A stretch of DNA of 53,717 bases from Candidatus Poseidoniaceae archaeon (lineage in GTDB: Archaea; Thermoplasmatota; Poseidoniia; Poseidoniales; Poseidoniaceae), in assembly GCA_028821785.1 (NCBI GenBank), contig JAPKFC010000003.1, positions 1 to 53,717 on the forward strand. The letters run 5' to 3'. How positions within the stretch are numbered: position 1 is the stretch's first letter; every line of letters starts with the position of its first letter. This document shows, piece after piece, positions 1 through 53,717 of the stretch. The translations under genes and the position numbers were made by a program. The notes under the pieces are model-generated. The model did no database searches. It saw only the letters and a program-made list of their open reading frames with translations, and was not told the origin of the DNA.

Positions 1-96
1 CCATTTCTAGGTTTAAATATCTCTAAAAACATGCTAAAATATCGTGTAATTAGGTTTATTCACCAAAGAGATGATGTTGAAAGAAACTGATTGAAA

Positions 97-795
97 CTAA
101 CCTATTACCAGATGCCAAGCGATTGCAAATATTGCTACATCTGCAAGTGCATGAGTTATCCAAGCCACCCATACTGAGCGATAGGTGACGTAAACCCAAG
201 AGAAAATAGAACCACCTACAAAGACACCGCAGGAACCGATTAGAGTGCCTAAAGGACTAATGAAAAAGGACAATGCAATCGCGTGATGTAAGGTGAATAT
301 CGCTGCTGAAAGAAATATTGGTTTCCATTTCCCCGATAGCAAGATTTCAGCCTTGCTGGTGATGAACCAGCGGAATACATATTCCTCTAATACAGAATTA
401 ATAAATACCCAGAATAAAATAGCGAATCCTAATTTCCATGCAACTGTTAATCCAACTGGTTCTAACAAGAGATATAACATTTCTTCATCCATCAAATCAC
501 CAAATAATAAGTAGGCTGCAACAATTGCTACGACCATTCCTAATCCAAGTCCAGTAGCGACCATAAACCCACCATTTTCAGGTTTTGACCAACTAATCTG
601 TTGTTGATCTATTTTTAAATGCCAAAAAGAAGGTAGGGCAAATATCCAAATCTTTAGTATTATGAATACAATAACCGCAATAATTCCAGCTTTCAGTGCA
701 AATCCTGTCAGAATGGAAATAGTTGGGGCAATTCCAACCAGCACCAAGGCAAGTAGCGCTAATTGCTTGTCCTTAGTAAATGATGCTTGACTCAT
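97..795 (-). CDS. CPBP family intramembrane glutamic endopeptidase (CAAX protease/Abi-like)
   Basis: Multi-TM protein with LEEYVFR, FTLHH and HALAD motifs. ATG at 795 preferred over track TTG at 804 (promoter-like motif 24 nt upstream). Confidence 0.85.
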   Translation of the reverse strand: MSQASFTKDKQLALLALVLVGIAPTISILTGFALKAGIIAVIVFIILKIWIFALPSFWHLKIDQQQISWSKPENGGFMVATGLGLGMVVAIVAAYLLFGDLMDEEMLYLLLEPVGLTVAWKLGFAILFWVFINSVLEEYVFRWFITSKAEILLSGKWKPIFLSAAIFTLHHAIALSFFISPLGTLIGSCGVFVGGSIFSWVYVTYRSVWVAWITHALADVAIFAIAWHLVIG

Positions 796-818
796 CAAAT
801 CCAATCAAACCCCGTTTG

Positions 819-826
819 CTTATCAA
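819..826 (-). promoter_or_regulatory. TATA-like box TTGATAAG upstream of the CPBP gene
   Basis: CTTATCAA on the + strand, 24 nt upstream of the ATG at 795; the same motif recurs at 3663-3670 and 18402-18409. Confidence 0.5.
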
Positions 827-850
827 ACTGTAGCCGGAATCAGCCAATAT

Positions 851-1765
851 TCACTCACTAATTTCGCTTTTCATGGCCGCTAAAGCCCCACTGGCACCTG
901 GCATAGGTAATGGCATTGGAAGTGGTTTTCCATCTAGCCCTAGTAGTGCTGGTAATGGGTTTCCATCGATTCCAATCAACTGAGGAAGGACTACTTCAGG
1001 TTTTTCAACTGCTTCAAAACCAGTATCTAGAGCTGTACGTAATTTGAGGATTCTTGATTCATCAATACGAATAAATGTAGCACCATAGACGTGACCAGGT
1101 GCTGGATTTAGCGGTTCATCCAAGATGCTATGACCATGTCCTGCTGTTTGTAATAAAGCAACTAAATCCTCACCAATATCTTGCTGTTGTTGTAATTTTA
1201 CAGTTGATGCTCGGATCTCTGCAAGGTGTCCGCGACGGCGCTTTTCTACGCGCTGACGAATTTCAGCGTGCTGAATTTTCTTTTGATTTACAGTTACATC
1301 AATATCTGCATCCTCAATCGATTCTGGACTCACCTCAATAACGAATTCATCAGCGACATGGACCTCTTCCATCTCAACAACGACGTCCATGTCCTCAGAA
1401 GCATCTGCTTCTGCCATTGCCAGTGCTTTGTCTGCATTTGCAGCCTGAACCTTAGCCATCTTACGTTCTTTCAAAGTTGTTCCATCTGTACTTCCGACCT
1501 TTACTGGAGCAGGAATATTGCTTTGCTGTTCTTCAACTTCTTCTTCAACTTCTTCAACAGGAGTTTTTGCTGACCTTACTGCTTTACGTGGGGCTAAGTT
1601 TGCCACTTTCTCTCGATGCCCAAGTTGGACCCAAGCAAAGGCAAGTACTGCCATTAATGCAAATGCACCCCATTTGGCTTCATCTTGCATACTGCCAATG
1701 GAAGTGAGGTAAAAAATCAATACTGAGACGAATATTAGACCTACAACAGTACGTGCAAAACTCAT
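851..1765 (-). CDS. Hypothetical membrane-anchored protein (2 N-terminal TM segments, acidic linker, coiled coil, Pro-rich tail)
   Basis: Long ORF; start moved to MSFART (1765). No family recognised. Confidence 0.7.
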   Translation of the reverse strand: MSFARTVVGLIFVSVLIFYLTSIGSMQDEAKWGAFALMAVLAFAWVQLGHREKVANLAPRKAVRSAKTPVEEVEEEVEEQQSNIPAPVKVGSTDGTTLKERKMAKVQAANADKALAMAEADASEDMDVVVEMEEVHVADEFVIEVSPESIEDADIDVTVNQKKIQHAEIRQRVEKRRRGHLAEIRASTVKLQQQQDIGEDLVALLQTAGHGHSILDEPLNPAPGHVYGATFIRIDESRILKLRTALDTGFEAVEKPEVVLPQLIGIDGNPLPALLGLDGKPLPMPLPMPGASGALAAMKSEISE

Positions 1766-1842
1766 CCGTATCAAACAATGCACAATGCTTTGACTTATGA
1801 TGCTGATGCTTGCACAGTGAAAACCATTTATGGTGACTTTGA

Positions 1843-2493
1843 TTATAGTTGTGTTATCAAATCATTTAATGCCCTCATGCGATGAGAAAACAATTGCTTT
1901 TTCTCTAACTCAACCGCCCCAAAAGTAGCCCCGTGAGTACTGGTTTCACCATAGTTGCCCGCAGTCAATGCATTACCTAAACCATCTAAGTCAAAAGGAA
2001 CGAATATCGGATCAAAACCAAATCCCTCTTCACCATTAATTTCTTGTGAAATCCAACCTGGGCATTTTCCATTGCCAAATATAATTTCTTGGCCATTCCA
2101 TAATGCGGCAACCGCTTGGAATTCTGCCCCCCTCAATTGACCATTCATTACAGGGTCTTGACTTTCCAAATGCGATAGTAATTTCAATATTCCATTACAG
2201 CCAATAGTCTTCAAAGCATATGCGGAGTAGACTCCGGGGAAGCCGTTTAGATGCTGAATAAACAAACCTGCATCTTCAACTAATAACATATCTTCTTTAT
2301 TGGGAAGGTGAGGTAATGCTTGAGTTATTTTGGCTTGGGCTACCAAATATAAATCATCTGATTGTGGCTCTAAAAGTTCTTCATCAATAATCAATTGCTC
2401 AACTTCATAACCTAATTTATGAAGATGATGTTCAGCCTCTTTGACTTTACCCAAATTACCGGTTAGGAACCAAATCTTCTTGCCCATGAGCAT
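1843..2493 (-). CDS. rdgB: Non-canonical purine NTP pyrophosphatase (RdgB/HAM1, ITPase family)
   Basis: TGNLGKVKE, VEDAGLF, GFPGVYS, GFGFDPIF and SHRMRA motifs. Confidence 0.92.
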   Translation of the reverse strand: MLMGKKIWFLTGNLGKVKEAEHHLHKLGYEVEQLIIDEELLEPQSDDLYLVAQAKITQALPHLPNKEDMLLVEDAGLFIQHLNGFPGVYSAYALKTIGCNGILKLLSHLESQDPVMNGQLRGAEFQAVAALWNGQEIIFGNGKCPGWISQEINGEEGFGFDPIFVPFDLDGLGNALTAGNYGETSTHGATFGAVELEKKQLFSHRMRALNDLITQL

Positions 2494-2579
2494 TGGCTTG
2501 AGCAGGGGGGTATTGATTACACCGCCTTAATGGAAGGATGAGGAGGTGATTTCAAAGCAGTGGAGTTGGAAGGAGGGTT

Positions 2580-2951
2580 ATGATGCAACAGTTTGGGTTG
2601 GTCGCTCTCGGGGGGGCAATCGGTGCCGCACTTAGATACAGCATTAGCCTATATTTGTCAGGTGACGGGTTTCCATGGGCAACACTCAGCGTCAATATGA
2701 TTGGCTCGCTATTGTTAGGAATTGTTGCGGTAGCTCTAACTCAAGAATTAATTTCACAAGATGTTGCGTTGATTTTAGGGACTGGGGTTCTGGGTGCGTT
2801 CACAACCATGTCTGCATTCTCAGTTGAAACTTTGAATATGTTTCAAAGTCAACAAACATCCTCAGCGATCATCTATATCGCAATAACAATGGTGATTTGT
2901 CCAATACTTGCTTTCTTAGGCTGGAAAATCGGTGAACTTTTCATCGCATAA
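2580..2951 (+). CDS. crcB: Fluoride channel Fluc/CrcB
   Basis: 4 TM, 123 aa; GGAIGAALRY, FPWATLSVNMIGS and GAFTTMSAF motifs; GGAGG upstream. Confidence 0.9.
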   Translation: MMQQFGLVALGGAIGAALRYSISLYLSGDGFPWATLSVNMIGSLLLGIVAVALTQELISQDVALILGTGVLGAFTTMSAFSVETLNMFQSQQTSSAIIYIAITMVICPILAFLGWKIGELFIA

Positions 2952-2956
2952 TGATA

Positions 2957-3643
2957 TCAACCGTGATATCGAACTCTACTTCGAACATTTTCAAATCGCT
3001 CTAGTACTTCTTCTGCTGTAGGCACTAATCCACCACTTTGTTCAGGTGCTGTTCCGAGGCTTTTCTCTTCTTCGAGATACGCTGACAGTACCAAATCTAT
3101 TGCACCATGGTGATTAGGATGGGATGCTGAAAGTATCTCATCAATTACATGTAAATCAATTCCAAAGCGTTCAACTTCATAATCGATTACGGCTAATCCG
3201 AAGTCAATTAATACAGCATTACCTTGCTCATCGATTAGAATATTGTTGCTTGATAAATCCCCATGAGTTATTGCTTGGCGGTGAAGAATGCGTATTGCCG
3301 CACCTGTACTGCGTAATGCCTTGATGACTAATTGTTCGGACGTTTCAGCATTGTTAAGAATTTCAATCAATGGAATCCCTGGCATTCTTTGTATTATCAA
3401 TCGGCCTCCTGGTATATCTAAATCCCAAACTTGTGGAACCGTTATACCGGCGTTATGTAATCTCATCAAAATTTTTGCTTCGCTAACCATTCGCCGTGTT
3501 CCAAGCCTCTTGTCCAAATTTGGATGTCGCCATTGCCGACTTCTCCTCTGCTTTGAAACAGCCGAGCGTCCCATCCATGATCCCGACCAAACTTCCGCCT
3601 CGGCTCCGAGATGAAGACGCTTATCAGGAATAAAGACCATCAT
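2957..3643 (-). CDS. bud32: KEOPS complex kinase Bud32 (standalone)
   Basis: GAEA, RHPNLD, HGDLSSNN, LIDFGLA, FGIDLHV and C-terminal RVRY motifs. Confidence 0.92.
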   Translation of the reverse strand: MMVFIPDKRLHLGAEAEVWSGSWMGRSAVSKQRRSRQWRHPNLDKRLGTRRMVSEAKILMRLHNAGITVPQVWDLDIPGGRLIIQRMPGIPLIEILNNAETSEQLVIKALRSTGAAIRILHRQAITHGDLSSNNILIDEQGNAVLIDFGLAVIDYEVERFGIDLHVIDEILSASHPNHHGAIDLVLSAYLEEEKSLGTAPEQSGGLVPTAEEVLERFENVRSRVRYHG

Positions 3644-3662
3644 CTATGCGAATTACTCAGCA

Positions 3663-3670
3663 CTTATCAA
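3663..3670 (-). promoter_or_regulatory. TATA-like box TTGATAAG upstream of bud32
   Basis: CTTATCAA on the + strand, 20-23 nt upstream of the tandem ATGs at 3643/3640. Confidence 0.5.
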
Positions 3671-3728
3671 TCCGCTGTAAAAGAAATGCATTAAAAAGGG
3701 GCGGGAGATTCGTTATACTTGAGGCCAC

Positions 3729-4883
3729 ATGACAATCTCACTACCTGCGTGTTCCGTGGATTTCATGGATACAAGTTTGTCTCCTGAAGAACAGGATATA
3801 GCCGCAAGGATCACTGAATTAAAACAACAATTAGGTGATGATTTATTAATTCTGGGACATCACTATCAGAGAGATAGTATTGTCATGCATGCAGATTTCT
3901 TAGGCGACTCGTTCATGCTTAGCCAAAAAGCTGCTGAATCAACTGCCAAGTATATCGTATTCTGCGGAGTACACTTCATGGCAGAGTCTGCTGATATTCT
4001 TACCACCGAGGAACAAATCGTAATATTACCAAATATGAGAGCGGGATGTTCTATGGCAGATATGGCAACCTTTGCTGAAGTTGATGTTGCTTGGAAAGAA
4101 ATAATCGAACAATCGGGATTATCAGATCCAATCAATCGCGACAACCCCGACTCCCCAGTTGAAGAAGGCCAGTCGTTTTTAGTTCCTGTAACTTACATGA
4201 ATTCAAGTGCTGAACTCAAAGATTTCGTCGGACGTCATGGAGGAATAGTCTGCACCTCAACCAATGCCACAGGTGTATTGGATTGGGCATTTGAAAGAGC
4301 GGGTAAAGATGGAGCTGTTTTGTTTTTCCCAGACCAGCATTTGGGCAGAAATACAGGTACTAAGATGGGGATTGCAGCAGAAAAAATGCCAACATGGATT
4401 CCTAATATTGGCTCTATGGGAGAAGTAAAGGGTTCTCGAATCATCTTGTGGCATGGGTTCTGCTCTGTCCACACTAGGTTCACAGTTGAACAAATCGAAG
4501 ATTTTAGACAGCGTTATCCTGAAGGATATGTTGTGATTCATCCCGAGACACCGATTGAATCAGTACAACTCGCAGATGCTAGTGGCTCAACTCAATTTAT
4601 TCGTAACTATGTCGCAGACTTACCTTCTGGAAGTGCTGTTGCTATCGGTACAGAAATCAATATGGTCGCAAGGTTAGCAAATGAACATCCGGACAAACAT
4701 ATCGAATGTCTTGATCCTGAAATTTGTCCATGCTCAACAATGTATATGATTCATCCAGCATACCTCATGGATGTCTTGGAAAGAATTATTGATGGTGAAA
4801 AACCAAATCAAGTAACTGTACCAGAAGAGATTCAGCAAGGCTCACTACTAGCACTCAATAGAATGCTATCTATCCTTAAGTGA
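3729..4883 (+). CDS. nadA: Quinolinate synthase A
   Basis: GHHYQRD, CGVHFMAES, GCSMADMA, PDQHLG, GFCSVH, IHPE and CPCSTM (three Fe-S Cys). Confidence 0.95.
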   Translation: MTISLPACSVDFMDTSLSPEEQDIAARITELKQQLGDDLLILGHHYQRDSIVMHADFLGDSFMLSQKAAESTAKYIVFCGVHFMAESADILTTEEQIVILPNMRAGCSMADMATFAEVDVAWKEIIEQSGLSDPINRDNPDSPVEEGQSFLVPVTYMNSSAELKDFVGRHGGIVCTSTNATGVLDWAFERAGKDGAVLFFPDQHLGRNTGTKMGIAAEKMPTWIPNIGSMGEVKGSRIILWHGFCSVHTRFTVEQIEDFRQRYPEGYVVIHPETPIESVQLADASGSTQFIRNYVADLPSGSAVAIGTEINMVARLANEHPDKHIECLDPEICPCSTMYMIHPAYLMDVLERIIDGEKPNQVTVPEEIQQGSLLALNRMLSILK

Positions 4884-4885
4884 AA

Positions 4886-5305
4886 TCAAGCGGTTAGCAA
4901 ACGAAGTTCTTCTAGGGCTCGTAGTTCCATCATACAAATTTGTTCAATAGAATCAAATAAATCCCTATCACCTGCATCTTTCAGTAAATCCATTACTGCA
5001 GTGTAGGCCTTTGCTGCGATTTTTTCAGTTTCATATGCCTCATTCAACATTAGTTGGTAATCCGTGGTATGGACAATCGCTTTGGCATTTCTCTCAGTAA
5101 CTGGAACTCCACCCAACTTGACAATGCCTCTGCGAACAAAATCTGCATGAGTGATAGATTCAGATACTTCTTTCGAAAAATATGGTGCAAGTTGCATGCG
5201 ATTTATTCCCATTACTGTTGCACTATAATGTGCATACATGTTAATCGCACGTAATTCCAATGCTAGCGCATCGTTCATTTTATCAATTAGATTTTTATCA
5301 GCCAT
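4886..5305 (-). CDS. Ferritin-like / bacterioferritin-like protein
   Basis: Four-helix pattern ALELRAINMY ... ESITHAD ... LGGVP ... ETEKIA ... MELRALEEL; start moved to MADKN (5305). Confidence 0.75.
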   Translation of the reverse strand: MADKNLIDKMNDALALELRAINMYAHYSATVMGINRMQLAPYFSKEVSESITHADFVRRGIVKLGGVPVTERNAKAIVHTTDYQLMLNEAYETEKIAAKAYTAVMDLLKDAGDRDLFDSIEQICMMELRALEELRLLTA

Positions 5306-5400
5306 TTTATCAACTCTTAGGGAATACGAAACTTTACAATTACCTTTTCCCTTAGATGTAGCAAATAGTTTCAACTAAATAAAACCCTGTAATCTGAGTA

Positions 5401-7470
5401 TTACTGGGTTTTTGCTCTTTTAACTTCTGATTGACGTTGATAAGCGTTAATGAATACTAACAATATTGCAGCCAAAGTTCCCACTTGCATGACAATATTA
5501 GAATATAGTTTCAACTCTGGTTGCCATGAATGAATTTCAATTGTTACTGTACCTTCATCGTCCATTTCAAAATATACCAAATGGTTTTCCAAAACATGTG
5601 GAGACCATTGATCTATTTCATCTGAAGTCAATGTCTCTGTAATATTGCTTTCTAAATTGGTGAAATAAATTTCACCATCTAAATATTTTTGTTGTGGATT
5701 AGCAGGATTGAGATGGTCCTTCACCGACCATGCCAAGATTCCATGCCCAAGACTCGGGTCTTTTACCGGGTATTTCGCGTCACTTGCTAACCATTGCGTC
5801 CCACTATCTCTATCAAACAGCACAAGACGTTCGGTTGCAGTTACATTGACGGTCGCTGCAACATAATCATAATTGAATACAAGATTTGTTATTTTGGCAT
5901 TGCTCATATTTACTGGAGTTCCCCACGATTCAAGCACTAGGTCTTGTTCGGGCGCTGCTTGGGCATTAATCTCAATCTGAAGTGCACCAAGAGTTCCGAT
6001 TCTAGCGATATATACTGTTGTTGGATTATCATTTGTGACATACGCAATCTCGCTACCTGCAGTTCTTATCATGGTGATGTTATGAATTTCAGGAGTTGGC
6101 ATAAATAATTGTTCACCTTCGATGTTAAAACCTGAAATATCTCCATCTTTGAGCATGATTATCGCAGGACCTGAAGGGGTATTTGCGATGATGATTTGTT
6201 CCGGGGAATCAACTGGCATACTCAAAGTAATTATTTCTGGAGTTGTGATATCTACTGCCATCAGCGTAGTTTCATTAGACATTACCACTAAAGTATCTGA
6301 AATCGCATAGGGGGAATCTAATTTCATAATTGGTTGTACTACGTCAATTGCAGATGCTGAATTTATTGAAAGATCATGAACAACCAATAATGCACCTTCT
6401 ACTCTATCGTCCATGGTTACCATCCAACCGTCAACTGCCTCAACACCTTGAGGTGCCTCAACTCCGCCTGCTGGCAACGATTGGTGGGTTAGGTCCCAAG
6501 TGATTATTGAAGTTATCAAAATTAATACGACTATTGCAAGAACCCCTGTTTCCCTACTGGTTGGTGTTCTGTATTGCTGAATGGTATCTTTGATTTTTCC
6601 ATTGACAATAGACAATGCTTTTCCAGGATTTGTTAGTACTGTAACCAATCTGGAATTAATAGTTCTCTCATCAAAAACCTTCCACCATGGGCCTGCTGTT
6701 CTTTCTGCTAAACCTACTGCTGCAACGGCAACAAGCATTCCACCGATGATATCTAAGAACCAATGGATTCCGAGATAGACGATTGCAAATGAAGTTAACA
6801 AAACATATGATAAAACGAGATGACGATAACGATTCCACCGTTTATCTTCATCAAATCTAGTAATGCACAACCACACAGCAAATGGTACGCCAATGTGTAG
6901 ACTCGGCATCGCATTAGAAAATGGGTCGATTCTTCTAAACCAATCGTTAATTTCTGGAGTTAATGAATATGCCAATGTTTCCATTTCGGGAATTGTGTCA
7001 CCTGTTACTCTAACATTGAAGAAAAGATAAAACGGAACTGCTAGCAAGTATACCCAAGCGATAGAAAGTGTGATTCTATCTGCCATCCATCTATCATCAA
7101 AATAAGCAAAATAAAAGATTGAAACATAACAAATAAACATGAATCCTGTAACATAATAATGTGTCAAGAACACAGTCAGTGCATCGTTTTCAAACGTTTG
7201 TTGTACCCAAAGCACCATATTTCCTTCAATGGCATAAATCCATGGAGTCATATCCAATCCAGCTGAAGCCATCAGAATTCGATCGACTTGATCAAGGAAA
7301 TCTTTAGCGTTATAGATCATAAAAACGATTGTTATATGAATCCAATATCTGCGAACAAAATCCACAAATGTCGGAATTGTTATAGTAAACCAAGGTGGTT
7401 TGAAAACAGGTAAAAGTATGACTCCTAGCGCCAATGCACTAATCATCCAACTCAAATAAATCCCGTCCAT
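5401..7470 (-). CDS. PAP2-superfamily (Aur1/IPC synthase-like) membrane enzyme fused to a putative extracellular beta-propeller domain with a C-terminal TM segment
   Basis: NAMPSLH and LGIHWFLDIIGG motifs in a multi-TM N-terminal half; beta-rich C-terminal half; GGAGGT SD upstream. Confidence 0.75.
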   Translation of the reverse strand: MDGIYLSWMISALALGVILLPVFKPPWFTITIPTFVDFVRRYWIHITIVFMIYNAKDFLDQVDRILMASAGLDMTPWIYAIEGNMVLWVQQTFENDALTVFLTHYYVTGFMFICYVSIFYFAYFDDRWMADRITLSIAWVYLLAVPFYLFFNVRVTGDTIPEMETLAYSLTPEINDWFRRIDPFSNAMPSLHIGVPFAVWLCITRFDEDKRWNRYRHLVLSYVLLTSFAIVYLGIHWFLDIIGGMLVAVAAVGLAERTAGPWWKVFDERTINSRLVTVLTNPGKALSIVNGKIKDTIQQYRTPTSRETGVLAIVVLILITSIITWDLTHQSLPAGGVEAPQGVEAVDGWMVTMDDRVEGALLVVHDLSINSASAIDVVQPIMKLDSPYAISDTLVVMSNETTLMAVDITTPEIITLSMPVDSPEQIIIANTPSGPAIIMLKDGDISGFNIEGEQLFMPTPEIHNITMIRTAGSEIAYVTNDNPTTVYIARIGTLGALQIEINAQAAPEQDLVLESWGTPVNMSNAKITNLVFNYDYVAATVNVTATERLVLFDRDSGTQWLASDAKYPVKDPSLGHGILAWSVKDHLNPANPQQKYLDGEIYFTNLESNITETLTSDEIDQWSPHVLENHLVYFEMDDEGTVTIEIHSWQPELKLYSNIVMQVGTLAAILLVFINAYQRQSEVKRAKTQ

Positions 7471-7480
7471 TGCTTAACCT

Positions 7481-7499
7481 CCAACCCCTATGGGGTTGG
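7481..7499. promoter_or_regulatory. Perfect 8-bp inverted repeat overlapping the SD of the PAP2 fusion gene
   Basis: CCAACCCC-TAT-GGGGTTGG; the SD complement ACCTCC spans 7477-7482. Confidence 0.45.
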
Positions 7500-7566
7500 T
7501 TTTAGATAATCAAATGATTGATGACAAAAATGTAATTTAGGGTAATTACAAACAGAAAATTATGAT

Positions 7567-7920
7567 TCACCACGCGCCATGCACGTATGGTTTGCCATTA
7601 TCTGGGTCACGACGATTTGCTAATGCCCAGATTCTCTCAAATCTAAATATTCCATTTGAACAACCATTCTGCCATATGAAATTAAGAGCATAATGTCCAA
7701 CTGGGTTAACACTTGGTTTGTGTAGTTTGAACGATTCTACTTGTTCGCGTAGTTTTAGGCTTGTTTCGTCTTCATTTCTTAGCGGTGAACAATTAGCACA
7801 TGGGCATGCATGGCGTAAATCATGATAGGTGACCGAGAACTCTTCCTCGTTGTCATAAGTCAAATGAAAATCTGATTCACGTCGTTCAATACGTACTAAA
7901 GTTGGCATCTGTTCTGCCAT
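7567..7920 (-). CDS. DUF971 / gamma-butyrobetaine hydroxylase N-terminal-like protein
   Basis: LRHACPCANC and VGHYALNFIWQNGCSNGIF match the DUF971 pattern (CPCAxC ... GxYAl ... DGHxxGIY). Confidence 0.85.
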   Translation of the reverse strand: MAEQMPTLVRIERRESDFHLTYDNEEEFSVTYHDLRHACPCANCSPLRNEDETSLKLREQVESFKLHKPSVNPVGHYALNFIWQNGCSNGIFRFERIWALANRRDPDNGKPYVHGAW

Positions 7921-7929
7921 AATAGTCCC

Positions 7930-8940
7930 TCAAATTATCTCCAAGGAAGAAGCAGGCTTATCCGAAATTTGTGCTTGAACCGCTTTGACTATTGCGGAAA
8001 ATGCGATACTACTAGCCCCTTCTGGGTCGCTAACTATTTTGTGAACGCCATCATCTCCACCACGGACGAATCCTGGGTCGAATGGTAATGCTCCCAAGAA
8101 CGGAACACCGAAGTCTTCCGCAGTTGACTTTCCACCTCCCTTTTTGAAAATATCAAGCGTTACTGAAAAGTTTCCATTTTCATCAGATGTTGATTTAATA
8201 GTTTTACCACCTGGTCCAGCGATTTCAACTGAGGAGTTTGCTGCCGTTACGCCATTAATTGTATATCCTGACATGTTTTCAACAACTCCAAGAACAGGTA
8301 CTTTGAGTGATTCTGCGAAGGTGATAGACTTTCTACTATCCAACAAAGCAACCGCTTGTGGAGTTGTGACTATTACCATCCCGTCAATATTTGGAAGTGA
8401 TTGTGATACGGTCAAGGGTTCATCAGATGTCCCTGGCGGGAAATCGATGATAAGGTAATCCAAATTGCCCCATTCAACATCACCAATGAATTGTTGAATC
8501 GCTCCTAACTTGATCGGTCCACGCCAAACAACAGGGGTATCAGGGTCGTCCAATAGGAATGCCATCGAAATTACCTTGACCCCGAGATGTCCTTTGGCAG
8601 GATGAATTCTACCTTGTTCGACATGAAGTTTATGACCGTCTAAACCCATCATTTTTGGAACGTTTGGGCCTGTGATATCGATGTCTAAAATACCAACTTT
8701 GTGACCTTGTTGAGCAAGAGATAGTGCTAATCCTGTGGAAACAGTTGATTTGCCAACTCCTCCTTTACCAGATAATACCATAATCTTGTGTTTGATTTTC
8801 ATCCCAATCTCTTGCATCGACATTTTACGCTTCATTTGCGCGTAATTTTGCTCCATTTCCTTCTTTTGTTGTGGAGATGGTGATACTGGCCCTTGCTCCT
8901 CATTTTTAGGGTCATGTGTGGTGATTGGTGATTCTGCCAT
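7930..8940 (-). CDS. mrp: Mrp/NBP35/ApbC family P-loop ATPase (atypical, no Cys)
   Basis: SGKGGVGKST, LDIDITGPNVP, VVWRGP, IIDFPPGTSD, VTTPQ and ENMS motifs; start moved to MAESP (8940). Confidence 0.92.
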   Translation of the reverse strand: MAESPITTHDPKNEEQGPVSPSPQQKKEMEQNYAQMKRKMSMQEIGMKIKHKIMVLSGKGGVGKSTVSTGLALSLAQQGHKVGILDIDITGPNVPKMMGLDGHKLHVEQGRIHPAKGHLGVKVISMAFLLDDPDTPVVWRGPIKLGAIQQFIGDVEWGNLDYLIIDFPPGTSDEPLTVSQSLPNIDGMVIVTTPQAVALLDSRKSITFAESLKVPVLGVVENMSGYTINGVTAANSSVEIAGPGGKTIKSTSDENGNFSVTLDIFKKGGGKSTAEDFGVPFLGALPFDPGFVRGGDDGVHKIVSDPEGASSIAFSAIVKAVQAQISDKPASSLEII

Positions 8941-8998
8941 GAGCCAATCGTGGTGCGAGTAATACTTCAACCTGTGCGGTGAAAAATAGTGCCAAAAA

Positions 8999-9364
8999 TT
9001 ATAATTCTAATAATTTCAATCTACGTTCAATTTCTTCGGCTGTTGTTTTGTAAACCCCGTATTCTTGGCCGAATGGGTCATCTAACCCCCAATCCTCATC
9101 AATTTTCATCGAAGGGCAATGAACTCCACAACCCATTGAAATCACCATATCGTAATTTTCAGCGGAGAAATCATCAACTGATTTCGGCACCATTCCATCT
9201 GTATTAATACCCCTTGAATGAAGATATCTTTGGGCTTTGGAGGCTATTGTTGCTGAGTTCGGGTGAGTTCCTGCAGAGTCTGCAGTATGCCCCATTGAAC
9301 GGGCTAATCCTTGTGCCATCTGAGAGCGGCATGAGTTCCCGAAGCATACGAATAATAGACGCAT
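8999..9364 (-). CDS. arsC: Low-molecular-weight phosphatase / thioredoxin-type arsenate reductase family
   Basis: CFGNSCRSQMA P-loop, SAGT, MGCGVHCP and WGLDDP motifs. Confidence 0.8.
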   Translation of the reverse strand: MRLLFVCFGNSCRSQMAQGLARSMGHTADSAGTHPNSATIASKAQRYLHSRGINTDGMVPKSVDDFSAENYDMVISMGCGVHCPSMKIDEDWGLDDPFGQEYGVYKTTAEEIERRLKLLEL

Positions 9365-9434
9365 AACTAATCTATCAATTGACTACATATGAAGTTCTCG
9401 CCTACATTTTAGATTGAGAACGATTGGCATTGTT

Positions 9435-9803
9435 ATGGAGTGGCTTAGTAAGGACGGATACTGGCGCGGAATATTGCTTTCTGCTTCACTGTTCGCATCT
9501 CTATTTCTGATCCACATATTACTAGCAGCAAATGGCTATATGACCTTATTCAAAATAGTTGCAATTGTAATAACGATTCAGCTCATTGCTGTTGGACCAA
9601 CGATTATCTTGTTTGGACAAATAAATAATTTACAAACAAAAATAGTTGCATTAAAAATTGGCCTTGTTATTGCAATCCCACTCAATATTGGATTGGGTTG
9701 GGCTTATGCTGGAATGACGATTTCTATTGCTTGGATGACGGCTTTTCCAGTACTAACAACAGTACTACATTTAATCGCTATTCGGCGCACTGAAGCCCTA
9801 TAA
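9435..9803 (+). CDS. Hypothetical 4-TM membrane protein
   Basis: Hydrophobic ORF filling the gap between arsC and the tRNA; ATG at 9435 (track uses TTG at 9414). Confidence 0.6.
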   Translation: MEWLSKDGYWRGILLSASLFASLFLIHILLAANGYMTLFKIVAIVITIQLIAVGPTIILFGQINNLQTKIVALKIGLVIAIPLNIGLGWAYAGMTISIAWMTAFPVLTTVLHLIAIRRTEAL

Positions 9804-9814
9804 TATTGTAGATA

Positions 9815-9886
9815 TGCGAGCGCCGGGACTCGAACCCGGGTTCAAGCGTTGGCAACGCTCGGTGATAACCACTACACTACGCTCGC
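9815..9886 (-). tRNA. tRNA-Gly(GCC), intronless, CCA not encoded
   Basis: Minus strand reads GCGAGCG TA GTGTAGTGGTTATCAC C GAGCG TT GCC AA CGCTT GAAC CCGGGTTCGAGTCCCGG CGCTCGC A: full cloverleaf with a GGTTCGA T-loop. Confidence 0.97.
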
Positions 9887-9913
9887 AGCAGTAGTTGACC
9901 GATTGGACAGGGG

Positions 9914-9919
9914 TATAAA
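9914..9919 (-). promoter_or_regulatory. TATA box of tRNA-Gly
   Basis: TTTATA on the minus strand about 28-33 nt upstream of the tRNA 5' end. Confidence 0.6.
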
Positions 9920-9958
9920 CCGTTGTCGGCATGACTCTTTGCTAATTGCTGAGTAGAT

Positions 9959-12900
9959 TCATTGGAAACCAAAGCGGTCGCCACCGGGATTAGATTTATC
10001 ATCCTCTCCGCCTTGTTTCCTCATTACAAACATTACCACAATTGCTCCCACTATTGCAATAATTCCGAGTGCCATTACCAACGATGAAGATGATATTCCC
10101 CCTCCATCGCTAATAACATTGGATTTTTGTTCTAATGTTACAACAATTGGCACTTCTCCAGTTGCTTCACCGTAAATATCTGATGCTTGCAAGAATAGGG
10201 TATGAGTTCCATCCGGTATTCCACTACGAATTGATAATTGAAGGGAATAAATCCCATCTCCTGCAACTTTATCTCCATTGGAGCCATCATCATAGAGTTT
10301 AGACCAATCTTCATTTTGAGTTATTGGATTGAATACTCCTAATCTTGCACGGACTAACATCACACCATCTGCATCGCTAACTTCAGCCTCCAGTAGTGCA
10401 GTTGCAGTACCATCGCCTCGTATGATTTTAAGTTCTTCTACGACTATTTGTGGAGGCGTATTGAGTACTGAAATTGTAGTTGATATCTGTTCTCCGTCTG
10501 GGAGGCGGTATGGTGTTGCAGCATCTGGTTGGGCGTTATTATCAATGCTGATCCAATGCCGTAAAACTTGCTTGCCGCCGATAGAATCTGTAACGATGAA
10601 TGGAATATCATGTGAGCCCGGAGTCATTCCATTTGGTAAAGTGAAATTTCCTGCCCAAACATCACCATCAAGCAATACCAAATCGGTTAATGGTCCACCA
10701 AATATCCGCATATCAATTTGTACTGATTCCACTTCATGACCATCAAATGCCTTGGCATTAACAATAATCAAATCTCCTCGCTTAGCAATATGTGGAACAA
10801 ATTCAACTGAAGTAAGACGTGGTGCATCATTTACAACTTGAATAATTCCCGTGCCTTGTGTTATCGCTCCGAAGAAATCTGTTATTGTTACATTTAGGGT
10901 GAAGTTTCCAACTTCCAGACCAGGAACCCTAAATTGAGTTGTATATCTATCATCACCAATTGCATTATCTCCTGACAACCCTTTGTCATTTAATGTTACA
11001 ATCGAACCACCTAAAACTGTCAAGTCAACTGTTACGGAATCAATATTCCATTCATCATCAGTAGCATGTGCAACAAGATGTGCTAAAGAAGCACCTTCAC
11101 CTACCACCAATCCTTCTTCCAAGGTCAAGCTAACTAACACTGGGTCAGTATTTTCTTCAGATGTGACAATTGAAGGTGATAATACCCTGTCAATATATTG
11201 GGTTTCATTAAGGAATGCTGATTCATTATCAGTTCCATAATCAATTTCAAAACTTCTAGTGACACTTGAGACTAATCCTCTTAGTGGCCCTTCATCAATA
11301 ATCGAACCAAAGGCTGTACCTGATCCTTCTGAATCACCATAAAATCCGGTCCATTCTACAACATGGAAATTATGATTATCTCTTGGGTCATTTCCAACAG
11401 AATTAGCGACTATTTCTAGAACTATGCCATCTTGTCCGTTCAATCTGACATTATCGCCAATCATCATTGGAATTGGCACTAAGCCAGTTTCTCTTCCAAC
11501 TGTGATATTGCCAAGCGCTTGTTCCATTTCCGGTTGAGTTAGATTATTTTGAATTGGAGAACGTTCAGGTCTCTCATCTCCACTACTAGCATCTGGGCCT
11601 GTTTCTTCCCAAACAATTCGAACTGTTCTGTTATCCCAATGGTTGTTGACACTTTGATAATCCCAAGTGTTATTGTTGTATGCACCAGCACCAGCTCCAT
11701 CAAAGAAATTGCCACCATTGACTCCAGTAATATTGAACCAAGATTCTTCGTGAATTACATTTACTTCGAATTCATCACCGGAATAATTGCTCTCCATTCC
11801 TGAAACCTCAATACCCTTGACTATCCCGAAAGTTCCCTGTACATCACCGGAAAGTGTTCCATCAATGTGGATATCATCGGTTACGGTTTGTCCGTCAACA
11901 ACATCTGTTTCCAAATTGAAAATAGTTCCATTGATGACCATTGTGGCGTTTTCATCTTGATCTTCTGCACCAAATGTTCCATGACCACGGAGATTTTCTC
12001 TGTGTTGAGTACGATTTCCATCTTCCCATCTTTCAAGTATTTCCAGACCATCAAGAGATATGTCCATCCTAAATCCATCATCAATAATAATGAAATCACC
12101 TAGTGCTTCAATTTGGGTATGGCTAAGTTTTCTGACACCGTTTTCATCCCATGTTTCAAACAAAAATACACTGAGTTCAGCATCTATATCAATCGTAGTA
12201 GATGATTCATTGGTTGAATCAATTTGCATTGAACCTCCTGCCTCTAAGCGGATTCGTTCTGAATTTATTCCGTCTATCATGCTGTGGTTAATCCAAGCAT
12301 CACTAACATTAGCAATGATTTGAGTTACTGTGTCATCCTCTTCGGTTGTTATCACGAGGTATCCCCAACCCCTTGCATCAATCACTTGAGAGGTTAACAA
12401 TCCGGCTGTAATGGTTTCATTTTTCCAAATTGAATCTAATACAAAAGACATGTTTGTTGATTCGCCTTCAGTATTCTCTTCGGTTACCATCACGCCATCT
12501 CCCAATTCCCATGAATTGAGGACATCACCGACTCTCTGTTGCCATCCGTGGCCATCAAAACTCAAACTGAAATATTGTTCTCCATCTTCGGTGGTATAAT
12601 TTTGCAATAGATCCCAAGAGGTAGTAAGTGTAATTTCATGATCTGCCATCGGTTGATTCCAAGTTCCGATGTCCATACTTCGTGTGAAAAAATTATTGCT
12701 GGTAGTCGCAACGGAATCAATTGAATTCACTGTGACATCAATCGTTACTTGGTCGCCCCATTGCAGGGTTGAATTCAACAGCAAGTGGGCGGTTCTAACA
12801 CCATCATCATATCCCCATGTTGTAAAAATACTAACTTCTAATTCTGTTCCATTTTGAAGATGTGTTACTTCTGTTGTGATGTCGAATGTTGAATTACTTG

Positions 12901-13072
12901 AGAATTTTAATAAGTATGCATGGTTATTATCCGTTCCACTTTGACTTGTCCAAGCAGTTGTAATTTCAACATTTAATGGGTCAACACCATCTGCATAAAC
13001 AGAAAGTGGAGTGAGCAATAGAAGCCCAATCAGAACAATGGGAGTGATGCGTTTGTTCCCAGACATGAACAT
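9959..13072 (-). CDS. Large acidic secreted surface protein with two choice-of-anchor-X-like motifs and a C-terminal TM anchor
   Basis: Signal peptide (KRITPIVLIGLLLLTPLSVYA); LNDKGLSGDNAIGDDRYT and LYDDGSNGDKVAGDGIYS; Ig-like N(T/D)xP repeats; C-terminal TM followed by RKQ. Start moved to 13072 (or 13066) to avoid overlap with dhs. Confidence 0.75.
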   Translation of the reverse strand: MFMSGNKRITPIVLIGLLLLTPLSVYADGVDPLNVEITTAWTSQSGTDNNHAYLLKFSSNSTFDITTEVTHLQNGTELEVSIFTTWGYDDGVRTAHLLLNSTLQWGDQVTIDVTVNSIDSVATTSNNFFTRSMDIGTWNQPMADHEITLTTSWDLLQNYTTEDGEQYFSLSFDGHGWQQRVGDVLNSWELGDGVMVTEENTEGESTNMSFVLDSIWKNETITAGLLTSQVIDARGWGYLVITTEEDDTVTQIIANVSDAWINHSMIDGINSERIRLEAGGSMQIDSTNESSTTIDIDAELSVFLFETWDENGVRKLSHTQIEALGDFIIIDDGFRMDISLDGLEILERWEDGNRTQHRENLRGHGTFGAEDQDENATMVINGTIFNLETDVVDGQTVTDDIHIDGTLSGDVQGTFGIVKGIEVSGMESNYSGDEFEVNVIHEESWFNITGVNGGNFFDGAGAGAYNNNTWDYQSVNNHWDNRTVRIVWEETGPDASSGDERPERSPIQNNLTQPEMEQALGNITVGRETGLVPIPMMIGDNVRLNGQDGIVLEIVANSVGNDPRDNHNFHVVEWTGFYGDSEGSGTAFGSIIDEGPLRGLVSSVTRSFEIDYGTDNESAFLNETQYIDRVLSPSIVTSEENTDPVLVSLTLEEGLVVGEGASLAHLVAHATDDEWNIDSVTVDLTVLGGSIVTLNDKGLSGDNAIGDDRYTTQFRVPGLEVGNFTLNVTITDFFGAITQGTGIIQVVNDAPRLTSVEFVPHIAKRGDLIIVNAKAFDGHEVESVQIDMRIFGGPLTDLVLLDGDVWAGNFTLPNGMTPGSHDIPFIVTDSIGGKQVLRHWISIDNNAQPDAATPYRLPDGEQISTTISVLNTPPQIVVEELKIIRGDGTATALLEAEVSDADGVMLVRARLGVFNPITQNEDWSKLYDDGSNGDKVAGDGIYSLQLSIRSGIPDGTHTLFLQASDIYGEATGEVPIVVTLEQKSNVISDGGGISSSSLVMALGIIAIVGAIVVMFVMRKQGGEDDKSNPGGDRFGFQ

Positions 13073-13125
13073 AGGATTCTCGCACTCCCATTCAAAGCCT
13101 TTGTTGATTTGTGTTGAATAATAGT

Positions 13126-14076
13126 TCAGATATCTAAAATATAACAAAACATTAGCGGAGCAACAATAGTAGCATCGCTTTCAATTACAAACTTCTCCGT
13201 CTCAACCGAAAGTTTGCCCCAAGTTATTTTTTCATTGGGTGGGGCACCGGAATATCCCCCATAGGAAGGAGTCGATTCCGAGATTTGGCAGAACCAAGAC
13301 CACAAAGGGGTATCTTTTTCCAAGTCTTGATTGAGCATTGGTACTACACAAATTGGGAAATCTCCAGCGATTCCACCACCTAATTGCAAGAATGCCAACG
13401 GATTATTGCATTGACAATACCATTCTGCTAAACTGGTCATATATCCAATTCCACCAGTGATTGTTTGTTGCTCAACTTTACCTTGCATCACTCTTGCAGC
13501 AAATATATTGCCCAATGTTGAATCTTCCCAACCAGGTACGACCAATGGCAGATTTGCTTGTGCTGCTGCTAATAACCACGAATTCTCTGGTAATGCTTGA
13601 TACTCTAATTCATCTTCTAACAAAATATCATAAAAGAATTGGTGTGGTAATTTTGATTGCCCAAGTTGACTACTTTTTTCCCAACGGTCCATTAGATATG
13701 ATTCGATTTTTCGAAATGCTTTATCTTCGGGGATACAGGTATCTGTCACCCGATTCATGTTATTATCGAGTAAATCGGCTTCATCTTGGGCTGATAAGGA
13801 GCGCCAATCATCAATCTTTTGATAATGGTTATGAGCGACTAAATTGAATAAATCTTCTTCCAAGTTTGCACCTGTACATGAGATTGCTGCAATATGTCCT
13901 GCTCTGATCATAGGCGCAATACTGCGCCCGAGTTCAGCCGTTGACATCGCCCCGGCTAAAGTTAAAAATATCTTACCGCCAGATTCTAGAAATTGAAGTA
14001 ATGATTCACTCGCTGATGCTAATGAACCGGCATTAAAATGGCGGTAGTGCTCTTTGACAAACGTTCTCACGGACAT
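13126..14076 (-). CDS. Deoxyhypusine synthase-like protein (bacterial-type; possible homospermidine synthase)
   Basis: HFNA, TLAGAMSTAELG, CTGANLEED, GGGIAGDF and YGGYSGAPPNEKITWGK (catalytic Lys retained). Confidence 0.88.
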   Translation of the reverse strand: MSVRTFVKEHYRHFNAGSLASASESLLQFLESGGKIFLTLAGAMSTAELGRSIAPMIRAGHIAAISCTGANLEEDLFNLVAHNHYQKIDDWRSLSAQDEADLLDNNMNRVTDTCIPEDKAFRKIESYLMDRWEKSSQLGQSKLPHQFFYDILLEDELEYQALPENSWLLAAAQANLPLVVPGWEDSTLGNIFAARVMQGKVEQQTITGGIGYMTSLAEWYCQCNNPLAFLQLGGGIAGDFPICVVPMLNQDLEKDTPLWSWFCQISESTPSYGGYSGAPPNEKITWGKLSVETEKFVIESDATIVAPLMFCYILDI

Positions 14077-14079
14077 TCT

Positions 14080-14481
14080 TCACTCCTCCGTGTTTTCTTC
14101 TTGGTAGAGGAATCTGTCATGATTAGATTTTTTAATTAACTTGAGGTTGGGCATTACTCGTTCAAGGGCAATGTGAATTTGGTCAACTATTGTATCTGGG
14201 TCACATTGGCCGCAAGTAAAACAATCGATTGCAAGCCAACCTTTTTCTGAATAACAATGCGCAGTTACATGTGATTCATCCAGCAATACTACTGCAGCAA
14301 AACCAGGTGGTGAGGTATTGCCATCAAATTGTTCAACATGGGAGTGCACTTCCTTAGCTTCACTATTTATTACAGCATCTCGCATAATTTGTAACATCCA
14401 ATTACCATCGTCATTATCAATTGGCGAATAACCTGTATAATCAACAAAAATATGGCTTCCGTGTGACTTTAAATTGTTCAT
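14080..14481 (-). CDS. speD: S-adenosylmethionine decarboxylase family pyruvoyl proenzyme (SpeD/SpeH-like)
   Basis: GSHIFVD, LLDE-SHVTAH self-cleavage site and IDCFTCG; GGAGG SD; ATGA overlap with speB. Confidence 0.85.
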   Translation of the reverse strand: MNNLKSHGSHIFVDYTGYSPIDNDDGNWMLQIMRDAVINSEAKEVHSHVEQFDGNTSPPGFAAVVLLDESHVTAHCYSEKGWLAIDCFTCGQCDPDTIVDQIHIALERVMPNLKLIKKSNHDRFLYQEENTEE

Positions 14482-15488
14482 TGCAGATCCTCCTTTTGGA
14501 AAAAGATTGAGTCGCCAATTGTTCTGTTTTTACCGATTTGCTGAATCATTGGATTCCATCTGCCTTGGTCTTTAGCGTTAATATGATTAGCAACTATTTT
14601 TGTTGCTAACATCGCTGCTGTAAATTGGGTTAGTGGTGAATCTATTTGCGGTACAATCTCATTGACATCGGCAGAAATTACTGTTGCTTTTTCTGCATTG
14701 AATAAAGATTCGATTGTTTCCACTGCTTGCCAATATGATAGCCCGCCTGGTACCGGGGTTCCTGTTGCAGGTACGATGGACCCATCTAAGCCATCTATGT
14801 CGATACTTAGGTGAACAGGACCTTCTATCTTTGACAATGTATCTAGCCATTGTTGCCATATATCTCTACCTGTTGAATGATTTTGTGTATCCTTAGCGAA
14901 GAAAGTAGTGATTCTATCATCATTAGAAATGGTTTCAAATTCTTCTTGGCTATATGCCCTAATTCCGACTTGTAGTAGTCTTCCCACACCTAAGTCAAGA
15001 CTACGTGAGGCAGCGCATGCATGCGAATATGCCTCGCCACCTAATTGGCTACGAAGGTCTGCGTGGGCATCGATTTGGACAATGGTCAATTTAGATAAAT
15101 CATTGTTGATGAGGGGATGATTTTTGGCAGCATTAACCAAAGGCGGTAAGATTCCATGTTCTCCTCCCAATGAGAGTGGGAAACAATCCCCAGCATACCA
15201 CGGTTGAAGGTAGTTGGAAATACCATCTAATTGCTGCAATAATGAATTACCTTCACCATTCCATGGTTGATTGGTATGAATTGCATTACCTTTTGGTAGA
15301 TCAGTTCCAAGTAGCGAATCAAATAATTCAACTTGCCCACTTGCTTCAACACAAGATTTTGGTCCTTGGGAAGTTCCTTGACCATAAGAAGTGGTCAATT
15401 CATAGGGGATTTGTAAAATAACGACGTCAACAATTCCGTCATTTTCGGGCAAGCCTAGGAAGTTGCCTTCTACAAACATGCCACTCAC
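14478..15488 (-). CDS. speB: Agmatinase (ureohydrolase family)
   Basis: PYELTTSYGQGT, GGEHGI, DAHADLR, YSHAC, SIDIDGLD and TGTPVPGGL motifs. GTG start, alternative ATG at 15479. Confidence 0.88.
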   Translation of the reverse strand: MSGMFVEGNFLGLPENDGIVDVVILQIPYELTTSYGQGTSQGPKSCVEASGQVELFDSLLGTDLPKGNAIHTNQPWNGEGNSLLQQLDGISNYLQPWYAGDCFPLSLGGEHGILPPLVNAAKNHPLINNDLSKLTIVQIDAHADLRSQLGGEAYSHACAASRSLDLGVGRLLQVGIRAYSQEEFETISNDDRITTFFAKDTQNHSTGRDIWQQWLDTLSKIEGPVHLSIDIDGLDGSIVPATGTPVPGGLSYWQAVETIESLFNAEKATVISADVNEIVPQIDSPLTQFTAAMLATKIVANHINAKDQGRWNPMIQQIGKNRTIGDSIFFQKEDLQ

Positions 15489-15704
15489 CGAACTAATTCA
15501 AATCAACATTGCTTAAAAAAAGGACGGACACTAAATCTCTCTCCCGAAGAGCCATATTGAACTTTCTTACTGTCAAAAGTTGTCAATATCAGTCGATTTC
15601 ATGAAAAAACAGCGAGAAGTTAATATGGGTTGGAATACAATACATAAAGGTAGTCGGGGGAGATTATCGGCAATGCCGTATCAATCCTGCGCGGAGGAAT
15701 CATT

Positions 15705-16124
15705 ATGGGAATGACAATGGGAGAATTGACAAGAGCCATTCAACAGCACATCGATATCGAGATGGATTCGGAAGTTGCACAAGGAATGGCCGAACACGCT
15801 TTAGGATTCTTCGGGTTCTATAATAGGATTATTGATAACGCATTAGAACCTACAGACCGCAACTTGTTTTACATGTTCCAAGATTATGACCTACTGACCA
15901 CTGAGTCTGAAGAAACAACACTTTGGGATGGCCGAGAATGGAGAATCCACTATTGGAAGTTCAAGCCAGATTTGCGTGAGCGCGTTGAAGCTTATATGCA
16001 ACGTGATCTAGAACCTGAAGTAATCGACCCATTCGCAGATGTTTATGGTGGCAATGGTGCTGCAATATGGACAAAGGAAGCAGAAAGGGTCAAAAATCCG
16101 AATGCATTCAATGCAGAATGGTAA
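15705..16124 (+). CDS. Conserved Thermoplasmatota protein (DUF6015-like)
   Basis: FFGFYNRIIDNALEPTDRNLFY ... LTTESEETTLWDGREWRIHYW pattern recalled from Thermoplasmata hypotheticals; GGAGG SD. Confidence 0.65.
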   Translation: MGMTMGELTRAIQQHIDIEMDSEVAQGMAEHALGFFGFYNRIIDNALEPTDRNLFYMFQDYDLLTTESEETTLWDGREWRIHYWKFKPDLRERVEAYMQRDLEPEVIDPFADVYGGNGAAIWTKEAERVKNPNAFNAEW

Positions 16125-16171
16125 TCAAGTTTACCACAATTCCAATTAGGGTGGAGTTTAGAGGAGTTTTT

Positions 16172-17524
16172 ATGCGAGGTATAGCATTGGTAGCGATATT
16201 ATTGCTGGCCGGTTTTACTCCAGCTCTGGGAAATTCTACAGCACAACAACCAGACATTGTTCAAGAACATTGGTACCATTCTTATCTGACGCTGACTCTT
16301 GATGTACAAGCATGGGCTGAAGATTATCCTGAAATCGTCTTATTGACCGTTGCTGGACAGACCGAACTTGGAAAAAATCTATGGGTTGTTCAAATCTCTG
16401 ATTGGACTCAAGATACCAAACCAGATGGTACACAGAAAGAAATTGTTTACATCGATGGTGGGCACCATGGAAATGAGCACCTAGGAACCGAATTGGCATT
16501 CTTAACCGCTGAATATTACATCGAGGGTTGGGCTTCTGGAGATCAAGATGTCATTGATGTTCTTACTACAACTGAACTACACATTCTCATTCTGTTGAAT
16601 GCAGATGGCAATGATATTGACACCCGCTGGAATATCAACCAAGTAGATTTGAATCGAAATTACGACCATTACTGGAATACCTGCCCGACGACCCAGCCAG
16701 GGAGTAGTGCATTTAGTGAATCTGAAACTCTCGCGAATTCTAATTACATGAACACGGTGGTGCCTGATGCTGACCTCTATGTCACTATGCATACTGGAGT
16801 TTGGATAATGCTCTATCCTTGGGGTAAATGGCCTGACCAACCCTCAGATTGGGAGTTATTCCACGGAATAAGGGATGAAGTTCACACAAATATCTCAGAG
16901 ATTCCAATTCAAAATGCAAATCAGGGTTTGTATCCAAATTGTGGAACCAGCAGGGACTATGGATACGGGATAATGGGATTCCCAACTTTCACATTTGAAA
17001 CTGATGATGAGCAATGGTTACCTGGTACAACCGAGCCTTTGTCAGATAGACTTGGAGAAGAATTAGATGTTATGAAATATTTGATTGACAATGTTTGGTA
17101 TTGGAGAGCAAGATTAACGATTGAAGAAATCACAATAGAAGATGATGTAGTAAATTTCGATGTTGTCAATGATGGAAGAACTTCTACAAGGAATGCTACA
17201 CTACAATATCTAAATGAAGAAACTGATGAAATTCTTTGGCAATCAGATAATTTCACTGTTAATACTACAAGTAGAATCAGTGTTTCGACTAATGGATTTG
17301 ATTATGATAATGGAGTCTGGAGGCTATCATACCAAAAACGAATTATCAACAGTGCACAGTGGGTAAATGAAACAGTGGATGAATCACTTGTTTCAATCAT
17401 TAAAGTTGAAGATGATAGTTTCTTACTCGGCTATGGCCTGTTTAATCCTTTATCTATGATAATGGCACTCTCTGTTGTAGCAATTCTCAAGCCCGAATTA
17501 AGTGAAATCGAGACCTCTGAATAG
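16172..17524 (+). CDS. Secreted M14 zinc carboxypeptidase with C-terminal TM anchor
   Basis: Signal peptide; HHGNE, NADG, DLNRNY, MHTG and FTFE motifs. Start moved to MRGIAL (16172), with GAGGAG SD. Confidence 0.9.
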   Translation: MRGIALVAILLLAGFTPALGNSTAQQPDIVQEHWYHSYLTLTLDVQAWAEDYPEIVLLTVAGQTELGKNLWVVQISDWTQDTKPDGTQKEIVYIDGGHHGNEHLGTELAFLTAEYYIEGWASGDQDVIDVLTTTELHILILLNADGNDIDTRWNINQVDLNRNYDHYWNTCPTTQPGSSAFSESETLANSNYMNTVVPDADLYVTMHTGVWIMLYPWGKWPDQPSDWELFHGIRDEVHTNISEIPIQNANQGLYPNCGTSRDYGYGIMGFPTFTFETDDEQWLPGTTEPLSDRLGEELDVMKYLIDNVWYWRARLTIEEITIEDDVVNFDVVNDGRTSTRNATLQYLNEETDEILWQSDNFTVNTTSRISVSTNGFDYDNGVWRLSYQKRIINSAQWVNETVDESLVSIIKVEDDSFLLGYGLFNPLSMIMALSVVAILKPELSEIETSE

Positions 17525-17573
17525 CGGCTCACCATCTAGGGCCTTAAACGCCTCAACTATGTTTGTTTGAGGT

Positions 17574-18380
17574 TCATTGCTGAGGCTCATCGCCCCACCA
17601 AGGAGTCTGTTCTGGTTGTTGTGTGGTTGGTGGAGTGATCGGAGTAACCGGAACTGCCGCTGGTTGAGTGGCTTGTTCAACTGGAGGTTGTTGGGTGAGT
17701 GGTGGAGTAATTGGCGTAATCGGAACTGCGGCTGGTTGAATGACTTGCCCAATATGAGGTTGGGTGATGGTTTGTGTCATTGGTATTTGTCCGGTAACAG
17801 GAGTTTGATACGTTACTTGCCCGCCTGGAATTTGGCCAGAAGTCAATGCTACATTTGGTTTATCATCCAAGGTTAGGGCAAGAATGATACCCAAAATTAA
17901 TATTAATACTGAACAACAAATGCCCATAAATCCGCCAGCTATTGCAAAACCGCCGCCAATGGCTTCCTCCATGCACGCGTCGTCACAATAAGTTCCAGAA
18001 ATATCGACCGCAGCATTGCTATTCAGAGTATATTCCATACCGGACATTTCATGACTTATAGAAGCATATATTTGGCTCTCACCCTCAGAATATTCATATC
18101 CATCATAGTAGCATCCATAATAGTATTCAATCACATCATCCCCTCTACTATCAACAATTGTAAGGTCAACCGATTCGCAATCCACTGGATGAATAATGTA
18201 GACATCAATGCTCCAAGATTCATTTTCATTGACGGTAAAAGTCCCACTTGACTGTTCTTCGAGGTAAATGCGATCTTCACCTGCACTTACGAGCCCACCG
18301 ATACCCGCACCCGCACTAATACCGCTGAAGATGAACATGAGAACTCCGATGCCAAGAATGACTTTGCTAGCGATGTGCAT
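17574..18380 (-). CDS. Hypothetical 2-TM membrane protein with Pro/Gln/Thr-rich cytoplasmic tail
   Basis: N-terminal TM, acidic beta-rich loop, second TM, low-complexity tail; TTGATAAC 22 nt upstream. Confidence 0.7.
   Translation of the reverse strand: MHIASKVILGIGVLMFIFSGISAGAGIGGLVSAGEDRIYLEEQSSGTFTVNENESWSIDVYIIHPVDCESVDLTIVDSRGDDVIEYYYGCYYDGYEYSEGESQIYASISHEMSGMEYTLNSNAAVDISGTYCDDACMEEAIGGGFAIAGGFMGICCSVLILILGIILALTLDDKPNVALTSGQIPGGQVTYQTPVTGQIPMTQTITQPHIGQVIQPAAVPITPITPPLTQQPPVEQATQPAAVPVTPITPPTTQQPEQTPWWGDEPQQ
17629..17739 (-). repeat. Two imperfect 39-nt coding repeats (QPAAVP[I/V]TPITPP)
   Basis: 17629-17667 vs 17701-17739: 34/39 identical, 72-nt period. Confidence 0.8.
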
Positions 18381-18401
18381 GATACGGTCAAGTGCCTTCT
18401 C

Positions 18402-18409
18402 GTTATCAA
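18402..18409 (-). promoter_or_regulatory. TATA-like box TTGATAAC
   Basis: GTTATCAA on the + strand, 22 nt upstream of the ATG at 18380. Confidence 0.45.
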
Positions 18410-18557
18410 GGTGTCTAAAGGTGATTATTGTCCAAAATCAAAACCGAAGCAAAAGGGTCGTTTTGAACGGTTAGGATTCTCTATTGCCAATGATTATTGA
18501 AATTAAGTCGTAATTAGATTGAAATGCTGTAGCCCGTAGGCACTAATAGGTGAAAGC

Positions 18558-20045
18558 ATGGAAATCACAGTAAGTTCAGGAAACAATATCAATGGTACTC
18601 TAATTCTACCACTTTTTCAAGGTACAGAAAAGTTAGATGATTCAATCGTGGGCATCCCTGCTCAATTAAGAAGCCAGATTAACAATGTGTTATCTGACAA
18701 TGATTTCAAAGCAAAGGCAAAATCTACTCTTACGCTTCTTGGAACTGAAGGTGGAAAGGCAATGCTAGTTGGACTTGGCAAGAAAGAAGATGCTGATGCA
18801 AACACATATAGAAAAGCTGGTGCTCGTGTAGTAAAGGCTAGAGGAAAAGCCCATGGAACTGAATTGACTGTGAAATTAGATTCAACTAAAATTGAATTGG
18901 TCTCTGCATTTGCTGAAGGACTACTATTACGAGATTACTCCTATAATCACTACAAAACAATGGATGAAGATGACAAAGAAGATGATCTCAGTGCTAGAAT
19001 TATTTGTGATGAAAGTATTGAAGAAGAGTTGAATGAATCTGTTCGGATTGCTACTGGTGTTGCTTCTGGAGTTCACCTTTCTAGAGACTTAGGAAATGCT
19101 CCACCAAATGATATGTATCCAATGGCATATGCTAAGAAAGCAATGGATTGGGCAAAGCAATATGATTCTGTTAGTGTTGGCGTAATAACTTACGAAGAGG
19201 CTATTGAACATGGAATGGGTGGACTTATCGCCGTCGGTAAAGGTAGTGCAAGAAAACCATGTATGGTTATCTTCAAAATGAATGAGCACCTTGAGGGACG
19301 TTGTCCTGTCATAGTTGGAAAAGGAATCACATTTGACACCGGTGGAATTTCATTGAAGCCAGGTCAAAACATGGATGAAATGAAGTACGACATGGGTGGC
19401 TCTGCTACTGTATTTGGAATGATGGAAGCTCTTGCTTCTACTGGACATACAGGCAAGGTCATTGGAATTACTTGTATGGCCGAAAACATGCCATCTTCCA
19501 ATGCTCAACGCCCTGGTGACGTTATCAAAACGCTTTCTGGCAAGACCATCGAGATTTTGAACACCGATGCTGAAGGACGATTGGTTCTAGCCGATGGTCT
19601 GTGGAAGGCTGGTGATTACGATCCTGAATATATTATTGATTTCGCAACTCTTACTGGAGCCTGTGTAGTAGCACTCGGACATGAAGCGACTGGCCTATGG
19701 TCTAACGACGATGATTTCCGAAACACTATCCACGAAGCAGGAAATGCTGTTGATGAACTGGCATGGCCAATGCCACTATTGCCTGCATTCGAGAAAGAGA
19801 TTACCGATTCAAAGATTGCTGATACTCGTAACCTTGGTGCTGGGCGCTGGGGTGGAGCAAATACCGCAGCTGCATTCTTGAAACAATTCGTACCAATGCG
19901 AGGCGAAGGAGATGACGCAGAACAAATCCCTTGGGCTCACATGGATATTGCAGGTACCTTCTGGGGTGCAAAGACCAACGACATGGTTGGTCATGGTGCA
20001 TCTGGAATACATGTTAGAACCCTTTACCACTTAATCACACAGTGA
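18558..20045 (+). CDS. pepA: Leucyl aminopeptidase (M17)
   Basis: VGKGITFDTGGISLKP, MKYDMGG, NTDAEGRLVLAD and ATLTGA motifs. Confidence 0.95.
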   Translation: MEITVSSGNNINGTLILPLFQGTEKLDDSIVGIPAQLRSQINNVLSDNDFKAKAKSTLTLLGTEGGKAMLVGLGKKEDADANTYRKAGARVVKARGKAHGTELTVKLDSTKIELVSAFAEGLLLRDYSYNHYKTMDEDDKEDDLSARIICDESIEEELNESVRIATGVASGVHLSRDLGNAPPNDMYPMAYAKKAMDWAKQYDSVSVGVITYEEAIEHGMGGLIAVGKGSARKPCMVIFKMNEHLEGRCPVIVGKGITFDTGGISLKPGQNMDEMKYDMGGSATVFGMMEALASTGHTGKVIGITCMAENMPSSNAQRPGDVIKTLSGKTIEILNTDAEGRLVLADGLWKAGDYDPEYIIDFATLTGACVVALGHEATGLWSNDDDFRNTIHEAGNAVDELAWPMPLLPAFEKEITDSKIADTRNLGAGRWGGANTAAAFLKQFVPMRGEGDDAEQIPWAHMDIAGTFWGAKTNDMVGHGASGIHVRTLYHLITQ

Positions 20046-20244
20046 ATTAATTGTAGTTTAAGAGTGATTTGCTAATGCAAAGCATGAACTGATGTAATAT
20101 CACTAATTTTACGCTTAATATTGATAATTTCGCCCTTTCTCTTAGCAACACACATCTAAGTCACAAGAGCGGAGCAATCGTTGAGTTCATATAGGTCCGT
20201 ACATAGGGCACTATGTAACTGAAGGTTCAGTAGTGGTGAGATAG

Positions 20245-20967
20245 ATGTCAGGCGGCGAAGATTGGGAAGAAAAATTAATTGAACAGTTGTCGGAAATGTT
20301 TCGAAACATGGGCATGCCAATCGATAAAGACCAACTGCGCAAGTTGATGGAACAATTCCGTGACCAATTTGAAGGAATGGGCATTGATGCTGAAAAGATT
20401 GCAAAGGGTGAAGTTAATTTCAATTTCGATTTGTCTAATTTGGCTAAAATGTTTGCCAAAGGTGACGACCTTAATGACATCTTGAAAAATATGGGTATGG
20501 CTGTAGAAGTCGATGCCGCTGTAGAAATCCCTACTCCTACTTCTGAAAAGAAAAACGATGTCATTATTGATTTGCCATCCGATGATATTTACTTAGATGG
20601 CTGGAATATGAGCGTTACTATTGACTTCTCACTACGTGGCGAAGTTGAACAGGATCAAGTAGAACTATCATTGGTAGATGGAGGACAACAAATTGAAGTT
20701 CTCAAAAATAACCAGACACAACCATTGGCAAGAATTGCCCTGCCCCATCAATGTGAAGATGTAGTTGAATTCAGTCTCAACAACGGTATTCTAGACATTA
20801 CTCTAAAATTAACACCTCAAGGTTCAGCCACTGAACCAACTGCAGATCATGTTGATTTAGATGATGAAGATTATGACGACAATACACCTTTGTCCGATAA
20901 TGTCAGTATTGATTTTGATGATGATGACGATGATGATGATGAAGATGGTGGAATTAAAATCTTCTGA
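20245..20967 (+). CDS. Small heat-shock protein (Hsp20/alpha-crystallin-like) with acidic C-terminal extension
   Basis: Met/Phe-rich helical N-terminus, NNGILDITL alpha-crystallin strand, terminal IKI (IxI) motif; lies directly upstream of dnaK. Confidence 0.7.
   Translation: MSGGEDWEEKLIEQLSEMFRNMGMPIDKDQLRKLMEQFRDQFEGMGIDAEKIAKGEVNFNFDLSNLAKMFAKGDDLNDILKNMGMAVEVDAAVEIPTPTSEKKNDVIIDLPSDDIYLDGWNMSVTIDFSLRGEVEQDQVELSLVDGGQQIEVLKNNQTQPLARIALPHQCEDVVEFSLNNGILDITLKLTPQGSATEPTADHVDLDDEDYDDNTPLSDNVSIDFDDDDDDDDEDGGIKIF
20917..20940 (+). repeat. (GAY)8 trinucleotide run encoding poly-Asp
   Basis: gatgatgatgacgatgatgatgat. Confidence 0.85.
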
Positions 20968-21009
20968 ATAATAATATTATAGCACAAGTGAAAAAAGGAA
21001 TGTGAAAAA

Positions 21010-22905
21010 ATGAGTAAAGTAATAGGAATTGATTTAGGAACTACGAATAGCTGTGTTGCAACGATAGAAAATGGTGACCCGGTCATCATTCCAAATGCTG
21101 AAGGTGCAAGAACGACTCCTTCGGTTGTAGCATTTGCAAAAGATGGTTCAGAACGACTTATCGGAGTTGTCGCAAAGCGCCAAGCGGTAACAAATCCAGA
21201 ACGAACTATCCTCTCTGTAAAAAGACATATGGGGACTGACTGGTCGACAAAAATTGATGATGCTGAGTACACACCTCAAGAAGTATCTGCATTTATCTTG
21301 CAAAAGTTGAAGGCTGATGCTGAAGCCTATTTGGGTACTGATGTTAAGCAAGCTGTCATCACATGCCCTGCATACTTTACCGATGCTCAAAGAAAAGCAA
21401 CTAAGGATGCTGGTAGAATTGCTGGTCTAGAAGTTCTAAGAATTATCAACGAGCCAACTGCTGCTGCATTGGCATATGGAGTGGACAAAGGAGATGAGGC
21501 AACTATTCTGGTTTACGATCTTGGTGGTGGAACATTCGATGTATCTATCCTAGAAATATACGAAGTTGATGGGCAACCACAAATTGAAGTTAAGGCAACC
21601 GCTGGAAATAACAAACTTGGTGGAGACGACTTTGATGACTTGGTCATTGGATGGTTAGTCGCTGAATTCAAGAAATCAACTGGAATTGACTTAAGCAAAG
21701 ATGTTCAAGCTCTATCACGCCTCAAGGAGGCTGCTGAAAAGGCAAAGATTGAACTTTCTGGTACTCAAACAACTCAAATTAATTTACCATTTGTCACAAT
21801 GAAGGATGGTCAACCAGAACATCTGGATATTACTTTGACCCGCGCTAAGTTTGAAGATTTAATCTCTAAGTTGATTGAAAAGACAATGCGTCCAACTCGC
21901 CAGGCTATGAAAGATGCTGGTGTGAAGAAAGGAGATGTTGACAAAGTAATTCTCGTAGGTGGTTCAACACGTGTACCTGCTGTTCAGACTGCTGTTGAAA
22001 AGGAAGCCGGTAAAGAGCCATACAAGGGAATTAACCCCGATGAAGCCGTTGCAATGGGTGCTGCTATACAAGCAGGAATTATTGCGGGTGATGAAGGTGT
22101 TTCCGACATATTACTGCTCGATGTAACGCCTCTAACACTTGGAATTGAAACTCTTGGTGGAGTAATGACCACAATGATTGAGCGCAATACAACAATTCCT
22201 TCACGACGCTCTGAGATCTATTCTACCGCTTCCGATAATCAACCTGCTGTAGAAATACATGTTTTGCAAGGTGAACGTGAATTCGCAAAGGACAATGTCA
22301 CACTTGGACAATTCCATCTCGGCGGTATTCCTGCTGCTCAGCGTGGCGTTCCTCAAATTGAAGTCACCTTTGACATAGATGCAAATGGAATCGTCAATGT
22401 TAGTGCAAAGGACATGGGTACTGGTAAGGAACAATCAGTTAAAATGGAATCTAACACCTCACTAAGCGAAGATGAAATCCAATCAAAGATTGAAGAGGCT
22501 GAAAGTTTTGCTGAGGAAGATAAAACTCGCAAAGCTAAGGTTGAACTTAGGAATATGGCAGACCAGGTAGTCTACCAAACCCGTCGCACCTTAGAAGAAA
22601 ATGCTGAGAAATTAGATGATGCTGATGTCGACCCTGTAAAGTCCCTATTGGACGAACTTGAAAAGATGGTTCAGGATGAAGAGGGCAAGCCTCTTGATCT
22701 AGATGATGTTGATGAAGCATCTATTCAGACCAAGGTAAAGGAAATTGAAGAAGCAATGCACGCTGTATCCTCTAAGTTATACGAGGCTGCTGCTGCTGAA
22801 ATGGCTGAACAAGAAGGTAATTCAGATACTGACGATGGCGATATCAACGTTGATGGTGACGATGCTGTCGTAGATGCTGATTTTGAAGTCGTTGACGAAG
22901 ATTGA
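21010..22905 (+). CDS. dnaK: Chaperone DnaK (Hsp70), short archaeal/Gram-positive type
   Basis: [26 protein letters not shown] and NPDEAVA; lacks the N-terminal diderm-type insert; acidic DADFEVVD tail. Confidence 0.98.
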
Positions 22906-23009
22906 TTGATTTCATCTACGAATATTGTGAAATAATTGCTAATCTTGTGATATTCTATTGATGAGATTAGAAGCGTTTGGCTTATTGATGAGTGGTTGGT
23001 GGCTTGTCT

Positions 23010-24602
23010 ATGAGCGATGCATCAATCCTCTCCGATACCGACCGAACCACCGGTCGCGATGCTCTGCGCAAGAATATTCAAGCTGCACTTGCATTGTCAG
23101 GTGCTATTCGCTCAACACTCGGTCCACGAGGTCTTGACAAATTGTTAATCGACGATACTGGACGAACCCTGACTACCAATGATGGAGTCACTGTTCTTGA
23201 AACTGCAAAGGTAGAACATCCTGTGGCAAAAATGCTAATCAATGCCTCATCTGTACAAGATAAAATTGCAAGAGATGGCACTACAACTACCGTGCTAATT
23301 AGTGCAGAAATGTTGAACAATGCTTGGCATCTTGTAACCCAAGGAGTTCACCCCTCAATGATTGCGCGTGGTTATCGCATGGCTGAAGAGTTCTGCCGAA
23401 CAGAATTACCAACTTTCACTATCGATGCTGCAAAAGAGGACCTATTAGTAGCAACCAAAACTGCACTTGCAGGGAAAAGTCATGAGGCAATGCGTGCACA
23501 TTTAGCCCGCATATCGGTTGAAGCTGCTGAAATTATTATCGACACTCGATCAGGTGTAACCATTGCCGACCCAACAAGAGTCAAGGTGCTTTCACAAAGT
23601 GGAGGCGTTGTTACTGATTCCCAATTGGTCACTGGATTAGTATTAGCAAAAAAGCGAATACTTGAAGCAATGCCGAAGAAAATTGGAGCCGGTAAAGTTC
23701 TTTTGATAAACGGTGGAATTGAGAGGCGCTCTATGGCATCTGAAATGAAACTAAAGGTAACATCTCCTGGTATTCTTCAATCCTTTAGAGATAAGGAAAT
23801 CGAAATGTTGATGCAACAGGTCAAGCATTTACAATCTCTTGGTGTTACTTTATTAGCCTGCAAAGAAGGAATTGATGATGATATACGCTCTGCACTAAAC
23901 GAAGCCGGCATTCAAGCATTTAGAAGAGTCGCTAGAGAAGATTTAGATTTACTCGCCAGAGGTTGTGGGGCCACATTATTATATGATGTAAAAGGGGCAA
24001 CTGCTAGTGATTTAGGTGTCTTTATTGAATCAAGAAATGAAATGTGGAATGGTGTAGCGCACTGGATTGTAGACACTGAAGAAGGCGGTGCGACTTTCAT
24101 TGCCCGCGGTTCAACTACTGATGTATTGGGAGAAGTTGAGAGATGCTTTGCTGATGCACTTGGTGTTGCATGCCAATTATTAGAAGAACCTTTGTTATTG
24201 GCTGGTGGAGGTGCTACACAAGTTGCTTTAGCAAGAAAACTAAGAAGATATGCTGAAACAATTCCTGGTAGAGAACAATTGGCGGTTGAAGCCTTCGCTG
24301 ATGCATTGGAGATTATTCCAAGAGTACTCGCAGAAAATGCTGGATTAGATCCAATCAACACTTTACTGGAAGTTGTTGCTTCTCAAAGTAACGCAAATGA
24401 TGATGTCTCGCATCACTTTGGATTGGATGTAAACACAAGATCGCCTGCTAATATGATTGAAAACGGTGTCCTTGAACCTCTAAGGATTACACGACAAGCA
24501 ATTAGTGGTGCTACTGAAGCAGCCGTTTCGATTCTTCGTATAGATGATGTGTTGTGGGCAAAGGCTGATGCAACGGCACCAGACTTGCCAGATATGGATT
24601 AA
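23010..24602 (+). CDS. Thermosome (group II chaperonin) subunit, divergent
   Basis: TLGPRGLDK, TNDG, RDGTTT, ADALG, GGGA and LRIDD motifs; start moved to MSDAS (23010). Confidence 0.9.
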   Translation: MSDASILSDTDRTTGRDALRKNIQAALALSGAIRSTLGPRGLDKLLIDDTGRTLTTNDGVTVLETAKVEHPVAKMLINASSVQDKIARDGTTTTVLISAEMLNNAWHLVTQGVHPSMIARGYRMAEEFCRTELPTFTIDAAKEDLLVATKTALAGKSHEAMRAHLARISVEAAEIIIDTRSGVTIADPTRVKVLSQSGGVVTDSQLVTGLVLAKKRILEAMPKKIGAGKVLLINGGIERRSMASEMKLKVTSPGILQSFRDKEIEMLMQQVKHLQSLGVTLLACKEGIDDDIRSALNEAGIQAFRRVAREDLDLLARGCGATLLYDVKGATASDLGVFIESRNEMWNGVAHWIVDTEEGGATFIARGSTTDVLGEVERCFADALGVACQLLEEPLLLAGGGATQVALARKLRRYAETIPGREQLAVEAFADALEIIPRVLAENAGLDPINTLLEVVASQSNANDDVSHHFGLDVNTRSPANMIENGVLEPLRITRQAISGATEAAVSILRIDDVLWAKADATAPDLPDMD

Positions 24603-24690
24603 GTTGACTAAACTTAGACCATCTTGAAAACGATGATATTACGACTATGCCGGTATCTTGTTCAAATAAGAGATTGAATTAGATGTATTC

Positions 24691-26262
24691 ATGAGTAAAG
24701 AATCTCAAATTCCTGTGGGCGTTGATGATATTGCTATTCACTTCCCACGGTTATTCATGGATATGAGGGTTTTTGCTGAAATGCGCGGTGCTAATTTTGC
24801 TAAACTTAACAAGGGACTTGGACTAACTGCGATGTCTATTCCTGACGTTCATGAAGATACTGCGACGATGGGGGCAATGGCAGTAATGCAGATAATTGAT
24901 CGCAATGGTTTGAACCCTAGTGACATTGGAAGAATGTATCTAGGTACTGAATCTGCATTGGATGGGGCAAAACCAACTGCGACCTATATTGTCGATATGT
25001 TAACTCAGCGCTATCAAGAACGATACGGTAGTGATTGTTTCGTCAATTGTGATGTAGTGGATATGACCTTTGCTTGTATCGGTGCTGTTGATGCTCTGCA
25101 TACTACATTGGATTGGGTTGCTCGCTCAACTGAGGAAGATGAACGAATAGGAATAGTAATTTTCTCTGATAATGCAAAATACGCACTTGAATCATCTGGT
25201 GAATATACCCAGGGTGCAGGTGGTGGTGCACTGTTGATTAAACAAAATCCTAGGTTACTTGAAATTCCTGATTGTTTTGGTGTTTCAACAACTCCAGTCC
25301 ACGACTTCTTCAAACCAAGGCGTAATGTTTCTATTCATTCAGTTATTACAAATGTAATGCAATTAGCACAGGAAACTGGTCAAACGGTAAAGAAAGGTCT
25401 TGTCGGAAGGATGATCAAACATCTTCCAGAATCCACTGTAAGAAAATTAGGAATTTTCGCACATGGTGAAAACTCAGTTAATGTTCATCGCGATGAACCT
25501 ATTTTTGATGGTCAATTTTCCAATAGATGCTTCCAAACTGCGGTTCGTCAAGCATTCAAGAATTTTGTCAAAAAGGCAAAATCAAATGGGCGCTATGACA
25601 GCGAAGTTGATGAAAGGTTTACCGAGCAGTGGTCAAGGATTATCATGCATCTTCCATATGCCTTCCAGGCAAAAAGAATGTTCCCTGATATATTTCGTCA
25701 TGACCGCTTAGGCACTCCAGAGTGGGAATTGATTGTGAAGAAAATAGGGGAACCGCCAATCGAAACAGAATCAAAAGACGCCAAGGTCATCGAGGCATGG
25801 GAGAAAGAAATGGATAATTATCGCCGTGCAATTTCAAAGACCGAAGAATACATTGCATTTCATGCATCACGGATTGAGAAGGGTCAACGTGCCTCCAGTT
25901 TAATTGGAAATCAATATACTGGCTCTATCTTCCTCGCATTGATGTCCACATTTGAATCAGACTTAGAAGCAAATTGTAATTTAGATGAGGACTATTTCGG
26001 ACTTTGTGGATATGGCTCAGGTGCGAAAGCAAAGGTGTTCGAAGCAAAGGTCAACCCACGATGGAGAGAAGTTGTTTCTCGTTGGCATTTGTTTGAAAGA
26101 CTTGGAGGCAGGGTGGCAATAGACCAAATTACCTACGAAAGTCTTCACAAAGGCACTCAAGATAAGTCGGTAATCTCACCTAATGGAGAATTCGCTTTGG
26201 TGGAAATTGGCGAAGAGGGTGTCATGGAAGGATCCAGACACTATGAATGGATTTCAGCTTGA
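24691..26262 (+). CDS. mvaS: Hydroxymethylglutaryl-CoA synthase, bacterial type
   Basis: LGTES (catalytic Glu), FACIGA (Cys), EYTQGAG, HLPY, IGNQYTGS and YGSG motifs. Confidence 0.88.
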   Translation: MSKESQIPVGVDDIAIHFPRLFMDMRVFAEMRGANFAKLNKGLGLTAMSIPDVHEDTATMGAMAVMQIIDRNGLNPSDIGRMYLGTESALDGAKPTATYIVDMLTQRYQERYGSDCFVNCDVVDMTFACIGAVDALHTTLDWVARSTEEDERIGIVIFSDNAKYALESSGEYTQGAGGGALLIKQNPRLLEIPDCFGVSTTPVHDFFKPRRNVSIHSVITNVMQLAQETGQTVKKGLVGRMIKHLPESTVRKLGIFAHGENSVNVHRDEPIFDGQFSNRCFQTAVRQAFKNFVKKAKSNGRYDSEVDERFTEQWSRIIMHLPYAFQAKRMFPDIFRHDRLGTPEWELIVKKIGEPPIETESKDAKVIEAWEKEMDNYRRAISKTEEYIAFHASRIEKGQRASSLIGNQYTGSIFLALMSTFESDLEANCNLDEDYFGLCGYGSGAKAKVFEAKVNPRWREVVSRWHLFERLGGRVAIDQITYESLHKGTQDKSVISPNGEFALVEIGEEGVMEGSRHYEWISA

Positions 26263-27315
26263 AGGAAATTGTAGAACTACTTTGCCACAATTTCCAGATG
26301 TTGCTAATTCCATCCCTTGTTCAAATTCAGAGATTGGAAAGTAGTTAGTGATTATTGTTTCAATATCTATTTGACCTGAACTAAGTAATTCGTGCATCGT
26401 ATCCCAAGTCGACCACATTTTACGGCCATTGATTCCTTTCAAATGCAAATATCGGAATACTAATTCATTCATTGGAATCTCTGGCGTTGGGTTGCCGTAT
26501 ACCGATAACACATTGACATAACCGCCCATTCTAGTAGACTTTACTGTATTCGACAATGCGACAGGTGAACCTGAAAACTCGCAGGAGTTATCAACTCCCC
26601 TTCCATCTGTTGCGGCTAATATCTCAGCAACGATGTCATTATCTTTTCCAAGAACCATGTCAGCACCTAATTTTTCTGCCAAACCCATGCGATATTGGTT
26701 ATCCCAATCAATAGCAATTACTTTCTCCGCACCCATTGCTTTGGCTGCATTTACTGCGAATAACCCAATCGGTCCCAAGCCGTGAATTGCCACGGTTGCG
26801 CCTTTGATTGGCCCCCCAGTCAAAGTGTGAATCGCATTGCCCAATGGGTCTTGTATCGATGCGTGATTTGGATTCAGTCCTTCAGGAATCGTTCTTGCAT
26901 TGACACTTGGGGCTGCGAAATATGGCCCAAACGCTCCATTGACTTCAACGCCAAATATTGTGCCACTTTCACAGATGTGAGCGTTGCCTTCATCGCAACG
27001 AGGACAATTCCAGCATGCAAAATGGCATTCTATTGCCACATTTTGTCCAATTCGGGAGTCGGAAACAGCACTACCCACAGCGACAATTTTGCCACATGTT
27101 TCATGCCCAGTAATAGTACCGAGTGGAACATTTTCTCGGCTCCATTGATCCCATTTCCAAATGTGTATATCGGTTCCACAGATTGAAGTTGCCAATGTCT
27201 GGACGATTACTTCATCTTCCTCCGGAGTGGGGACTGGATGCTGAGTAAGAGAAAAACCTCCCCTTACATCAGCGGTTTTTGTCCATGCCATCATCGTTGT
27301 TGGAATGGTAATCAT
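26254..27315 (-). CDS. tdh: L-threonine 3-dehydrogenase (Zn-dependent MDR)
   Basis: ICGTDIHIWKWDQW, GHE, structural-Zn Cys cluster, DPLGNAIHT, GLGPIG, INGRKMWSTW and CGKVVL motifs. Confidence 0.85.
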   Translation of the reverse strand: MITIPTTMMAWTKTADVRGGFSLTQHPVPTPEEDEVIVQTLATSICGTDIHIWKWDQWSRENVPLGTITGHETCGKIVAVGSAVSDSRIGQNVAIECHFACWNCPRCDEGNAHICESGTIFGVEVNGAFGPYFAAPSVNARTIPEGLNPNHASIQDPLGNAIHTLTGGPIKGATVAIHGLGPIGLFAVNAAKAMGAEKVIAIDWDNQYRMGLAEKLGADMVLGKDNDIVAEILAATDGRGVDNSCEFSGSPVALSNTVKSTRMGGYVNVLSVYGNPTPEIPMNELVFRYLHLKGINGRKMWSTWDTMHELLSSGQIDIETIITNYFPISEFEQGMELATSGNCGKVVLQFPSS

Positions 27316-27500
27316 TGCGCTCCCCTAAATCTTCTTTAGAGACGCCGCCTTTTGATTATTGGCTTGCTCTATGTCAATTTTCATGATGTGCTATGTAAAA
27401 TAATTAACAAAATATTGCCAATTTTGCCAATTTTGGAATTGGGATGACTGAGGGTATGTTGATTAAGGAGGCGCGACAGCCTCAAAACCCGTTGATGTCA

Positions 27501-29129
27501 ATGAAATACGTCGTGGTCAGCGGAGGTGTCCTTTCCGGATTAGGTAAAGGAGTGACTGCCAGCAGCATTGGAGTATTACTCAAATCCGCTGGACTGCGAG
27601 TCACTTCAATAAAAATTGACCCATATCTAAACAGCGATGCTGGAACTATGTCGCCGTTTGAACATGGAGAGGTTTTCGTTTTAGATGATGGCGGCGAAGC
27701 AGATTTAGATCTCGGTAATTATGAGAGATTCTTAGATATCAATTTAGCCAAGGACAATAATTTGACAACTGGAAAAGTATATTCTAAGGTAATTGAAGCT
27801 GAACGTCGTGGAGACTATCTTGGAAAAACAGTACAAGTAATTCCACATATTACCGATGCGGTAATGGAATGGATTGAAGATGTTGCTAGCAAACCTGCAG
27901 ATGGTTCAGATCAAACGCCTGATGCTTGTATTATCGAATTAGGTGGAACTGTTGGTGATATTGAATCTTCACCATATATCGAAGCATTAAGGCAATTTCA
28001 ATTTAGAGTCGGAAGAGAGAATGTAACTTTCGTTCACGTTTCATTAGTTCCGGTAATGGGACCTGTTGGTGAGCAAAAAACTAAGCCGACACAGCATACT
28101 GTCAAAGAGTTAAGAGGTCTAGGAATTTCGCCAGACATCCTAGTTTGTAGGTCCACCTCGCCTTTGAACCTTGAAACTCGGGAAAAGTTGGCTGCATTTT
28201 GCCACGTTAGCCCAGATGCAGTATTCTCAACACACGACGTTCCGAATATCTATCATGTTCCTCTAATGCTGCAAGAACAAGGTTTGTGCAATATCCTCGG
28301 AGTCGATTGTGAATCTACCGGATTATTGGCTGAATGGAGAAAGATGGCTTTACACCTAGACACACTGGTGGAGGAAATAACAATCGCAATGGTTGGAAAA
28401 TATACTGGTTTGAGCGATGCATATCTTTCTGTCATCAAATCTTTACAACACGCTGCAATGGCAGTTGACAGAAAATTGGTTATCGATTGGGTTGAAGCAT
28501 CACATCTGGAAGATGGTTGGTCGGATGCTGAAGAATCTGCAAGTGCATGGCAGATGCTGAAGGGTGCTGATGGAATATTGGTCCCAGGTGGCTTTGGCGA
28601 TAGAGGAATAGAAGGAAAAATAATCGCCGCTAATTATTCTAGAATTAACAATGTCCCGTACTTAGGAATTTGTCTGGGATTACAAGTTGCAACTATTGAG
28701 TTCTGCCGTAACGTCTTAGGACTCACAGGTGCGAACTCAACTGAATTTGACGAAAGTGTTGAACATGCAGCAGTTGTATTCATGCCAGAAATTTCAAAGA
28801 CACATTTAGGTGGAACAATGCGACTAGGAAGCCGTCCAACAGTATGGCAAGTCGATGAATGTAAAATTAGAACACTATATGGAGAAGGTGATTCTGTAGA
28901 TGAAAGACATCGTCACAGATACGAAGTAAACCCAGATCTGATTGAACAGATTGAAGCTGCTGGTCTGAAGTTTGTCGGTAAGGATGAGACTGGACAACGT
29001 TGTGAGATTTTTGAACTAGAAGGCCATCCATATTTCGTAGGAGTTCAATACCATCCAGAATTCAAGAGTAGACCTAATCGCCCATCTCCTCCATTTTTGG
29101 GATTACTCCAAGCGGCTACTAAAAAGTGA
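27501..29129 (+). CDS. pyrG: CTP synthase
   Basis: [51 protein letters not shown] and QYHPEF motifs; start moved to MKYVVV (27501). Confidence 0.97.
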
Positions 29130-29290
29130 TAAGACAATTCATCGCAACCTTGTAAGCGATACTCTTTAGAAGGAGTTGAGACAAGTATAATATATGCAAT
29201 TAGCAATTATTATCGGATTATTATACCTAACTCTAACATCAATATTTCTTGCAAATATTGCAAAAATGAATAAAGGAATCAAAATTTGAT

Positions 29291-30490
29291 TCATTGTGCA
29301 ATTCTAATCAGCCTCGTAGTGCGGAAGCCTTGTAAGATTTTGATGAATCTCTTTTCGTGAAACATCTCGTCAAGTGTTGTATCGCCAGTATCTATTCTAA
29401 TATTGGATAAACCAATCAATTTACTCGGAGTTGCAACACCAAGAATATTTTCAATTCCAATTTCCCTAAGAACATCTGGTGAAAGTTGTAAATTGCCTCT
29501 GCCGATTAGGAATCCTTGGCCACCCATGGGTGAAAGAAGTAACAATATTGGCTTGGTTTGGCCATTAGAATCGCTGTGCTTTTCTATTATTTCCAACAAT
29601 CCTTGCTCATTCAAATCAAGATCAAGGATGCGCTTATTTCCACCGTCGGGTGAAGGTGATTCTACATCTATTCCAAGAAGAGTCAATTCATGGCCACAGT
29701 GTTTACCCATACGGTTCAAAGTTCCACCACTGCCCCATACTATCATCAAATCATTATTATCTGCAACTAATGTTTTGATATGTTCCGCAAGTGCTTCAAT
29801 AGTATCTTCCTCGCTTGCACGTTCAACCTGCTCTTTGGCTCCTTGCATAAATCGAGGACTACTTGGAGTCCATGCTTCACCATACATACGAACTTTCCAA
29901 ACACCGGTTTGGTAGACCTCTTCATCCAAATCCATAACCTCTGTAATTCCAGTTCTTAAATCACCTAAATGGTAGGCTAAAACAACTTCTGCAGCTGCTT
30001 TAGGAGTTGTAGCAAAACAACCACTATGCATTTTCACTCCGCCTGGAACTCCAACGATTGCTGTTTTGGAAGCAGATTTACCGTTTATTTCACCGATGTT
30101 CTCAAGCGCTTTAACAATATCACGAGTAGTTCCATCTCCTCCTGCATAGAGAAGTAGATCAACTTCTGAATCAATTAATTGCTTTACTAGTAAAGTTGTA
30201 TCCTGTGCAGAAGTTGACTGAGGTGAATCTCCAATAATCGTAACAGGTGTTTTATCCATCCAAGAAGAACCCATTGCTCCTGACCAACAAATGAATTCAA
30301 TTTTTTCTCCTTGGCGATTAAGACTGCTGTCAAGAAGTTGGCTTAACTTCTCCACGCATTGCTGCATTCTTGGCCCTGACCTATCTTGGGCGCCAGCAGC
30401 CCTTGCTTCTTCGGCCCTCCCATCGCTTCCCTTGAAGCCCAAGCGACCGCCTAGGCCGGCATCTGGATTGACGATGATGCCGACTCGCAT
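29291..30490 (-). CDS. ATP-NAD kinase-like / AcoX family protein
   Basis: IVNPDAGLGGRLGFKGSDG, GGDGTTRD, GVKMHSG and GQGFLIGRGNLQLS motifs. Confidence 0.8.
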   Translation of the reverse strand: MRVGIIVNPDAGLGGRLGFKGSDGRAEEARAAGAQDRSGPRMQQCVEKLSQLLDSSLNRQGEKIEFICWSGAMGSSWMDKTPVTIIGDSPQSTSAQDTTLLVKQLIDSEVDLLLYAGGDGTTRDIVKALENIGEINGKSASKTAIVGVPGGVKMHSGCFATTPKAAAEVVLAYHLGDLRTGITEVMDLDEEVYQTGVWKVRMYGEAWTPSSPRFMQGAKEQVERASEEDTIEALAEHIKTLVADNNDLMIVWGSGGTLNRMGKHCGHELTLLGIDVESPSPDGGNKRILDLDLNEQGLLEIIEKHSDSNGQTKPILLLLSPMGGQGFLIGRGNLQLSPDVLREIGIENILGVATPSKLIGLSNIRIDTGDTTLDEMFHEKRFIKILQGFRTTRLIRIAQ

Positions 30491-30596
30491 AGCACTGCCA
30501 CCTGCTCAACATTCATCAATGTGCGGAGAAAAAATATTACCGATAATCAAGACAATTATCAACAATCTTGATTTGATATCATTTCCTAGCCCAACT

Positions 30597-30998
30597 ATGC
30601 GAAGTAATGATGACACTATTCCAAACCTAGAGGATGCGGTTTCTGGAGGCTTCTCGGAATTCAAAATCGGTGAAAAGAAATTTAAAGAATCTGAGCAAAA
30701 GAAAGAGGAAACAATTGAACACTCTGCTGTAGAAACTAATCCTATTGAAAAATCAGAACCGAAGTATGGTTACAAAATTGATGCAGTCGAATCTAGACAA
30801 TCATTCGTAGTAAAGCCCAATTCTGCCACAATGGAAACAAAACAAGGTCTTGAGATTACCAGTCCTGCGGAAGAAGAACGAATCGCTCAGGAAAAGGCTC
30901 GGCTAGAAGCCCTAGCACAACAACCGCAAAAGCCTCAACAAGAAGTCAAAGATAAGCCATCTTCAACGATCGGTGATGAATTTGATGTAGCGTGGTAA
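30597..30998 (+). CDS. Hypothetical charged, probably disordered protein
   Basis: Track ORF 30291 overlaps the divergent gene; the plausible start is MRSNDD at 30597 (in frame). Lys/Glu-rich, ends DEFDVAW. Confidence 0.6.
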   Translation: MRSNDDTIPNLEDAVSGGFSEFKIGEKKFKESEQKKEETIEHSAVETNPIEKSEPKYGYKIDAVESRQSFVVKPNSATMETKQGLEITSPAEEERIAQEKARLEALAQQPQKPQQEVKDKPSSTIGDEFDVAW

Positions 30999-31056
30999 TC
31001 AATTTCAAATTGATAACTATTTGCTGATAAGTAATGAGAGTCAAAGGTGGATTTGA

Positions 31057-31105
31057 TAGGTTGGTGACGCCCCCCAAGGATTGTCGGGCACAACCTACGG
31101 GGCGT
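31057..31105 (+). promoter_or_regulatory. Structured leader upstream of thrS (candidate cis-regulatory RNA)
   Basis: ACGCCCC(31067-73)/GGGGCGT(31099-105) closing AGG-A-TTGT/ACAA-CCT; alternative pairing TAGGTTG(31057-63)/CAACCTA(31091-97). Confidence 0.4.
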
Positions 31106-31130
31106 GTTTCAACAATCTGAGGCTAGTGTG

Positions 31131-33164
31131 ATGTCAATGATTAACGTAACTTTACCAGATGGAACAATCAATGAGTATGCTGAAGGGATTACCTGTGCTG
31201 AAGTGATTACTGATGCATTAGGCCGCAAGCATGGATGCTTGGCGGCGTTTGTTGACGGTGTTGAAAAAGACATGTCAACCAAACTTTCATCCAGTTGTTC
31301 TGTTGAAGGTATTCTCTCTGTTTCTGAGGAAGGAATTCACATTCTACGCCACAGTGCTGCACACCTTTTAGCACAGGCCGTTACCGAACTTTATCCTGGT
31401 GCATTGCCCACGATTGGCCCTGCTATTGAAAGAGGGTTTTACTACGATTTCAAAATGGACCCTATTACAGAGGCTGACCTTAAGGCAATCCAAAAGAAAA
31501 TGCAATTCTTAGCAAAGCAAAATGCTGTCGTTGAAAGAATCGAATTAAATGAAGAGGATTTGAAATCTCATTTTGAGCACAATCCATACAAGTTGGAAAT
31601 AATCAATGATAAATTGGAAGATGGTGCTGGTTCCACTATTTACAAGCAAGGTGAATGGTACGACCTTTGTCTTGGACCTCACGTTCCTAATCTATCTCGG
31701 CTGATGTTTGTCAAACTGACTTCGGTTTCTTCTGCATATTGGCGTGGAGATCAAGAGAGAGAACAATTAGTACGAATTTATGGTTTGGTTGAACCAACAA
31801 AGGACGCCCTACAAGCCACTCTAAAGAATATTGAAGAAGCCAAGAAAAGAGACCATCGTAAACTTGGAAAGGACTTGCAATTATTCCATATTGATGAAGA
31901 AGTTGGCCAGGGACTCATCTTGTGGACCCCTCGCGGTTCAATTATTCGTCAGGAATTACAGGATTTCATTTCCTTCCATTTACGCCGACAAGGATACTCA
32001 CAAGTTTTCACTCCACACGTTGGAAAATTAGATTTGTATCGCACCTCTGGACATTTCCCTTACTATCAAGAATCCCAATATCCACCACTTGTTGAAAAAG
32101 ACTTGATGAGGAAATTAGCTGATGAAGGATGCTCATGTTCTGAACTTGCAAATTTGATGAAATCTGGCGATATTGATGGATATATGCTAAAGCCAATGAA
32201 TTGCCCTCACCACGTCAAAATTTATTCATCTCAAGCCCGCAGTTATCGTGATTTGCCTTTGAGATTGGCTGAATTCGGAACCGTATATCGCTGGGAACAA
32301 TCTGGTGAAATATCTGGTATGACCAGAGTCCGTGGATTTACTCAAGATGATGCTCATCTATTCGTAACCGAGGAACAAATCGCTGAGGAAGTTCTAGGTT
32401 GTATTGAATTGGTTCAAATTATCTTTGACAAATTGGGAATGACTGATTATAGAGTAAGAGTTGGCCTAAGAGATCCTGATTCTGACAAATATGTTGGTCA
32501 ATCTGAAGGCTGGGATAAGGCAGAAGATGCCTGCCGCTCTGCTGCTCAATCATTAGGTGTTGAGTGGACTGAAGAAGAAGGAGAGGCTGCATTTTACGGA
32601 CCAAAAATAGATTTCGTCGTTAGAGATGTTATCGGAAGAGAATGGCAACTTGGAACTGTTCAAGTCGATTACAATCTTCCTGAGCGATTTGACCTGTTGT
32701 ACAAAGGAAACGATGGGGAAATGCATCGCCCTGTAATGATTCACAGAGCCCCATTCGGCAGTATGGAAAGGTTCGTCGGAGTTCTGATAGAACACTTTGC
32801 TGGAAAATTCCCTACTTGGTTAACACCGACTCAGTGTCATATTATTACAATCTCAGAGAAGCATAAACAATATGCCCAGGAAGTTGCAGATCTGCTTAAA
32901 GAAAAGGAAATTCGTGTATTGGTTGATGATGGAGATGATACAATTGGCAAGAAGATTCGCACTCACAGAAAAATGCAACCTGCCTATATGGTCATCCTTG
33001 GAGAAGGTGAGGCTGAGAACAGAACTGTGAGCCTACGGGCAAGAAATGGCGACCAAGTGTCCGATTTGCCTCTCGACCAGTTCGTAGATGACCTAATGAC
33101 TGAGATTTCTAACAAGGAGCCACAGCCATGCTTAGTTCCTAGCCAGCAACAATCTGAAGATTGA
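31131..33164 (+). CDS. thrS: Threonyl-tRNA synthetase, bacterial type (TGS + editing domain)
   Basis: RHSAAH, DLCLGPH, RDHRKLG, KPMNCPHH, RVRGFTQDDAH, FYGPKID and IHRAPFGSMERF motifs. Start at 31131 or 31137. Confidence 0.97.
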   Translation: MSMINVTLPDGTINEYAEGITCAEVITDALGRKHGCLAAFVDGVEKDMSTKLSSSCSVEGILSVSEEGIHILRHSAAHLLAQAVTELYPGALPTIGPAIERGFYYDFKMDPITEADLKAIQKKMQFLAKQNAVVERIELNEEDLKSHFEHNPYKLEIINDKLEDGAGSTIYKQGEWYDLCLGPHVPNLSRLMFVKLTSVSSAYWRGDQEREQLVRIYGLVEPTKDALQATLKNIEEAKKRDHRKLGKDLQLFHIDEEVGQGLILWTPRGSIIRQELQDFISFHLRRQGYSQVFTPHVGKLDLYRTSGHFPYYQESQYPPLVEKDLMRKLADEGCSCSELANLMKSGDIDGYMLKPMNCPHHVKIYSSQARSYRDLPLRLAEFGTVYRWEQSGEISGMTRVRGFTQDDAHLFVTEEQIAEEVLGCIELVQIIFDKLGMTDYRVRVGLRDPDSDKYVGQSEGWDKAEDACRSAAQSLGVEWTEEEGEAAFYGPKIDFVVRDVIGREWQLGTVQVDYNLPERFDLLYKGNDGEMHRPVMIHRAPFGSMERFVGVLIEHFAGKFPTWLTPTQCHIITISEKHKQYAQEVADLLKEKEIRVLVDDGDDTIGKKIRTHRKMQPAYMVILGEGEAENRTVSLRARNGDQVSDLPLDQFVDDLMTEISNKEPQPCLVPSQQQSED

Positions 33165-33249
33165 TGATTAAATTGTAATGGGTTTGAAAATCTCCCTTTT
33201 CTTAGCGTGTACACCATAAGGTGAAATGCAAAAAGATTGAGCAGAGATT

Positions 33250-35799
33250 ATGAGCGCACCTCCTATCATCACTGAATTTTCAGTGGAGGCTCTAGTGCCC
33301 TTGTTTTTTGCAATATCTGCAGCTTTATTGTTTTGGAATAGAATCGTTCCAAGACAACTACGAGGTTTACAAGTTGCCTTTGAAACTGGTGAGAAGAGAT
33401 ATGAAGTTCACAAAGTCACAACGTCATTTCAAGATGCCAAGGATTTACTCGCTAGTAAATACATGAGATTCGGAGTTTCTTCATATCTATTCGCATTGAC
33501 AGGAACACTTCTGCTCTTTTTTGAATATCTAATGATTCGTTTTGATATTTATTCAGGCTACCATGCACAAACATTAGCATTGGCACTATTGATGATCACC
33601 TGGCCTGCTGTTGTATCAAGTGGTGCATCTCTTGGCGCTCAAGTCATCAAACCTCTCGGCAATACAAGAGCGACTTTACAAGATTCTTCGATTTGGAGAA
33701 CATATTCATATTTGTTATTAGCAATAATTTGGTTCGGTTTAGTTGCTATCATCGTCTTAGCATTAGACATTAAGGGCGTTCCACAGAACCGAATCTTCTC
33801 GATAGCAGCATTTACTGCTTTCTCACCAGCAATATTAGCCTACGGTAGAATACTAGGTTCCTCTTGGCAAGCACTACATCAGTCTAGCAAAAAAATTGCT
33901 GCTGGAGAAGCTTCGCCCTTCCATAATCACATTCCGTCTACAAAACAAATCGCTGTCGCTTCAATAGTAAAATGGAATCTAATAGCAATGCCATTTGTCG
34001 CCATTAATACTGTTATTTCGCTAATTGCACTATTATATGATCCAACACTATTTGTTCACTCCGATAGGGTACTCGAACTTCCAGAGTATAGTATTCAATC
34101 AACGATAATGGAAGAAGGAGGTTTGCTCGGCTTTGGATTGATTGAACTATTCGCATACATTCCTCAAGCCGGCATTAGAGTTCCAATGGTCACTGGAATG
34201 CTTCTTTTCCTTCTTCTCAACGTAGCATTAATCGGATTCCTATTCATCTATGAAGTTGCAAGGATTCTTTTCCTCGATATCCAAGATGTTTCGGGTAGAG
34301 GGGGAATAAAGTTAGCAGACTCACGGTTATTGAGAGCCGAAATCTCTGTCCAAGCAAAAGTTCTAAATTTTTGTTTTACCGGATTTGCTGGACAAAGTAT
34401 GCTATTGCTATCACTGGCGATGATAACATTCTGGGATTCAAGTTTTCTGCCTCAAGGTGAAACATGTGGCTCTTGGGAGAATAGCGTTTGCAGCATACTG
34501 ACAAAGGATGGTTTAGAAGAATTAACATGGATGTTGGCCGCAGGTGGTCAAATTTCTTTCCTCTTTGTATGGGCAGGTTCTATCAATCGAGGCAGTAAAT
34601 TAGAAGATATCAATTTTGATGCTTCAATGAGTGAGAATAGAGAGGTGTTAACTCAATTAGAAGATAAAATATACCTCAAACAAAAACCAATTTCACAACT
34701 AATCGCTGATGATGAATGGGGTAGGTTATTCAAACAACTGGACATAATTTTAGAAGGGCATGGAGAAGACCTAGAAGGGCTTGACCTAGTTAGGAGAATT
34801 AGTGCTAAAATGACCGTATATTGTAGCCTTGGGCGTTGGGATGAGGCTGAAGAGGAAGCGGTTTCATTACTGGCCTTGCGCGGTGGTAGAGAAGCTCATA
34901 TTGCGAGACTTGTGCTAACTGCTGCTAGCCTTGCTCAAAGAGATCTAGCGGAAGCCAAACCTCGTTTAGCATTCTTATCTGAGGATGATATTGAAGGTGC
35001 TCGGCTACAATGGTTTGCCAGTATTATAAGCCCTAAATCAAGAAAACTTTCACCTGAATTTCATGCAATGCTTGCTGTTGACCCACTGACTAAGAGAAAT
35101 ATGGACCTGATAAAGAGATTGATCACGGGCACCTCTGTTAGTAAATTGAAACCACATAATAATCCAGCTGGAAGGATGCAATTTTTAGGCGACATTGCTA
35201 GGCTAAGATTAGAAGGGCAATATGAAAGAGCAATCAATTTACTTGAGGAGTTTATTGCGGAAAATAATATTAAAAAATGGCCACATGGCAACTTAGTTCG
35301 TGCTTTAATTAACTACGATGAGGGTCGAATTAATACCGCTGCGGATATGACTGAGAAATTATTTGATAAAAATTCACGCCATCCACATATCCGCTCATTT
35401 ATTCACCATTTAGCCACTATCGGCCATACTGAATATTCATTACATGAAGAAACTGGAATGGAATGGTGTATTGATTCAGGATTGGATTGGGTCGGTTCTT
35501 GGGAAAAGATGCACAATGTTGCACCAGCACCCGAACTTCGCAATAAGAAATTGAAGAAACATGCTTGGAAAGCAAATGCTTGGATTGCTCATGATGTTGG
35601 AAATGGCTTACAATCGGCACTGGCCAAGAAAGCAAAGGCTTGGAAGACATTGAGTGTGGACGATTCAGCCCTTCCGATTTGCCTATACACTCATCTAACT
35701 GGAATTGTTGTTACCGTGGGTGGAATGCCGGTTGATTTGGGATTACCTGGTTATCTTGATTTGAAGAGAATCGAGGCAAACGGTCTAATCGATTTGTGA
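33250..35799 (+). CDS. Large hypothetical polytopic membrane protein with a TPR-like helical C-terminal region
   Basis: About 9-10 hydrophobic segments in the N-terminal half; helical repeats (LGRWDEAEEEA, GQYERAINLL, GRINTAADM) after. Confidence 0.75.
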   Translation: MSAPPIITEFSVEALVPLFFAISAALLFWNRIVPRQLRGLQVAFETGEKRYEVHKVTTSFQDAKDLLASKYMRFGVSSYLFALTGTLLLFFEYLMIRFDIYSGYHAQTLALALLMITWPAVVSSGASLGAQVIKPLGNTRATLQDSSIWRTYSYLLLAIIWFGLVAIIVLALDIKGVPQNRIFSIAAFTAFSPAILAYGRILGSSWQALHQSSKKIAAGEASPFHNHIPSTKQIAVASIVKWNLIAMPFVAINTVISLIALLYDPTLFVHSDRVLELPEYSIQSTIMEEGGLLGFGLIELFAYIPQAGIRVPMVTGMLLFLLLNVALIGFLFIYEVARILFLDIQDVSGRGGIKLADSRLLRAEISVQAKVLNFCFTGFAGQSMLLLSLAMITFWDSSFLPQGETCGSWENSVCSILTKDGLEELTWMLAAGGQISFLFVWAGSINRGSKLEDINFDASMSENREVLTQLEDKIYLKQKPISQLIADDEWGRLFKQLDIILEGHGEDLEGLDLVRRISAKMTVYCSLGRWDEAEEEAVSLLALRGGREAHIARLVLTAASLAQRDLAEAKPRLAFLSEDDIEGARLQWFASIISPKSRKLSPEFHAMLAVDPLTKRNMDLIKRLITGTSVSKLKPHNNPAGRMQFLGDIARLRLEGQYERAINLLEEFIAENNIKKWPHGNLVRALINYDEGRINTAADMTEKLFDKNSRHPHIRSFIHHLATIGHTEYSLHEETGMEWCIDSGLDWVGSWEKMHNVAPAPELRNKKLKKHAWKANAWIAHDVGNGLQSALAKKAKAWKTLSVDDSALPICLYTHLTGIVVTVGGMPVDLGLPGYLDLKRIEANGLIDL

Positions 35800-35804
35800 T
35801 TCAT

Positions 35805-36281
35805 TCACAAAACATTCTTGATTAATTCATCCAAGTCCTGTGGACGACCACAATAATGGCAACGGATGTGTAATGGGTCCCTGCTAATCACCTTGAGTCG
35901 GTGCGGTAGTGGTTCACGCAAATTGGTAGTAATACAATTAGAGAATGTACAACGAACAACATTCAAAACTTCAGTTCCAAGGTTGATGGTCAACTTTTCT
36001 GCTACAGAATATGCTCTAATAATCGCTACATGTGCATCTGGTGCAACTAAAGCAAGGCGGTCTAATTCTGTTTGAGTCAATTCTCGGTCTTCAACCTTGA
36101 TAATATCCTTGGCACCCATTTTCTTAGATGGGACATTCATGACCAAAGAAACTGGTACCGATGACTTACCACCGATTCCGAGCATCTCAAGAACTCTCAG
36201 TGCTTGACCGGATGGAATATGATCAACAACAGTACCGTTACGAATTGCCGTTACACGGCGCATGCTATGTTCATTTTCCAT
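35805..36281 (-). CDS. pyrI: Aspartate carbamoyltransferase regulatory chain
   Basis: IRNGTVVDHI, KDIIKVE and the CTFSNC ... CHYC Zn site. Confidence 0.95.
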   Translation of the reverse strand: MENEHSMRRVTAIRNGTVVDHIPSGQALRVLEMLGIGGKSSVPVSLVMNVPSKKMGAKDIIKVEDRELTQTELDRLALVAPDAHVAIIRAYSVAEKLTINLGTEVLNVVRCTFSNCITTNLREPLPHRLKVISRDPLHIRCHYCGRPQDLDELIKNVL

Positions 36282-37231
36282 CAGAGTGCACCTCCTTCTG
36301 ATTCAACATCGATGGGAACTGTAACTCCTAGAAGATAACAAATCAATGCCATTCTAGCAACAACTCCATTGAATGCTTGATTGAAATAGCAAGCATGACG
36401 GGTTGAATCTACACTTGCGTGTATTTCATCAACTCTTGGCAATGGATGCATGATAATCATTTCAGACTTTACATCTGCGAGATTGTCCGCATGTAGTCTG
36501 TATGCCCCTGCGCAGCGGGAATATTCATCCTCATCTGCAAATCTTTCCTTCTGAATTCGAGTCATGTATACGACATCGGCATCGTTGATTGAGCCTAACA
36601 AATCCTCAGTCTCAATCACATTTGCACCATTCTCTCTAAGGTCTGATACAATTTCTGTTGGCATTTTCAATAATTCTGGACTAGCAAAAATCAATTCACA
36701 GCCGAATCTAGTTAATGCGTGTGATAAGGAATGAACTGTTCTTCCATATCTTAAATCACCTGCTAATACAACCTTCAATCCCTCTAAAGTCCCATGTGCT
36801 TGCCTAATAGTAAACAAATCGAGCATTGTTTGAGTTGGATGATGTCCAGCGCCGTCTCCACCGTTCATAATTGGCACACGGGCTGAATCTTGTGCGTATT
36901 GTGCAGCACCTTGACGTGGATGTCGCATAGCAATTATGTCAGTATAACCATCGACCATTTGAATGGTATCGAAAAGAGTCTCTCCCTTTACTACAGAGGA
37001 GTTTTTTATATCTCCAAGGTTTACTACTTCGCCACCTAAACGCTTCATTGCGGTCTCAAATGACATGCGAGTTCTAGTGCTTGGTTCAAAAAATAAATTG
37101 CCCAAAATTCTTCCTTGTAACAGTGGCAAAAAGAGTTTACCCTTAGCCACTGGAAGTAATCTTGTAGCATCATCTAAAATATTGATGATCTGTTCATTTG
37201 TTAGGTCGTCCATCGTGATGAGTCCCGCCAT
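36281..37231 (-). CDS. pyrB: Aspartate carbamoyltransferase catalytic chain
   Basis: FFEPSTRTRMSF, HPTQTMLD, YMTRIQKER and MHPLPR motifs; start moved to MAGL (37231). Confidence 0.97.
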   Translation of the reverse strand: MAGLITMDDLTNEQIINILDDATRLLPVAKGKLFLPLLQGRILGNLFFEPSTRTRMSFETAMKRLGGEVVNLGDIKNSSVVKGETLFDTIQMVDGYTDIIAMRHPRQGAAQYAQDSARVPIMNGGDGAGHHPTQTMLDLFTIRQAHGTLEGLKVVLAGDLRYGRTVHSLSHALTRFGCELIFASPELLKMPTEIVSDLRENGANVIETEDLLGSINDADVVYMTRIQKERFADEDEYSRCAGAYRLHADNLADVKSEMIIMHPLPRVDEIHASVDSTRHACYFNQAFNGVVARMALICYLLGVTVPIDVESEGGAL

Positions 37232-37305
37232 ATTCACCCCTCTCCTCAGCAAGCCGGCGCGAGTCGGTATTGAACATTGCCACTAAACAAGGTGGGGTGA
37301 TTGTT

Positions 37306-39093
37306 ATGGCTGATTGCTTACTAGGCAATTCTATGCAAGCATGGGCTGATGTCGAAAAGGCGATTCAGGCCGAGAAATTAATGCGCAATAAGAAGATGGA
37401 TAATCTTGTTAATTTCAGTGCTTTTTCACTATTGGCTGCTGCAATATGGTTAGCATGGCCGGCACTTAATTCTGCAATTGAAGGAGAAAGTGGAATCGTT
37501 TCAGGATTGGGCCTGCCAATCATAATATTGTTATGGGGAGTAATAATTCAAGATATAGTCGTTGATGACGCTAAAGCACGTTCAAGAGTAGGCGGTGGAG
37601 CAAGTATCATTTGGCCGATATTGTTGATGATCGGTGCGTTGAATGTAGATTTTACCCTCTCAACTGCGACTTTAGGTAGTATCCTAGTGATAATAGTTGC
37701 ATTATATTGCTACAAATCAGCCGCAAGTACCCTACAAGGTAACCTCGGAGTACTTCGCTTTCGTTCTTTGATGACCGGTGTTGGCTGTCTGACATCTTTT
37801 TCACTATTTATTGGAAAAATGCCTGAAAGTATGACTACACATTGGTTTTTAACAATCTCAATACTATTGATTTCATTTACTGAAGTAACCTATACCTGGG
37901 TAAAAGGTGATGATCAAAAAGAGATTAGGAAAAGGTTTAGAAAATTATTAGATCAAGTTGAAAATCAATTATTAGAATTGAAAGCAAAGGGTGCAGCTGT
38001 AGACCAAGCCAGTAGTTTGGTGACAACTGCGCAAGAGGAAGGACATATTGATCCAGTTTATGGGATGAGGCTACTAGATGATGCTCAAGAGGAGATTAAA
38101 CGCTCAATTTCACTTGCTGGTGATGTTAAAGTCATTATGCAAGATGCAAAATCTGCAGTAGAGGCTGCTGAGGATATAGCACCTATTGCAAAGCGTCCAA
38201 GAAAGTCTTTCAATGCTGGTGTTAGAGAAGTTGAATTGGGCTCATTGCGTGATGGAGAGTTACTCTTTAGGCAAGCCAAGAAATCTGCAAATGAGATTAT
38301 TGAGTGGTGGCGTCCTGCTGAAAATGCAATTACTGAAGCCTCACGCCAACTAAGTGGCAAAAGTGGAGATGCTGTTGAGCACTTAGTAGAAATGTTGGCT
38401 GATGCCAAGAAAAAATTATCTTCTGAAAAGCCAAAGGAGGCTTTTGAATATGCAGTAGTAATTCCTCAGCAATTGGCAGCAGATGGTGATGCGCAAGCCA
38501 AAGCAGAGAAATCTGTCAATGAAGCAGATAGACAACTCAAGCAAACAGATGGATTAGATACCTCTGATATGGAAAAACGATTATCTCAAGCAAAAGAAGA
38601 AATGGAAAAAGGCAATGCAAGCCAAGCGATGGGTTTAGCAGATGGAGTTGTAAGGACAATTATTGCTGAACGGGCTGCAATGGATGATGTTCGCAAAGCA
38701 TTACGTCAACGCAAGAAATTAAAAAAGCAATTTGAATCGAGAGAGGATATAGAGATGTGGCAATCTAAACTTGATGATATTGATGCTGCAGCTGATGAAA
38801 AGCAATGGACGCATGCTGCTACTCTGCTCGATAGGATGACCAAAGAACTCGACAAAGAAGGCCGTGCTAGCGATGATGCTCTAGAATTATATGATTTCGT
38901 AATGGATGAATGGAGAATCCTACGCAATCAATGTGAAGCAGCATTCATCAAAGTTACTGACGATGATCGTCGTGACTGTGAACAGGCGATTGCTCTTGCA
39001 GAAGAAGAACTTGGAGTTGGCAGAATACCCGAGTGTTTGGAACTATTATCAAAGGCAGATTCTGCAATGGAAAAATTACGAAGAAGGATCTAA
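37306..39093 (+). CDS. Hypothetical membrane protein with about 6 TM segments and a long cytoplasmic helical-repeat/coiled-coil region
   Basis: GGGGTGA SD before the ATG at 37306; Ala/Glu/Lys-rich helical pairs over about 390 aa. Confidence 0.75.
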   Translation: MADCLLGNSMQAWADVEKAIQAEKLMRNKKMDNLVNFSAFSLLAAAIWLAWPALNSAIEGESGIVSGLGLPIIILLWGVIIQDIVVDDAKARSRVGGGASIIWPILLMIGALNVDFTLSTATLGSILVIIVALYCYKSAASTLQGNLGVLRFRSLMTGVGCLTSFSLFIGKMPESMTTHWFLTISILLISFTEVTYTWVKGDDQKEIRKRFRKLLDQVENQLLELKAKGAAVDQASSLVTTAQEEGHIDPVYGMRLLDDAQEEIKRSISLAGDVKVIMQDAKSAVEAAEDIAPIAKRPRKSFNAGVREVELGSLRDGELLFRQAKKSANEIIEWWRPAENAITEASRQLSGKSGDAVEHLVEMLADAKKKLSSEKPKEAFEYAVVIPQQLAADGDAQAKAEKSVNEADRQLKQTDGLDTSDMEKRLSQAKEEMEKGNASQAMGLADGVVRTIIAERAAMDDVRKALRQRKKLKKQFESREDIEMWQSKLDDIDAAADEKQWTHAATLLDRMTKELDKEGRASDDALELYDFVMDEWRILRNQCEAAFIKVTDDDRRDCEQAIALAEEELGVGRIPECLELLSKADSAMEKLRRRI

Positions 39094-39098
39094 ACAAT

Positions 39099-40106
39099 TC
39101 ATTCATCTTCACTTCTAAGCAATTCCCGCATATCACAGGCCTTACATTGTTCTCCAGAAGTGACATTACCACAAGACGGACATTCTTTTGCTGGTGCTGG
39201 TGGATTCTGTCTTCCGCCTAATTGTTCAATCTCATCACGAAGACCTTTGATTTGGTCTGCCATATGCAACAGTGAATGGCGTGTTCCCGGAGTATCTGCT
39301 TCCATTTGCGCAACCAATTCTCTATGACGCCATCTCAAAGCACCTTGCGCATTTGGACATTCTTCATGGTGGAGAGGTAACTCTCGGTGCAGAGCATAAA
39401 GGTGCACTTCTTGTTCAGGCACCCAACGAAGAGGAACTATCCTAGGTGCTAATCCTTCAACCAGTGATGCAGCATGAGGTGCTAAGCGAAGAGTTCTCTC
39501 CAAATCACCATTTGACATGTTCATCATCACTGTTTGTGCCATATCATCCAAATTATGACCGAGTGCAATCACATCAGCACCAACACTCGCAGCTAGGTGA
39601 TTAATTCCCTGGCGGCGGAAAACTCCGCAATATGAACAAGCTAACCTTGGAGCACTGCTATTTTTCTTGGCCACCATTGGCAGACGGCGAACGACCTCAT
39701 CCATTTCATGGAATGACAATTCGGGATATGAAACTCGGATGTATTCAACACCAAGTTTGTCACATAACTCTTGGGCACAAATTATTGAAGGTGGCCTATA
39801 TCCTTCAATTCCTTCATCAACAGTACCTGCCACAATTCGGACATCTGGGTTTTTTCCTAGTAAGTCGACTAATGAATCAAGCAATACCGCCGAATCTTTA
39901 CCTCCTGAAATTGCCACGAAAATAGTTGTTTTCTGTCCTTTAGGTAGTGTTAATTGTAGTCTTAGTTCTTTACTGATCTTCTTACGGACTGATTTTGCTA
40001 AGTGCTTACTGCAAAGAAGCCTACCCGAATAAGCCTGTTCAACAACCGCAGGGTGCTCACAAGCATCGCATTGTGGCACGGTAAAGGCTGAACTCTCTCC
40101 GGTCAT
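39099..40106 (-). CDS. ttuA: tRNA 2-thiolation protein TtuA/Ncs6 (TIGR00269-like)
   Basis: N-terminal CxxC...C-H Zn finger, SGGKDS PP-loop, CSYCGVFRR, GHNLDD, ECP and C-terminal CPSC...CKAC; start moved to 40106. Confidence 0.9.
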   Translation of the reverse strand: MTGESSAFTVPQCDACEHPAVVEQAYSGRLLCSKHLAKSVRKKISKELRLQLTLPKGQKTTIFVAISGGKDSAVLLDSLVDLLGKNPDVRIVAGTVDEGIEGYRPPSIICAQELCDKLGVEYIRVSYPELSFHEMDEVVRRLPMVAKKNSSAPRLACSYCGVFRRQGINHLAASVGADVIALGHNLDDMAQTVMMNMSNGDLERTLRLAPHAASLVEGLAPRIVPLRWVPEQEVHLYALHRELPLHHEECPNAQGALRWRHRELVAQMEADTPGTRHSLLHMADQIKGLRDEIEQLGGRQNPPAPAKECPSCGNVTSGEQCKACDMRELLRSEDE

Positions 40107-40260
40107 AACACAGGGCGATACTTCGCCTTTTTTCAAGCAACCCCTTGTGAACAGCATTACATTATTTTAATTTGATGAAAATACAGAATCAAAGAATGAT
40201 CAGTACAGACTTAAATTCTCTTGGATAAATCTCACTAAATCGCATTGGAATACACGCCTG

Positions 40261-40291
40261 TTTTTCAATTGTAAAATCAATTTTTCAATTG
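40261..40291. repeat. Direct repeat TTTTTCAATTG x2, 20-nt period
   Basis: 40261-40271 and 40281-40291, in the divergent ttuA/roadblock intergenic region. Confidence 0.6.
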
Positions 40292-40480
40292 GAATATTAT
40301 GAGCCCAAACCCAAATATATTTTAAAAAAATTAAGTCATCAGGAGGATCGGTTTCAATCGGGATGAGTAGTTTTTATTGGCCCGGTTTTCCTCTGTTTTA
40401 CGCGGAAAATAATGCATCCTGACTGTTCCGCGATTGAATTTCGCCTATTTTGCAGTTGGAAATTTAATTTGGGTCTGTAA

Positions 40481-40498
40481 ATCCCCCTTTAGGGGGAT
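40481..40498. promoter_or_regulatory. Palindrome ATCCCCCT-TT-AGGGGGAT upstream of the roadblock operon
   Basis: Perfect 8-bp arms ending 15 nt upstream of a TATA-like CTTGAAGG (40514-40521). Confidence 0.45.
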
Positions 40499-40551
40499 GG
40501 AAACGCAAAGGTTCTTGAAGGCTACAACGCTGACAACGAAATTGAGCACAC

Positions 40552-40893
40552 ATGCTACAACGAGTTCTTGCCGGTTTACTTCGAATTGAAGGGGTTGATC
40601 AGGCTATGTTAATTGATGATAACGGCCGTTTGTTGGCAAGTGTCGGAAATGAAGGTATATTGCCACCTTTGGACAAGGCGATTAAGATTACAACTGCTGC
40701 ATTGGAATGCGCATACGCTACTGAAATTGGCGATGTGTTTGAAATTTGGTGCGAGGGGAGTGAGAGAATGATGATAGACATCGCATCTCCAAACCGCATA
40801 GTAGTGCTAAGTGGAAAGGGTGGCCGTCTTGCTAGATGGCGCCATGCTTTGGACCGAGATCGTCGCATCATCGCGACAACACAAATGAGTTGA
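40552..40893 (+). CDS. Roadblock/LC7 (MglB-like) domain protein
   Basis: 113 aa; LQRVLAGLLRIEGVDQAMLIDDNGRLLAS matches the roadblock helix-beta start, followed by a helix and three short strands. Confidence 0.7.
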   Translation: MLQRVLAGLLRIEGVDQAMLIDDNGRLLASVGNEGILPPLDKAIKITTAALECAYATEIGDVFEIWCEGSERMMIDIASPNRIVVLSGKGGRLARWRHALDRDRRIIATTQMS

Positions 40894-40898
40894 TACCT

Positions 40899-43800
40899 AT
40901 GTTTGACCTACCAATTGGAAAGCCTATCAAAGAAAAAATATCTGTTGAGGCAGGTTCTATACAGTCATTTGACCATGGAATAATTACCACATGGCTGGGA
41001 AGAAGGAAAACTCCTTCTGGCCATCGTTTAATTCGTGCTGGAAGAATTGTTGCATGGATTTGTGAAAACGAAACTGGAAAGTATCTACTCGCTGGTAATG
41101 AGGCAAAAAATAGACTGGAGGAAATAGAAAGTTCTGGCGCCAGATTAGAAGGCAGCCAATACTCTATGGCAGGGTTGGGCTGCGTTGCAGAAATCATTCC
41201 TGAATCGTTTGAATTCAATGCAGACCGCCAAGGATTGATTCCTCGCGGAAATGCTGTTGAACGACTACTATCACGTGACCTTTCATCTGTTCTACGCATA
41301 ATTTGCGAAAATGTCACGGTTCGAGGCGCTATTGCAGTTGATGCTGGTATGCTGATAGATAGTGTTGGTGAATTACCTGGTGAAGCAGAGGAACTTGCGG
41401 CTCAAGTTGGAACTGCAATAGATGCTAGGAGCTCATTATCAAATAATCTGGGCTTAACCAATCAAGGACACTGGACTCTCCACACCGCCGATGGTTCGCT
41501 ATTACTTGCCCAAACTGGTGAAATTGCAATAGCTGTTTGGACTGAGACAAATTCTGATCATTCAAGGATAATTACTGCTGCGTCTGCTGCTCTTGATGGA
41601 GAGATAGGAAGCACTGGTGCTTTGGGTTCTGAATTACCAGATGGTTTCGTAATGCGTGAAGGAAAGGGAGGCCCGGGTGCGATTATTTCAATGCTTGAAG
41701 CAGCGATAAGTGAACAAGTAACAGGCCACATCAAATCAGGAATTACTGAAAATACTGCTGTGTCTCTTGTACTAAGCAAGGGCATACCTATGACAATTTC
41801 TGCACCAAATAATGTTTCTTTTGAAGAAGCGATATTGAATTTAACGGATTCCAAGAGAGTCCTCAAACTTCACCGACTACCAACAGGGACAATCGTATCA
41901 AAGGAAAGTGGGAATCTTAGTGATTTTACTCTCGCCGACTTTAGAGATTTAATCGCTACAATCCGAACCCGTTCGGAATCAAGAAAAGAAACATTGACGC
42001 AAAAAATCAATCTCTTAATGGGATTCGAAATAGGCGTAGAGGCATTGCGTAAGGCGAGAGCACATGCAAAGTTCAAGACGACTCTGGATCACACTTCACA
42101 AGGTCTACCTGAGGTTGAAGCAGAACCTGCTCCTGCCGTAGATGCTGGACTGAGAAGAAGATTAGAGGCCGCTGAACTTGAAATTGATGATTTAACTAAG
42201 GGTAATGCTTCACTGAATGCTAAATTAAATGACGCCCAAACTGCAAAAACTGCTGCTCAAAGTCTTGCTCGCCATGCTACCGAAAGTAGTGGTGAACAAA
42301 CATCTGCTTTGGAATCTGCCAACTCTTCTCTAAATTCTATGCAAGTTGATTTGTCTCAGGCCGTATCTAAGAGCGAAGATGCAGAATCAAGAGCGCTTCG
42401 TTTGGTAAAGAGGGTAAATGAATTAGAGCATCAGGTTAGTGAAAGAGCAAGTCAGTTAGCTAAAGCACTAGGAGATTCCAAATCTAGTGAGGCTCTTAGA
42501 GATGCAATTCAAGATATGGCTCTAAAAGAGGCTGAATTAAATTCTTCATTGGATGAAGGTAGCGAAAGATTGTCCACAATCCGTCAGCAATCTGATGATG
42601 ATGAACGCCGCCTTCGAGTATTGCAAGAGCAAGTTGAGACTACGCGTGAACGTCATGCAAGGGCTCAGGCTGAATTGATGCAACTAGAAGAGAGAATTCA
42701 TGTTGCAAATACAAACCTCGATGAAGTTGATTCTGAAACAAAGGCCAGTAGACGCAGAGCTGAAGAAAATAGAACTCGTCTCGCTCAAGATGAGGCAAGA
42801 CATAGTCAAGTGCAAGCAGAATTACGAGAATTGATGGATGAACGACGCCAAGTATTGCGAGAACTAGGTGATATTGGAGGTCGTAAAGGCCAGAGTGAAG
42901 CAGAATTATTATCATTAATAGATAAGGCTGAAGATTTGAGTCAAGCACACGAAGAAGCATTGCTGGACATCCAGGAAGCAGAGAGAATCCGTGCTCGTCT
43001 CGCTGACGAACCACTGGCTCAAGCATTATTGGATGATGCTTCAACCTTTGAGGGGCTAGGACCTGTGCTTTCACGCCTTGAAACTGCACGTGGACTCGGA
43101 TATTCCGTTACATTACTGGATAGGGCAGTAGAACGTGCACTACAAGTAATTCAGTCAACCGTTGACCATGTAGCAACTACTCCGAGACATTTACTTTCAA
43201 ATGAAGTAATGACATTGCTTGAAAGACAAGTTCCGCAAACCGCTGGAGCGGTAAGGGGATTAGCACGTTGGTCTGTACAACAGAGATTAGAACATCAATT
43301 GGGAGATACAGTTGGCCATTTGATTGTTGATTTGGAGAATTTGCTAGAAGATTTCGACCGTTCTATTACAATGCTGCGACGCCTACGCAATGTCCTTGAG
43401 CAATTAGCAAAACTTGGCGCACCTGTGGATGAAATCGAAGCACTGTTAGCAAATTGTAATCGTCCTGAAGCATTACCAAGTATTGCAAAAGCGACTCATA
43501 AATTGATTCGTGTCGCATTAGATGACATTTACTTAGAGGCTGATCAAAGAGATGCTGGAGAATCAATCGCATTAGAGGAAACTGCAAGAGTTCTTGAGGA
43601 GTTAATCACTCAACTTGATGCCAGTGGTTTAGCCGATGGTACACCTAATGGTATTATGTGGGAATTCCAAAGAGATGGATTGTTACCTTATGAGAGAAAT
43701 ACAATGCCTGCGGCACAGCGTCTTGATGTCAATGATGAAATGATTTCTCATATGGAACCATCATTAGCAGGAGAAGTTCCAGTCTCATTGGATAAAGCAG

Positions 43801-44090
43801 TAAGTGATGATGCTTCAGAGGCTTCGGAGGAAGATGATGAAGATGGATGGCAACAAATGCCCACTCCAAGTGATTCAACTGAAAGTACTGCTGCAACATA
43901 TATTGCTGCCCCTGAAGCACCCGCTCTCCCCCAACCTGGAACAATCAATGAAGATGATGAAAGAGCCTTGCTAGATGAAGAATTAGCACGCCTAGATGCT
44001 GCATGGGATCACAGAAATGACCCAAAGGATTTGGCAATGGACCCTGCATTATCTGCATTAGAGGCAAAACTTAGCGGATTAGATATGTGA
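40899..44090 (+). CDS. Large multidomain protein: PATAN/DUF2226-like, roadblock/LC7, second PATAN-like domain, long coiled coil, helical domain, acidic tail
   Basis: Start moved to MFDLP (40899), 5 nt after the roadblock gene stop. Internal roadblock LSSVLRIICENVTVRGAIAVDAG...WTLHTADGSLLL; Ala/Glu/Arg heptads. Confidence 0.7.
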   Translation: MFDLPIGKPIKEKISVEAGSIQSFDHGIITTWLGRRKTPSGHRLIRAGRIVAWICENETGKYLLAGNEAKNRLEEIESSGARLEGSQYSMAGLGCVAEIIPESFEFNADRQGLIPRGNAVERLLSRDLSSVLRIICENVTVRGAIAVDAGMLIDSVGELPGEAEELAAQVGTAIDARSSLSNNLGLTNQGHWTLHTADGSLLLAQTGEIAIAVWTETNSDHSRIITAASAALDGEIGSTGALGSELPDGFVMREGKGGPGAIISMLEAAISEQVTGHIKSGITENTAVSLVLSKGIPMTISAPNNVSFEEAILNLTDSKRVLKLHRLPTGTIVSKESGNLSDFTLADFRDLIATIRTRSESRKETLTQKINLLMGFEIGVEALRKARAHAKFKTTLDHTSQGLPEVEAEPAPAVDAGLRRRLEAAELEIDDLTKGNASLNAKLNDAQTAKTAAQSLARHATESSGEQTSALESANSSLNSMQVDLSQAVSKSEDAESRALRLVKRVNELEHQVSERASQLAKALGDSKSSEALRDAIQDMALKEAELNSSLDEGSERLSTIRQQSDDDERRLRVLQEQVETTRERHARAQAELMQLEERIHVANTNLDEVDSETKASRRRAEENRTRLAQDEARHSQVQAELRELMDERRQVLRELGDIGGRKGQSEAELLSLIDKAEDLSQAHEEALLDIQEAERIRARLADEPLAQALLDDASTFEGLGPVLSRLETARGLGYSVTLLDRAVERALQVIQSTVDHVATTPRHLLSNEVMTLLERQVPQTAGAVRGLARWSVQQRLEHQLGDTVGHLIVDLENLLEDFDRSITMLRRLRNVLEQLAKLGAPVDEIEALLANCNRPEALPSIAKATHKLIRVALDDIYLEADQRDAGESIALEETARVLEELITQLDASGLADGTPNGIMWEFQRDGLLPYERNTMPAAQRLDVNDEMISHMEPSLAGEVPVSLDKAVSDDASEASEEDDEDGWQQMPTPSDSTESTAATYIAAPEAPALPQPGTINEDDERALLDEELARLDAAWDHRNDPKDLAMDPALSALEAKLSGLDM

Positions 44091-44110
44091 ACACGGCTTT
44101 GGTCGTAACC

Positions 44111-44117
44111 GAGGAGG
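44111..44117 (+). promoter_or_regulatory. Shine-Dalgarno GAGGAGG
   Basis: 7 nt upstream of the TTG start at 44125. Confidence 0.6.
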
Positions 44118-44124
44118 AATTGTA

Positions 44125-44373
44125 TTGAGCGAAACACTTGTTGGTCGTCAAGAAAAGCAAGGTCGATACTTTCCAATGTGGTTGGAAAGATTACTACTTG
44201 TTTCAGCTATTCTTACAATGTATCTATTTCATTCAGATGTTGGTAATTTTTTCCAATCGCAAGGTGCTCCGGATTGGTTAATTTTTATCATTGAATGGTT
44301 CTTATTACCAATTTCATTACTAGTGCTATCTGAATTGATTGGCAGGGTAATGCAAGCAGTTCACAGTGATTGA
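44125..44373 (+). CDS. Small 2-TM membrane protein
   Basis: TTG start with a strong SD; two hydrophobic segments; co-oriented 34 nt after the coiled-coil gene. Confidence 0.6.
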   Translation: MSETLVGRQEKQGRYFPMWLERLLLVSAILTMYLFHSDVGNFFQSQGAPDWLIFIIEWFLLPISLLVLSELIGRVMQAVHSD

Positions 44374-44375
44374 GA

Positions 44376-45602
44376 TCAAGCATCAATTTTTATTAAATCT
44401 TTACCGCTCTCTTGTGCAGTTTCGTTACTTGGTAAACGTGACTGAATTAGACCCCAGACTCTCTGCCAAGGGATGAAGAAGCGCATCACTGCCATCAATG
44501 ATAAGAACATCAATGCTGAGATTACCATGCCATAGGTTAGGGTCAATTCTATCGATTCACTAACTTGACCTGCCCATTGAGAACCTGTGGTATTGCTAAC
44601 GATTTCCAATAGCACACTGTGGAATCCTAATGCCACCATCGTTGCAATCGCTGTCAATCCTAAGAATCCAATCGTATGTCGTAGATGACCGTTTAGCATA
44701 TTATCCATCTGTCGAACATATTCTGGGTCTCTTTTACAAGACTCTGGAAGGCGGTAGGCATACTCAAGATAACGAATTACTCCATAAGATGATTCTTGGA
44801 AGACCATGATTAGAATTGCAATAGCAATCAAATTGAATTGCTCTTGAGTAACTAATTTGAAACCGAGTAGTCCAATTGTTGGAGAGCCCACCTGGCTTTC
44901 AAGTGTTATGAATTGGGCTCCATATGAACCGAGTTGTCCTTTGATAAGCGGGAAAGTCAAAATTGCATGTATTCCCAAGAAGATCAAAGTGAACCCTATT
45001 GCCCAAGCAACTGAACGACGACTTAATCCCCAAATTCCTCTAGTTCCCATAATAACTGGTAGAAGATAAATGAAGAGAATAATTATTGACATTATCATCA
45101 ATAATGGCCATTGAAGAGTTTGTAGTTCTGAATCATTTGGTAGGCGCAAATCAAAAGAAAACAACATTCCAGCTAACCAAGAAAGAATTAGACGCCCCAC
45201 TAACATTACGATCAAGGTAATAATAAATCCAAGTTTTATTCTCTGCTGCATTTGTGGTGTTTGGAATGCTAAGAAGGCCATTCCACCTCCAATAGACATT
45301 CCCAGTATAAGAGGGACAAAGAAGCGACTTAAGCCATCTCTACCTTCACCTGTTAACCAATCCCCTAATGGCAGTTGGTCGCCAATTAGTAATTCAATTG
45401 AATCAAATAACATTGTGTGGTCAATAGAGCCAACAACATATGTTGAAACAACTTCGAGATACATCGCTATCAAAGCAACTGTTGCCAAGATTTGCAAAGT
45501 CAGAATTTGCCATTGCTTCCTCAGCAATTTCAAGTGAAGGGTGCGAGCACCAATACCATCTGTCATTGTGACATCTGACTGAACATCGACTTCACTTGCC
45601 AT
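44376..45602 (-). CDS. Hypothetical polytopic membrane protein
   Basis: About 9 TM segments; starts 1 nt after the DUF58 stop, so probably the same operon. Confidence 0.75.
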   Translation of the reverse strand: MASEVDVQSDVTMTDGIGARTLHLKLLRKQWQILTLQILATVALIAMYLEVVSTYVVGSIDHTMLFDSIELLIGDQLPLGDWLTGEGRDGLSRFFVPLILGMSIGGGMAFLAFQTPQMQQRIKLGFIITLIVMLVGRLILSWLAGMLFSFDLRLPNDSELQTLQWPLLMIMSIIILFIYLLPVIMGTRGIWGLSRRSVAWAIGFTLIFLGIHAILTFPLIKGQLGSYGAQFITLESQVGSPTIGLLGFKLVTQEQFNLIAIAILIMVFQESSYGVIRYLEYAYRLPESCKRDPEYVRQMDNMLNGHLRHTIGFLGLTAIATMVALGFHSVLLEIVSNTTGSQWAGQVSESIELTLTYGMVISALMFLSLMAVMRFFIPWQRVWGLIQSRLPSNETAQESGKDLIKIDA

Positions 45603-45603
45603 T

Positions 45604-46857
45604 TCAGTACCCCCTAACCTGCATTAATGCCTGTGACAAATCCATGTCTGGCATCCAATCAATAACCTGTGCACCAGAACCTGCTAATGTCGTTAAACGG
45701 TTCTGCCTTTCTAATTTTAGAACTTCGTATGACATTCTTGGAATTCTTGAAACCAATCTTTCAAAGTCGATACTAGATGGACTTAGAACTGTTACTTCGT
45801 GTCCTCGTCCAACTAAATCACGTACTGCTGCGGGAACTGTTCCATCCCCTTCACAACTTGAAATTATGAATACAGGAGATCCTCTACTGAATCTTCCGCT
45901 AAGAGAATTAGTAACTGCTTGTAAAGGCATATTTCCTTTTGGAGTTACACCCGCAAGTGCACTCAAAATCTTGAAATATTGCTTGTCGCCTGTGTCTGGA
46001 GGTAAGTAGGATAGTTCATCGCCATATATTGCCAAAGCAACTGAATCTCTGCGATGCAAGAAGAATGATGCTAAACTGGCAGATGAGACACAGCTCATTT
46101 CCAGTGGATTTTTTAGAACTGTTCCAATTCGTGCAACATCTCGACTATCGAGTAATATGTACAAATCGGTTACTGCATCTCTACACTTTTCATTGACCAT
46201 TAATTCACCAGTACGTGCATATGCCTTCCAATTGATATTCTTGAATGGGTCTCCAGGAACATATTCACGCAAAGAATAGAATTCAGAACCTTGACCTGGG
46301 ATTCTTAGTGTTGTTGCACCAGTATACATCTTAGGTGTGCGAGAACGAAGGAATGCTTCTTCAATATCTTTTATTTGAGGGAAGATAACTATGTCGGAAT
46401 GATGGTCGACATACATTTCTTCAACCCCTAGATTGAATGTATTCTTGGCTCTAAGTGAGACTGGACCAATAGAATAATGCCCACGCAGTGGACATCTTAG
46501 AACATAACGAATACGAGCACTTTCACCAGGGCGTAAGTTCAAACGCATCTGATTTAAGCCACTGCGCAATTTCATTTCATGAGGAATATTATCGTATACT
46601 TCTAGCAACTGAGTCTTACGGTTACTACGGTTAGTGATTAGAAGTTCAACATAGAGATCGTCACCTTTGTACAAATTGTCGGCACTCAATTTTCTTTGAA
46701 CTTCGACATCACCATGTCCAGAAATCCATGAATTGACAACAATGAATGCTACAAAGGCAAATCCTAAAATCATCATTTGATGATTTGAGATCATCATACC
46801 AATCAGAATGAGGGCAATTCCCCCGGTAAATGTGAATGCTGCTTTACGAGTCCACAT
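45604..46857 (-). CDS. DUF58 family protein (MoxR-associated, vWA-like)
   Basis: N-terminal TMs; GSEFYSLREYVPGDPFKNINWKAYAR, ILLDSR (MIDAS-like), PPDTG and IISS motifs. Confidence 0.9.
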   Translation of the reverse strand: MWTRKAAFTFTGGIALILIGMMISNHQMMILGFAFVAFIVVNSWISGHGDVEVQRKLSADNLYKGDDLYVELLITNRSNRKTQLLEVYDNIPHEMKLRSGLNQMRLNLRPGESARIRYVLRCPLRGHYSIGPVSLRAKNTFNLGVEEMYVDHHSDIVIFPQIKDIEEAFLRSRTPKMYTGATTLRIPGQGSEFYSLREYVPGDPFKNINWKAYARTGELMVNEKCRDAVTDLYILLDSRDVARIGTVLKNPLEMSCVSSASLASFFLHRRDSVALAIYGDELSYLPPDTGDKQYFKILSALAGVTPKGNMPLQAVTNSLSGRFSRGSPVFIISSCEGDGTVPAAVRDLVGRGHEVTVLSPSSIDFERLVSRIPRMSYEVLKLERQNRLTTLAGSGAQVIDWMPDMDLSQALMQVRGY

Positions 46858-48477
46858 TCAAATCACCTCAGTCCTGCCCCAAGCCTTGATTCTTTTAACC
46901 AAAGCAACGGTTTGTTCTAATGAATATTTACTTTTCGAGTCAATTGCAAATTTAGCAAGCACAGGGTCATTGATTAGCCCAACTAATTCTCTTGCGGGCA
47001 AAGCATGGAACTCCTCCCTCGTCAATCCATTTTGATTACGTATTTTTGACAAGAAAACTTGGTGTATCTTTTCTACTTTAGAATAATAAACATACCTATT
47101 AGCATCTCCAAAGCCGTAGTAAATAATACTGAATACGTGCCTCCATGGCTCAGGGTCACGCTTTTTGATAAGTACTGCTTCAAATGCAACAAACAATAGC
47201 AGGAATAGAATTAGCATAGCCAATCCTTCTCCTGTAAAGTATACAAGTAAGAAATAAACGGTGTTATACGAATCTGCGAGAAGGGCATTTTGAGGGTGCC
47301 TTGATTCATCGAAGATTACCATAGCATTGTCCGATGCCTGACCTTCTTCGCCAATTTTTGTACTCATTAGAGACTCTGCAATTACATCCAATGCCCACTT
47401 ACGGTTGTCATTATCTGGAATTAAATTACTCACATCCCCATACTTGCCATCATTGAATCCTTGATAGTCATACATTGCATTCATCAGGGCTGAACCGTCA
47501 GCAACAAAGATGATTTTTCCACCATCATTTGGATCACAAGTTGAACGAGCGCATGCTTCTATGCTGAGATTGAATTGACCCCACAAATCCGGTGTCTCGG
47601 TTGTAACTTCACTACCAACCCAAATTTCCCCATCTCCGTTTACATCAACTGTTGCCTCATTACTTGTAACAGCACGAATAGCAACTTCTGGAAGTGCCCC
47701 TTGAACACCAGGCATTATTTCCAATCCAGTGATATTGTTTAGAAGTAATTTGTAAGATGGGTCAAAATTTACAACACCATTATTCCAGTGATGACCACAA
47801 ATTCCGGCAGCCTCTAAGGTCATTGAATTTCCATCCAGTGATTTACAAGGATGTGTTCCTTCTCCGTTTTCACCACCCCACCTTTCGTGTTGTGTAACGG
47901 TATCAAGGTCTATTTCAGTACCATTCATTCCACATGGATTTGCTTGTACACACATCCAAATATAATTGAAATCAAGTTCGGTTGCATAAGTTGTATCAAA
48001 TAACTGATAACCATTGTAACGCACTCCGAATGCTTCAGCTATAGTTCCTGCAAATCCGAAGTCTTCAAGAATTAATGCCGTTCCTCCAGCTTCAACAAAT
48101 TCTACTATTGCTATCACTTCAGAAGGTGAATAACCATCATCGGTTGAGATTGTAATAAATCCATCATCATCAAATTGAGGTAGTGAGAGTGTATCTCTTT
48201 CTACACCTGCAACGACGAATGTGGTATTTCTTGGATCTTCAATATCCGCTAGTAACAATGGAGACGAAACCAATGAACGTGTATCAATTCCCATTTCATT
48301 CAAATCTTCTCTAAAGGCCGACATATCATTCCAATCATCATCGTATGCTGATAATTGATTTGTATTTGAGATGTTAACAAAATTTAGCAATATAGTCATC
48401 AATAGCATAGAAAGTACAAACCAAAAAGCGACTTGTAATCCGAGCCTTCGATAATTCAATTTGCTAAGTTCAACCAT
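46858..48477 (-). CDS. DUF4350-like membrane-anchored extracellular protein
   Basis: N-terminal TM; YDDDWNDMSAFR, FVEAGGTALILEDFG, GKIIFVAD, DNRKWA and IFDESRH; C-terminal TM. Start moved to 48477. Confidence 0.7.
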   Translation of the reverse strand: MVELSKLNYRRLGLQVAFWFVLSMLLMTILLNFVNISNTNQLSAYDDDWNDMSAFREDLNEMGIDTRSLVSSPLLLADIEDPRNTTFVVAGVERDTLSLPQFDDDGFITISTDDGYSPSEVIAIVEFVEAGGTALILEDFGFAGTIAEAFGVRYNGYQLFDTTYATELDFNYIWMCVQANPCGMNGTEIDLDTVTQHERWGGENGEGTHPCKSLDGNSMTLEAAGICGHHWNNGVVNFDPSYKLLLNNITGLEIMPGVQGALPEVAIRAVTSNEATVDVNGDGEIWVGSEVTTETPDLWGQFNLSIEACARSTCDPNDGGKIIFVADGSALMNAMYDYQGFNDGKYGDVSNLIPDNDNRKWALDVIAESLMSTKIGEEGQASDNAMVIFDESRHPQNALLADSYNTVYFLLVYFTGEGLAMLILFLLLFVAFEAVLIKKRDPEPWRHVFSIIYYGFGDANRYVYYSKVEKIHQVFLSKIRNQNGLTREEFHALPARELVGLINDPVLAKFAIDSKSKYSLEQTVALVKRIKAWGRTEVI

Positions 48478-48634
48478 AATCTCACCTACTAGAGCATAAT
48501 TCCGACAAAGCCACGCAAGCATATTGGTTTAGAAGGTTGCCCACACTTGAGAGAATAATGCTCAACTCTACCATTCCCTCACAACACTGTAAAAGTGCTA
48601 AAAAACATATTTAAACAGTATTTTTAGAGATGAT

Positions 48635-48874
48635 TCAGCGAGTCAGATGGACTTTAGTTGCAATCCTTGATACTTCAGCCACAGGCACACTTACAATTCC
48701 ATCCTTGGCAACCCAAGGTAGTAACTCAGCATCAAGATCCATACCAATTTTTACTAGAAATTCTGTTATTGCCCCTAACTGATTATCAAAAACAATATCA
48801 ATTAATTGCCCGAGAACTTCGCCGTGAGAGTCGACAACTTCTCTTCCAATTAACTCTCGACCAAAGATTGCCAT
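48635..48874 (-). CDS. PRC-barrel domain protein
   Basis: ELIGREVVDSHGEVLGQLIDIVFDNQLGAI ... VSVPV ... RIATKV matches the PRC-barrel pattern. Confidence 0.85.
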   Translation of the reverse strand: MAIFGRELIGREVVDSHGEVLGQLIDIVFDNQLGAITEFLVKIGMDLDAELLPWVAKDGIVSVPVAEVSRIATKVHLTR

Positions 48875-48947
48875 ATGCCTCACTTGCTCCGTAATATCCC
48901 AACGGGGGGATGAACTCCTTCAATGCGTCGCCAGCAAGTAGCCTAAA

Positions 48948-51173
48948 TCACATGGTTTCCATGCCGAATCCATTGTCACGAGTACGCTTGATATTAGATA
49001 ATCCAGAAGTCAAACGCTCCTCCATCTTTTGGTAATACTGTAGCATTTCATGGGTAACTGTTGGACGGACACGAGAAATTGCTTCCTCGAAGTGTGATTT
49101 GGTTACCTTCTTCTTGTTAGCCCGCATTGCAATCAATCCTGCTTCACGGCATACTGCTTCAATGTCGGCACCAGTGAATCCATCCAATCCACCAATAATA
49201 TCCTTAATAGAGAACTTACTCAATGGCATTTCACTGATATGTATATTGAAAATTTGTTCTATTGCCTCAGCATCCGGTGGTGGAATATGCAATACACGCT
49301 CAAAGCGACCACTGCGAAGTAATGCAGGGTCGATCATCTCTGGCCTATTTGTTGCTGCGATGACGATAACACCGTCTAATGAGTCAACACCATCCATGCT
49401 GGCCAATAATTGATTGACCACGCGATTTGAAACATCGCTTCCATCTGAAGAAGAGCCTGAGCGCATGCTAGCAATGGATTCAAATTCATCTAAGAAGATA
49501 ATTGCCGGTGCAGATTGCTTTGCTTTCTTGAAAATTTCTCGCACTGCACGTTCAGATTCTCCGACCCACTTTGAAATCATTTCAGGACCTTTAATACTGA
49601 TGAAATTTGCTTGGGCTTCGTTTGCAACTGCCTTAGCAAGTAATGTTTTTCCAGTTCCTGGTGCGCCAAATAGCACAATACCGCGGGGTGGTTTTATTCC
49701 GAAATGTTTGAATTGTTCTGGCTTGGTTAGTGGCCATTCAACCGATTCCTTGAGCCTATCCTTAACCTCTTTGAGACCGCCAACTTCTTCCCAAGTAACC
49801 TTAGGAATTTCAACATATATTTCACGCAATGCAGAAGGTTCTATGTCTTTGATTGCGCCTTTGAAATCATTCATTCTAACTTCCATCTTTTCCAAAACCT
49901 CTGGTGGAATCGTCTCTTCTTCCAAATCCATTTCTGGCAAATAGCGACGTAGTGCAAGCATTGCTGATTCACGAACTAAAGCTGCAAGATCTGCTCCAAC
50001 GAAACCATATGTATTGTCTAGAATCCAATTTACATCAAAGTCTTCTGAAATCGGCATTCCGCGAATGTGAACATCCATTATCTCGTTTCGGCCTTCTCTA
50101 TCTGGAACGCCTATCTCAATCTCTCTATCAAAACGTCCTGGTCTCCTAAGAGCGGGGTCCAACGCATCTCTACGATTTGTTGCACCGATAACGACGACAT
50201 TGTCTCGCCCTTGCATACCATCCATTAGAGTAAGCATCTGAGCAACGACTCTTCTTTCTACTTCACCGCTAACCTCTTCTCTCTTAGGACAGATTGAATC
50301 TATTTCGTCAATGAAAATAATCGCTGGTGCATTTTCACTTGCTTCATCGAATATCTCACGCAATTGTTTCTCAGATTCACCGTAATACTTGGAGATGATC
50401 TCAGGACCGTTAATAATTTTGAAATGTGCGTTTACTTCTGTGGCAACCGCCTTTGCAATCATGGTTTTCCCTGTACCCGGGGGTCCGTGCAATAGAACTC
50501 CTTTTGGAGGGTCAATTCCCAAACGACGGAATAACTCAGGGTGCTTTAGAGGCAATTCAATCATCTCTCTAACCTTAAGCAATTGTTGGCCTATACCTCC
50601 AACATCCTCATAGGTGATTCCCCCGGTCTGGCCAACATCTTCAGCTTCCAACGGTTCATCTTTGATGACAATATCAGTTTCAAGTGTAACCTTGACAATA
50701 CCTTTTGGAGTTGTGCTCAATACAGCAAAGGGAAGTGCCTCGGCGAACATTGTCATTCCTGGAATAAAAATTCTATCACCTTTAACGACTGGGCGCTTGG
50801 ATAATCCTCTACGAGCAAAACCTTCAATTCCATGACCGAATTTAACCTTCTGTTTATTCGCCATCACTGGAGAAAGTGTCAATTTGGTACATTCCTTTGC
50901 CTCAACTTTGGAAACTGTTACCGCATCGCCCAAACTGACTCCTGCATTTTTTCTAACCATTCCATCGACACGAATTAAATCCATCTTTTCATCTTCAGGT
51001 CTGCTTCGCCAATAAATTGCACCGGTAGAACGTTCTTCACCCTTGATTTCAACGATATCGCCTGGTTTTAATCCAAGCGCGTTTCCACCAGAAATACGAG
51101 CTCTACCGTGAGCAACATCGGATGGTATTGCTTTTGAAACGCGTAATGTAATTGAATCCTTTTTATCTGCCAT
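48948..51173 (-). CDS. cdc48: CDC48/VAT AAA+ ATPase
   Basis: N domain plus two AAA modules ([25 protein letters not shown] and [24 protein letters not shown]); pore loops KYYG and KWVG. Confidence 0.96.
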
Positions 51174-51422
51174 AGTTAATCACCATACTGTTTCAAGCAC
51201 GCCGACAGTATACAAAGACACTTCCGACCGCTCTCAACAAACCTCTCTGTTTCTGCGAACCACCTTAAACTCTCACATTCTCCACTTTGCTTTTTTTGAC
51301 CGAAAATCATTGCAAATTAGATAGTCATATTCAATAAGCCACCGCCGATGGCCAACAATATGGTTCATGTATTAGAAACCGGAATAGAGATTTTATCAAC
51401 TGAAAACCCTCATGGAAAACCT

Positions 51423-52988
51423 ATGGTAAAGGGCTACAACATCATCAATGGGCAATTAACCTCATCTAGTGATGGAACAACTTTCACTTCCATAAATCCA
51501 GCAATATTGGCAGACACTCTTGGAGAGTTCCCTCTATCGACTAAAGCTGATGTGAACGCTGCTTTGGATGCTGCGCATGCCGCCTTCCCAAGTTGGGCGG
51601 CGACACCTGCTCCAACACGCGGACAAATAATTGGTAACATGGGCAGACTCCTAATGGATAACAAAGATGCTATTGTTGCACTTGAAACTAGAGAGATCGG
51701 AAAAACATTGAAAGAAGCCGCTGGATCTGTTCAAGAAGCGATTGATACCTGTTTGTTTTTCCAGTCAGAAGGACGAAGGTTGTACGGCCAAACCGTAAAT
51801 TCAGAACTACCTGACAAAGAATTGTTCACCTACAGAAGACCTTTGGGTGTCTGTGGAATTATCAACGCATGCAATTTCCCTGCTGCAGTTCCTTTCTGGA
51901 AGATGATCCCTGCTATCATGTGCGGCAATACCTGTGTTTGGAAGAGTCCGCAAGATGCGCCACTACTTTCATTCGCATTAGCCCGAATTATGCACGAATC
52001 CGGATTACCTGATGGAGTTATCAATTTAGTTCATGGTAAGGGTTCAACCACTGGTCAACATTTAGTCGATGCAGTAGATGAAGGAAAGGTCAACAAAATC
52101 TCATTCACCGGTTCAACTGCTGTTGGAAAGATGATCGGTGAAGTATGTGGACGCAATCTAGTATCCGCATCTCTTGAATTGGGTGGAAAGAATCCACTTG
52201 TCGTTATGCCGAGTGCAGATATTGACAATGCTGTTGAAGGTGCATATTGGGGTGGATTTGGAACCGCTGGACAAAGATGTACAAGTCTTGGAAATTTAAT
52301 TCTGCACAAGGATATTTACGATGAATTTATGGAAAAATTCATGGCCAAGGTAAAGAGTACTACAATCGGCGATTCCCTTCATCAAGAAGGAGTATTGTAC
52401 GGCCCTATGCTATCTGAAAAGTATGCTAGAGATTTCCTAACTGGAGTTGACATGTGCAATGCTTCGGGTGCCCGCCAAATTTGGGGTAAAGGTAGAATCA
52501 CTAACGATAACAAACCTGAAAACTTCCTTGGCGATGCTACTGAAGGTGTTTTCATGTGGCCACACGTTTTCGATAATGTAACCGAAGGCATGGAATGTTT
52601 CAACGAAGAGGTGTTCGGACCTGCGGTAACAATTTGTAAAGCGGATGATTTCGAGCACGGATTACATTTGGCAAACGCTAGCCCATACGGTCTATCTTCT
52701 GCAATTTACACCAATGACAGATTAGAAGCATACCGCTTCAAGACTGGAATTAAGGCTGGAATGACCGGCATCAACAATTCAACTACTGGTGCAGAAGCAC
52801 ACTTGCCTTTCGGTGGAGTAAAGGGTAGCGGAAATGGAACTCGTGAATCTGGTATTTGGGTAATCGAAGCATACTCGTACTGGCATGCAGTCAATGATGA
52901 ATTATCTGGAAAGTTACAACTGGCTCAAATGGATGTTGAAGAAATCGAAATGGTCGAGGCCGATGTCGACTACTCCGCTCTCGGTTGA
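51423..52988 (+). CDS. Aldehyde dehydrogenase family protein
   Basis: INACNFP, WKSPQ, FTGST, LELGGKNP, GQRCTS, EEVFGP and PFGGVKGSG motifs. Start uncertain (51348, 51360 or 51423). Confidence 0.92.
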   Translation: MVKGYNIINGQLTSSSDGTTFTSINPAILADTLGEFPLSTKADVNAALDAAHAAFPSWAATPAPTRGQIIGNMGRLLMDNKDAIVALETREIGKTLKEAAGSVQEAIDTCLFFQSEGRRLYGQTVNSELPDKELFTYRRPLGVCGIINACNFPAAVPFWKMIPAIMCGNTCVWKSPQDAPLLSFALARIMHESGLPDGVINLVHGKGSTTGQHLVDAVDEGKVNKISFTGSTAVGKMIGEVCGRNLVSASLELGGKNPLVVMPSADIDNAVEGAYWGGFGTAGQRCTSLGNLILHKDIYDEFMEKFMAKVKSTTIGDSLHQEGVLYGPMLSEKYARDFLTGVDMCNASGARQIWGKGRITNDNKPENFLGDATEGVFMWPHVFDNVTEGMECFNEEVFGPAVTICKADDFEHGLHLANASPYGLSSAIYTNDRLEAYRFKTGIKAGMTGINNSTTGAEAHLPFGGVKGSGNGTRESGIWVIEAYSYWHAVNDELSGKLQLAQMDVEEIEMVEADVDYSALG

Positions 52989-53049
52989 GATAGGCATAGG
53001 CATATTATCAAAAGCCTAAGTCACTAGGGCAATATATAGGGGAATTGTT

Positions 53050-53717
53050 GTGGTTGAAGCAAGACATCTACCGATGGAAAGAGGATTAGGGAAAACAGAT
53101 CGTATCGACGATTGGTGGAAGTCTCCACTGGCAATGGCAATCTATCTCGGGATTGCTGTCATGTATGCTACATGGCGCGGATTCATGGAAGCAGATTTCT
53201 GGATTTTTGAAGAGTTCGGAAGGTCTGCTGGAAACCAAACTATGGCTATTGAGGCCAATGGCAGCCATGTTCTTTCACCTTTGTTTTCTCCACTAGTAGT
53301 TCCTGGTGAAGATGGTCTTGGTTCTTGGGTTCCTGAGAGCCTTTGGTGGATGAGTCCGGCAATGTTCATATTGATTATTCCTGCTGGATTCCGTGGCACT
53401 TGTTACTATTATCGTAAGGCATACTACCGCTCATTTATGGTAAGCCCTGCAGCATGTGCAGTAAGTACACCATTTGGTGACTACAAAGGAGAGAGCAGAC
53501 TCTTTTTATTCCAGAATATTCATCGCTACTTCATGTATCTTGCAGTTGCATATCTCTTCGTATTATCATATGATGTATTATTGGCAACACAATTCCATGC
53601 TACTGGAAGTGCTACTTCCTATGGAGTGTCAGTAGGAACTCTTGTCCTTCTTCTAAACGTAATAATGCTTGGCGGATATACACTTGGTTGTCATTCCTTC
53701 CGTCACGCAATCGGCGG
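53050..53717 (+). CDS. Succinate dehydrogenase membrane anchor of the Sdh1/type F class (Rv0249c-like), 3'-truncated by the window end
   Basis: Hand translation (not in track): ...PAGFRGTCYYYRKAYYRSF..SPAACAV...YKGESR..LFQNIHRYF...GGYTLGCHSFRH. Open frame to the window end; GTG at 53050 or ATG at 53074. Confidence 0.82.
   Translation, partial: MVEARHLPMERGLGKTDRIDDWWKSPLAMAIYLGIAVMYATWRGFMEADFWIFEEFGRSAGNQTMAIEANGSHVLSPLFSPLVVPGEDGLGSWVPESLWWMSPAMFILIIPAGFRGTCYYYRKAYYRSFMVSPAACAVSTPFGDYKGESRLFLFQNIHRYFMYLAVAYLFVLSYDVLLATQFHATGSATSYGVSVGTLVLLLNVIMLGGYTLGCHSFRHAIG

Follow-up and report, generated by a model that had tools for sequence, protein, structure and literature searches.

A cysteine-free Mrp-family ATPase and its neighbouring four-cysteine DUF971 protein in marine archaea of the family Poseidoniaceae

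Mrp/NBP35 ATPases are commonly held to act via a [4Fe-4S] cluster that is bridged by a CxxC motif. The locus analysed here, situated in a stretch of 53,717 nt from a Candidatus Poseidoniaceae archaeon (this whole stretch is hereafter referred to as the window), raises the question of what such an ATPase does when the motif is missing. The Poseidoniales (Marine Group II) are a globally abundant order of marine archaea whose only Mrp has no cysteine, and the gene lying 9 nt downstream of the Mrp gene in the window encodes a DUF971 protein with four of them. A preliminary description of the locus had proposed that cluster binding has moved in trans onto the DUF971 protein, or that the ATPase has a metal-free role.

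The features of the locus are collected in Table 1. The Mrp ORF, when read from its ATG, encodes no cysteine at all; a TTG at position 8970 is an alternative, upstream start, which would give a protein of 346 aa, and the homologues start at MA[DE]SP. The protein matches PF10609 (“NUBPL iron-transfer P-loop NTPase”) with an E-value of 1.6e-88 (296.7 bits; cut-off 27.1), in two stretches separated by an insert. Its nucleotide-binding machinery is intact, as the preliminary description had stated: the Walker A motif with the signature lysine, the switch LDIDITGP (residues 85-92) and the Walker B motif IDFPPGTSDE are present and invariant in alignment A1, and DYLIIDFPPGTSDE (residues 161-174) is likewise preserved. 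The AlphaFold2 (AF2) model (pLDDT 83) has the fold of the Mrp subgroup of SIMIBI proteins, its top Foldseek matches being ApbC 8ZKC (E 4.8e-24), Cfd1 6G2G (E 4.5e-23) and AF2382 2PH1. Sequence identity amounts to 36-38% with ApbC, Cfd1 and AF2382, and to 29% with HypB. The scores against the NCBIfam equivalog profiles for ApbC (NF008669; 199.8 vs 348) and MrpORP (NF041136; 314.2 vs 450) fall short of the respective cut-offs.

Table 1. Coordinates of the features of the Mrp-DUF971 locus within the window
Feature	Position	Strand	Basis
LMW phosphatase/ArsC-like neighbour, 121 aa	8999..9364	-	PF01451 at E 5.6e-19
Mrp/NBP35-family P-loop ATPase	7930..8940	-	336 aa, 0 Cys; PF10609
Deviant Walker A SGKGGVGKS, residues 57-65	8746..8772	-	translation; invariant in alignment A1
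36-residue insert TINGV...FSVTL, residues 227-262	8155..8262	-	comparison with canonical ENMSGFxCPHCG loops
Spacer GGGACTATT, 9 nt, Mrp stop to DUF971 start	7921..7929	-	sequence
DUF971/GBBH-like_N protein, 117 aa, four Cys	7567..7920	-	PF06155
CPCANC (Cys39, Cys41, Cys44)	7789..7806	-	translation; positions invariant in alignment A2
Cys87 (NGCSNG)	7660..7662	-	at the family's fourth-ligand His (DGH); phmmer alignments
C-terminal tail DPDNGKPYVHGAW of the DUF971 protein	7570..7608	-	alignment A2

The CxxC of the Mrp/NBP35 family, which bridges the cluster and is placed shortly downstream of ENMS, is absent. At this site canonical relatives have about 10 residues, CPxC included, and the order in the Poseidoniaceae protein is ENMSGY (residues 221-226), the 36-residue insert and then DIFKKGGG. 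In the AF2 model the insert forms four strands (residues 226-231, 237-241, 247-251 and 257-262; pLDDT of the block about 86-94), and it gives a weak match to Big_6 (E 9.7e-5), which lies under the Pfam cut-off. Both its length and its key residues are conserved throughout the Poseidoniales. With the cluster-bridging cysteine loop exchanged for a four-stranded beta insert, the Mrp is, as judged from sequence and model, predicted to be unable by itself to carry a bridging [4Fe-4S] cluster. Cysteine makes up 1.0% of the residues of the window's other long ORFs, which corresponds to a probability of about 0.03 of finding none in 336 residues, and the zero count, taken alone, is only modestly unusual; its weight comes from its conservation across relatives and not from single-protein chance.

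The partner protein was assigned to DUF971 by PF06155 (E 9.2e-15, 55.6 bits; cut-off 22.8), and its AF2 model (pLDDT 88.6) is best matched in Foldseek by 2L6N, followed by the N-terminal domain of BBOX1. All four cysteines align with metal-ligand positions of 3LUU; the fourth, Cys87, is aligned by phmmer with the histidine of the DGH motif of PDB entries 3LUU, 2L6N and 2L6P, and with that of the fusion proteins of MGIII described below. The family site of three cysteines (CxCxxC) and one histidine (DGH) is thus found here as a Cys4 variant, in which CxCxxC is kept and Cys87 is the fourth ligand, in line with the early observation of a cysteine at the family's His position. In alignment A2 the fourth position is Cys in all 25 Poseidoniales rows and His only in the row of the MGIII fusion. 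The C-terminal tail is conserved in Poseidoniaceae and in the third family of the order (f2), and is absent in MGIIb; its last residues have low model confidence. Many of the MGIIb DUF971 proteins contain an extra cysteine.

Both traits, the CPxC-less Mrp and the cysteine at the DUF971 His position, are fixed across the sampled Poseidoniales. Among the 120 closest Mrp clusters 110 have no cysteine, and the others contain sporadic cysteines or have them in N-terminal extensions. The loss of CPxC is lineage-wide (55 of 55 sampled genome loci), and the fourth-ligand cysteine occurs in 59 of 59 sampled DUF971 loci, 54 of them outside the source genome. Exactly one Mrp match was found in 117 of 121 Poseidoniales genomes, and one DUF971 in 120 of 121. 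A second, canonical Mrp was not detected in the source genome (86% complete), which has a single Mrp. Two weak P-loop matches in this genome were considered and rejected, both being under the cut-off; the product of locus L004 is ArsA/Get3-like by its motifs, and no P-loop ORF was recovered at locus L003.

An Mrp of the same insert type, devoid of conserved cysteines, was also found in another family of Thermoplasmatota (f29), where 30 of 32 genomes encode it and no other Mrp. DUF971 was found in none of these 32 genomes; the insert-type Mrp therefore does not require it as a partner. This observation also speaks against the proposed movement of the cluster onto DUF971. None of the 150 best Mrp representatives is fused to DUF971, and the long ones among them carry other C-terminal domains.

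The two genes form a tight pair in Poseidoniaceae. DUF971 directly follows Mrp at each of the 39 loci of this family sampled beyond the source genome, and the two genes are adjacent in this family only, being unlinked in Thalassarchaeaceae/MGIIb and in the third family. An LMW phosphatase/ArsC-like gene adjoins Mrp or the Mrp-DUF971 pair, usually in convergent orientation, in nearly all sampled Poseidoniales loci; membership of its product in the module is unproven. The neighbours of the unlinked DUF971 genes of MGIIb and f2 resemble, by eye, an RND-type membrane protein, Pus10 and L21e, and are uninformative.

A functional link between Mrp and DUF971 finds backing both in published cofitness data (10.1101/072470) and in MGIII, the sister order of Poseidoniales, throughout which DUF59-Mrp-DUF971 fusions occur. 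Of the 25 DUF971 matches in MGIII, 19 lie within ORFs of 429-536 aa and 6 in shorter frames, and Mrp and DUF971 are found together in all 11 full-length ORFs that were fetched. Fusions that have kept the Mrp CxxC have His as the fourth DUF971 ligand. In genus g106 of MGIII the CxxC has been lost independently within the fusion; CPCAHC is kept and the fourth ligand is lost. Phylogenetically, the Mrp of Poseidoniales clusters with that of f29 and with archaeal stand-alone Mrps of the CPHC type; the MGIII fusion is placed in the opposite, bacterial-like half of the tree (SH-aLRT 97). With the loop or insert cut out, the constrained tree outperformed the free one (AU p = 0.92). Since the Poseidoniales Mrp groups with CPHC types rather than with the MGIII fusion, the pair is no simple fission product, and an origin of this Mrp by fission of an HCF101-like ancestor was ruled out by the placement of the MGIII fusion in the opposite half of the tree.

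These data bear on the possibility of a split Fe-S scaffold, in which a transferable cluster would be held by cysteines of DUF971, perhaps between two copies of the protein or jointly with a SufT cysteine, and the cysteine-free Mrp dimer would serve ATP-driven assembly or release only. We consider this reading unlikely. It would be consistent with the contrast between the order-wide fourth-ligand cysteine of Poseidoniales and the histidine of CxxC-containing MGIII fusions, with the independent loss of CxxC in g106 in a fusion that keeps its cysteine triad, with the presence of a stand-alone SufT with the TSPGCP motif on another contig of the source genome (G000:C13), and with the ligands of HCF101 outside the canonical CXXC, among them a DUF59 cysteine (PMC2805927). 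However, the four DUF971 cysteines, Cys87 included, occupy the compact mononuclear site of relatives; the fourth ligand was lost in g106 rather than strengthened; in MGIIb the two genes lie apart; and the f29 genomes have the insert-type Mrp as their sole Mrp and no DUF971. Moreover, the cysteine triad is missing from the Shewanella and Pseudomonas structures 2L6N and 2L6P, although DUF971 of these gammaproteobacteria is cofit with Mrp.

A more elaborate form of this idea, which we regard as rather improbable, is a three-piece split HCF101: a labile Fe-S cluster would sit at a composite site, formed by the Cys4 DUF971 protein and possibly by the SufT/DUF59 cysteine, on the beta insert, and the Mrp dimer would act as an ATP-driven frame. 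If true, it would provide the first biochemical role for DUF971 and would mean that Mrp-family ATPases can leave cluster ligation entirely to accessory subunits.

The absence of any metal ligand from Mrp could also mean that the protein acts outside Fe-S biogenesis, having a metal-free role in positioning, assembly or as a chaperone, exerted via the beta insert, with the adjacency of DUF971 being incidental or reflecting some other shared function. The AF2 model shows a new surface element at the former cluster site, neither f29 nor MGIIb shows an Fe-S-specific gene context, and SIMIBI/ParA-like ATPases are frequently recruited to new roles. A canonical A-type carrier is also present (9 of 9 genomes checked), so that a carrier role of Mrp would not be needed. 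On the other hand, this Mrp is a single gene per genome conserved like a core gene, its nearest relatives in sequence and fold are Fe-S carriers, and DUF971 is elsewhere fused or genetically tied to Mrp. In f29, where the Mrp neighbours are otherwise not conserved, two genera have a gene for an A-type carrier about 2 kb downstream of Mrp. Taken together, this makes a metal-free role improbable.

The DUF971-family site, which we take from BBOX1 structures to be a mononuclear 3Cys+His Zn site, would by homology give the Cys4 site a mononuclear geometry. This would also suit a metallochaperone resembling HypB-HypA, in which DUF971 binds a single ion (Zn, Fe, Co or Ni) and the ATPase gates its delivery. 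HypB is among the Foldseek matches, HypAB offers a precedent (PMC7055735), and mutation of DUF971 renders Pseudomonas and Shewanella sensitive to cobalt. We nevertheless judge this reading very unlikely. The cobalt sensitivity is explained equally well by damage to Fe-S clusters, and Mrp is less similar to HypB than to ApbC, Cfd1 and AF2382. Where a Cys4 site is buried, its metal is more often structural than transferable. HypA (PF01155) gave no match above the cut-off in 12 Poseidoniales and f29 genomes, by which a HypB/HypA system as such was ruled out.

[quoted passage not shown] Mrp would be a dimerising ATPase of the Mrp/NBP35 family working as an ATP-driven clamp or adaptor, and partner proteins would hold its metal or cluster cargo, or its client, in the manner of the pair of HypA and the Mrp/MinD-type HypB. 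DUF971 would be the dedicated Mrp partner in Poseidoniales and would presumably contact it physically. As its cysteines stand at the family's mononuclear 3Cys+His positions, the occupant of the Cys4 site is most likely structural Zn or a single metal ion, not a [4Fe-4S] cluster in transit. The role of cluster carrier would pass to the A-type carrier, SufT and the SUF system, all of which are present; the source genome has a cluster of SufE-like, SufT (DUF59) and SufS-like genes. A purely structural-Zn reading leaves the order-wide His-to-Cys change and the extra MGIIb cysteine unexplained.

Since the sole Mrp of Poseidoniales has no cysteine, and that of f29 no conserved one, the job of this ATPase needs no cluster of its own. 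This bears on the mechanism of HCF101-type and other CxxC-less Mrps, and the pair bears on the function of DUF971, so far known only through cofitness and fusions. As Mrp offers no cysteines, DUF971 must be the site of whatever metal or cluster a reconstituted Mrp-DUF971 complex contains, which makes the pair a clean experimental system.

The preliminary description held that neither a two-component scaffold nor a metal-free Mrp had been described, which was too strong, as the CxxC-less HCF101 (PMC2805927) and the metal-site-free HypB (PMC7055735) are precedents; with such relatives already known, the Poseidoniales form is a real variant of a known partnership. HCF101 of plant chloroplasts also lacks the family CXXC, yet uses other cysteines to bind a [4Fe-4S] cluster (PMC2805927). 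Its likeness to the system described here extends to the modules, since SufT/DUF59, Mrp and DUF971 all occur in the source genome, and a CxxC-less Mrp domain is fused to DUF971 in MGIII genus g106. In HCF101, however, DUF59, Mrp and DUF971 form one polypeptide, whereas Poseidoniaceae encode them separately, in three genes, with an Mrp that has neither a DUF59 domain nor any cysteine; unlike in HCF101-type proteins, its CxxC loop is replaced by the beta insert, and the fourth DUF971 ligand is Cys rather than His.

With ApbC, Nbp35, Cfd1 and Ind1, which provide its best matches in sequence and fold (8ZKC, 6G2G, 2PH1 and 3KB1), the Poseidoniaceae Mrp shares the deviant Walker A motif, the switch regions and the length of the ATPase core, but not their defining cluster-bridging CxxC. 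In the HypB-HypA pair of Thermococcus kodakarensis an Mrp/MinD ATPase without a metal site of its own forms an ATP-dependent 2:2 complex with the small Zn/Ni-binding HypA, which has a Cys4 Zn site (PMC7055735); HypB is a structural neighbour of the Poseidoniales Mrp, although the identity is only about 29%, and the fold of the partner (DUF971) differs from that of HypA. The DUF971 module of HCF101-type proteins, like the Poseidoniaceae protein, carries CxCxxC (PMC7980591). For stand-alone bacterial DUF971 (Shewanella, Pseudomonas, e.g. PP_5002), cofitness points to a functional tie with Mrp (10.1101/072470; PMC12041740). The bacterial structures 2L6N, 2L6P and 3LUU have the same fold as the Poseidoniaceae protein, and the distribution of cysteines in the two systems differs: gammaproteobacterial DUF971 has no Cys triad and its Mrp keeps CxxC, whereas in Poseidoniaceae DUF971 has four cysteines and Mrp none.

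We confirmed that the Mrp ATPase encoded in the window contains no cysteine but retains intact ATPase motifs, as the preliminary description had claimed: translation yields a deviant Walker A motif (SGKGGVGKS), the switch region LDIDITGP and the Walker B region DYLIIDFPPGTSDE. An upstream TTG start would lengthen the protein by 10 residues; the ATG start is favoured because homologues across Poseidoniales begin MA[DE]SP. The CPxC motif is also gone. Where canonical relatives read ENMSGFxCPHCGxxxDIFKxGGG, the window protein has ENMSGY, then 36 residues and then DIFKKGGG, and its PF10609 match is interrupted by the insert, covering model positions 1-181 before it and 185-245 after it. Taken alone, the cysteine-free composition is only mildly unusual (P about 0.03 by chance), and its weight comes from conservation.

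Coordinates and basis of the features discussed (strand given where assigned)
Feature	Position	Strand	Basis or remark
Mrp/NUBPL P-loop NTPase, 336 aa, ATG start	7930-8940	-	PF10609, E 1.6e-88
Mrp loop insert, residues 227-262	8155-8262	-	loop comparison
Three extra conserved Mrp elements	8800-8940 and 7933-7944	-	alignment A1
Spacer, Mrp stop to DUF971 start, 9 nt, GGGACTATT		-	translation
DUF971 / GBBH-like_N, 117 aa	7567-7920	-	PF06155, E 9.2e-15
LMW phosphatase / ArsC-like, 121 aa, CX5R motif CFGNSCRS	8999-9364	-	neighbour of Mrp
PAP2_3 / PAP2 protein, 689 aa	5401-7470	-	directly downstream of DUF971 gene
Acidic Thr/Ser/Asp-rich protein, 1062 aa	9959-13147	-	C-terminal hydrophobic anchor
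f29 Mrp and A-type carrier loci	L076/L100 (G241); G164:C4:333769-337181
DUF59/SufT, 108 aa, TSPGCP, with SufE-like (GCQS motif) and SufS-like desulfurase	L091, G000:C13, about 15404-15628 and flanks		SufE, SufS by eye

The 120 closest Mrp database clusters are all at least 78% identical to the window protein and, where named, belong to Poseidoniales or Poseidoniaceae; 110 are cysteine-free, the remainder having sporadic cysteines or cysteines in N-terminal extensions. At all 55 Poseidoniales loci sampled from three families Mrp lacks CPxC and contains the insert, and almost all of these proteins have no cysteine or a single non-conserved one. Exactly one Mrp match was found in 117 of the 121 Poseidoniales genomes, and no second, canonical Mrp was found in the genome of the window (86% complete). 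The window Mrp is the only Mrp in its genome, and it has no cysteine with which to ligate a bridging cluster. Two weak extra P-loop matches in this genome fell below the cut-off, one of them appearing ArsA/Get3-like by its motifs. Three further elements are conserved in Poseidoniales Mrps and occur neither in canonical Mrps nor in those of f29, another Thermoplasmatota family: SP[IV][ST]xH at the N-terminus, (Q)MEQAYAQMKRKM as a helix ahead of the P-loop, and LE-II at the C-terminal end.

The AF2 model of the window Mrp (pLDDT 83, pTM 0.81) has a SIMIBI fold, in which the insert forms four beta strands (226-231, 237-241, 247-251 and 257-262; block pLDDT about 86-94); a Big_6 match to the protein was weak and sub-threshold. 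Foldseek ranked ApbC 8ZKC, Cfd1 6G2G and AF2382 2PH1/3KB1 first, followed by T. kodakarensis HypB, which is of the Mrp/MinD type; the sequence search agreed with this. Carrier ATPases have their CxxC at the dimer interface, where the cluster is bridged (PMC11838916); in the window Mrp the insert replaces this element.

The second insert-type lineage, f29 (MAGs labelled "Thermoplasmatota archaeon"), encodes an Mrp that shares about 49% identity with that of the window and has a homologous insert. Among about 86 f29-type database clusters the insert is absent only from one partial and one frame-disrupted record; 32 are cysteine-free and the others have one non-conserved cysteine. The insert-type Mrp is the only one in 30 of 32 f29 genomes; in the sister families f33 and f46 the Mrps are of the canonical type. 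The maximum-likelihood tree places the Poseidoniales and f29 Mrps together (SH-aLRT 96), within the archaeal Mrps of CPHC type; the fused Mrp of MGIII, the sister order of Poseidoniales, lies in the bacterial-like half. With the loop or insert cut out, constraining Poseidoniales and f29 to one clade was not rejected and even improved on the unconstrained tree (AU p = 0.92). A single origin of the insert, in an archaeal Mrp encoded on its own, is therefore most likely, and we conclude that the Poseidoniaceae pair is not simply a broken HCF101-like fusion.

In two f29 genera the gene of an A-type Fe-S carrier (PF01521) is located some 2 kb downstream of Mrp, with one unannotated gene (about 330 aa) in between; this arrangement is missing from a third genome of f29 type (locus L098). 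Among the best 150 representatives from all of life, many Mrps lack CxxC without having an insert (ENMSYFxxPDxxxxYxIFG types), several of them cysteine-free. A few DUF59-bearing sequences (one cluster named only "[bacterium]") have a similar, apparently independent beta insert; in the DUF59-Mrp proteins P0189 and P0199 it occupies 40-45 residues at this loop position. Their place in the tree is outside the archaeal insert clade, so the insertion may be convergent.

The partner gene was also as first described, a four-Cys DUF971 protein immediately downstream. CPCANC supplies Cys39, 41 and 44, and Cys87, within NGCSNG, aligns opposite the His of DGH in PDB 3LUU, 2L6N and 2L6P. In its AF2 model (pLDDT 88.6) the protein resembles 2L6N and the human BBOX1 N-terminal domain, whose corresponding site presumably coordinates Zn by three Cys and one His. 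By homology, the Cys4 site is probably compact and mononuclear. That the pair acts as a single-ion metallochaperone is very unlikely; HypA gave no match above the cut-off in 12 genomes.

One DUF971 was found in 120 of 121 Poseidoniales genomes. The proposed co-occurrence with the His-to-Cys change held in every DUF971 sampled (39 Poseidoniaceae loci outside the genome of the window and 20 from MGIIb and f2, the other two Poseidoniales families sampled). Linkage is family-specific: DUF971 directly follows Mrp in 39/39 of these Poseidoniaceae loci, whereas in MGIIb and f2 the two genes are widely separated or do not share a contig, DUF971 having a separate conserved neighbourhood resembling housekeeping genes (identified by eye). 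In MGIIb it lies between genes for an RND-like membrane protein and for Pus10-like and L21e-like proteins (also by eye). The tail DPDxGxPYVHGAW is present in Poseidoniaceae and f2 and absent in MGIIb, and an additional, fifth conserved Cys close to the N-terminal end (E[ES]C.[ML].F; alignment A2, loci L056-L075) occurs in many of the MGIIb proteins.

In nearly all sampled Poseidoniales loci the LMW phosphatase/ArsC-like gene adjoins Mrp or the pair, usually convergently; in the genome of the window, as in its closest relative, both lie on one strand with this gene upstream. Its product scores below arsenate-reductase equivalog cut-offs. The 689-aa protein begins with a PAP2_3/PAP2 domain, continues with an extended beta-rich part and ends in a hydrophobic C-terminal segment, and the 1062-aa protein is probably a surface protein.

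In a sample of 151 Thermoplasmatota genomes, DUF971 was confined to Poseidoniales, G146 (MGIII) and G179; in G146 and G179 it is the last domain of an ORF of DUF59-Mrp-DUF971 layout. In MGIII it was found in 24 of 31 genomes, with 19 of 25 matches inside ORFs of 429-536 aa. DUF971 is an operon partner of Mrp in one family and a fusion partner in the sister order. In most MGIII fusions CPEC is preserved in the Mrp domain, as is CPCAxC...DGH in the DUF971 domain. The fusions of genus g106 (L111, L112 and L113) are an independent case of CxxC loss: their Mrp loop reads ENMSGFTPPGSDEVFHIFG, and their DUF971 retains CPCAHC and has lost the fourth ligand (FTDPSPGAGAGIY). This loss, the fixed His-to-Cys change and the HCF101 precedent favour the original proposal that the cluster is bound in trans by DUF971. 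Nevertheless, that proposal now appears rather unlikely: DUF971 is absent from all 32 f29 genomes, the two genes are unlinked in MGIIb, and gammaproteobacterial DUF971 structures, from genera with DUF971-Mrp cofitness, lack the Cys triad. A new, metal-free role for Mrp is unlikely. We infer, with about even confidence, that the best reading is a dimeric Mrp working as a nucleotide-driven adaptor, in which the beta insert would offer a new surface where the cluster site was and partner proteins would carry the metal or cluster cargo. The pair is a clean natural system for testing DUF971 function, and also what an Mrp ATPase does when unable to bind a cluster.

HCF101 lacks the family CXXC and carries a transferable [4Fe-4S] cluster on Cys128 (DUF59), Cys347 and Cys419 (PMC2805927); the CxCxxC of DUF971 in its homologues was pointed out earlier and described as elusive in function (PMC7980591). 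The HypB of T. kodakarensis, an Mrp/MinD ATPase without a metal site, associates 2:2 and in an ATP-dependent manner with HypA, a protein that binds Zn at a Cys4 site and Ni at another (PMC7055735). In view of these precedents, a CxxC-less Mrp is already described, as is a functional Mrp-DUF971 link. The combination of a cysteine-free sole Mrp, a beta insert in place of the CxxC loop and a separately encoded Cys4 DUF971 was not found in the literature searched. We assign the window pair to the Mrp/NBP35-DUF971 (HCF101-like) kind. An A-type carrier is present in 9/9 genomes checked, and the N-terminal module of HCF101 has stand-alone counterparts in the genome of the window, in a cluster of SufE-like, DUF59/SufT and SufS-like genes.

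Follow-up and report, generated by a model that had tools for sequence, protein, structure and literature searches.

Marine Group II (MGII) are among the most abundant archaea of the surface ocean and are uncultured, so that their polyamine biology can be read from genomes only. In one such genome, a gene of the deoxyhypusine synthase (DHS) family stands at the end of a set of polyamine genes, raising the question of whether its product makes a polyamine, and by which route, or serves in the modification of aIF5A. The gene lies in a stretch of 53,717 nucleotides from a Candidatus Poseidoniaceae archaeon (Poseidoniales, MGII; GenBank assembly GCA_028821785.1, contig JAPKFC010000003.1, positions 1 to 53,717), referred to here as the window. 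A first-pass annotation had read it as a bacterial-type DHS-like gene closing a polyamine operon that leads from arginine through putrescine to homospermidine, or as an enzyme that had replaced or doubled as the aIF5A-modifying DHS. Based on the evidence below, it is very probable that the window carries a homospermidine operon composed of SpeDA, a SpeY that makes N1,N9-bis(guanidino)homospermidine (G44G, or caldomycin) and a SpeB homolog, that the route does not pass through putrescine, and that aIF5A is modified by a separate DHS.

Operon structure and neighboring genes

The operon consists of three genes on one strand, with products assigned to the Pfam folds Arginase, AdoMet_dc and DS, and the DHS-like gene is the last of the three. 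This agrees with the earlier reading of a DHS-like gene that closes a polyamine operon, for which homospermidine is the likely end product. The genes are closely packed, with a 4-nt overlap between the speB-like gene and speDA and a gap of 3 nt between speDA and speY. The features of the locus, in window coordinates, are:

15489..15704, no strand: intergenic region of 216 nt separating speB from a divergent DUF6015 gene; presumed operon promoter region, judged by position only
14478..15488, minus strand: speB-like ureohydrolase, operon gene 1; 336 aa from a GTG start, with an ATG 9 nt further in; predicted G44G (diagmatine) ureohydrolase
14080..14481, minus strand: speDA, S-adenosylmethionine decarboxylase homolog, operon gene 2; 133 aa; predicted pyruvoyl-dependent arginine decarboxylase
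13126..14076, minus strand: speY, DHS homolog, operon gene 3; 316 aa; predicted agmatine-coupling N1,N9-bis(guanidino)homospermidine synthase
13357..13380, minus strand: GGGIAGDF segment, standing where canonical DHS has GGGxxKHH (human K287/H288 replaced by G238/D239)
13213..13215, minus strand: codon of Lys288, which aligns with the catalytic Lys329 of human DHS

In public records, speY is named 'deoxyhypusine synthase' and speDA 'S-adenosylmethionine decarboxylase', and both names indicate the wrong reactions.

The operon is flanked by two genes of other types. On the upstream side, beyond the 216 nt, the divergent gene (15705–16124, plus strand) encodes a DUF6015 protein of 139 aa (252 bits). 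Directly downstream of speY, an ORF of 1062 aa (9959–13147, minus strand) is without a Pfam match, and its product begins like a signal peptide, contains numerous NxT/S sites and carries a membrane anchor at the C terminus. Read from its listed TTG start, this ORF shares 22 nt with speY; translation more likely begins at MFMSGNKR, ~50 nt past the speY stop, and for this reason the ORF need not be a member of the operon.

Sequence and active site of SpeY

The 316-aa protein encoded at 13126–14076 matches the Pfam DS family (PF01916) over profile positions 11–286 of 288 (E = 1.8e-41, 142.8 bits) and, by sequence, DHS chains in the PDB. The motifs on which the bacterial-type assignment had been based are all present in the protein, with HFNA at amino acids 13–16 (window 14029–14040), GAMSTAELG at 42–50 (window 13927–13953) and GAPPNEKITWGK at 277–288 (window 13213–13248). 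The assignment itself is borne out by full-length identity, which is 58–62% to bacterial SpeY, including proteins from the Bacteroidota, Caldilineaceae and Gemmatimonadota, versus 27% to the DHS of the same genome. The accompanying contrast, that typical archaeal or eukaryotic DHS read GAxxxEAxSWGK, holds for the canonical DHS of this genome (GARLREAISWGK) and for human DHS, and nearly so for Sulfolobus DHS (8put). The DHS of Pyrococcus horikoshii (7cmc) reads GAPPREGVSWGK, and 'GAPP' alone is therefore no mark of a bacterial protein.

An active-site map was constructed by aligning the window SpeY to residues 94–356 of human DHS, taken from the PDB match 1rlz. The catalytic lysine (K288; human K329), invariant across all of the aligned SpeY and DHS rows, is conserved along with E282 (E323) and W286 (W327), as are the acidic residues in contact with NAD, D185 (D238), D301 (D342) and E74 (E137). 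In human numbering, the altered positions are H288 to D, K287 to G, D243 to N, D313 to Y and D316 to Y, such that the window SpeY has N190, Y272 and Y275 at human D243, D313 and D316 and G238/D239/F240 at the KHH segment. The altered residues are common to the sampled bacterial SpeY rows and absent from the canonical DHS rows. The SpeY rows of Poseidoniales and of bacteria all read GGGIAGDF, and the corresponding segment is KHH in the human, Sulfolobus and own-genome DHS rows and KHA in Pyrococcus. At the level of sequence, the exchange of GGGxxKHH for GGGIAGDF and the Y272/Y275/N190 changes are more telling than the motifs quoted initially, and, judged by identity and residue pattern, the window protein is a SpeY-type relative of DHS, closer to SpeY than to the DHS that modify aIF5A.

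The window SpeY falls below the NCBIfam equivalog cut-offs for SpeY (NF001980, 129 vs 450; NF002699, 81 vs 500) and below that of the best-scoring DHS model (NF002006, 111.6 vs 434). Bacterial members of the same clade (L065 and L077) likewise score under the SpeY cut-offs (~120 and 90 bits), which indicates that NF001980 and NF002699 simply miss this clade; as the two models cover other SpeY subclades, the missed cut-offs are no argument against function.

A separate canonical DHS and the source of the aminobutyl group

The assembly (1.82 Mb in 92 contigs, 86% complete) contains a second DS-family gene on contig C47 with a score of 297.9 bits to Pfam DS. Its product passes the NCBIfam equivalog NF002294 (369.5 bits vs a cut-off of 350), contains GGGISKHH and GARLREAISWGK, and has Sulfolobus 8put as its best solved-structure match (251 bits). 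The genome check for a separate canonical dhs proposed in the first-pass annotation thus located one, and the suggestion that the window protein had replaced, or doubled as, the aIF5A-modifying DHS does not stand. As a replacement DHS, the window SpeY is ruled out by the gene on C47. The pairing extends across the class Poseidoniia, with at least two DS-family matches in about 190 of the 201 sampled genomes (27 genera).

The modified protein itself, aIF5A, was not found in the 86%-complete assembly in searches with PF01287, TIGR00037 and motif scans. Because aIF5A is present, with the hypusination loop SKPGKHGGAKAR, in 21 of 25 relatives (TIGR00037; relatives L106–L109 among the loci) and the assembly is 86% complete, the missing gene is most likely an assembly gap.

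No spermidine synthase (Spermine_synth), PvlArgDC or alanine-racemase-fold decarboxylase was detected in the genome (86% complete), and Spermine_synth was detected in none of the 201 genomes of the class. With no alanine-racemase-fold decarboxylase (PF02784), the assembled 86% is also without a diaminopimelate decarboxylase of the LysA type. Without a spermidine route, the canonical DHS must draw its aminobutyl group from another donor, and homospermidine would be the obvious candidate; in some ciliates, spermidine is replaced by homospermidine (Li et al. 2026, PMC13625781).

An agmatine-based hypusination scheme like that of Haloferax is less likely than homospermidine as the donor. Haloferax volcanii has agmatine but no spermidine, and an agmatinase-like gene in its genome is essential and clustered with genes for aIF5A modification (PMC5178350). 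Applied to the window, the H. volcanii model would have SpeY and the SpeB homolog act on aIF5A, placing the guanidinobutyl group of agmatine onto lysine and removing urea to yield deoxyhypusine. The Poseidoniia are likewise without a spermidine synthase and the chemistry resembles the SpeY reaction, but it is very unlikely that the operon serves this purpose, given that a separate KHH-bearing canonical DHS is kept in nearly all Poseidoniia, that the nearest relatives of the window SpeY belong to bacteria, which are without aIF5A, with those tested making free G44G, and that there is no aIF5A gene in the operon.

Predicted route from arginine to homospermidine

The chemistry ascribed to the operon is inferred from enzyme assays of SpeY from bacteria and of SpeDA orthologs from MGII. 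CdmS, a DHS homolog of Thermus thermophilus, converts two agmatines to caldomycin, which is G44G, and a ureohydrolase turns G44G into homospermidine (Kobayashi et al. 2024, PMC10981699). The coupling of agmatine to G44G was likewise shown for six further bacterial SpeY, no G44G was formed by human and plant DHS, and ureohydrolases associated with SpeY are active on G44G and inactive on agmatine (Li et al. 2026, PMC13625781). Two SpeDA from MGII (AIF02979 and DAC51064) were shown to be arginine decarboxylases that lack AdoMetDC activity, and neither complemented a deletion of AdoMetDC (PMC10407285).

In the proposed mechanism, arginine would be converted to agmatine by SpeDA, a pyruvoyl-dependent descendant of AdoMet decarboxylase. 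The NAD-dependent SpeY would then oxidise one agmatine at its primary amine, bind the resulting 4-guanidinobutyl group to Lys288 as an imine and pass it on to a second agmatine, again at the primary amine, to form G44G, from which the arginase-fold SpeB homolog would produce homospermidine and two urea. The predicted route would run from arginine to agmatine, G44G and homospermidine, with putrescine as no intermediate, because the assayed SpeY couple two agmatines and the ureohydrolase acts afterwards. Of the pathway initially suggested for this locus, homospermidine is retained as the likely end product; the putrescine step is not, as the assayed bacterial SpeY use agmatine and make G44G.

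Both partners of SpeY are the only genes of their kind in the genome, the speB homolog being its sole arginase-fold gene and speDA its sole AdoMet_dc gene. The speB-like protein scores 171.9 bits to Pfam Arginase (PF00491) and 158.3 to the agmatinase model TIGR01230, under the cut-off of 174.3, and its metal-site motifs are intact (GGEH at aa 108, DAHAD at aa 140 and SIDIDGLD at aa 228). We know of no sequence marker by which the DUH ureohydrolases specific for G44G could be told from those specific for agmatine; by analogy with the assayed enzymes the homolog is predicted to prefer G44G, and it could instead be an ordinary agmatinase. The window SpeDA scores 66 bits to Pfam AdoMet_dc (PF02675), has the Glu69-Ser70 self-processing site within LLDESHVTAH and is predicted, from the assays of its MGII orthologs, to be an arginine decarboxylase.

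A SpeDA homolog (P0517) with 60% identity to the window protein was found on a contig of 104 Mb, the size of which suggests a eukaryotic chromosome. Such a setting fits the remark that stramenopile algae have very similar SpeDA genes (Li et al. 2023, PMC10407285).

With an agmatinase homolog in the operon, the locus could also be read after the plant model, in which a DHS-derived enzyme acts as homospermidine synthase (HSS): SpeB would convert agmatine to putrescine, and the DHS-like enzyme would form homospermidine from putrescine, either alone or together with spermidine. The formation of homospermidine from spermidine and putrescine is a known reaction of plant HSS and of eukaryotic DHS, but none of the assayed SpeY worked without agmatine, all of them built up G44G in the absence of agmatinase, and the coupling of putrescine is a property of the unrelated HSS fold (PMC13625781). 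In addition, the spermidine synthase that is lacking in this genome is lacking in the 201 class genomes as well, and the window SpeY is without the spermidine-site residues D243/H288/D316, making putrescine coupling highly improbable at this locus.

It is also conceivable that the pathway ends at, or branches to, G44G or a mono-deguanidinated form, or that SpeY takes a different second amine. G44G occurs naturally in T. thermophilus (PMC10981699), and, with N190/Y275 at human D243/D316 where Thermus CdmS has F204/L286, the pocket of the window SpeY differs from that of the only modelled SpeY. Against this, the operon includes a translationally coupled ureohydrolase with intact metal motifs, and every tested ureohydrolase turned G44G into homospermidine (PMC13625781), so that an end product other than homospermidine appears extremely unlikely.

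Distribution, gene fusions and phylogeny

A scan of species-representative genomes recovered 596 relatives of the window SpeY. Among the best 80 of the 596, relatives beyond the Poseidoniales belong to the Bacteroidota, Acidobacteriota, Bdellovibrionota, Gemmatimonadota, Chloroflexota (Caldilineaceae), Planctomycetota and other phyla. Within its own phylum, SpeY of the window type is found almost exclusively in the order Poseidoniales, where it occurs in 63 of the 65 sampled genomes; it was found in none of the eight listed genomes of the sister order in the same class, which we take to be MGIII, and one strong match was found elsewhere in the phylum. Other Poseidoniales loci (L005–L016) have the same gene order, speB-speDA-speY.

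In one Poseidoniales lineage, speDA and speY form a single ORF of ~435–455 aa (L023:3554–4921, L042:3608–4918 and L053:3578–4918), and all four genomes of one genus (g3) have fused speDA-speY frames of 433–446 aa. Representatives of the fusion in a wider protein library (P0121 and P0129) combine AdoMet_dc and DS, and a protein of 756 aa (P0122) combines AdoMet_dc, an NNMT/PNMT-like methyltransferase domain and DS. Given the self-cleavage of SpeDA, such fusions would leave the pyruvoyl alpha chain attached to SpeY.

Members of the sister order and other Thermoplasmatota (loci L098–L104; genomes G001, G003, G005, G031, G049, G260 and G347) possess a canonical DHS and a second DS paralog of another subtype. 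The paralogs at L100–L102 best match NF002699, the CdmS type, with 358–379 bits (cut-off 500), and those at L098, L099, L103 and L104 best match NF001980 with 385–452 bits, L099 passing the cut-off of 450. No speB or speDA homolog was present within ~1.4 kb of the L098–L104 paralogs.

Two maximum-likelihood trees were constructed, with canonical DHS and other SpeY subtypes serving as outgroups. The SpeY clade is supported at 100/99–100 in both trees, with the window protein inside and far from canonical DHS; the DHS phylogeny proposed as a check on the bacterial-type reading therefore places the protein in the SpeY clade, and a grouping with canonical archaeal DHS did not occur. Bacterial SpeY form one clade with 100/100 support in both trees (66 sequences in the first), with the Poseidoniales outside. 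In both trees the root falls inside the Poseidoniales, at different points, rendering the archaea paraphyletic. The stems are ~5–10 changes per site (saturated), and monophyly of the Poseidoniales was not rejected by the AU test (p = 0.283). Because the root shifts between trees and the stems are saturated, no direction of transfer is assigned, and the data are compatible with a single ancient transfer, in either direction, between bacteria and the stem of the Poseidoniales. Two archaeal sequences, L105 (G252, from another Thermoplasmatota family) and L050 (a Candidatus Micrarchaeia MAG), pair with 99/99 support inside the bacterial SpeY clade, which suggests separate later transfers or mis-binned bacterial contigs.

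Comparison with known systems

A speDA-speB-speY cluster has been reported from the uncultured MGII/III euryarchaeote KM3_15_H06 and the Ca. Poseidoniales archaeon isolate 70165, with an assumed route via putrescine (Li et al. 2023, PMC10407285); the two assayed MGII SpeDA are those of these two clusters. The window operon comes from the same order of archaea, has the same three genes and is likewise read as a homospermidine cluster; the genomes differ, and the likeness is one of gene content, not of measured identity. The three-gene cluster of MGII was thus already published in 2023, and the finding is real and largely known. The additions made here are the lack of a spermidine synthase in 201 genomes of the class, the SpeDA-SpeY fusions and the other SpeY subtypes in related archaea.

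Among assayed enzymes, the SpeY of Caldilinea aerophila, Winogradskyella algicola and Capsulimonas corticalis (PMC13625781) are comparable to the window SpeY, which is 58–62% identical to SpeY of the same families, has identical residues at the mapped active-site positions and is likewise clustered with an arginine decarboxylase and an arginase-fold ureohydrolase. Unlike the bacterial hosts, the host of the window SpeY is an archaeon that keeps a canonical DHS too, and the archaeal SpeY sequences fall outside the bacterial clade supported at 100/100. The decarboxylase partner in the window is SpeD-derived, as in Capsulimonas, whereas that of Caldilinea is of the PvlArgDC type. The assayed C. 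aerophila SpeY is encoded in a PvlArgDC-Arginase-SpeY cluster (PMC13625781), and the Caldilineaceae relative L065 lies within a cluster of the same composition. Caldilinea sp. proteins are 85% identical to L065, and the link to the assayed enzyme is through a genus-level relative and a matching cluster, not the assayed protein itself.

Thermus CdmS (NF002699) is, like the window SpeY, a DHS homolog with a conserved catalytic Lys and Glu and carries out the reaction predicted for the window SpeY, but belongs to another subclade, as seen in the 81 bits of the window SpeY on NF002699. Canonical DHS (human 1rlz/6xxj, 8put, 7cmc and the C47 protein) share with the window SpeY the fold, the Lys-Glu-Trp trio and the acidic residues in contact with NAD; they differ in identity (27%) and in the KHH segment and acidic spermidine-site residues, which are replaced in SpeY, and the canonical DHS and SpeY groups are parted by long branches in both trees.

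Implications for polyamine biology in the Poseidoniales

In the corrected reading, homospermidine would be made from agmatine by a route that needs NAD and neither AdoMet nor PLP, and this reading fits the published work on SpeY. In a single genome without a spermidine route, it also provides a test pair of a SpeY-type and a canonical DHS-type enzyme, which is the situation raised by Li et al. (2026, PMC13625781) in the question of whether both agmatine- and spermidine-dependent DHS proteins are found in archaea. A broader proposal, tentative and on balance rather unlikely, is that the SpeY operon is the sole polyamine route of the Poseidoniales, with homospermidine (or G44G or agmatine) as the obligatory aminobutyl donor for the canonical DHS, and that the SpeY clade arose in, or passed through, MGII before spreading to bacteria, a direction put forward because outgroup rooting suggests it. 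If true, the hypusination of aIF5A would depend on an agmatine-based pathway, and the obligatory donor together with the MGII origin would answer the question posed in 2026 on agmatine- and spermidine-type DHS in archaea.

Follow-up and report, generated by a model that had tools for sequence, protein, structure and literature searches.

A Poseidoniales gene cluster with a probable AdoMet decarboxylase-derived arginine decarboxylase and a predicted route from arginine to homospermidine

Layout of the gene cluster

The DNA analysed, hereafter the window, is a stretch of 53,717 nucleotides that corresponds to contig 28 of a Poseidoniaceae MAG of 1.82 Mb, assembled in 92 contigs and 86% complete. 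The ORF list places three open reading frames head to tail on its minus strand (14080-15488 together with 13126-14076), a speB-like, a speD-like and a DHS-like gene. Their products matched the Pfam families Arginase, AdoMet_dc and DS, respectively, and the features of the locus are as follows.

14478..15488, minus strand: speB-like gene for an arginase-fold ureohydrolase; listed GTG start at 15488, 336 aa; PF00491, 172 bits
14080..14481, minus strand: speDA, class 1b AdoMetDC homologue, 133 aa; PF02675, 66 bits
14272..14274, minus strand: Ser70 codon; the residue lies in the motif D68-E69-S70-H71, where the protein is predicted to cleave itself and form the pyruvoyl cofactor
13126..14076, minus strand: speY, DHS paralogue, 316 aa; PF01916, 143 bits

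An ATG at 15479 is more likely than the listed GTG at 15488 to be the true start of the speB-like gene. The initial annotation had described an ATGA overlap of speB with speD and a DHS-like gene 3 nt further on, and both can be read directly in the DNA. The speB/speD junction reads "...ctgcaATGAacaat", with the TGA stop of speB overlapping the ATG of speD by four nucleotides, and the speD/DHS-like junction reads "...gaggagTGAagaATGtcc", with a three-nucleotide gap (TGA-aga-ATG) ahead of the ATG of the DHS-like gene. Each of the two internal starts, that of speD and that of the DHS-like gene, has a GGAGG-like motif in front of it. These two genes also share a reading frame, their starts being 405 nt (135 codons) apart with only TGA and AGA between the coding sequences.

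The next ORF downstream of the trio encodes 1062 aa, gave no Pfam match and has a hydrophobic, membrane-anchor-like stretch at its C terminus. From its sequence, it looks like an unrelated surface protein.

Sequence features of the SpeD homologue

The speD-like protein scored well above the PF02675 cut-off of 25 bits, in keeping with a class 1b AdoMetDC fold. It matched the PDB structures of AdoMetDC from T. maritima (1TLU/1VR7) and Aquifex (2III) with E values of only 1e-8 to 5e-10, and because these are sequence-level matches to solved AdoMetDC structures, the fold can be regarded as fixed. In a structure-sequence alignment, S70, H75 and C90 fell on S63, H68 and C83 of the T. maritima enzyme, which are the processing serine and the catalytic histidine and cysteine (PMC10407285). 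Additionally, D68, S70, H71, H75, Y77, D86 and C90 were invariant in an alignment of 24 sequences of the clade. A pseudogene or chance ORF was ruled out by the intact frame, the conserved catalytic residues and the conservation of the gene in 191 genomes.

The AdoMetDC motif HTWPE reads HCYSE in the speD-like protein, where Ser78 takes the place of the proline. This proline is completely conserved in true AdoMetDC and separates it from the ADC forms (PMC10407285). We also compared the 150 best representatives from a library of 1.84 billion proteins, many of them of eukaryote-like length; among those with a locatable motif, the proline occurs in none, and every one has the form DESHxxAH(C/S/A)Y. 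Measured against what is expected of a bona fide AdoMetDC, the protein falls short in its score to the AdoMetDC equivalog model TIGR03330 (74.8, less than 1 bit under the cut-off of 75.65), in the replacement of the HTWPE proline and in the lack of a SpeE partner.

In a phylogenetic tree, the 89 labelled Poseidoniales sequences share the ancestor of a 97-tip clade (support 0.955) that includes the speD-like protein; the tree is midpoint-rooted without a named characterised outgroup, and the assayed proteins AIF02979 and DAC51064 are placed relative to it only by taxonomy and gene arrangement. The speD-like protein is 55-97% identical to other Poseidoniales members. Among the best 80 of 552 loci, its own subclade comprises seven loci that are 79-97% identical, with 55-63% identity to the rest of the order.

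Occurrence and gene order across Poseidoniales

The source genome contains one PF02675 gene and one arginase-fold gene. Searches of this 1.82-Mb, 86%-complete genome gave no match to spermidine synthase (PF01564), to PdaD (PF01862), to the alanine-racemase-fold SpeA/ODC/CANSDC family (PF02784) or to the saccharopine-dehydrogenase-type HSS/CASDH family (PF03435), and the only match to PF01276 (OKR_DC_1) was below threshold. At this level of completeness, the key absences rest partly on relatives, and the searches were repeated over 201 Poseidoniales genomes. A SpeD homologue was present in 191 of these 201, and in 60 of the 61 high-quality genomes, nearly always as a single copy. Spermidine synthase was detected in a single genome of the 201, one with 2% contamination, and the closed MG-II chromosome CM001443.1 of the same genus gave no match to it. 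PdaD was present in eight of the 201 genomes, six of them belonging to one genus in which SpeD is most often missing.

These searches bear on several points of the initial annotation. It had reported no aminopropyltransferase in the operon or the window, and the lack of any PF01564 match extends this to the whole genome. It had also proposed looking for speE and PdaD genome-wide, and neither was found. A spermidine synthase elsewhere in the genome, which, together with activity on AdoMet alone, it had named as evidence against its own proposal, did not emerge from the genome search, and the survey of the order agrees with this result.

Gene order was compared in the best 80 of 552 loci from a species-representative collection, all of which come from Marine Group II (Poseidoniales) MAGs, mostly labelled Poseidoniaceae. 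The order speB-speD-DHS-like is kept in 74 of these 80 loci, and the gap between speDA and speY is 0-9 nt in all 79 loci in which it could be measured, so that the arrangement is not due to chance. Between speB and speDA, the distance varies from -4 to 73 nt across the measured Poseidoniales loci. Contamination as the origin of the operon was ruled out, since the flanking genes (DUF6015 and an M14 peptidase) and the synteny match those of other Poseidoniales. Taken as a whole, the trio very likely constitutes one translationally coupled operon through which arginine is converted to sym-homospermidine, and the archaeal order to which its host belongs does not produce spermidine.

Probable function of SpeDA as an arginine decarboxylase

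Li et al. (J Biol Chem 2023; PMC10407285) looked for SpeD without SpeE and described a speDA-speB-speY cluster in the uncultured marine group II/III euryarchaeote KM3_15_H06 and in a Ca. Poseidoniales MAG. The SpeD homologues DAC51064 (Ca. Poseidoniales) and AIF02979 (KM3_15_H06) restored no spermidine in E. coli lacking speD (PMC10407285). The purified proteins decarboxylated L-arginine with Km values of 2.8 and 2.1 mM, respectively, whereas neither ornithine nor lysine was a substrate and AdoMetDC activity was absent (PMC10407285). The novelty suggested by the initial annotation is therefore lost, the same case having been published in 2023 for the same archaeal order (PMC10407285).

We assign the speD-like protein with high confidence as an AdoMetDC-derived pyruvoyl arginine decarboxylase (SpeDA), because the orthologues assayed from this order, which are encoded in the same cluster, are arginine-specific and because the genome is without SpeE, PdaD, SpeA and ODC. 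The proposal of the initial annotation that this SpeD homologue is a repurposed arginine decarboxylase gains support from the same two lines of evidence (PMC10407285). Orthology to the assayed Poseidoniales enzymes is based on taxonomy, synteny, single-copy status and the tree, and the protein is filed as a member of the published SpeDA group.

It is highly improbable that the SpeD homologue is instead a true AdoMet decarboxylase, or an ornithine decarboxylase (SpeDC), that works with an unrecognised partner. Its Pfam and NCBIfam names are those of AdoMetDC, the TIGR03330 cut-off is missed by less than 1 bit, and the SpeDA group as a whole has diverged little from AdoMetDC (PMC10407285). However, the proline diagnostic of AdoMetDC is absent, SpeE occurs in only one of the 201 genomes of the order, and the assayed Poseidoniales orthologues lack AdoMetDC, ODC and LDC activity (PMC10407285). 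The hallmark of SpeDC is a set of four diagnostic residues in the central region (Gln, Thr, Phe and Tyr) (PMC10407285). Against an ornithine decarboxylase speaks also the ureohydrolase of the operon, which implies guanidino intermediates that are not obtainable from ornithine.

The ureohydrolase and the DHS paralogue

The translation of the speB-like gene shows the metal-ligand motifs GGEH, DAHAD and SIDIDGLD. Its best NCBIfam match was the agmatinase equivalog TIGR01230, at a score of 158.3 that lies below the cut-off of 174.3. The DHS-like protein of the operon had the homospermidine-protein (SpeY) model as its top NCBIfam match, at a score that did not reach the SpeY equivalog cut-offs. Because both proteins are below every NCBIfam equivalog cut-off, the exact substrates of SpeB and SpeY are not fixed by sequence. 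The SpeB-like protein is predicted to be a ureohydrolase of diagmatine (G44G), and a plain agmatinase is less likely.

A second DS gene, encoding a canonical DHS, is located at 5256-6164 of contig 47 and passes the DHS equivalog NF002294 with a score of 369.5 against a cut-off of 350. Identity between this canonical DHS and the operon paralogue is only 24%, and the paralogue keeps the WGK lysine motif. Of the 201 Poseidoniales genomes, almost all have two copies of the DS family. The DHS-like gene of the operon is thus best read as a SpeY-type paralogue rather than the deoxyhypusine synthase of the cell, and its product is a predicted diagmatine synthase on the way to homospermidine. The initial annotation had treated this gene as a mere neighbour; it is of the SpeY type, with the canonical DHS elsewhere in the genome.

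Gene fusions involving the trio were also observed. Fusions of SpeDA and SpeY in a single ORF occur in five Poseidoniaceae genera, with frames of 434-504 aa in 13 genomes, four of which were verified, and the library proteins P0199 and P0328 are further examples. A SpeB-SpeDA fusion (P0189) was found in a related lineage.

Proposed order of the pathway

Li et al. (J Biol Chem 2026; PMC13625781) reported that every bacterial SpeY tested joins two agmatines to form diagmatine (G44G). Kinetics were measured for two SpeB homologues associated with SpeY; both hydrolysed G44G, no activity on agmatine could be detected, and the authors argued that a true agmatinase would starve SpeY of its substrate (PMC13625781).

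On this basis, we propose that SpeDA would cleave itself between Glu69 and Ser70 to create an N-terminal pyruvoyl group and would convert L-arginine to agmatine with no role for AdoMet, as judged from the assayed orthologues. SpeY would then couple two agmatine molecules in an NAD+-dependent reaction to give N1,N9-bis(guanidino)homospermidine (diagmatine, G44G), a step modelled on bacterial SpeY only. Finally, the SpeB-like ureohydrolase would strip both guanidino ureas to give homospermidine. Agmatine would in this way feed SpeY, the SpeB-like enzyme would act last and little putrescine would be made. We consider that agmatine probably passes to SpeY before SpeB, rather than through SpeB to putrescine and then to SpeY. 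The initial annotation had drawn the pathway from arginine through agmatine to putrescine. Its first step agrees with the assayed orthologues, and its SpeB step is probably wrong, in view of the G44G-specific SpeB homologues (PMC13625781).

Several features of the Poseidoniales loci fit the sequence of steps through diagmatine. The junction of speDA with speY is short in all 79 measurable loci, whereas that of speB with speDA varies more widely. The SpeDA-SpeY fusions tie the decarboxylase directly to SpeY, and the score of the SpeB-like protein under the agmatinase equivalog cut-off is also consistent with diagmatine as its substrate. The SpeB-SpeDA fusion, on the other hand, fits formation of putrescine ahead of SpeY at least as well.

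The alternative in which SpeB is a true agmatinase that converts the agmatine made by SpeDA to putrescine, from which SpeY would go on to form homospermidine, is unlikely, and it has arguments of its own. It was the working scheme before 2026, at a time when, according to the 2026 authors, the SpeY mechanism was unknown (PMC13625781). TIGR01230 remains the best NCBIfam match of the SpeB-like protein, speB overlaps speDA in an ATGA, and the fusion of SpeB to SpeDA exists in a related lineage. Additionally, the assays of the route through diagmatine were made with bacterial enzymes only, and the archaeal case was left open by the authors (PMC13625781). However, all tested bacterial SpeY enzymes form G44G from agmatine, a substrate that a canonical agmatinase would drain, and the two assayed SpeB homologues associated with SpeY are inactive on agmatine (PMC13625781). 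The SpeB-like protein itself stays under the agmatinase equivalog cut-off, and the coupling of speDA with speY, including the fusions of the two, is tighter and more universal than that of speB with speDA. These points lead us to keep diagmatine as the predicted intermediate.

Agmatine, TiaS and aIF5A

In archaea, TiaS uses agmatine to make agmatidine on tRNA-Ile2. TiaS is encoded in the source genome, on contig 90. SpeDA is the only recognisable source of agmatine, since PdaD and SpeA are absent from the genome, and because TiaS is present with no other recognisable arginine decarboxylase, the agmatine pool must also supply the agmatidine of tRNA-Ile2. It is thus likely that neither AUA decoding nor polyamine synthesis can do without SpeDA. 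The need of TiaS for agmatine fits a SpeB that spares free agmatine, whereas an agmatinase would compete with TiaS for the sole recognisable source and, in this respect too, putrescine as the product of SpeB is disfavoured.

No aIF5A was found in the 86%-complete source genome with PF01287, with TIGR00037 or with a six-frame search for the hypusine-loop motif. It was present in all five near-complete relatives examined, and for this reason its absence is read as an assembly gap and not as a loss. Poseidoniales thus combine aIF5A and a canonical DHS with no route to spermidine. Candidate donors of the aminobutyl group may be the homospermidine of the operon or an agmatine route like that proposed for Haloferax. 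H. volcanii has agmatine as one of its main polyamines and an essential agmatinase-like gene in a cluster with DHS, and a non-canonical model based on agmatine has been put forward for it (PMC5178350).

The Haloferax volcanii model suggests a different function for the operon, in which it makes no free polyamine and modifies aIF5A, the DHS-type enzyme transferring an agmatine-derived group that the agmatinase-like enzyme trims to deoxyhypusine. The clustering and the agmatine-based model of H. volcanii speak for it (PMC5178350), as does the presence of aIF5A in an order without spermidine synthesis. We nevertheless consider this function improbable for the Poseidoniales operon. A separate canonical DHS passes the NCBIfam DHS equivalog cut-off, the operon paralogue shares only 24% identity with it and has the SpeY model as its top NCBIfam match, and the same cluster is found in bacteria, which have no aIF5A. 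Synthesis of homospermidine remains the function that we prefer for the operon.

Comparison with known systems

The closest known systems are the Poseidoniales enzymes DAC51064 and AIF02979, which share with the present case the order, the speDA-speB-speY cluster, the absence of SpeE and of other ADC and ODC enzymes and the single-copy status of the family (PMC10407285); the speD-like protein described here comes from a different species or is a different allele. The SpeDA enzymes of Gimesia maris, Solirubrobacter sp., Nannochloropsis gaditana and Tribonema minus group with those of Poseidoniales in a single, well-supported ADC clade (PMC10407285). Their hosts differ from the archaeal host studied here, Gimesia and Solirubrobacter being bacteria and N. 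gaditana and T. minus stramenopile algae, and in Gimesia maris speDA is paired with aguA/aguB in place of speB (PMC10407285).

The crenarchaeal paralogue of Sulfolobus/Saccharolobus solfataricus is likewise an AdoMetDC fold that has been taken over for pyruvoyl-dependent decarboxylation of arginine, in an archaeon that lacks PdaD. However, it is reported to have arisen by an independent and more recent duplication beside a retained true AdoMetDC and SpeE (PMC10407285), neither of which Poseidoniales keep. Compared with class 1b AdoMetDC (1TLU/1VR7, 2III), the speD-like protein has the fold and the processing and catalytic Ser, His and Cys in common, and it differs in having HCYSE for HTWPE, with loss of the proline, and in having no SpeE partner.

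A trio of ADC, SpeY and a SpeB homologue also makes up the bacterial pathway with SpeY and diagmatine ureohydrolase in T. thermophilus, Caldilinea aerophila, Winogradskyella algicola and Capsulimonas corticalis, the last of which likewise uses SpeDA (PMC13625781). The enzymes tested for that pathway are bacterial, whereas the host here is an archaeon with canonical DHS, TiaS and aIF5A, the last as seen in relatives. Finally, PdaD (PF01862), the usual pyruvoyl ADC of archaea, shares the reaction and the cofactor chemistry with SpeDA and has an unrelated fold; it is absent from the source genome, and its few occurrences among the 201 Poseidoniales genomes are mostly in one genus.

Implications

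The archaea of Marine Group II, which rank among the most abundant of the surface ocean, are uncultured, and their polyamine chemistry must therefore be inferred from genomes. The central point of this analysis was already known from work with purified enzymes in 2023, namely that the Poseidoniales "AdoMet decarboxylase" is the ADC of a homospermidine operon (PMC10407285), and no new principle is added here. The scope is extended, with the module being near universal and single-copy across the order and spermidine synthase essentially missing. The rarity of PdaD in the order makes SpeDA the likely source of agmatine for AUA decoding too. Testable details are also added in the canonical DHS that accompanies SpeY and in the natural SpeDA-SpeY fusions. 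Absent from both Li et al. papers (PMC10407285, PMC13625781) are the SpeDA-SpeY and SpeB-SpeDA fusions, the canonical second DHS across the order and the predicted dependence of TiaS on agmatine from SpeDA.

As a tentative and somewhat doubtful extension, a single SpeDA in the spermidine-free Poseidoniales may feed three essential fates of agmatine: agmatidine via TiaS, homospermidine via diagmatine, and the deoxyhypusine of aIF5A, which the canonical DHS would form with homospermidine or an agmatine-derived donor. If this is true, it would give a positive answer to the question raised in 2026 of whether a classical DHS and an agmatine-dependent one coexist in archaea, and the SpeDA-SpeY fusions of sister genera would represent naturally occurring forms in which the first two steps are channelled. 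In any case, the database names S-adenosylmethionine decarboxylase and agmatinase for these genes mislead metabolic models of ocean archaea.

Fusions of the proposed pathway's enzymes

Within the window, speDA and speY, which encode the putative arginine decarboxylase and the deoxyhypusine synthase (DHS) paralogue, share a reading frame and are separated only by a TGA stop codon plus AGA. A single open reading frame for both, 441-504 aa from stop to stop, was identified in Poseidoniaceae genus bins g3, g6, g7, g9 and g10. The pyruvoyl alpha chain of such a fusion would stay joined to SpeY after self-cleavage. Neither of the two J Biol Chem papers on these enzymes, on SpeDA (Li et al. 2023, PMC10407285) and on bacterial SpeY and diagmatine (Li et al. 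2026, PMC13625781), mentions such fusions.

Other domain combinations were also observed. SpeDA was found joined to the ureohydrolase SpeB in P0189, a protein from metagenomic loci that is followed by a separate 377-aa gene with the DHS (DS) domain. Additionally, an NNMT/PNMT/TEMT-type methyltransferase domain is joined to a SpeDA domain in four proteins (P0277, P0307, P0310 and P0320), and a DS domain follows it in P0277 and P0307. This architecture hints that the agmatine/homospermidine route yields a methylated product. P0277 spans its JGI contig, 2.5 kb long, and this contig resembles a eukaryotic transcript.

Fusion proteins by locus
L088 (G010:C4:6500-11500), L089, L090, L091; library proteins P0199, P0328: SpeDA-SpeY fusions
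L095:3001-4503 and L096:684-2186: SpeB-SpeDA fusion (Arginase + AdoMet_dc) P0189, 500 aa
L094:97-2367: P0277, 756 aa

Distribution across the order

At the level of the extracted loci, speB was not found upstream of speDA-speY in the Thalassarchaeaceae-type loci L039, L065, L074 and L085; in L065, the one of the four examined for this position, an aminotransferase gene occupies its place. The alternative arginine decarboxylase PdaD (PF01862) was present in 8 of 201 Poseidoniales genomes, six of them in g21 (for example G177, G199 and G079), a Thalassarchaeaceae-side genus in which the SpeD homologue is most often absent or weak across the same survey. This concentration suggests that one arginine decarboxylase has been partly replaced by the other.

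The sole Spermine_synth match among the 201 genomes (G143:C115:2086-2448, in locus L006; 50 bits) falls inside an open frame of 807 aa. The contig that carries it is short and comes from an assembly with 2% contamination, and the match may represent contamination or a different methyltransferase-like protein. Despite the order being without spermidine synthase, canonical DHS accompanies SpeY in nearly all 201 genomes, including that of the window:

G000:C47:5256-6164 (L002:1480-2490), minus strand: canonical deoxyhypusine synthase, NF002294 369.5 bits, above cut-off

Neighbors of the operon

15705-16124, plus strand: DUF6015 gene (252 bits), divergent, upstream of the operon
16067-17524, plus strand: M14 zinc carboxypeptidase, adjoining the operon
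18558-20045, plus strand: M17 leucyl aminopeptidase, near the operon

The position of the DUF6015 gene upstream of the operon is conserved in 69 of 80 Poseidoniales loci (the best 80 of 552), and this gene also adjoins the SpeB-SpeDA fusion in L095 and L096; its product could be a regulator or partner of the operon. The M14 gene likewise neighbors the P0189 gene and lies close by in related loci. Peptidase genes of both families beside the operon fit the protein-degrading lifestyle of MGII, and a link between these peptidases and arginine supply is possible.

Follow-up and report, generated by a model that had tools for sequence, protein, structure and literature searches.

A eukaryote-type CTP synthase across the archaeal order Poseidoniales

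A link between the CTP synthase (CTPS, PyrG) of planktonic archaea and eukaryotes has been recorded before: a table of Deschamps et al. 2014 (Genome Biol Evol, PMC4122925, Cluster_Details.xls) lists the GII/III-euryarchaeal CTP synthase as 'Specific core - early HGT: Eukaryota', and the main text of that study attributes a very minor fraction of the transferred genes to eukaryotes (PMC4122925). For the eukaryotic enzyme itself, an archaeal affinity that few metabolic genes share has been described (Rochette et al. 2014, PMC3969559). Eukaryotic CTPS carries an alpha-helical insert that is part of the filament-assembly interface (Hansen et al. 2021, PMC8641951), and human His355 is needed for filament assembly in animals and yeast (PMC8641951). 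In the main text of the searchable literature, 'CTP synthase' was not found together with MGII terms. The basic claim has been on record since 2014; what we add here is its confirmation, a sharper distribution and a statement of the points that are unsettled.

The window analyzed here is a stretch of 53,717 nucleotides from contig JAPKFC010000003.1 of a Candidatus Poseidoniaceae archaeon (order Poseidoniales, MGII; assembly GCA_028821785.1). The gene and its domains are the following.

27501 to 29129, plus strand: pyrG/CTPS coding sequence, 542 codons plus stop, intron-less.
27504 to 28298, plus strand: N-terminal amidoligase (synthetase) domain, residues 2-266 (Pfam PF06418 CTP_synth_N, 2.5e-122).
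28413 to 29111, plus strand: C-terminal class-I glutamine amidotransferase (GATase) domain, residues 305-537 (PF00117, 1.1e-38).

The protein read from the ATG at 27501 (P0001) has 542 amino acids and scored 763 bits against the TIGR00337 PyrG equivalog (cut-off 462.75) over model positions 3-526 of 526. The P-loop GKG is located at residues 15-17, within the amidoligase domain, and C391, H518 and E520 form the Cys-His-Glu triad. These three residues are invariant in an alignment of 60 sequences from bacteria, archaea and eukaryotes, as are K16 (the P-loop lysine), D70 and E146 (85 invariant columns in all). Judged by homology, which is beyond chance, 27501-29129 is predicted to encode an intact glutamine-hydrolysing CTP synthase (PyrG/CTPS, EC 6.3.4.2), which would convert UTP to CTP with ATP and glutamine. 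The 1.82-Mb assembly has one pyrG copy, with no second pyrG found; its standing as the sole CTP synthase there argues that P0001 is functional and is the working enzyme of the cell.

The frame is open from 27444 to 29129 (plus strand), and its conserved start, the ATG at 27501, coincides with the coordinates of the first-pass annotation. This start was fixed by aligning ten Poseidoniaceae loci, in which homologues begin at the same MKY (one genus has TTG there). An upstream ATG at 27444, which would add a 57-nt in-frame extension, was ruled out as the coding start because homologues have frame-breaking indels in that stretch. The sequence preceding the start is itself conserved.

27455 to 27500, plus strand: non-coding leader of about 45 nt directly 5' of the pyrG start, kept in at least four Poseidoniaceae genera.

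Across its homologues (stretches in L004, L007, L012-L014, L019, L020, L022 and L023), 28 columns of this leader are invariant, the indels measure 1 and 2 nt, and the core is GGCGCGACGGCCTAAAAGCCCGTTGATG. Folding of the leader gave a weak hairpin alone, covariation was not found, and there was no Rfam match. The stretch could be a regulatory leader of pyrG. A different arrangement was observed in one genus of Poseidoniaceae (g5; e.g., G271, G305, G326, G444 and G513), where the pyrG-containing frame is ~980-1000 aa long against the usual ~550-580 aa, which suggests an in-frame upstream gene or a fusion.

The contig was checked for chimerism, as the first-pass annotation had advised, and is not chimeric. 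On one side, pyrG is accompanied by genes for DnaK, a thermosome subunit, HMG-CoA synthase and a zinc dehydrogenase, and on the other by NAD kinase, thrS and pyrB. The dnaK-thermosome-...-pyrG arrangement was found again in an MGIIb genome (L163), and a sister-order genome has an archaeal-type pyrG among unrelated genes. G+C content is flat over the window, at about 0.41, and the GC3 of pyrG (0.298) matches that of its neighbors (0.29-0.36). Two further features of the neighborhood were observed. At 21010-24602 (plus strand), an Hsp70/DnaK gene lies directly upstream of the archaeal thermosome subunit, and the same pair precedes pyrG in L163. At 30291-30998 (plus strand), a low-complexity acidic ORF of 235 aa ending in ...GDEFDVAW overlaps the opposite-strand 5' end of the NAD-kinase-like gene, and because of this overlap it may not be a real gene.

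Similarity searches placed P0001 closer to eukaryotic than to prokaryotic enzymes. Among solved structures, the eukaryotic ones scored highest (human CTPS1 723 bits, Drosophila 707, CTPS2 704 and yeast 667-689), against 559 bits for Thermus, 521 for E. coli, 513 for Sulfolobus and 498 for M. tuberculosis. Identity to P0001 was 63-67% in Viridiplantae, 59-62% in stramenopiles and 58-61% in opisthokonts, compared with 54.5-58% in other Thermoplasmatota, 51-54% in other archaea and 48-52% in bacteria; in a search of 200 Thermoplasmatota genomes, none beyond Poseidoniales exceeded 59% identity or 658 bits. When 1.84 billion cluster representatives (50%-identity clusters) were searched exhaustively, the best matches, which were eukaryotic, reached 62% and 60% identity. 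One fungus and one nematode were named among the best representatives, with Cercozoa, ascomycetes, Babesia and a EukProt transcript among further ones. By its sequence, the Poseidoniales CTPS is a eukaryote-type enzyme.

One further lineage enters these comparisons. X565 comprises two proteins of 565 aa (P0335 and P0363; 82% identical to each other) that branch next to the MGII clade as a whole, as its closest sister (100/99), and P0335 is encoded on a 3.0-Mb ENA contig. The genome and metagenome matches listed for P0335 are all MGII, and none exceeds ~71-72% identity, so that no closer relative of X565 was found among them; nor was the X565 lineage found in a class-wide search of 401 genomes. 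Viral sequences were also considered. A viral transfer route gained no support, the CTPS of Nucleocytoviricota MAGs being too distant (40-53% identity to the MGII enzyme). Several of the giant-virus MAG contigs from IMG/VR (L153-L160) encode full-length CTP synthases, with no vector candidate among them.

The first-pass annotation had drawn attention to segments of the protein which resembled the eukaryotic signature better than the archaeal or bacterial one. The three peptides it quoted were all found in P0001, at residues 162-174, 202-212 and 425-443.

27984 to 28022, plus strand: first quoted segment, residues 162-174, 13 aa.
28104 to 28136, plus strand: second quoted segment, residues 202-212, 11 aa.
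28773 to 28829, plus strand: third quoted segment, residues 425-443, 19 aa.

This comparison holds in group consensus rows. RQFQFRVG is present in MGII, the X565 pair and the eukaryote groups (RQFxFRVG in Viridiplantae), and other Thermoplasmatota have RQLxxExG. Similarly, other Thermoplasmatota have an LLPEQxxVxxxGGTMRLG loop, where MGII and Viridiplantae share an FMPE.S.- pattern instead. Profiles built from eukaryotes and from 38 separate representatives both gave MGII the top scores; the search with the latter returned MGII proteins only, and MGII lies near the family consensus. The CTPS of MGII and of Viridiplantae are both short-branch and slow-evolving. Because of these short branches, and because both profiles score MGII highest, part of the affinity between MGII and Viridiplantae could reflect shared slow evolution. 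A strict site-pattern count over four groups left too few informative sites.

Insertions and a deletion follow the same division. Two of the insertions were delimited in the group consensus alignment.

27888 to 27905, plus strand: insert 1, SKPADG, residues 130-135.
28527 to 28550, plus strand: insert 2, residues 343-350, in the glutaminase domain.

Insert 1 (six residues, xxPxDG) is common to MGII, X565 and all eukaryote groups, and insert 2 (eight to ten residues) to MGII and all eukaryote groups; neither is present in other Thermoplasmatota or other prokaryotes. MGII and eukaryotes also have in common a one-residue deletion in the FMPE loop (the third segment) and an extra residue near position 466, both likewise absent from other Thermoplasmatota and prokaryotes. 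By alignment, insert 2 corresponds to the alpha-helical insert that eukaryotic CTPS has at the filament interface, with two residues fewer in MGII than in plants and animals. The position of human H355 is an Ala in P0001 and is variable in the MGII and Viridiplantae consensus. Additionally, MGII proteins stop a few residues past the glutaminase domain and are missing the GQL... C-terminal extension, which is present in Viridiplantae, stramenopiles, opisthokonts and X565. Four metagenomic CTP synthases of 544-553 aa (P0130, P0149, P0165 and P0174) were observed to have insert 1 and to lack insert 2, and in one tree this group is sister of the eukaryote-type clade. They are possibly an intermediate lineage, and an Asgard affiliation would be a guess.

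The distribution of the enzyme was examined in 401 genomes of the class Poseidoniia, with X565 as the probe. Eukaryote-type CTPS was found in 338 of 355 Poseidoniales genomes and in every sampled family of this one order (181/188 in f1, the family of the window; 156/166 in f2; 1/1 in f48). These matches were 66-72% identical to the probe, with E values of ~1e-245 to 1e-275 for the great majority and down to 1e-6 for a minority. The remaining orders of the class matched in 43 of 45 genomes (41/43 in f3 and 2/2 in f49), at E values of ~1e-180 to 1e-190 and 54-55% identity, and their enzyme is of the ordinary archaeal type. These orders are presumably marine group III. A check across MGII and the other orders, which the first-pass annotation had called for, hence separates a eukaryote type in Poseidoniales from an archaeal type in its sister orders. 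Given this distribution of types across the class, acquisition is placed after the lineage had split from the sister order and before the Poseidoniales crown. By a published clock, Poseidoniaceae and Thalassarchaeaceae parted at ~1.1 Ga (PMC10877094), an age that a stem or early donor of the green lineage would fit.

Phylogenies were computed with FastTree from 276 sequences and with IQ-TREE under LG+C20+F+G4 PMSF from a 98-row set and a 60-row short-branch set. No named Asgard, TACK or DPANN PyrG is included in these trees, nor are named red algae, glaucophytes, haptophytes, cryptophytes or excavates, and many of the eukaryote-like rows are labelled solely through clustering with named rows. 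In the FastTree phylogeny, 70 MGII proteins (including named Poseidoniales and Thalassarchaeaceae entries) and the X565 pair are sister to Viridiplantae, followed by stramenopiles, with opisthokonts deeper; the eukaryote-type clade has a support of 0.999. The 98-row tree recovers MGII monophyly (99/92), MGII with X565 (100/99) and MGII, X565 and Viridiplantae together (100/98). MGII and every named eukaryote fall in a 98/94 clade, and the enclosing clade (100/100) stands apart from other Thermoplasmatota and Nitrososphaeraceae. The outgroup of this tree attaches via a long-branch group, a known artefact risk.

In the 60-row tree (outgroups Campylobacter, Gaiellales, Clostridia, Methanomicrobia, Thermococci and Methanofastidiosia), the eukaryote-type clade has 100/100 support, and its stem measures 0.56 substitutions per site. 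The outgroup attaches at a trichotomy whose branches are Opisthokonta, stramenopiles with others, and Viridiplantae with (X565 plus MGII), this third branch at 88/82, and the root position fits the accepted Amorphea-Diaphoretickes split. The sister-order sequences join other Thermoplasmatota (80/86 to 88/91), and the eukaryote-type clade emerges from an unresolved node among Thermoplasmatota. Constrained alternatives were compared with the ML trees by AU tests, with the following results.

Eukaryotes monophyletic with MGII outside (98 rows, full mixture): delta lnL 12.2, p-AU 0.363.
Eukaryotes monophyletic with MGII outside (60 rows, full mixture): delta lnL 2.8, p-AU 0.396.
Eukaryotes monophyletic with MGII outside (60 rows, PMSF): delta lnL 4.05, p-AU 0.34 in the two-tree and 0.51 in the four-tree comparison.
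The same, with Viridiplantae, stramenopiles and Cercozoa (Diaphoretickes) held together (60 rows, PMSF): delta lnL 12.7, p-AU 0.215.
Eukaryote-type clade with the sister orders, i.e., vertical descent (60 rows, PMSF): delta lnL 17.7, p-AU 0.122 in the two-tree and 0.155 in the four-tree comparison.

No alternative topology was rejected by the AU tests in the 60- and 98-row sets. The Diaphoretickes-constrained search ran for 50 iterations with a stable best score. In the constrained 98-row tree, the long outgroup branch shifts onto the MGII stem and Viridiplantae become the first-branching eukaryotes. A robust placement of the MGII enzyme inside Thermoplasmatota PyrG, the outcome that would have spoken against the first-pass annotation, did not occur, and the clade lies apart from 38 other Thermoplasmatota, sister orders included. 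The plant/algal affinity noted there also stood, the best ML position of MGII being sister to Viridiplantae. The annotation had further proposed transfer from a eukaryote or, alternatively, a lineage near the source of the eukaryotic enzyme. The eukaryote-type clade and the indels bear out this pair of origins, but the AU tests do not separate one from the other.

An ancestor of Poseidoniales probably took up a eukaryotic CTPS, likely from the green lineage, which replaced the native archaeal pyrG. We infer both the donor and the direction of this transfer, and also that a replacement took place: an ancestor of the whole order would have acquired the CTPS gene from a eukaryote that most likely was either an early green-lineage organism or a near relative of that lineage (planktonic algae), and the acquired gene would have displaced the native archaeal pyrG. 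Vertical inheritance in all MGII families would have followed, with later changes in which the eukaryotic C-terminal tail was lost, the filament-interface insert was shortened and host codon usage was adopted. We rank transfer from the green lineage first because it is the ML arrangement in both sets under a site-heterogeneous model, agrees with the orthodox eukaryote root and accounts for the loop shared with Viridiplantae. It is unlikely, in our judgement, that the MGII CTPS (with X565) is instead the sister of all eukaryotic CTPS, its ancestor predating LECA and the gene having passed, in either direction, between a eukaryote-stem or Asgard-like lineage and the Poseidoniales stem. That topology is left standing by the AU tests at small likelihood differences, and the constrained tree merely moves the long outgroup branch to the MGII stem. 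The attachment of the 98-row outgroup through a long-branch group and the closeness of MGII sequences to the family consensus point the same way, and this reading deserves attention given the archaea-related character reported for the eukaryotic enzyme (Rochette et al. 2014, PMC3969559). However, it is the ML topology in neither data set, and it would make Viridiplantae branch first among eukaryotes, contrary to the accepted tree; holding Viridiplantae, stramenopiles and Cercozoa together costs a delta lnL of 12.7. Moreover, the loop pattern S.- is common to MGII and Viridiplantae specifically, and the gene would still be foreign to Thermoplasmatota unless eukaryotes took their CTPS from them. 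We consider it rather doubtful that, among prokaryotic enzymes, the Poseidoniales one stands as nearest sister to the whole of eukaryotic CTPS, rather than deriving from crown eukaryotes, through a pre-LECA exchange, at the extreme with a non-Asgard archaeal pool having supplied eukaryotes.

A purely vertical history in Poseidoniia, with fast change and the gain of both inserts on the MGII stem and with eukaryotes receiving their CTPS from that lineage, seems very improbable. The tree that unites the eukaryote-type clade with sister-order sequences (L054 and L055) does survive at a delta lnL of 17.7 (p-AU 0.12-0.155), and the unresolved node in the 60-row tree from which the clade emerges is among Thermoplasmatota. 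Against this, the topology has the worst likelihood of the four tested, and the sister-order sequences join other Thermoplasmatota with the 80/86 to 88/91 support given above. Vertical descent also demands a Thermoplasmatota origin of a eukaryotic core enzyme, as well as a rooting with monophyletic eukaryotes. Finally, an artefact of binning or assembly, by which a piece of eukaryotic DNA would have ended up in an archaeal contig, has next to no probability. The gene lies mid-contig amid archaeal housekeeping genes, with uniform composition and GC3 and with no introns, and the same gene recurs in the 338 of 355 Poseidoniales genomes, single-contig assemblies among them, in a conserved neighborhood and with no second pyrG. 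Distribution and context refute the artefact.

Eukaryote-to-archaeon replacement of an essential, single-copy housekeeping enzyme that became fixed in a globally abundant order would be a rare event. Given the ~1.1 Ga family split (PMC10877094), it would also set a tie between MGII and algae deep in time, and it would amount to a natural experiment in which a eukaryotic CTPS with the cytoophidium-filament insert has worked for about a billion years in the cytoplasm of archaea. Were the MGII enzyme instead the sister of all eukaryotic CTPS, the gene would bear on the origin of one of the few archaea-related metabolic enzymes that eukaryotes have.

The record closest to ours is that of Deschamps et al. 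2014, which concerns the same gene in the same archaeal group and the same early acquisition from eukaryotes into the core of the lineage; KM3_66_F08 of its fosmid set matches P0307 of the MGII clade. That record is one line in the table of an automated pipeline, is undiscussed in the paper and pools groups II and III (PMC4122925), and it comes without a donor lineage, indels or topology tests (PMC4122925). In the present analysis, by comparison, the eukaryote type is found in Poseidoniales alone, the remaining orders of the class carry the archaeal one, and the AU tests leave more than one direction of transfer standing.

Among known enzymes, the CTPS of Viridiplantae (Closterium P0339, Tetraselmis P0328 and Riccia P0354) are the nearest named relatives, at 63-67% identity and as ML sister, and like MGII they have both inserts and the FMPE.S.- loop. 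They differ in keeping a C-terminal tail (GQL..YL..., at least ~17 residues) and in a filament insert that exceeds the MGII one by two residues, and the MGII gene, unlike plant and algal ones, is intron-less and has archaeal codon usage. Human CTPS1 and CTPS2 and the Drosophila and yeast enzymes (PDB 7MIP, 5U03, 6PK4, 7DPT and 7RKH) align with P0001 over the full length (667-723 bits) and share with it the two-domain architecture, the catalytic residues and the helical insert, whereas MGII has Ala in place of His355 and no phosphorylated C-terminal tail. Ordinary Thermoplasmatota PyrG, including that of the sister orders within Poseidoniia, resembles the MGII enzyme in function and two-domain architecture at 54-59% identity, but neither insert is present in it, its LLPEQ loop is longer, it carries RQLxxExG, and it belongs to a separate clade.

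Follow-up and report, generated by a model that had tools for sequence, protein, structure and literature searches.

A Roadblock and coiled-coil gene cassette of Poseidoniales archaea as a candidate adaptor or tether working without a Ras-like GTPase

Roadblock systems and the Poseidoniales locus

Outside the locus described here, Roadblock proteins are known for working with small GTPases (MglA, Rag) or with dynein. The Poseidoniales are uncultured and among the most abundant archaea of the surface ocean; to our knowledge, almost nothing is known about their cell organisation. The closest described Roadblock systems are MglB/MglC of Myxococcus xanthus and Thermus thermophilus, the Ragulator dimers LAMTOR2/3 and LAMTOR4/5, and the archaeal Roadblocks. 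MglC is an MglB paralogue that binds MglB without touching the GTPase, a precedent for a Roadblock-Roadblock adaptor with no GTPase contact of its own (PMC7949163, PMC10329633). Asgard Roadblocks occur with many small GTPases (PMC10933270), and PATAN genes have been described next to homologues of mglB (PMC4316618, citing Makarova et al. 2006).

We analysed a 53,717-nucleotide stretch of Poseidoniaceae DNA (the window), in which a sequence-only reading had picked out three co-oriented genes, spaced 5 and 34 nt apart, as a Roadblock module lacking a GTPase. The gene arrangement was confirmed (Table 1). Robl-S and Big form a cassette of which we found no description in the literature; it lies upstream of TM82, with which it is probably co-transcribed. 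Big starts at the ATG at 40899 (MFDLPIG), a start conserved across relatives, and TM82 starts at a TTG. Gene order was kept in 78 of 79 related loci, with intergenic gaps of -8 to 11 nt in cassette loci. A PRC-barrel gene and cdc48 lie nearby, in conserved synteny with the locus. A scan for promoter and terminator consensus sequences was uninformative, as its patterns were bacterial and not applicable to an archaeon.

Table 1. Features of the three-gene locus (window coordinates, all on the + strand)
Feature	Coordinates	Length or residues	Description
Gene 1, Robl-S	40552..40893 (+)	113 aa	Stand-alone divergent Roadblock/LC7 protein
Gene 2, Big	40899..44090 (+)	1063 aa	Roadblock-headed coiled-coil protein
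Big D1	40899..41228 (+)	1-110	Beta-rich: four strands, helix, strand, helices
Big D2	41271..41594 (+)	125-232	Predicted Roadblock/LC7: helix, 2 strands, helix, 3 strands, helix
Big D3	41646..41963 (+)	250-355	Alpha/beta: strand, helix, 3 strands, helix, strand, helix
Big neck	41976..42170 (+)		Helix 360-389, then variable proline-containing linker 390-424
Big coiled-coil rod	42171..42848 (+)	425-650	Proline-free, heptad-periodic, near-invariant length
Big C-terminal all-alpha domain	42864..43703 (+)	656-935	Starts at invariant hinge RELGD-G-R-G
Big acidic proline-rich tail	43704..44087 (+)	936-1063	Net charge -25
Gene 3, TM82	44125..44373 (+)	82 aa	Two-TM micro-protein

The head of Big consists of three domains, and the middle one (D2) is confidently predicted to adopt the Roadblock fold. 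Foldseek searches with its AlphaFold model (pLDDT 82.7) returned MglB, Asgard Roadblock and LAMTOR structures (E about 4e-6, probability 1.00, TM 0.75-0.80, rmsd 2.2-2.5 Å), which bears out the internal Roadblock domain proposed from sequence. The modelled fold is the same as that of MglB/MglC (6hjm, 6izw, 3t12 and 1j3w; TM 0.64-0.79), and Robl-S is a second Roadblock paralogue encoded alongside, much as MglC is a paralogue of MglB. Unlike in the MglB systems, the Roadblock forms part of a 1063-aa rod protein, the host is archaeal, its genome has no recognisable MglA or other small GTPase, and the cassette does not co-vary with a motility apparatus.

The likeness of D2 to LAMTOR2/3 and LAMTOR4/5 is at fold level (1veu, 5yk3, 5x6u and 6ehr; identity 12-16%). 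By analogy with Ragulator and the Rag C-terminal Roadblock domains, the shared principle may be a platform of stacked Roadblock dimers that a further protein holds in place; unlike Ragulator, the cassette has neither Rag GTPase domains nor a LAMTOR1-like lipidated wrap. The best structural matches of D2 were Asgard Roadblocks (7f8m, 7yh1 and 9jue; E 3.8e-6, TM 0.77-0.80). These and the arCOG02603 proteins of type IV pilus loci are small and stand-alone, like Robl-S and like Robl3, the only other Roadblock gene in the genome. In contrast to the Asgard set, that of Poseidoniales appears to come without a small GTPase, and one of its members is joined in a single protein to a rod and a novel end domain.

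Domains of Robl-S and Big

Assignment of Robl-S to the Roadblock/LC7 family, already suggested by the sequence-only reading, is supported by sequence matches. The window copy scored 21.9 bits against PF03259 (E 1.5e-4), just below the curated cut-off of 23, and 20 of 27 orthologues matched at E <= 0.01 (best 4e-6). Profile comparison with Robl3, the third Roadblock family of the genome, gave an hhalign value of 93.5%. The C-terminal tail of Robl-S (GGRLARWRHALDRDRR) is conserved and basic (8 basic and 2 acidic residues), and W96, R97 and H98 are invariant in the orthologue alignment.

Full-length Big has no Pfam match. D2 matched PF03259 weakly (12.4 bits, E 0.19 within the genome, model positions 15-89) and Robl3 more clearly (hhalign 89.7%, E 1.8e-6). 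Robl-S and D2 both have Robl3 as their closest relative, and Robl3 matched the LAMTOR5 model at E 3.5e-3. Roadblock structures took up the Foldseek hit lists, and a search of a viral structure library with the Big head returned nothing significant.

The flanking domains D1 and D3 had been described as similar to each other and of PATAN or DUF2226 type, and neither description was supported. D1 is well modelled (pLDDT 85-93) and its extreme N-terminus, M-F-x-L-P-x-G, is conserved; neither domain had a sequence match in the PDB. Similarity between the two was not detectable (hhalign probability 0.3%), and the order of their strands and helices agrees only in part. They were likewise rejected as mutual duplicates or degenerate Roadblocks (hhalign 0.1-10%). 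PF14332 (PATAN/DUF4388) matched none of 14 D3 and none of 14 D1 sequences even at E <= 5, and nothing in the whole genome at E <= 10. PF09987 (DUF2226) matched one of 14 D1 sequences (E 0.099), had no match in the genome and none above cut-off in 151 Thermoplasmatota genomes, where the PATAN model was also silent. D3 resembles bacterial PATAN (DUF4388) proteins in its order of strand, helix, three strands, helix and strand, an order that fits what we take to be the PATAN core, although no HMM match stands behind it; its invariant glycines presumably sit at the glycine positions of that core. Unlike in the PATAN-Roadblock neighbourhoods of MglA/MglB, D1 and D3 have no convincing match to PF14332 or PF09987 and are not alike at profile level.

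The coiled coil of about 290 aa that had been read from the sequence is present and shorter than stated, with 226 proline-free residues (about 280 with the following helix) and heptad periodicity. Its 3.5-residue hydrophobic periodicity has a power of 2.86, compared with 0.22 +/- 0.22 for shuffled sequences, and none of 2000 shuffles reached 2.86. The rod gave a weak match to tropomyosin. A conserved island lies at residues 497-530 (RLVKRVNELEHQVSER..LAKALGDS). Rod spacings are invariant in 186 of 186 sequences, while identity falls to about 26%. Residues 425-650 correspond to a length of about 34 nm, or up to about 41 nm if the next helix is included. The rod could instead be an intramolecular antiparallel hairpin; its best conserved motif is found roughly halfway between two anchor motifs.

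Both the helical domain and the acidic tail of the earlier description are present, the former in the AlphaFold model (pLDDT 78.5). The C-terminal domain is a novel, highly conserved helical domain: with a mean column identity of 70%, it is the most conserved part of Big. It has no structural relative in the PDB (best Foldseek hit, E 0.46), and sequence searches with it returned only tropomyosin-like noise. Its net charge is -21. Big ends in a conserved amphipathic peptide, A-L-x-x-L-E-x-x-L-S-D-L-D-M. We considered whether this peptide is common to FtsZ or another ORF and rejected the idea, as the motif is absent from FtsZ and from every other ORF of the genome.

Distribution of the cassette, TM82 and GTPases

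The Big family is confined to Poseidoniales (Marine Group II archaea), most of which carry the Robl-S and Big gene pair. We detected the cassette in 111 genomes. One architecture is kept throughout, down to 26% identity among full-length relatives. Not every member has it: a single loss, on one branch, removed the cassette from seven streamlined MGIIb genera, a clade that accounts for 48 of the 161 sampled genomes. Robl3 was lost in the same clade.

TM82 has the two-TM hydropathy expected from the sequence-only reading, and a conserved cytoplasmic N-terminal motif, T-L-x-G-R-x-E-x-x-G-x-x-Y-P-x-x-x-E-R. In the cassette-less clade TM82 is retained at this site, as seen in G155 and further MGIIb contigs; its motif is largely preserved, and identity between 18 protein clusters is 67-100%. 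At the G155 deletion site the TM82 orthologue is present alone, with no remnants of genes 1 and 2. TM82 is a resident gene that persists without the cassette in one clade; because it is kept where genes 1 and 2 are deleted, it is not a dedicated anchor and has a role of its own. Genomes with and without the cassette thereby form a natural comparison that could reveal its partner.

The window contains no GTPase and no MinD, as had been noted; the P-loop proteins it does encode are limited to an Mrp/NUBPL-type ATPase and CDC48. The absence of a Ras-like GTPase extends to the whole genome (86% complete), in which PF00071 and PF00025 found nothing over cut-off and a G1-G3-G4 motif scan returned only translation and housekeeping GTPases (371-755 aa) and one AAA+ ATPase. 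Judged from these searches, the genome appears to lack a Ras/Arf/MglA-type GTPase, the cognate partner in an MglA/MglB module; the check covered one genome, the cassette being found in 111, and as that genome is 86% complete, a partner gene could be missing from it. An abundant lineage would then carry three Roadblock units and no small GTPase, with one unit welded to a rod of constant length and an end domain that has no known relative.

Candidate roles of the cassette

We consider the cassette most likely to be a dispensable, GTPase-independent Roadblock scaffold or tether. The fuller reading, a vertically inherited, dispensable, Poseidoniales-specific two-gene cassette that acts as an adaptor or tether and involves no Ras-like GTPase, has about an even chance of being right. 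A parallel coiled coil would dimerise Big, and the Big Roadblock domains may form pairs or stacks with Robl-S, in the manner of MglB with MglC or of LAMTOR dimers with the Rag C-terminal domains, so building a platform at one end of Big. By the same analogy, a Roadblock homo- or heterodimer would form through the edge strand and helix 2. The C-terminal domain and tail peptide would bind a putative cell component at a fixed distance from it. Such a platform, combined with binding by the end domain, would make the cassette a protein-protein adaptor or tether. Membrane attachment through TM82 is possible, and the data do not require it.

The sequence-only reading had the two Roadblocks heterodimerise on a rod anchored by TM82, as a landmark for polarity or division. 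Co-orientation and tight spacing of the three genes, the cytoplasmic motif of TM82, and the PRC-barrel gene and cdc48 in conserved synteny all fit this picture. However, TM82 persists without the cassette: the small membrane protein is real and conserved, and its putative part as membrane anchor is weakened. A core division or polarity role is weakened too, since seven genera live without the cassette and its role must be accessory. With no MinD or GTPase, and a C-terminal peptide that is not common to FtsZ or another ORF, we regard the landmark as unlikely. That the cassette is an accessory of the archaellum or of a different type IV pilus machine, as analogy with MglB and with archaeal Roadblock genes of type IV pilus loci suggests, is highly improbable. 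The archaellum operon is present throughout the Poseidoniaceae and in half of the Thalassarchaeaceae genera (PMC6461757), a distribution that at first sight resembles that of the cassette. Genus-level cross-tabulation largely refutes the link, however: MGIIb genera g5, g6 and g103 have the cassette and no archaellin, g12 and g106 have archaellin and no cassette, and loss of the cassette does not track the archaellum. The archaellum genes also lie on other contigs (C69 and C75), away from the cassette. Big might instead be an SMC- or Rad50-like folded rod that bends back at the central ALGDS motif, so that its head and tail domains meet, and acts on the chromosome or other large assemblies, which we find quite improbable. 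Its island at 497-530 does lie near the midpoint of the RTRSE and EPLAQAL anchor motifs (167 and 181 residues), and residues 653-666 form an invariant glycine-rich hinge. But Big lacks an ATPase head and matches neither SMC nor Rad50 by sequence or fold, the heptad phase runs on across the central motif, and the strongly acidic C-terminal domain (-21) and tail (-25) are unfavourable for DNA binding; the effective sequence number of 23.5 is too small for covariation to separate a straight rod from a hairpin.

Koonin and Aravind reportedly proposed in 2000 that Roadblock proteins regulate NTPases in general, a proposal to which PMC4316618 refers. The Roadblock set could regulate a non-GTPase NTPase, with Big as scaffold or output, an unlikely reading that would widen the known range of Roadblock regulation. 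The candidate is a single-domain KaiC-like ATPase (PF06745, E 1.5e-28), convergent to Robl3, the nearest relative of Robl-S and D2, in 7 of 15 loci and also in L216 and L217. The clade without the cassette also lacks Robl3, a GNAT gene and the KaiC-like gene. This co-loss is weak evidence, because it reflects a single event on a single branch, and the cassette-less genome compared lacks 27% of all genes. Moreover, the KaiC-like gene is absent at the Robl3 locus in most Poseidoniaceae, looks split in L217, and belongs to a family that reaches other Thermoplasmatota lacking Big. We also looked for co-distribution of the cassette with the DUF7121 protein beside Robl3 and rejected it, as DUF7121 is universal (156 of 161 genomes). 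In its most specific form, a GTPase-free network would join Robl-S, the Big head and Robl3 with the KaiC-like ATPase and the GNAT acetyltransferase, the rod with its novel end domain serving as output scaffold; this version is slightly less likely again. If it were true, Roadblock platforms could govern a RecA-superfamily ATPase in place of a small GTPase, and one streamlined clade would appear to have dropped the whole network together.

Gene order and the stand-alone Roadblock protein

The contig belongs to a Poseidoniaceae (Marine Group II a) genome, with homologues named, for example, Candidatus Poseidoniaceae archaeon. ORF positions agreed with the sequence-only reading of three co-oriented genes separated by gaps of 5 and 34 nt, here called Robl-S (gene 1), Big (gene 2) and TM82 (gene 3); genes 1 and 2 form the cassette. 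Gene order, whose conservation had been proposed as a check, was compared across species-level genomes and proved to be conserved. Of 79 related loci, 78 have a gene of about 113 aa ahead of Big and 78 have one of 80-85 aa behind it; the gap between gene 1 and Big is -8 to 11 nt in 77. A start for Big at ATG 40836 was rejected, as it overlaps gene 1 and is not conserved, and the relatives all begin M-F-x-L-P-x-G. A TtuA-type tRNA thiolation gene lies upstream of gene 1 on the opposite strand. The synteny of the convergent downstream block is kept in all relatives examined, cassette-less genomes included, and another contig of the genome (C33) carries a paralogous DUF58/DUF4350 pair.

Coordinates of the genes and loci discussed (window positions unless a contig is named)
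Feature	Position	Strand	Description
1062-aa ORF	9959-13147	-	no confident Pfam match
849-aa ORF	33250-35799	+	no confident Pfam match
607-aa protein	37270-39093	+	no confident Pfam match
Robl-S (gene 1)	40552-40893	+	113 aa
Big (gene 2)	40899-44090	+	1063 aa
TM82 (gene 3)	44125-44373	+	82 aa, TTG start
Downstream block	44376-48522 and about 48635-51173	-	408-aa multi-TM protein, DUF58, DUF4350, small PRC-barrel gene, cdc48; convergent to genes 1-3
Robl3 locus (L002, L128)	C23:11119-15844		own genome, outside the window; conserved in cassette-positive Poseidoniales
HflX-like GTPase	C17:139-1602		own genome; 487 aa

The window copy of Robl-S matched Roadblock/LC7 (PF03259) over residues 3-30 only, with an E-value of 1.5e-4, just below the curated cut-off. 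PF03259 was matched by 20 of 27 orthologues (best E 4e-6), and the Robl-S family profile aligned over 94 columns, at 93.5% probability, with the third Roadblock family of the genome, Robl3. Both results uphold the earlier proposal of a stand-alone roadblock protein, and show Robl-S to be a divergent one. Its C-terminal tail (GGRLARWRHALDRDRR) is basic and conserved, with invariant W96, R97 and H98.

Predicted architecture of Big

An AlphaFold model of Big residues 1-395, built from 14 input sequences with identity down to 25%, gave a head of three domains with a mean pLDDT of 82.7. For the middle domain (D2, residues 125-232), the top Foldseek matches were MglB, Asgard Roadblock proteins and LAMTOR subunits (probability 1.00, TM 0.75-0.80, rmsd 2.2-2.5 Å). 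D2 thus has a Roadblock fold, in line with the internal roadblock domain that had been proposed. The flanking domains D1 (1-110) and D3 (250-355) were also confidently predicted. They had been described as similar to each other and of PATAN type, and neither description held at the profile level: D1 and D3 showed no likeness, the PATAN/DUF4388 profile matched none of the 14 D1 sequences and likewise none for D3, even at E 5, and the DUF2226 profile touched one of 14 D1 sequences (E 0.099). Neither family matched anywhere in the genome, and profile searches of the PDB with D1 and D3 found nothing. As a lead, the succession of elements along D3 (strand, helix, three strands, helix, strand), together with the invariant glycines of this domain, would suit a PATAN core.

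Behind the head come a helix (360-389) and a variable linker with prolines (390-424), followed by a stretch of 226 residues (425-650) with zero proline. Its 3.5-residue hydrophobic periodicity is 2.86 versus 0.22 ± 0.22 in shuffled sequences, a value attained by none of 2000 shuffles. Motif spacing is strict. RTRSE and EPLAQAL are 347-350 residues apart in 92 of 93 sequences, and the distances from ALGD to RELGD (131 residues) and from RELGD to EPLAQ (50 residues) are identical in all 186 motif-carrying sequences, down to about 26% identity. Judged by these spacings, the length of the rod is nearly constant. Less probably, the rod might fold back as a hairpin; its most conserved motif lies near the midpoint between the anchor motifs.

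An invariant hinge, RELGD-G-R-G, opens into an all-alpha domain (656-935), the best conserved part of Big, with a mean column identity of 70% compared to 51% for the head. Its model reached a pLDDT of 78.5, and a search for structural relatives in the PDB returned none (best match E 0.46). The last 128 residues are proline-rich and acidic, with a net charge of -25; a conserved amphipathic peptide, A-L-x-x-L-E-x-x-L-S-D-L-D-M, closes the protein. No other ORF of the genome carries this peptide, the single FtsZ-like ORF included. The long coiled coil, helical domain and acidic tail noted from the sequence were therefore all recovered. In the MG-II reference chromosome (G037, CM001443.1; locus L050), Big reads as two ORFs of 947 and 111 aa (open frame 950). 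The cause is a frameshift, which is due to faulty assembly or shows that the copy is broken.

Distribution and loss of the cassette

Searched exhaustively against 1.8 billion representative proteins, the Big head returned 63 clusters, whose full-length members all share one architecture, and among 151 Thermoplasmatota genomes the C-terminal domain was restricted to Poseidoniales. These searches point to a family of narrow distribution. The cassette is present in 111 of 161 Poseidoniales genomes, including 94 of 96 from Poseidoniaceae. In MGIIb, six genera are positive and seven, with small genomes of 1.2-1.7 Mb, have none. As a tree marker we used DUF7121, a universally present protein of the neighbor locus that holds Robl3 (found in 156 of 161 Poseidoniales genomes). 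In this tree the seven negative genera group as a single clade (support 100/99), which makes one loss event the best reading. One contig filed as 'Verrucomicrobiales bacterium isolate ARS100' (NZEQ01000033.1, L066) carries a complete Poseidoniales cassette at 59% identity and is probably mis-binned.

We examined whole a closed 1.60 Mb genome of the cassette-negative clade (G155). The genes flanking the cassette site are all kept in the same order, and genes 1 and 2 were not found anywhere in it by tblastn or with our own profiles. The TM82 profile had a sole match among 12,508 ORFs (E 3.8e-5). The product of this ORF has 83 aa and retains the N-terminal motif for the most part, and its gene occupies the expected site, correctly oriented, with ttuA directly on one side and the membrane-protein gene directly on the other. 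Relatives of this protein comprise 18 clusters (67-100% identity; 15 of 83 or 92 aa), and two further contigs have the same layout of ttuA, 83-aa gene and membrane gene. Because TM82 outlives the loss of genes 1 and 2, the cassette really consists of these two genes, and TM82, a resident gene, has its own role. The two hydrophobic segments of TM82 match its earlier description as a 2-TM protein, and its conserved N-terminal motif, T-L-x-G-R-x-E-x-x-G-x-x-Y-P-x-x-x-E-R, supports the TTG start. A small membrane protein had been proposed to anchor the rod. The persistence of TM82 without the cassette removes much of the support for a dedicated anchor and makes it a less likely reading, and any membrane contact of Big would be conjectural.

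Three further ORFs of the window were compared with G155. The 607-aa protein, which has hydrophobic segments at its N-terminus and a long helical region rich in charge, is conserved there at 33% identity and is therefore independent of the cassette. The 1062-aa ORF has a homologue at 34% identity, and the 849-aa ORF has none.

Partner searches and the Robl3 locus

Ras and Arf profiles gave nothing above cut-offs in the genome (86% complete), and a G1/G3/G4 motif scan returned only translation and housekeeping GTPases (371-755 aa) and one AAA+ ATPase. P-loop proteins in the window are limited to an Mrp/NUBPL-type ATPase and CDC48, consistent with the reported lack of an MglA/Rag GTPase or MinD. 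The HflX-like GTPase on contig C17 has no homologue in G155.

The cassette is best read as an adaptor or tether that is dispensable, specific to its lineage and able to work without a Ras-like GTPase. The Big head and Robl-S would pair through their Roadblock domains, possibly as part of a dimer, into a platform at one rod end, for which MglB-MglC and Ragulator-Rag are models. A fixed-length rod running away from the head would space this platform from the novel conserved domain, which together with the tail peptide could bind a target at the opposite end. A literature search on Roadblock and Marine Group II returned only Asgard and eukaryote-origin papers, and none on the cassette family.

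Exactly one Roadblock gene besides those of the cassette is present in the genome. In its locus lie genes for a Cid1/TUTase-like nucleotidyltransferase (685 aa, its tail a coiled coil), a GNAT, Robl3 itself and DUF7121 (330 aa). Robl3 is a Roadblock-like protein of 104 aa that evolves very fast, at 33-40% identity inside a single genus. In 7/7 cassette-negative MGIIb genera (L129-L135), the GNAT, Robl3 and a KaiC-like gene are gone from the locus, and the outer genes, for the coiled-coil protein and DUF7121, directly adjoin in 6/7; none of the three missing genes occurs anywhere in G155. This co-loss is suggestive and only a lead, because it happened once, on a single branch, and 27% of the genes of the cassette-carrying genome have no homologue in G155. 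The gene for the KaiC-like ATPase (233 aa on contig C23) runs convergent to Robl3 in 7 of 15 loci and on two further contigs. Most Poseidoniaceae lack it at this locus, and it was therefore ruled out as an obligate partner.

Rinke et al. (PMC6461757) report that all Poseidoniaceae have the archaellum operon, as do half of the Thalassarchaeaceae genera, and Roadblock genes are present in type IV pilus loci of archaea (PMC4858521). For these reasons we cross-tabulated archaellin against the cassette. A link was rejected, as the genus-level distributions in MGIIb disagree both ways: three genera have the cassette and lack archaellin, and two have archaellin and lack the cassette.
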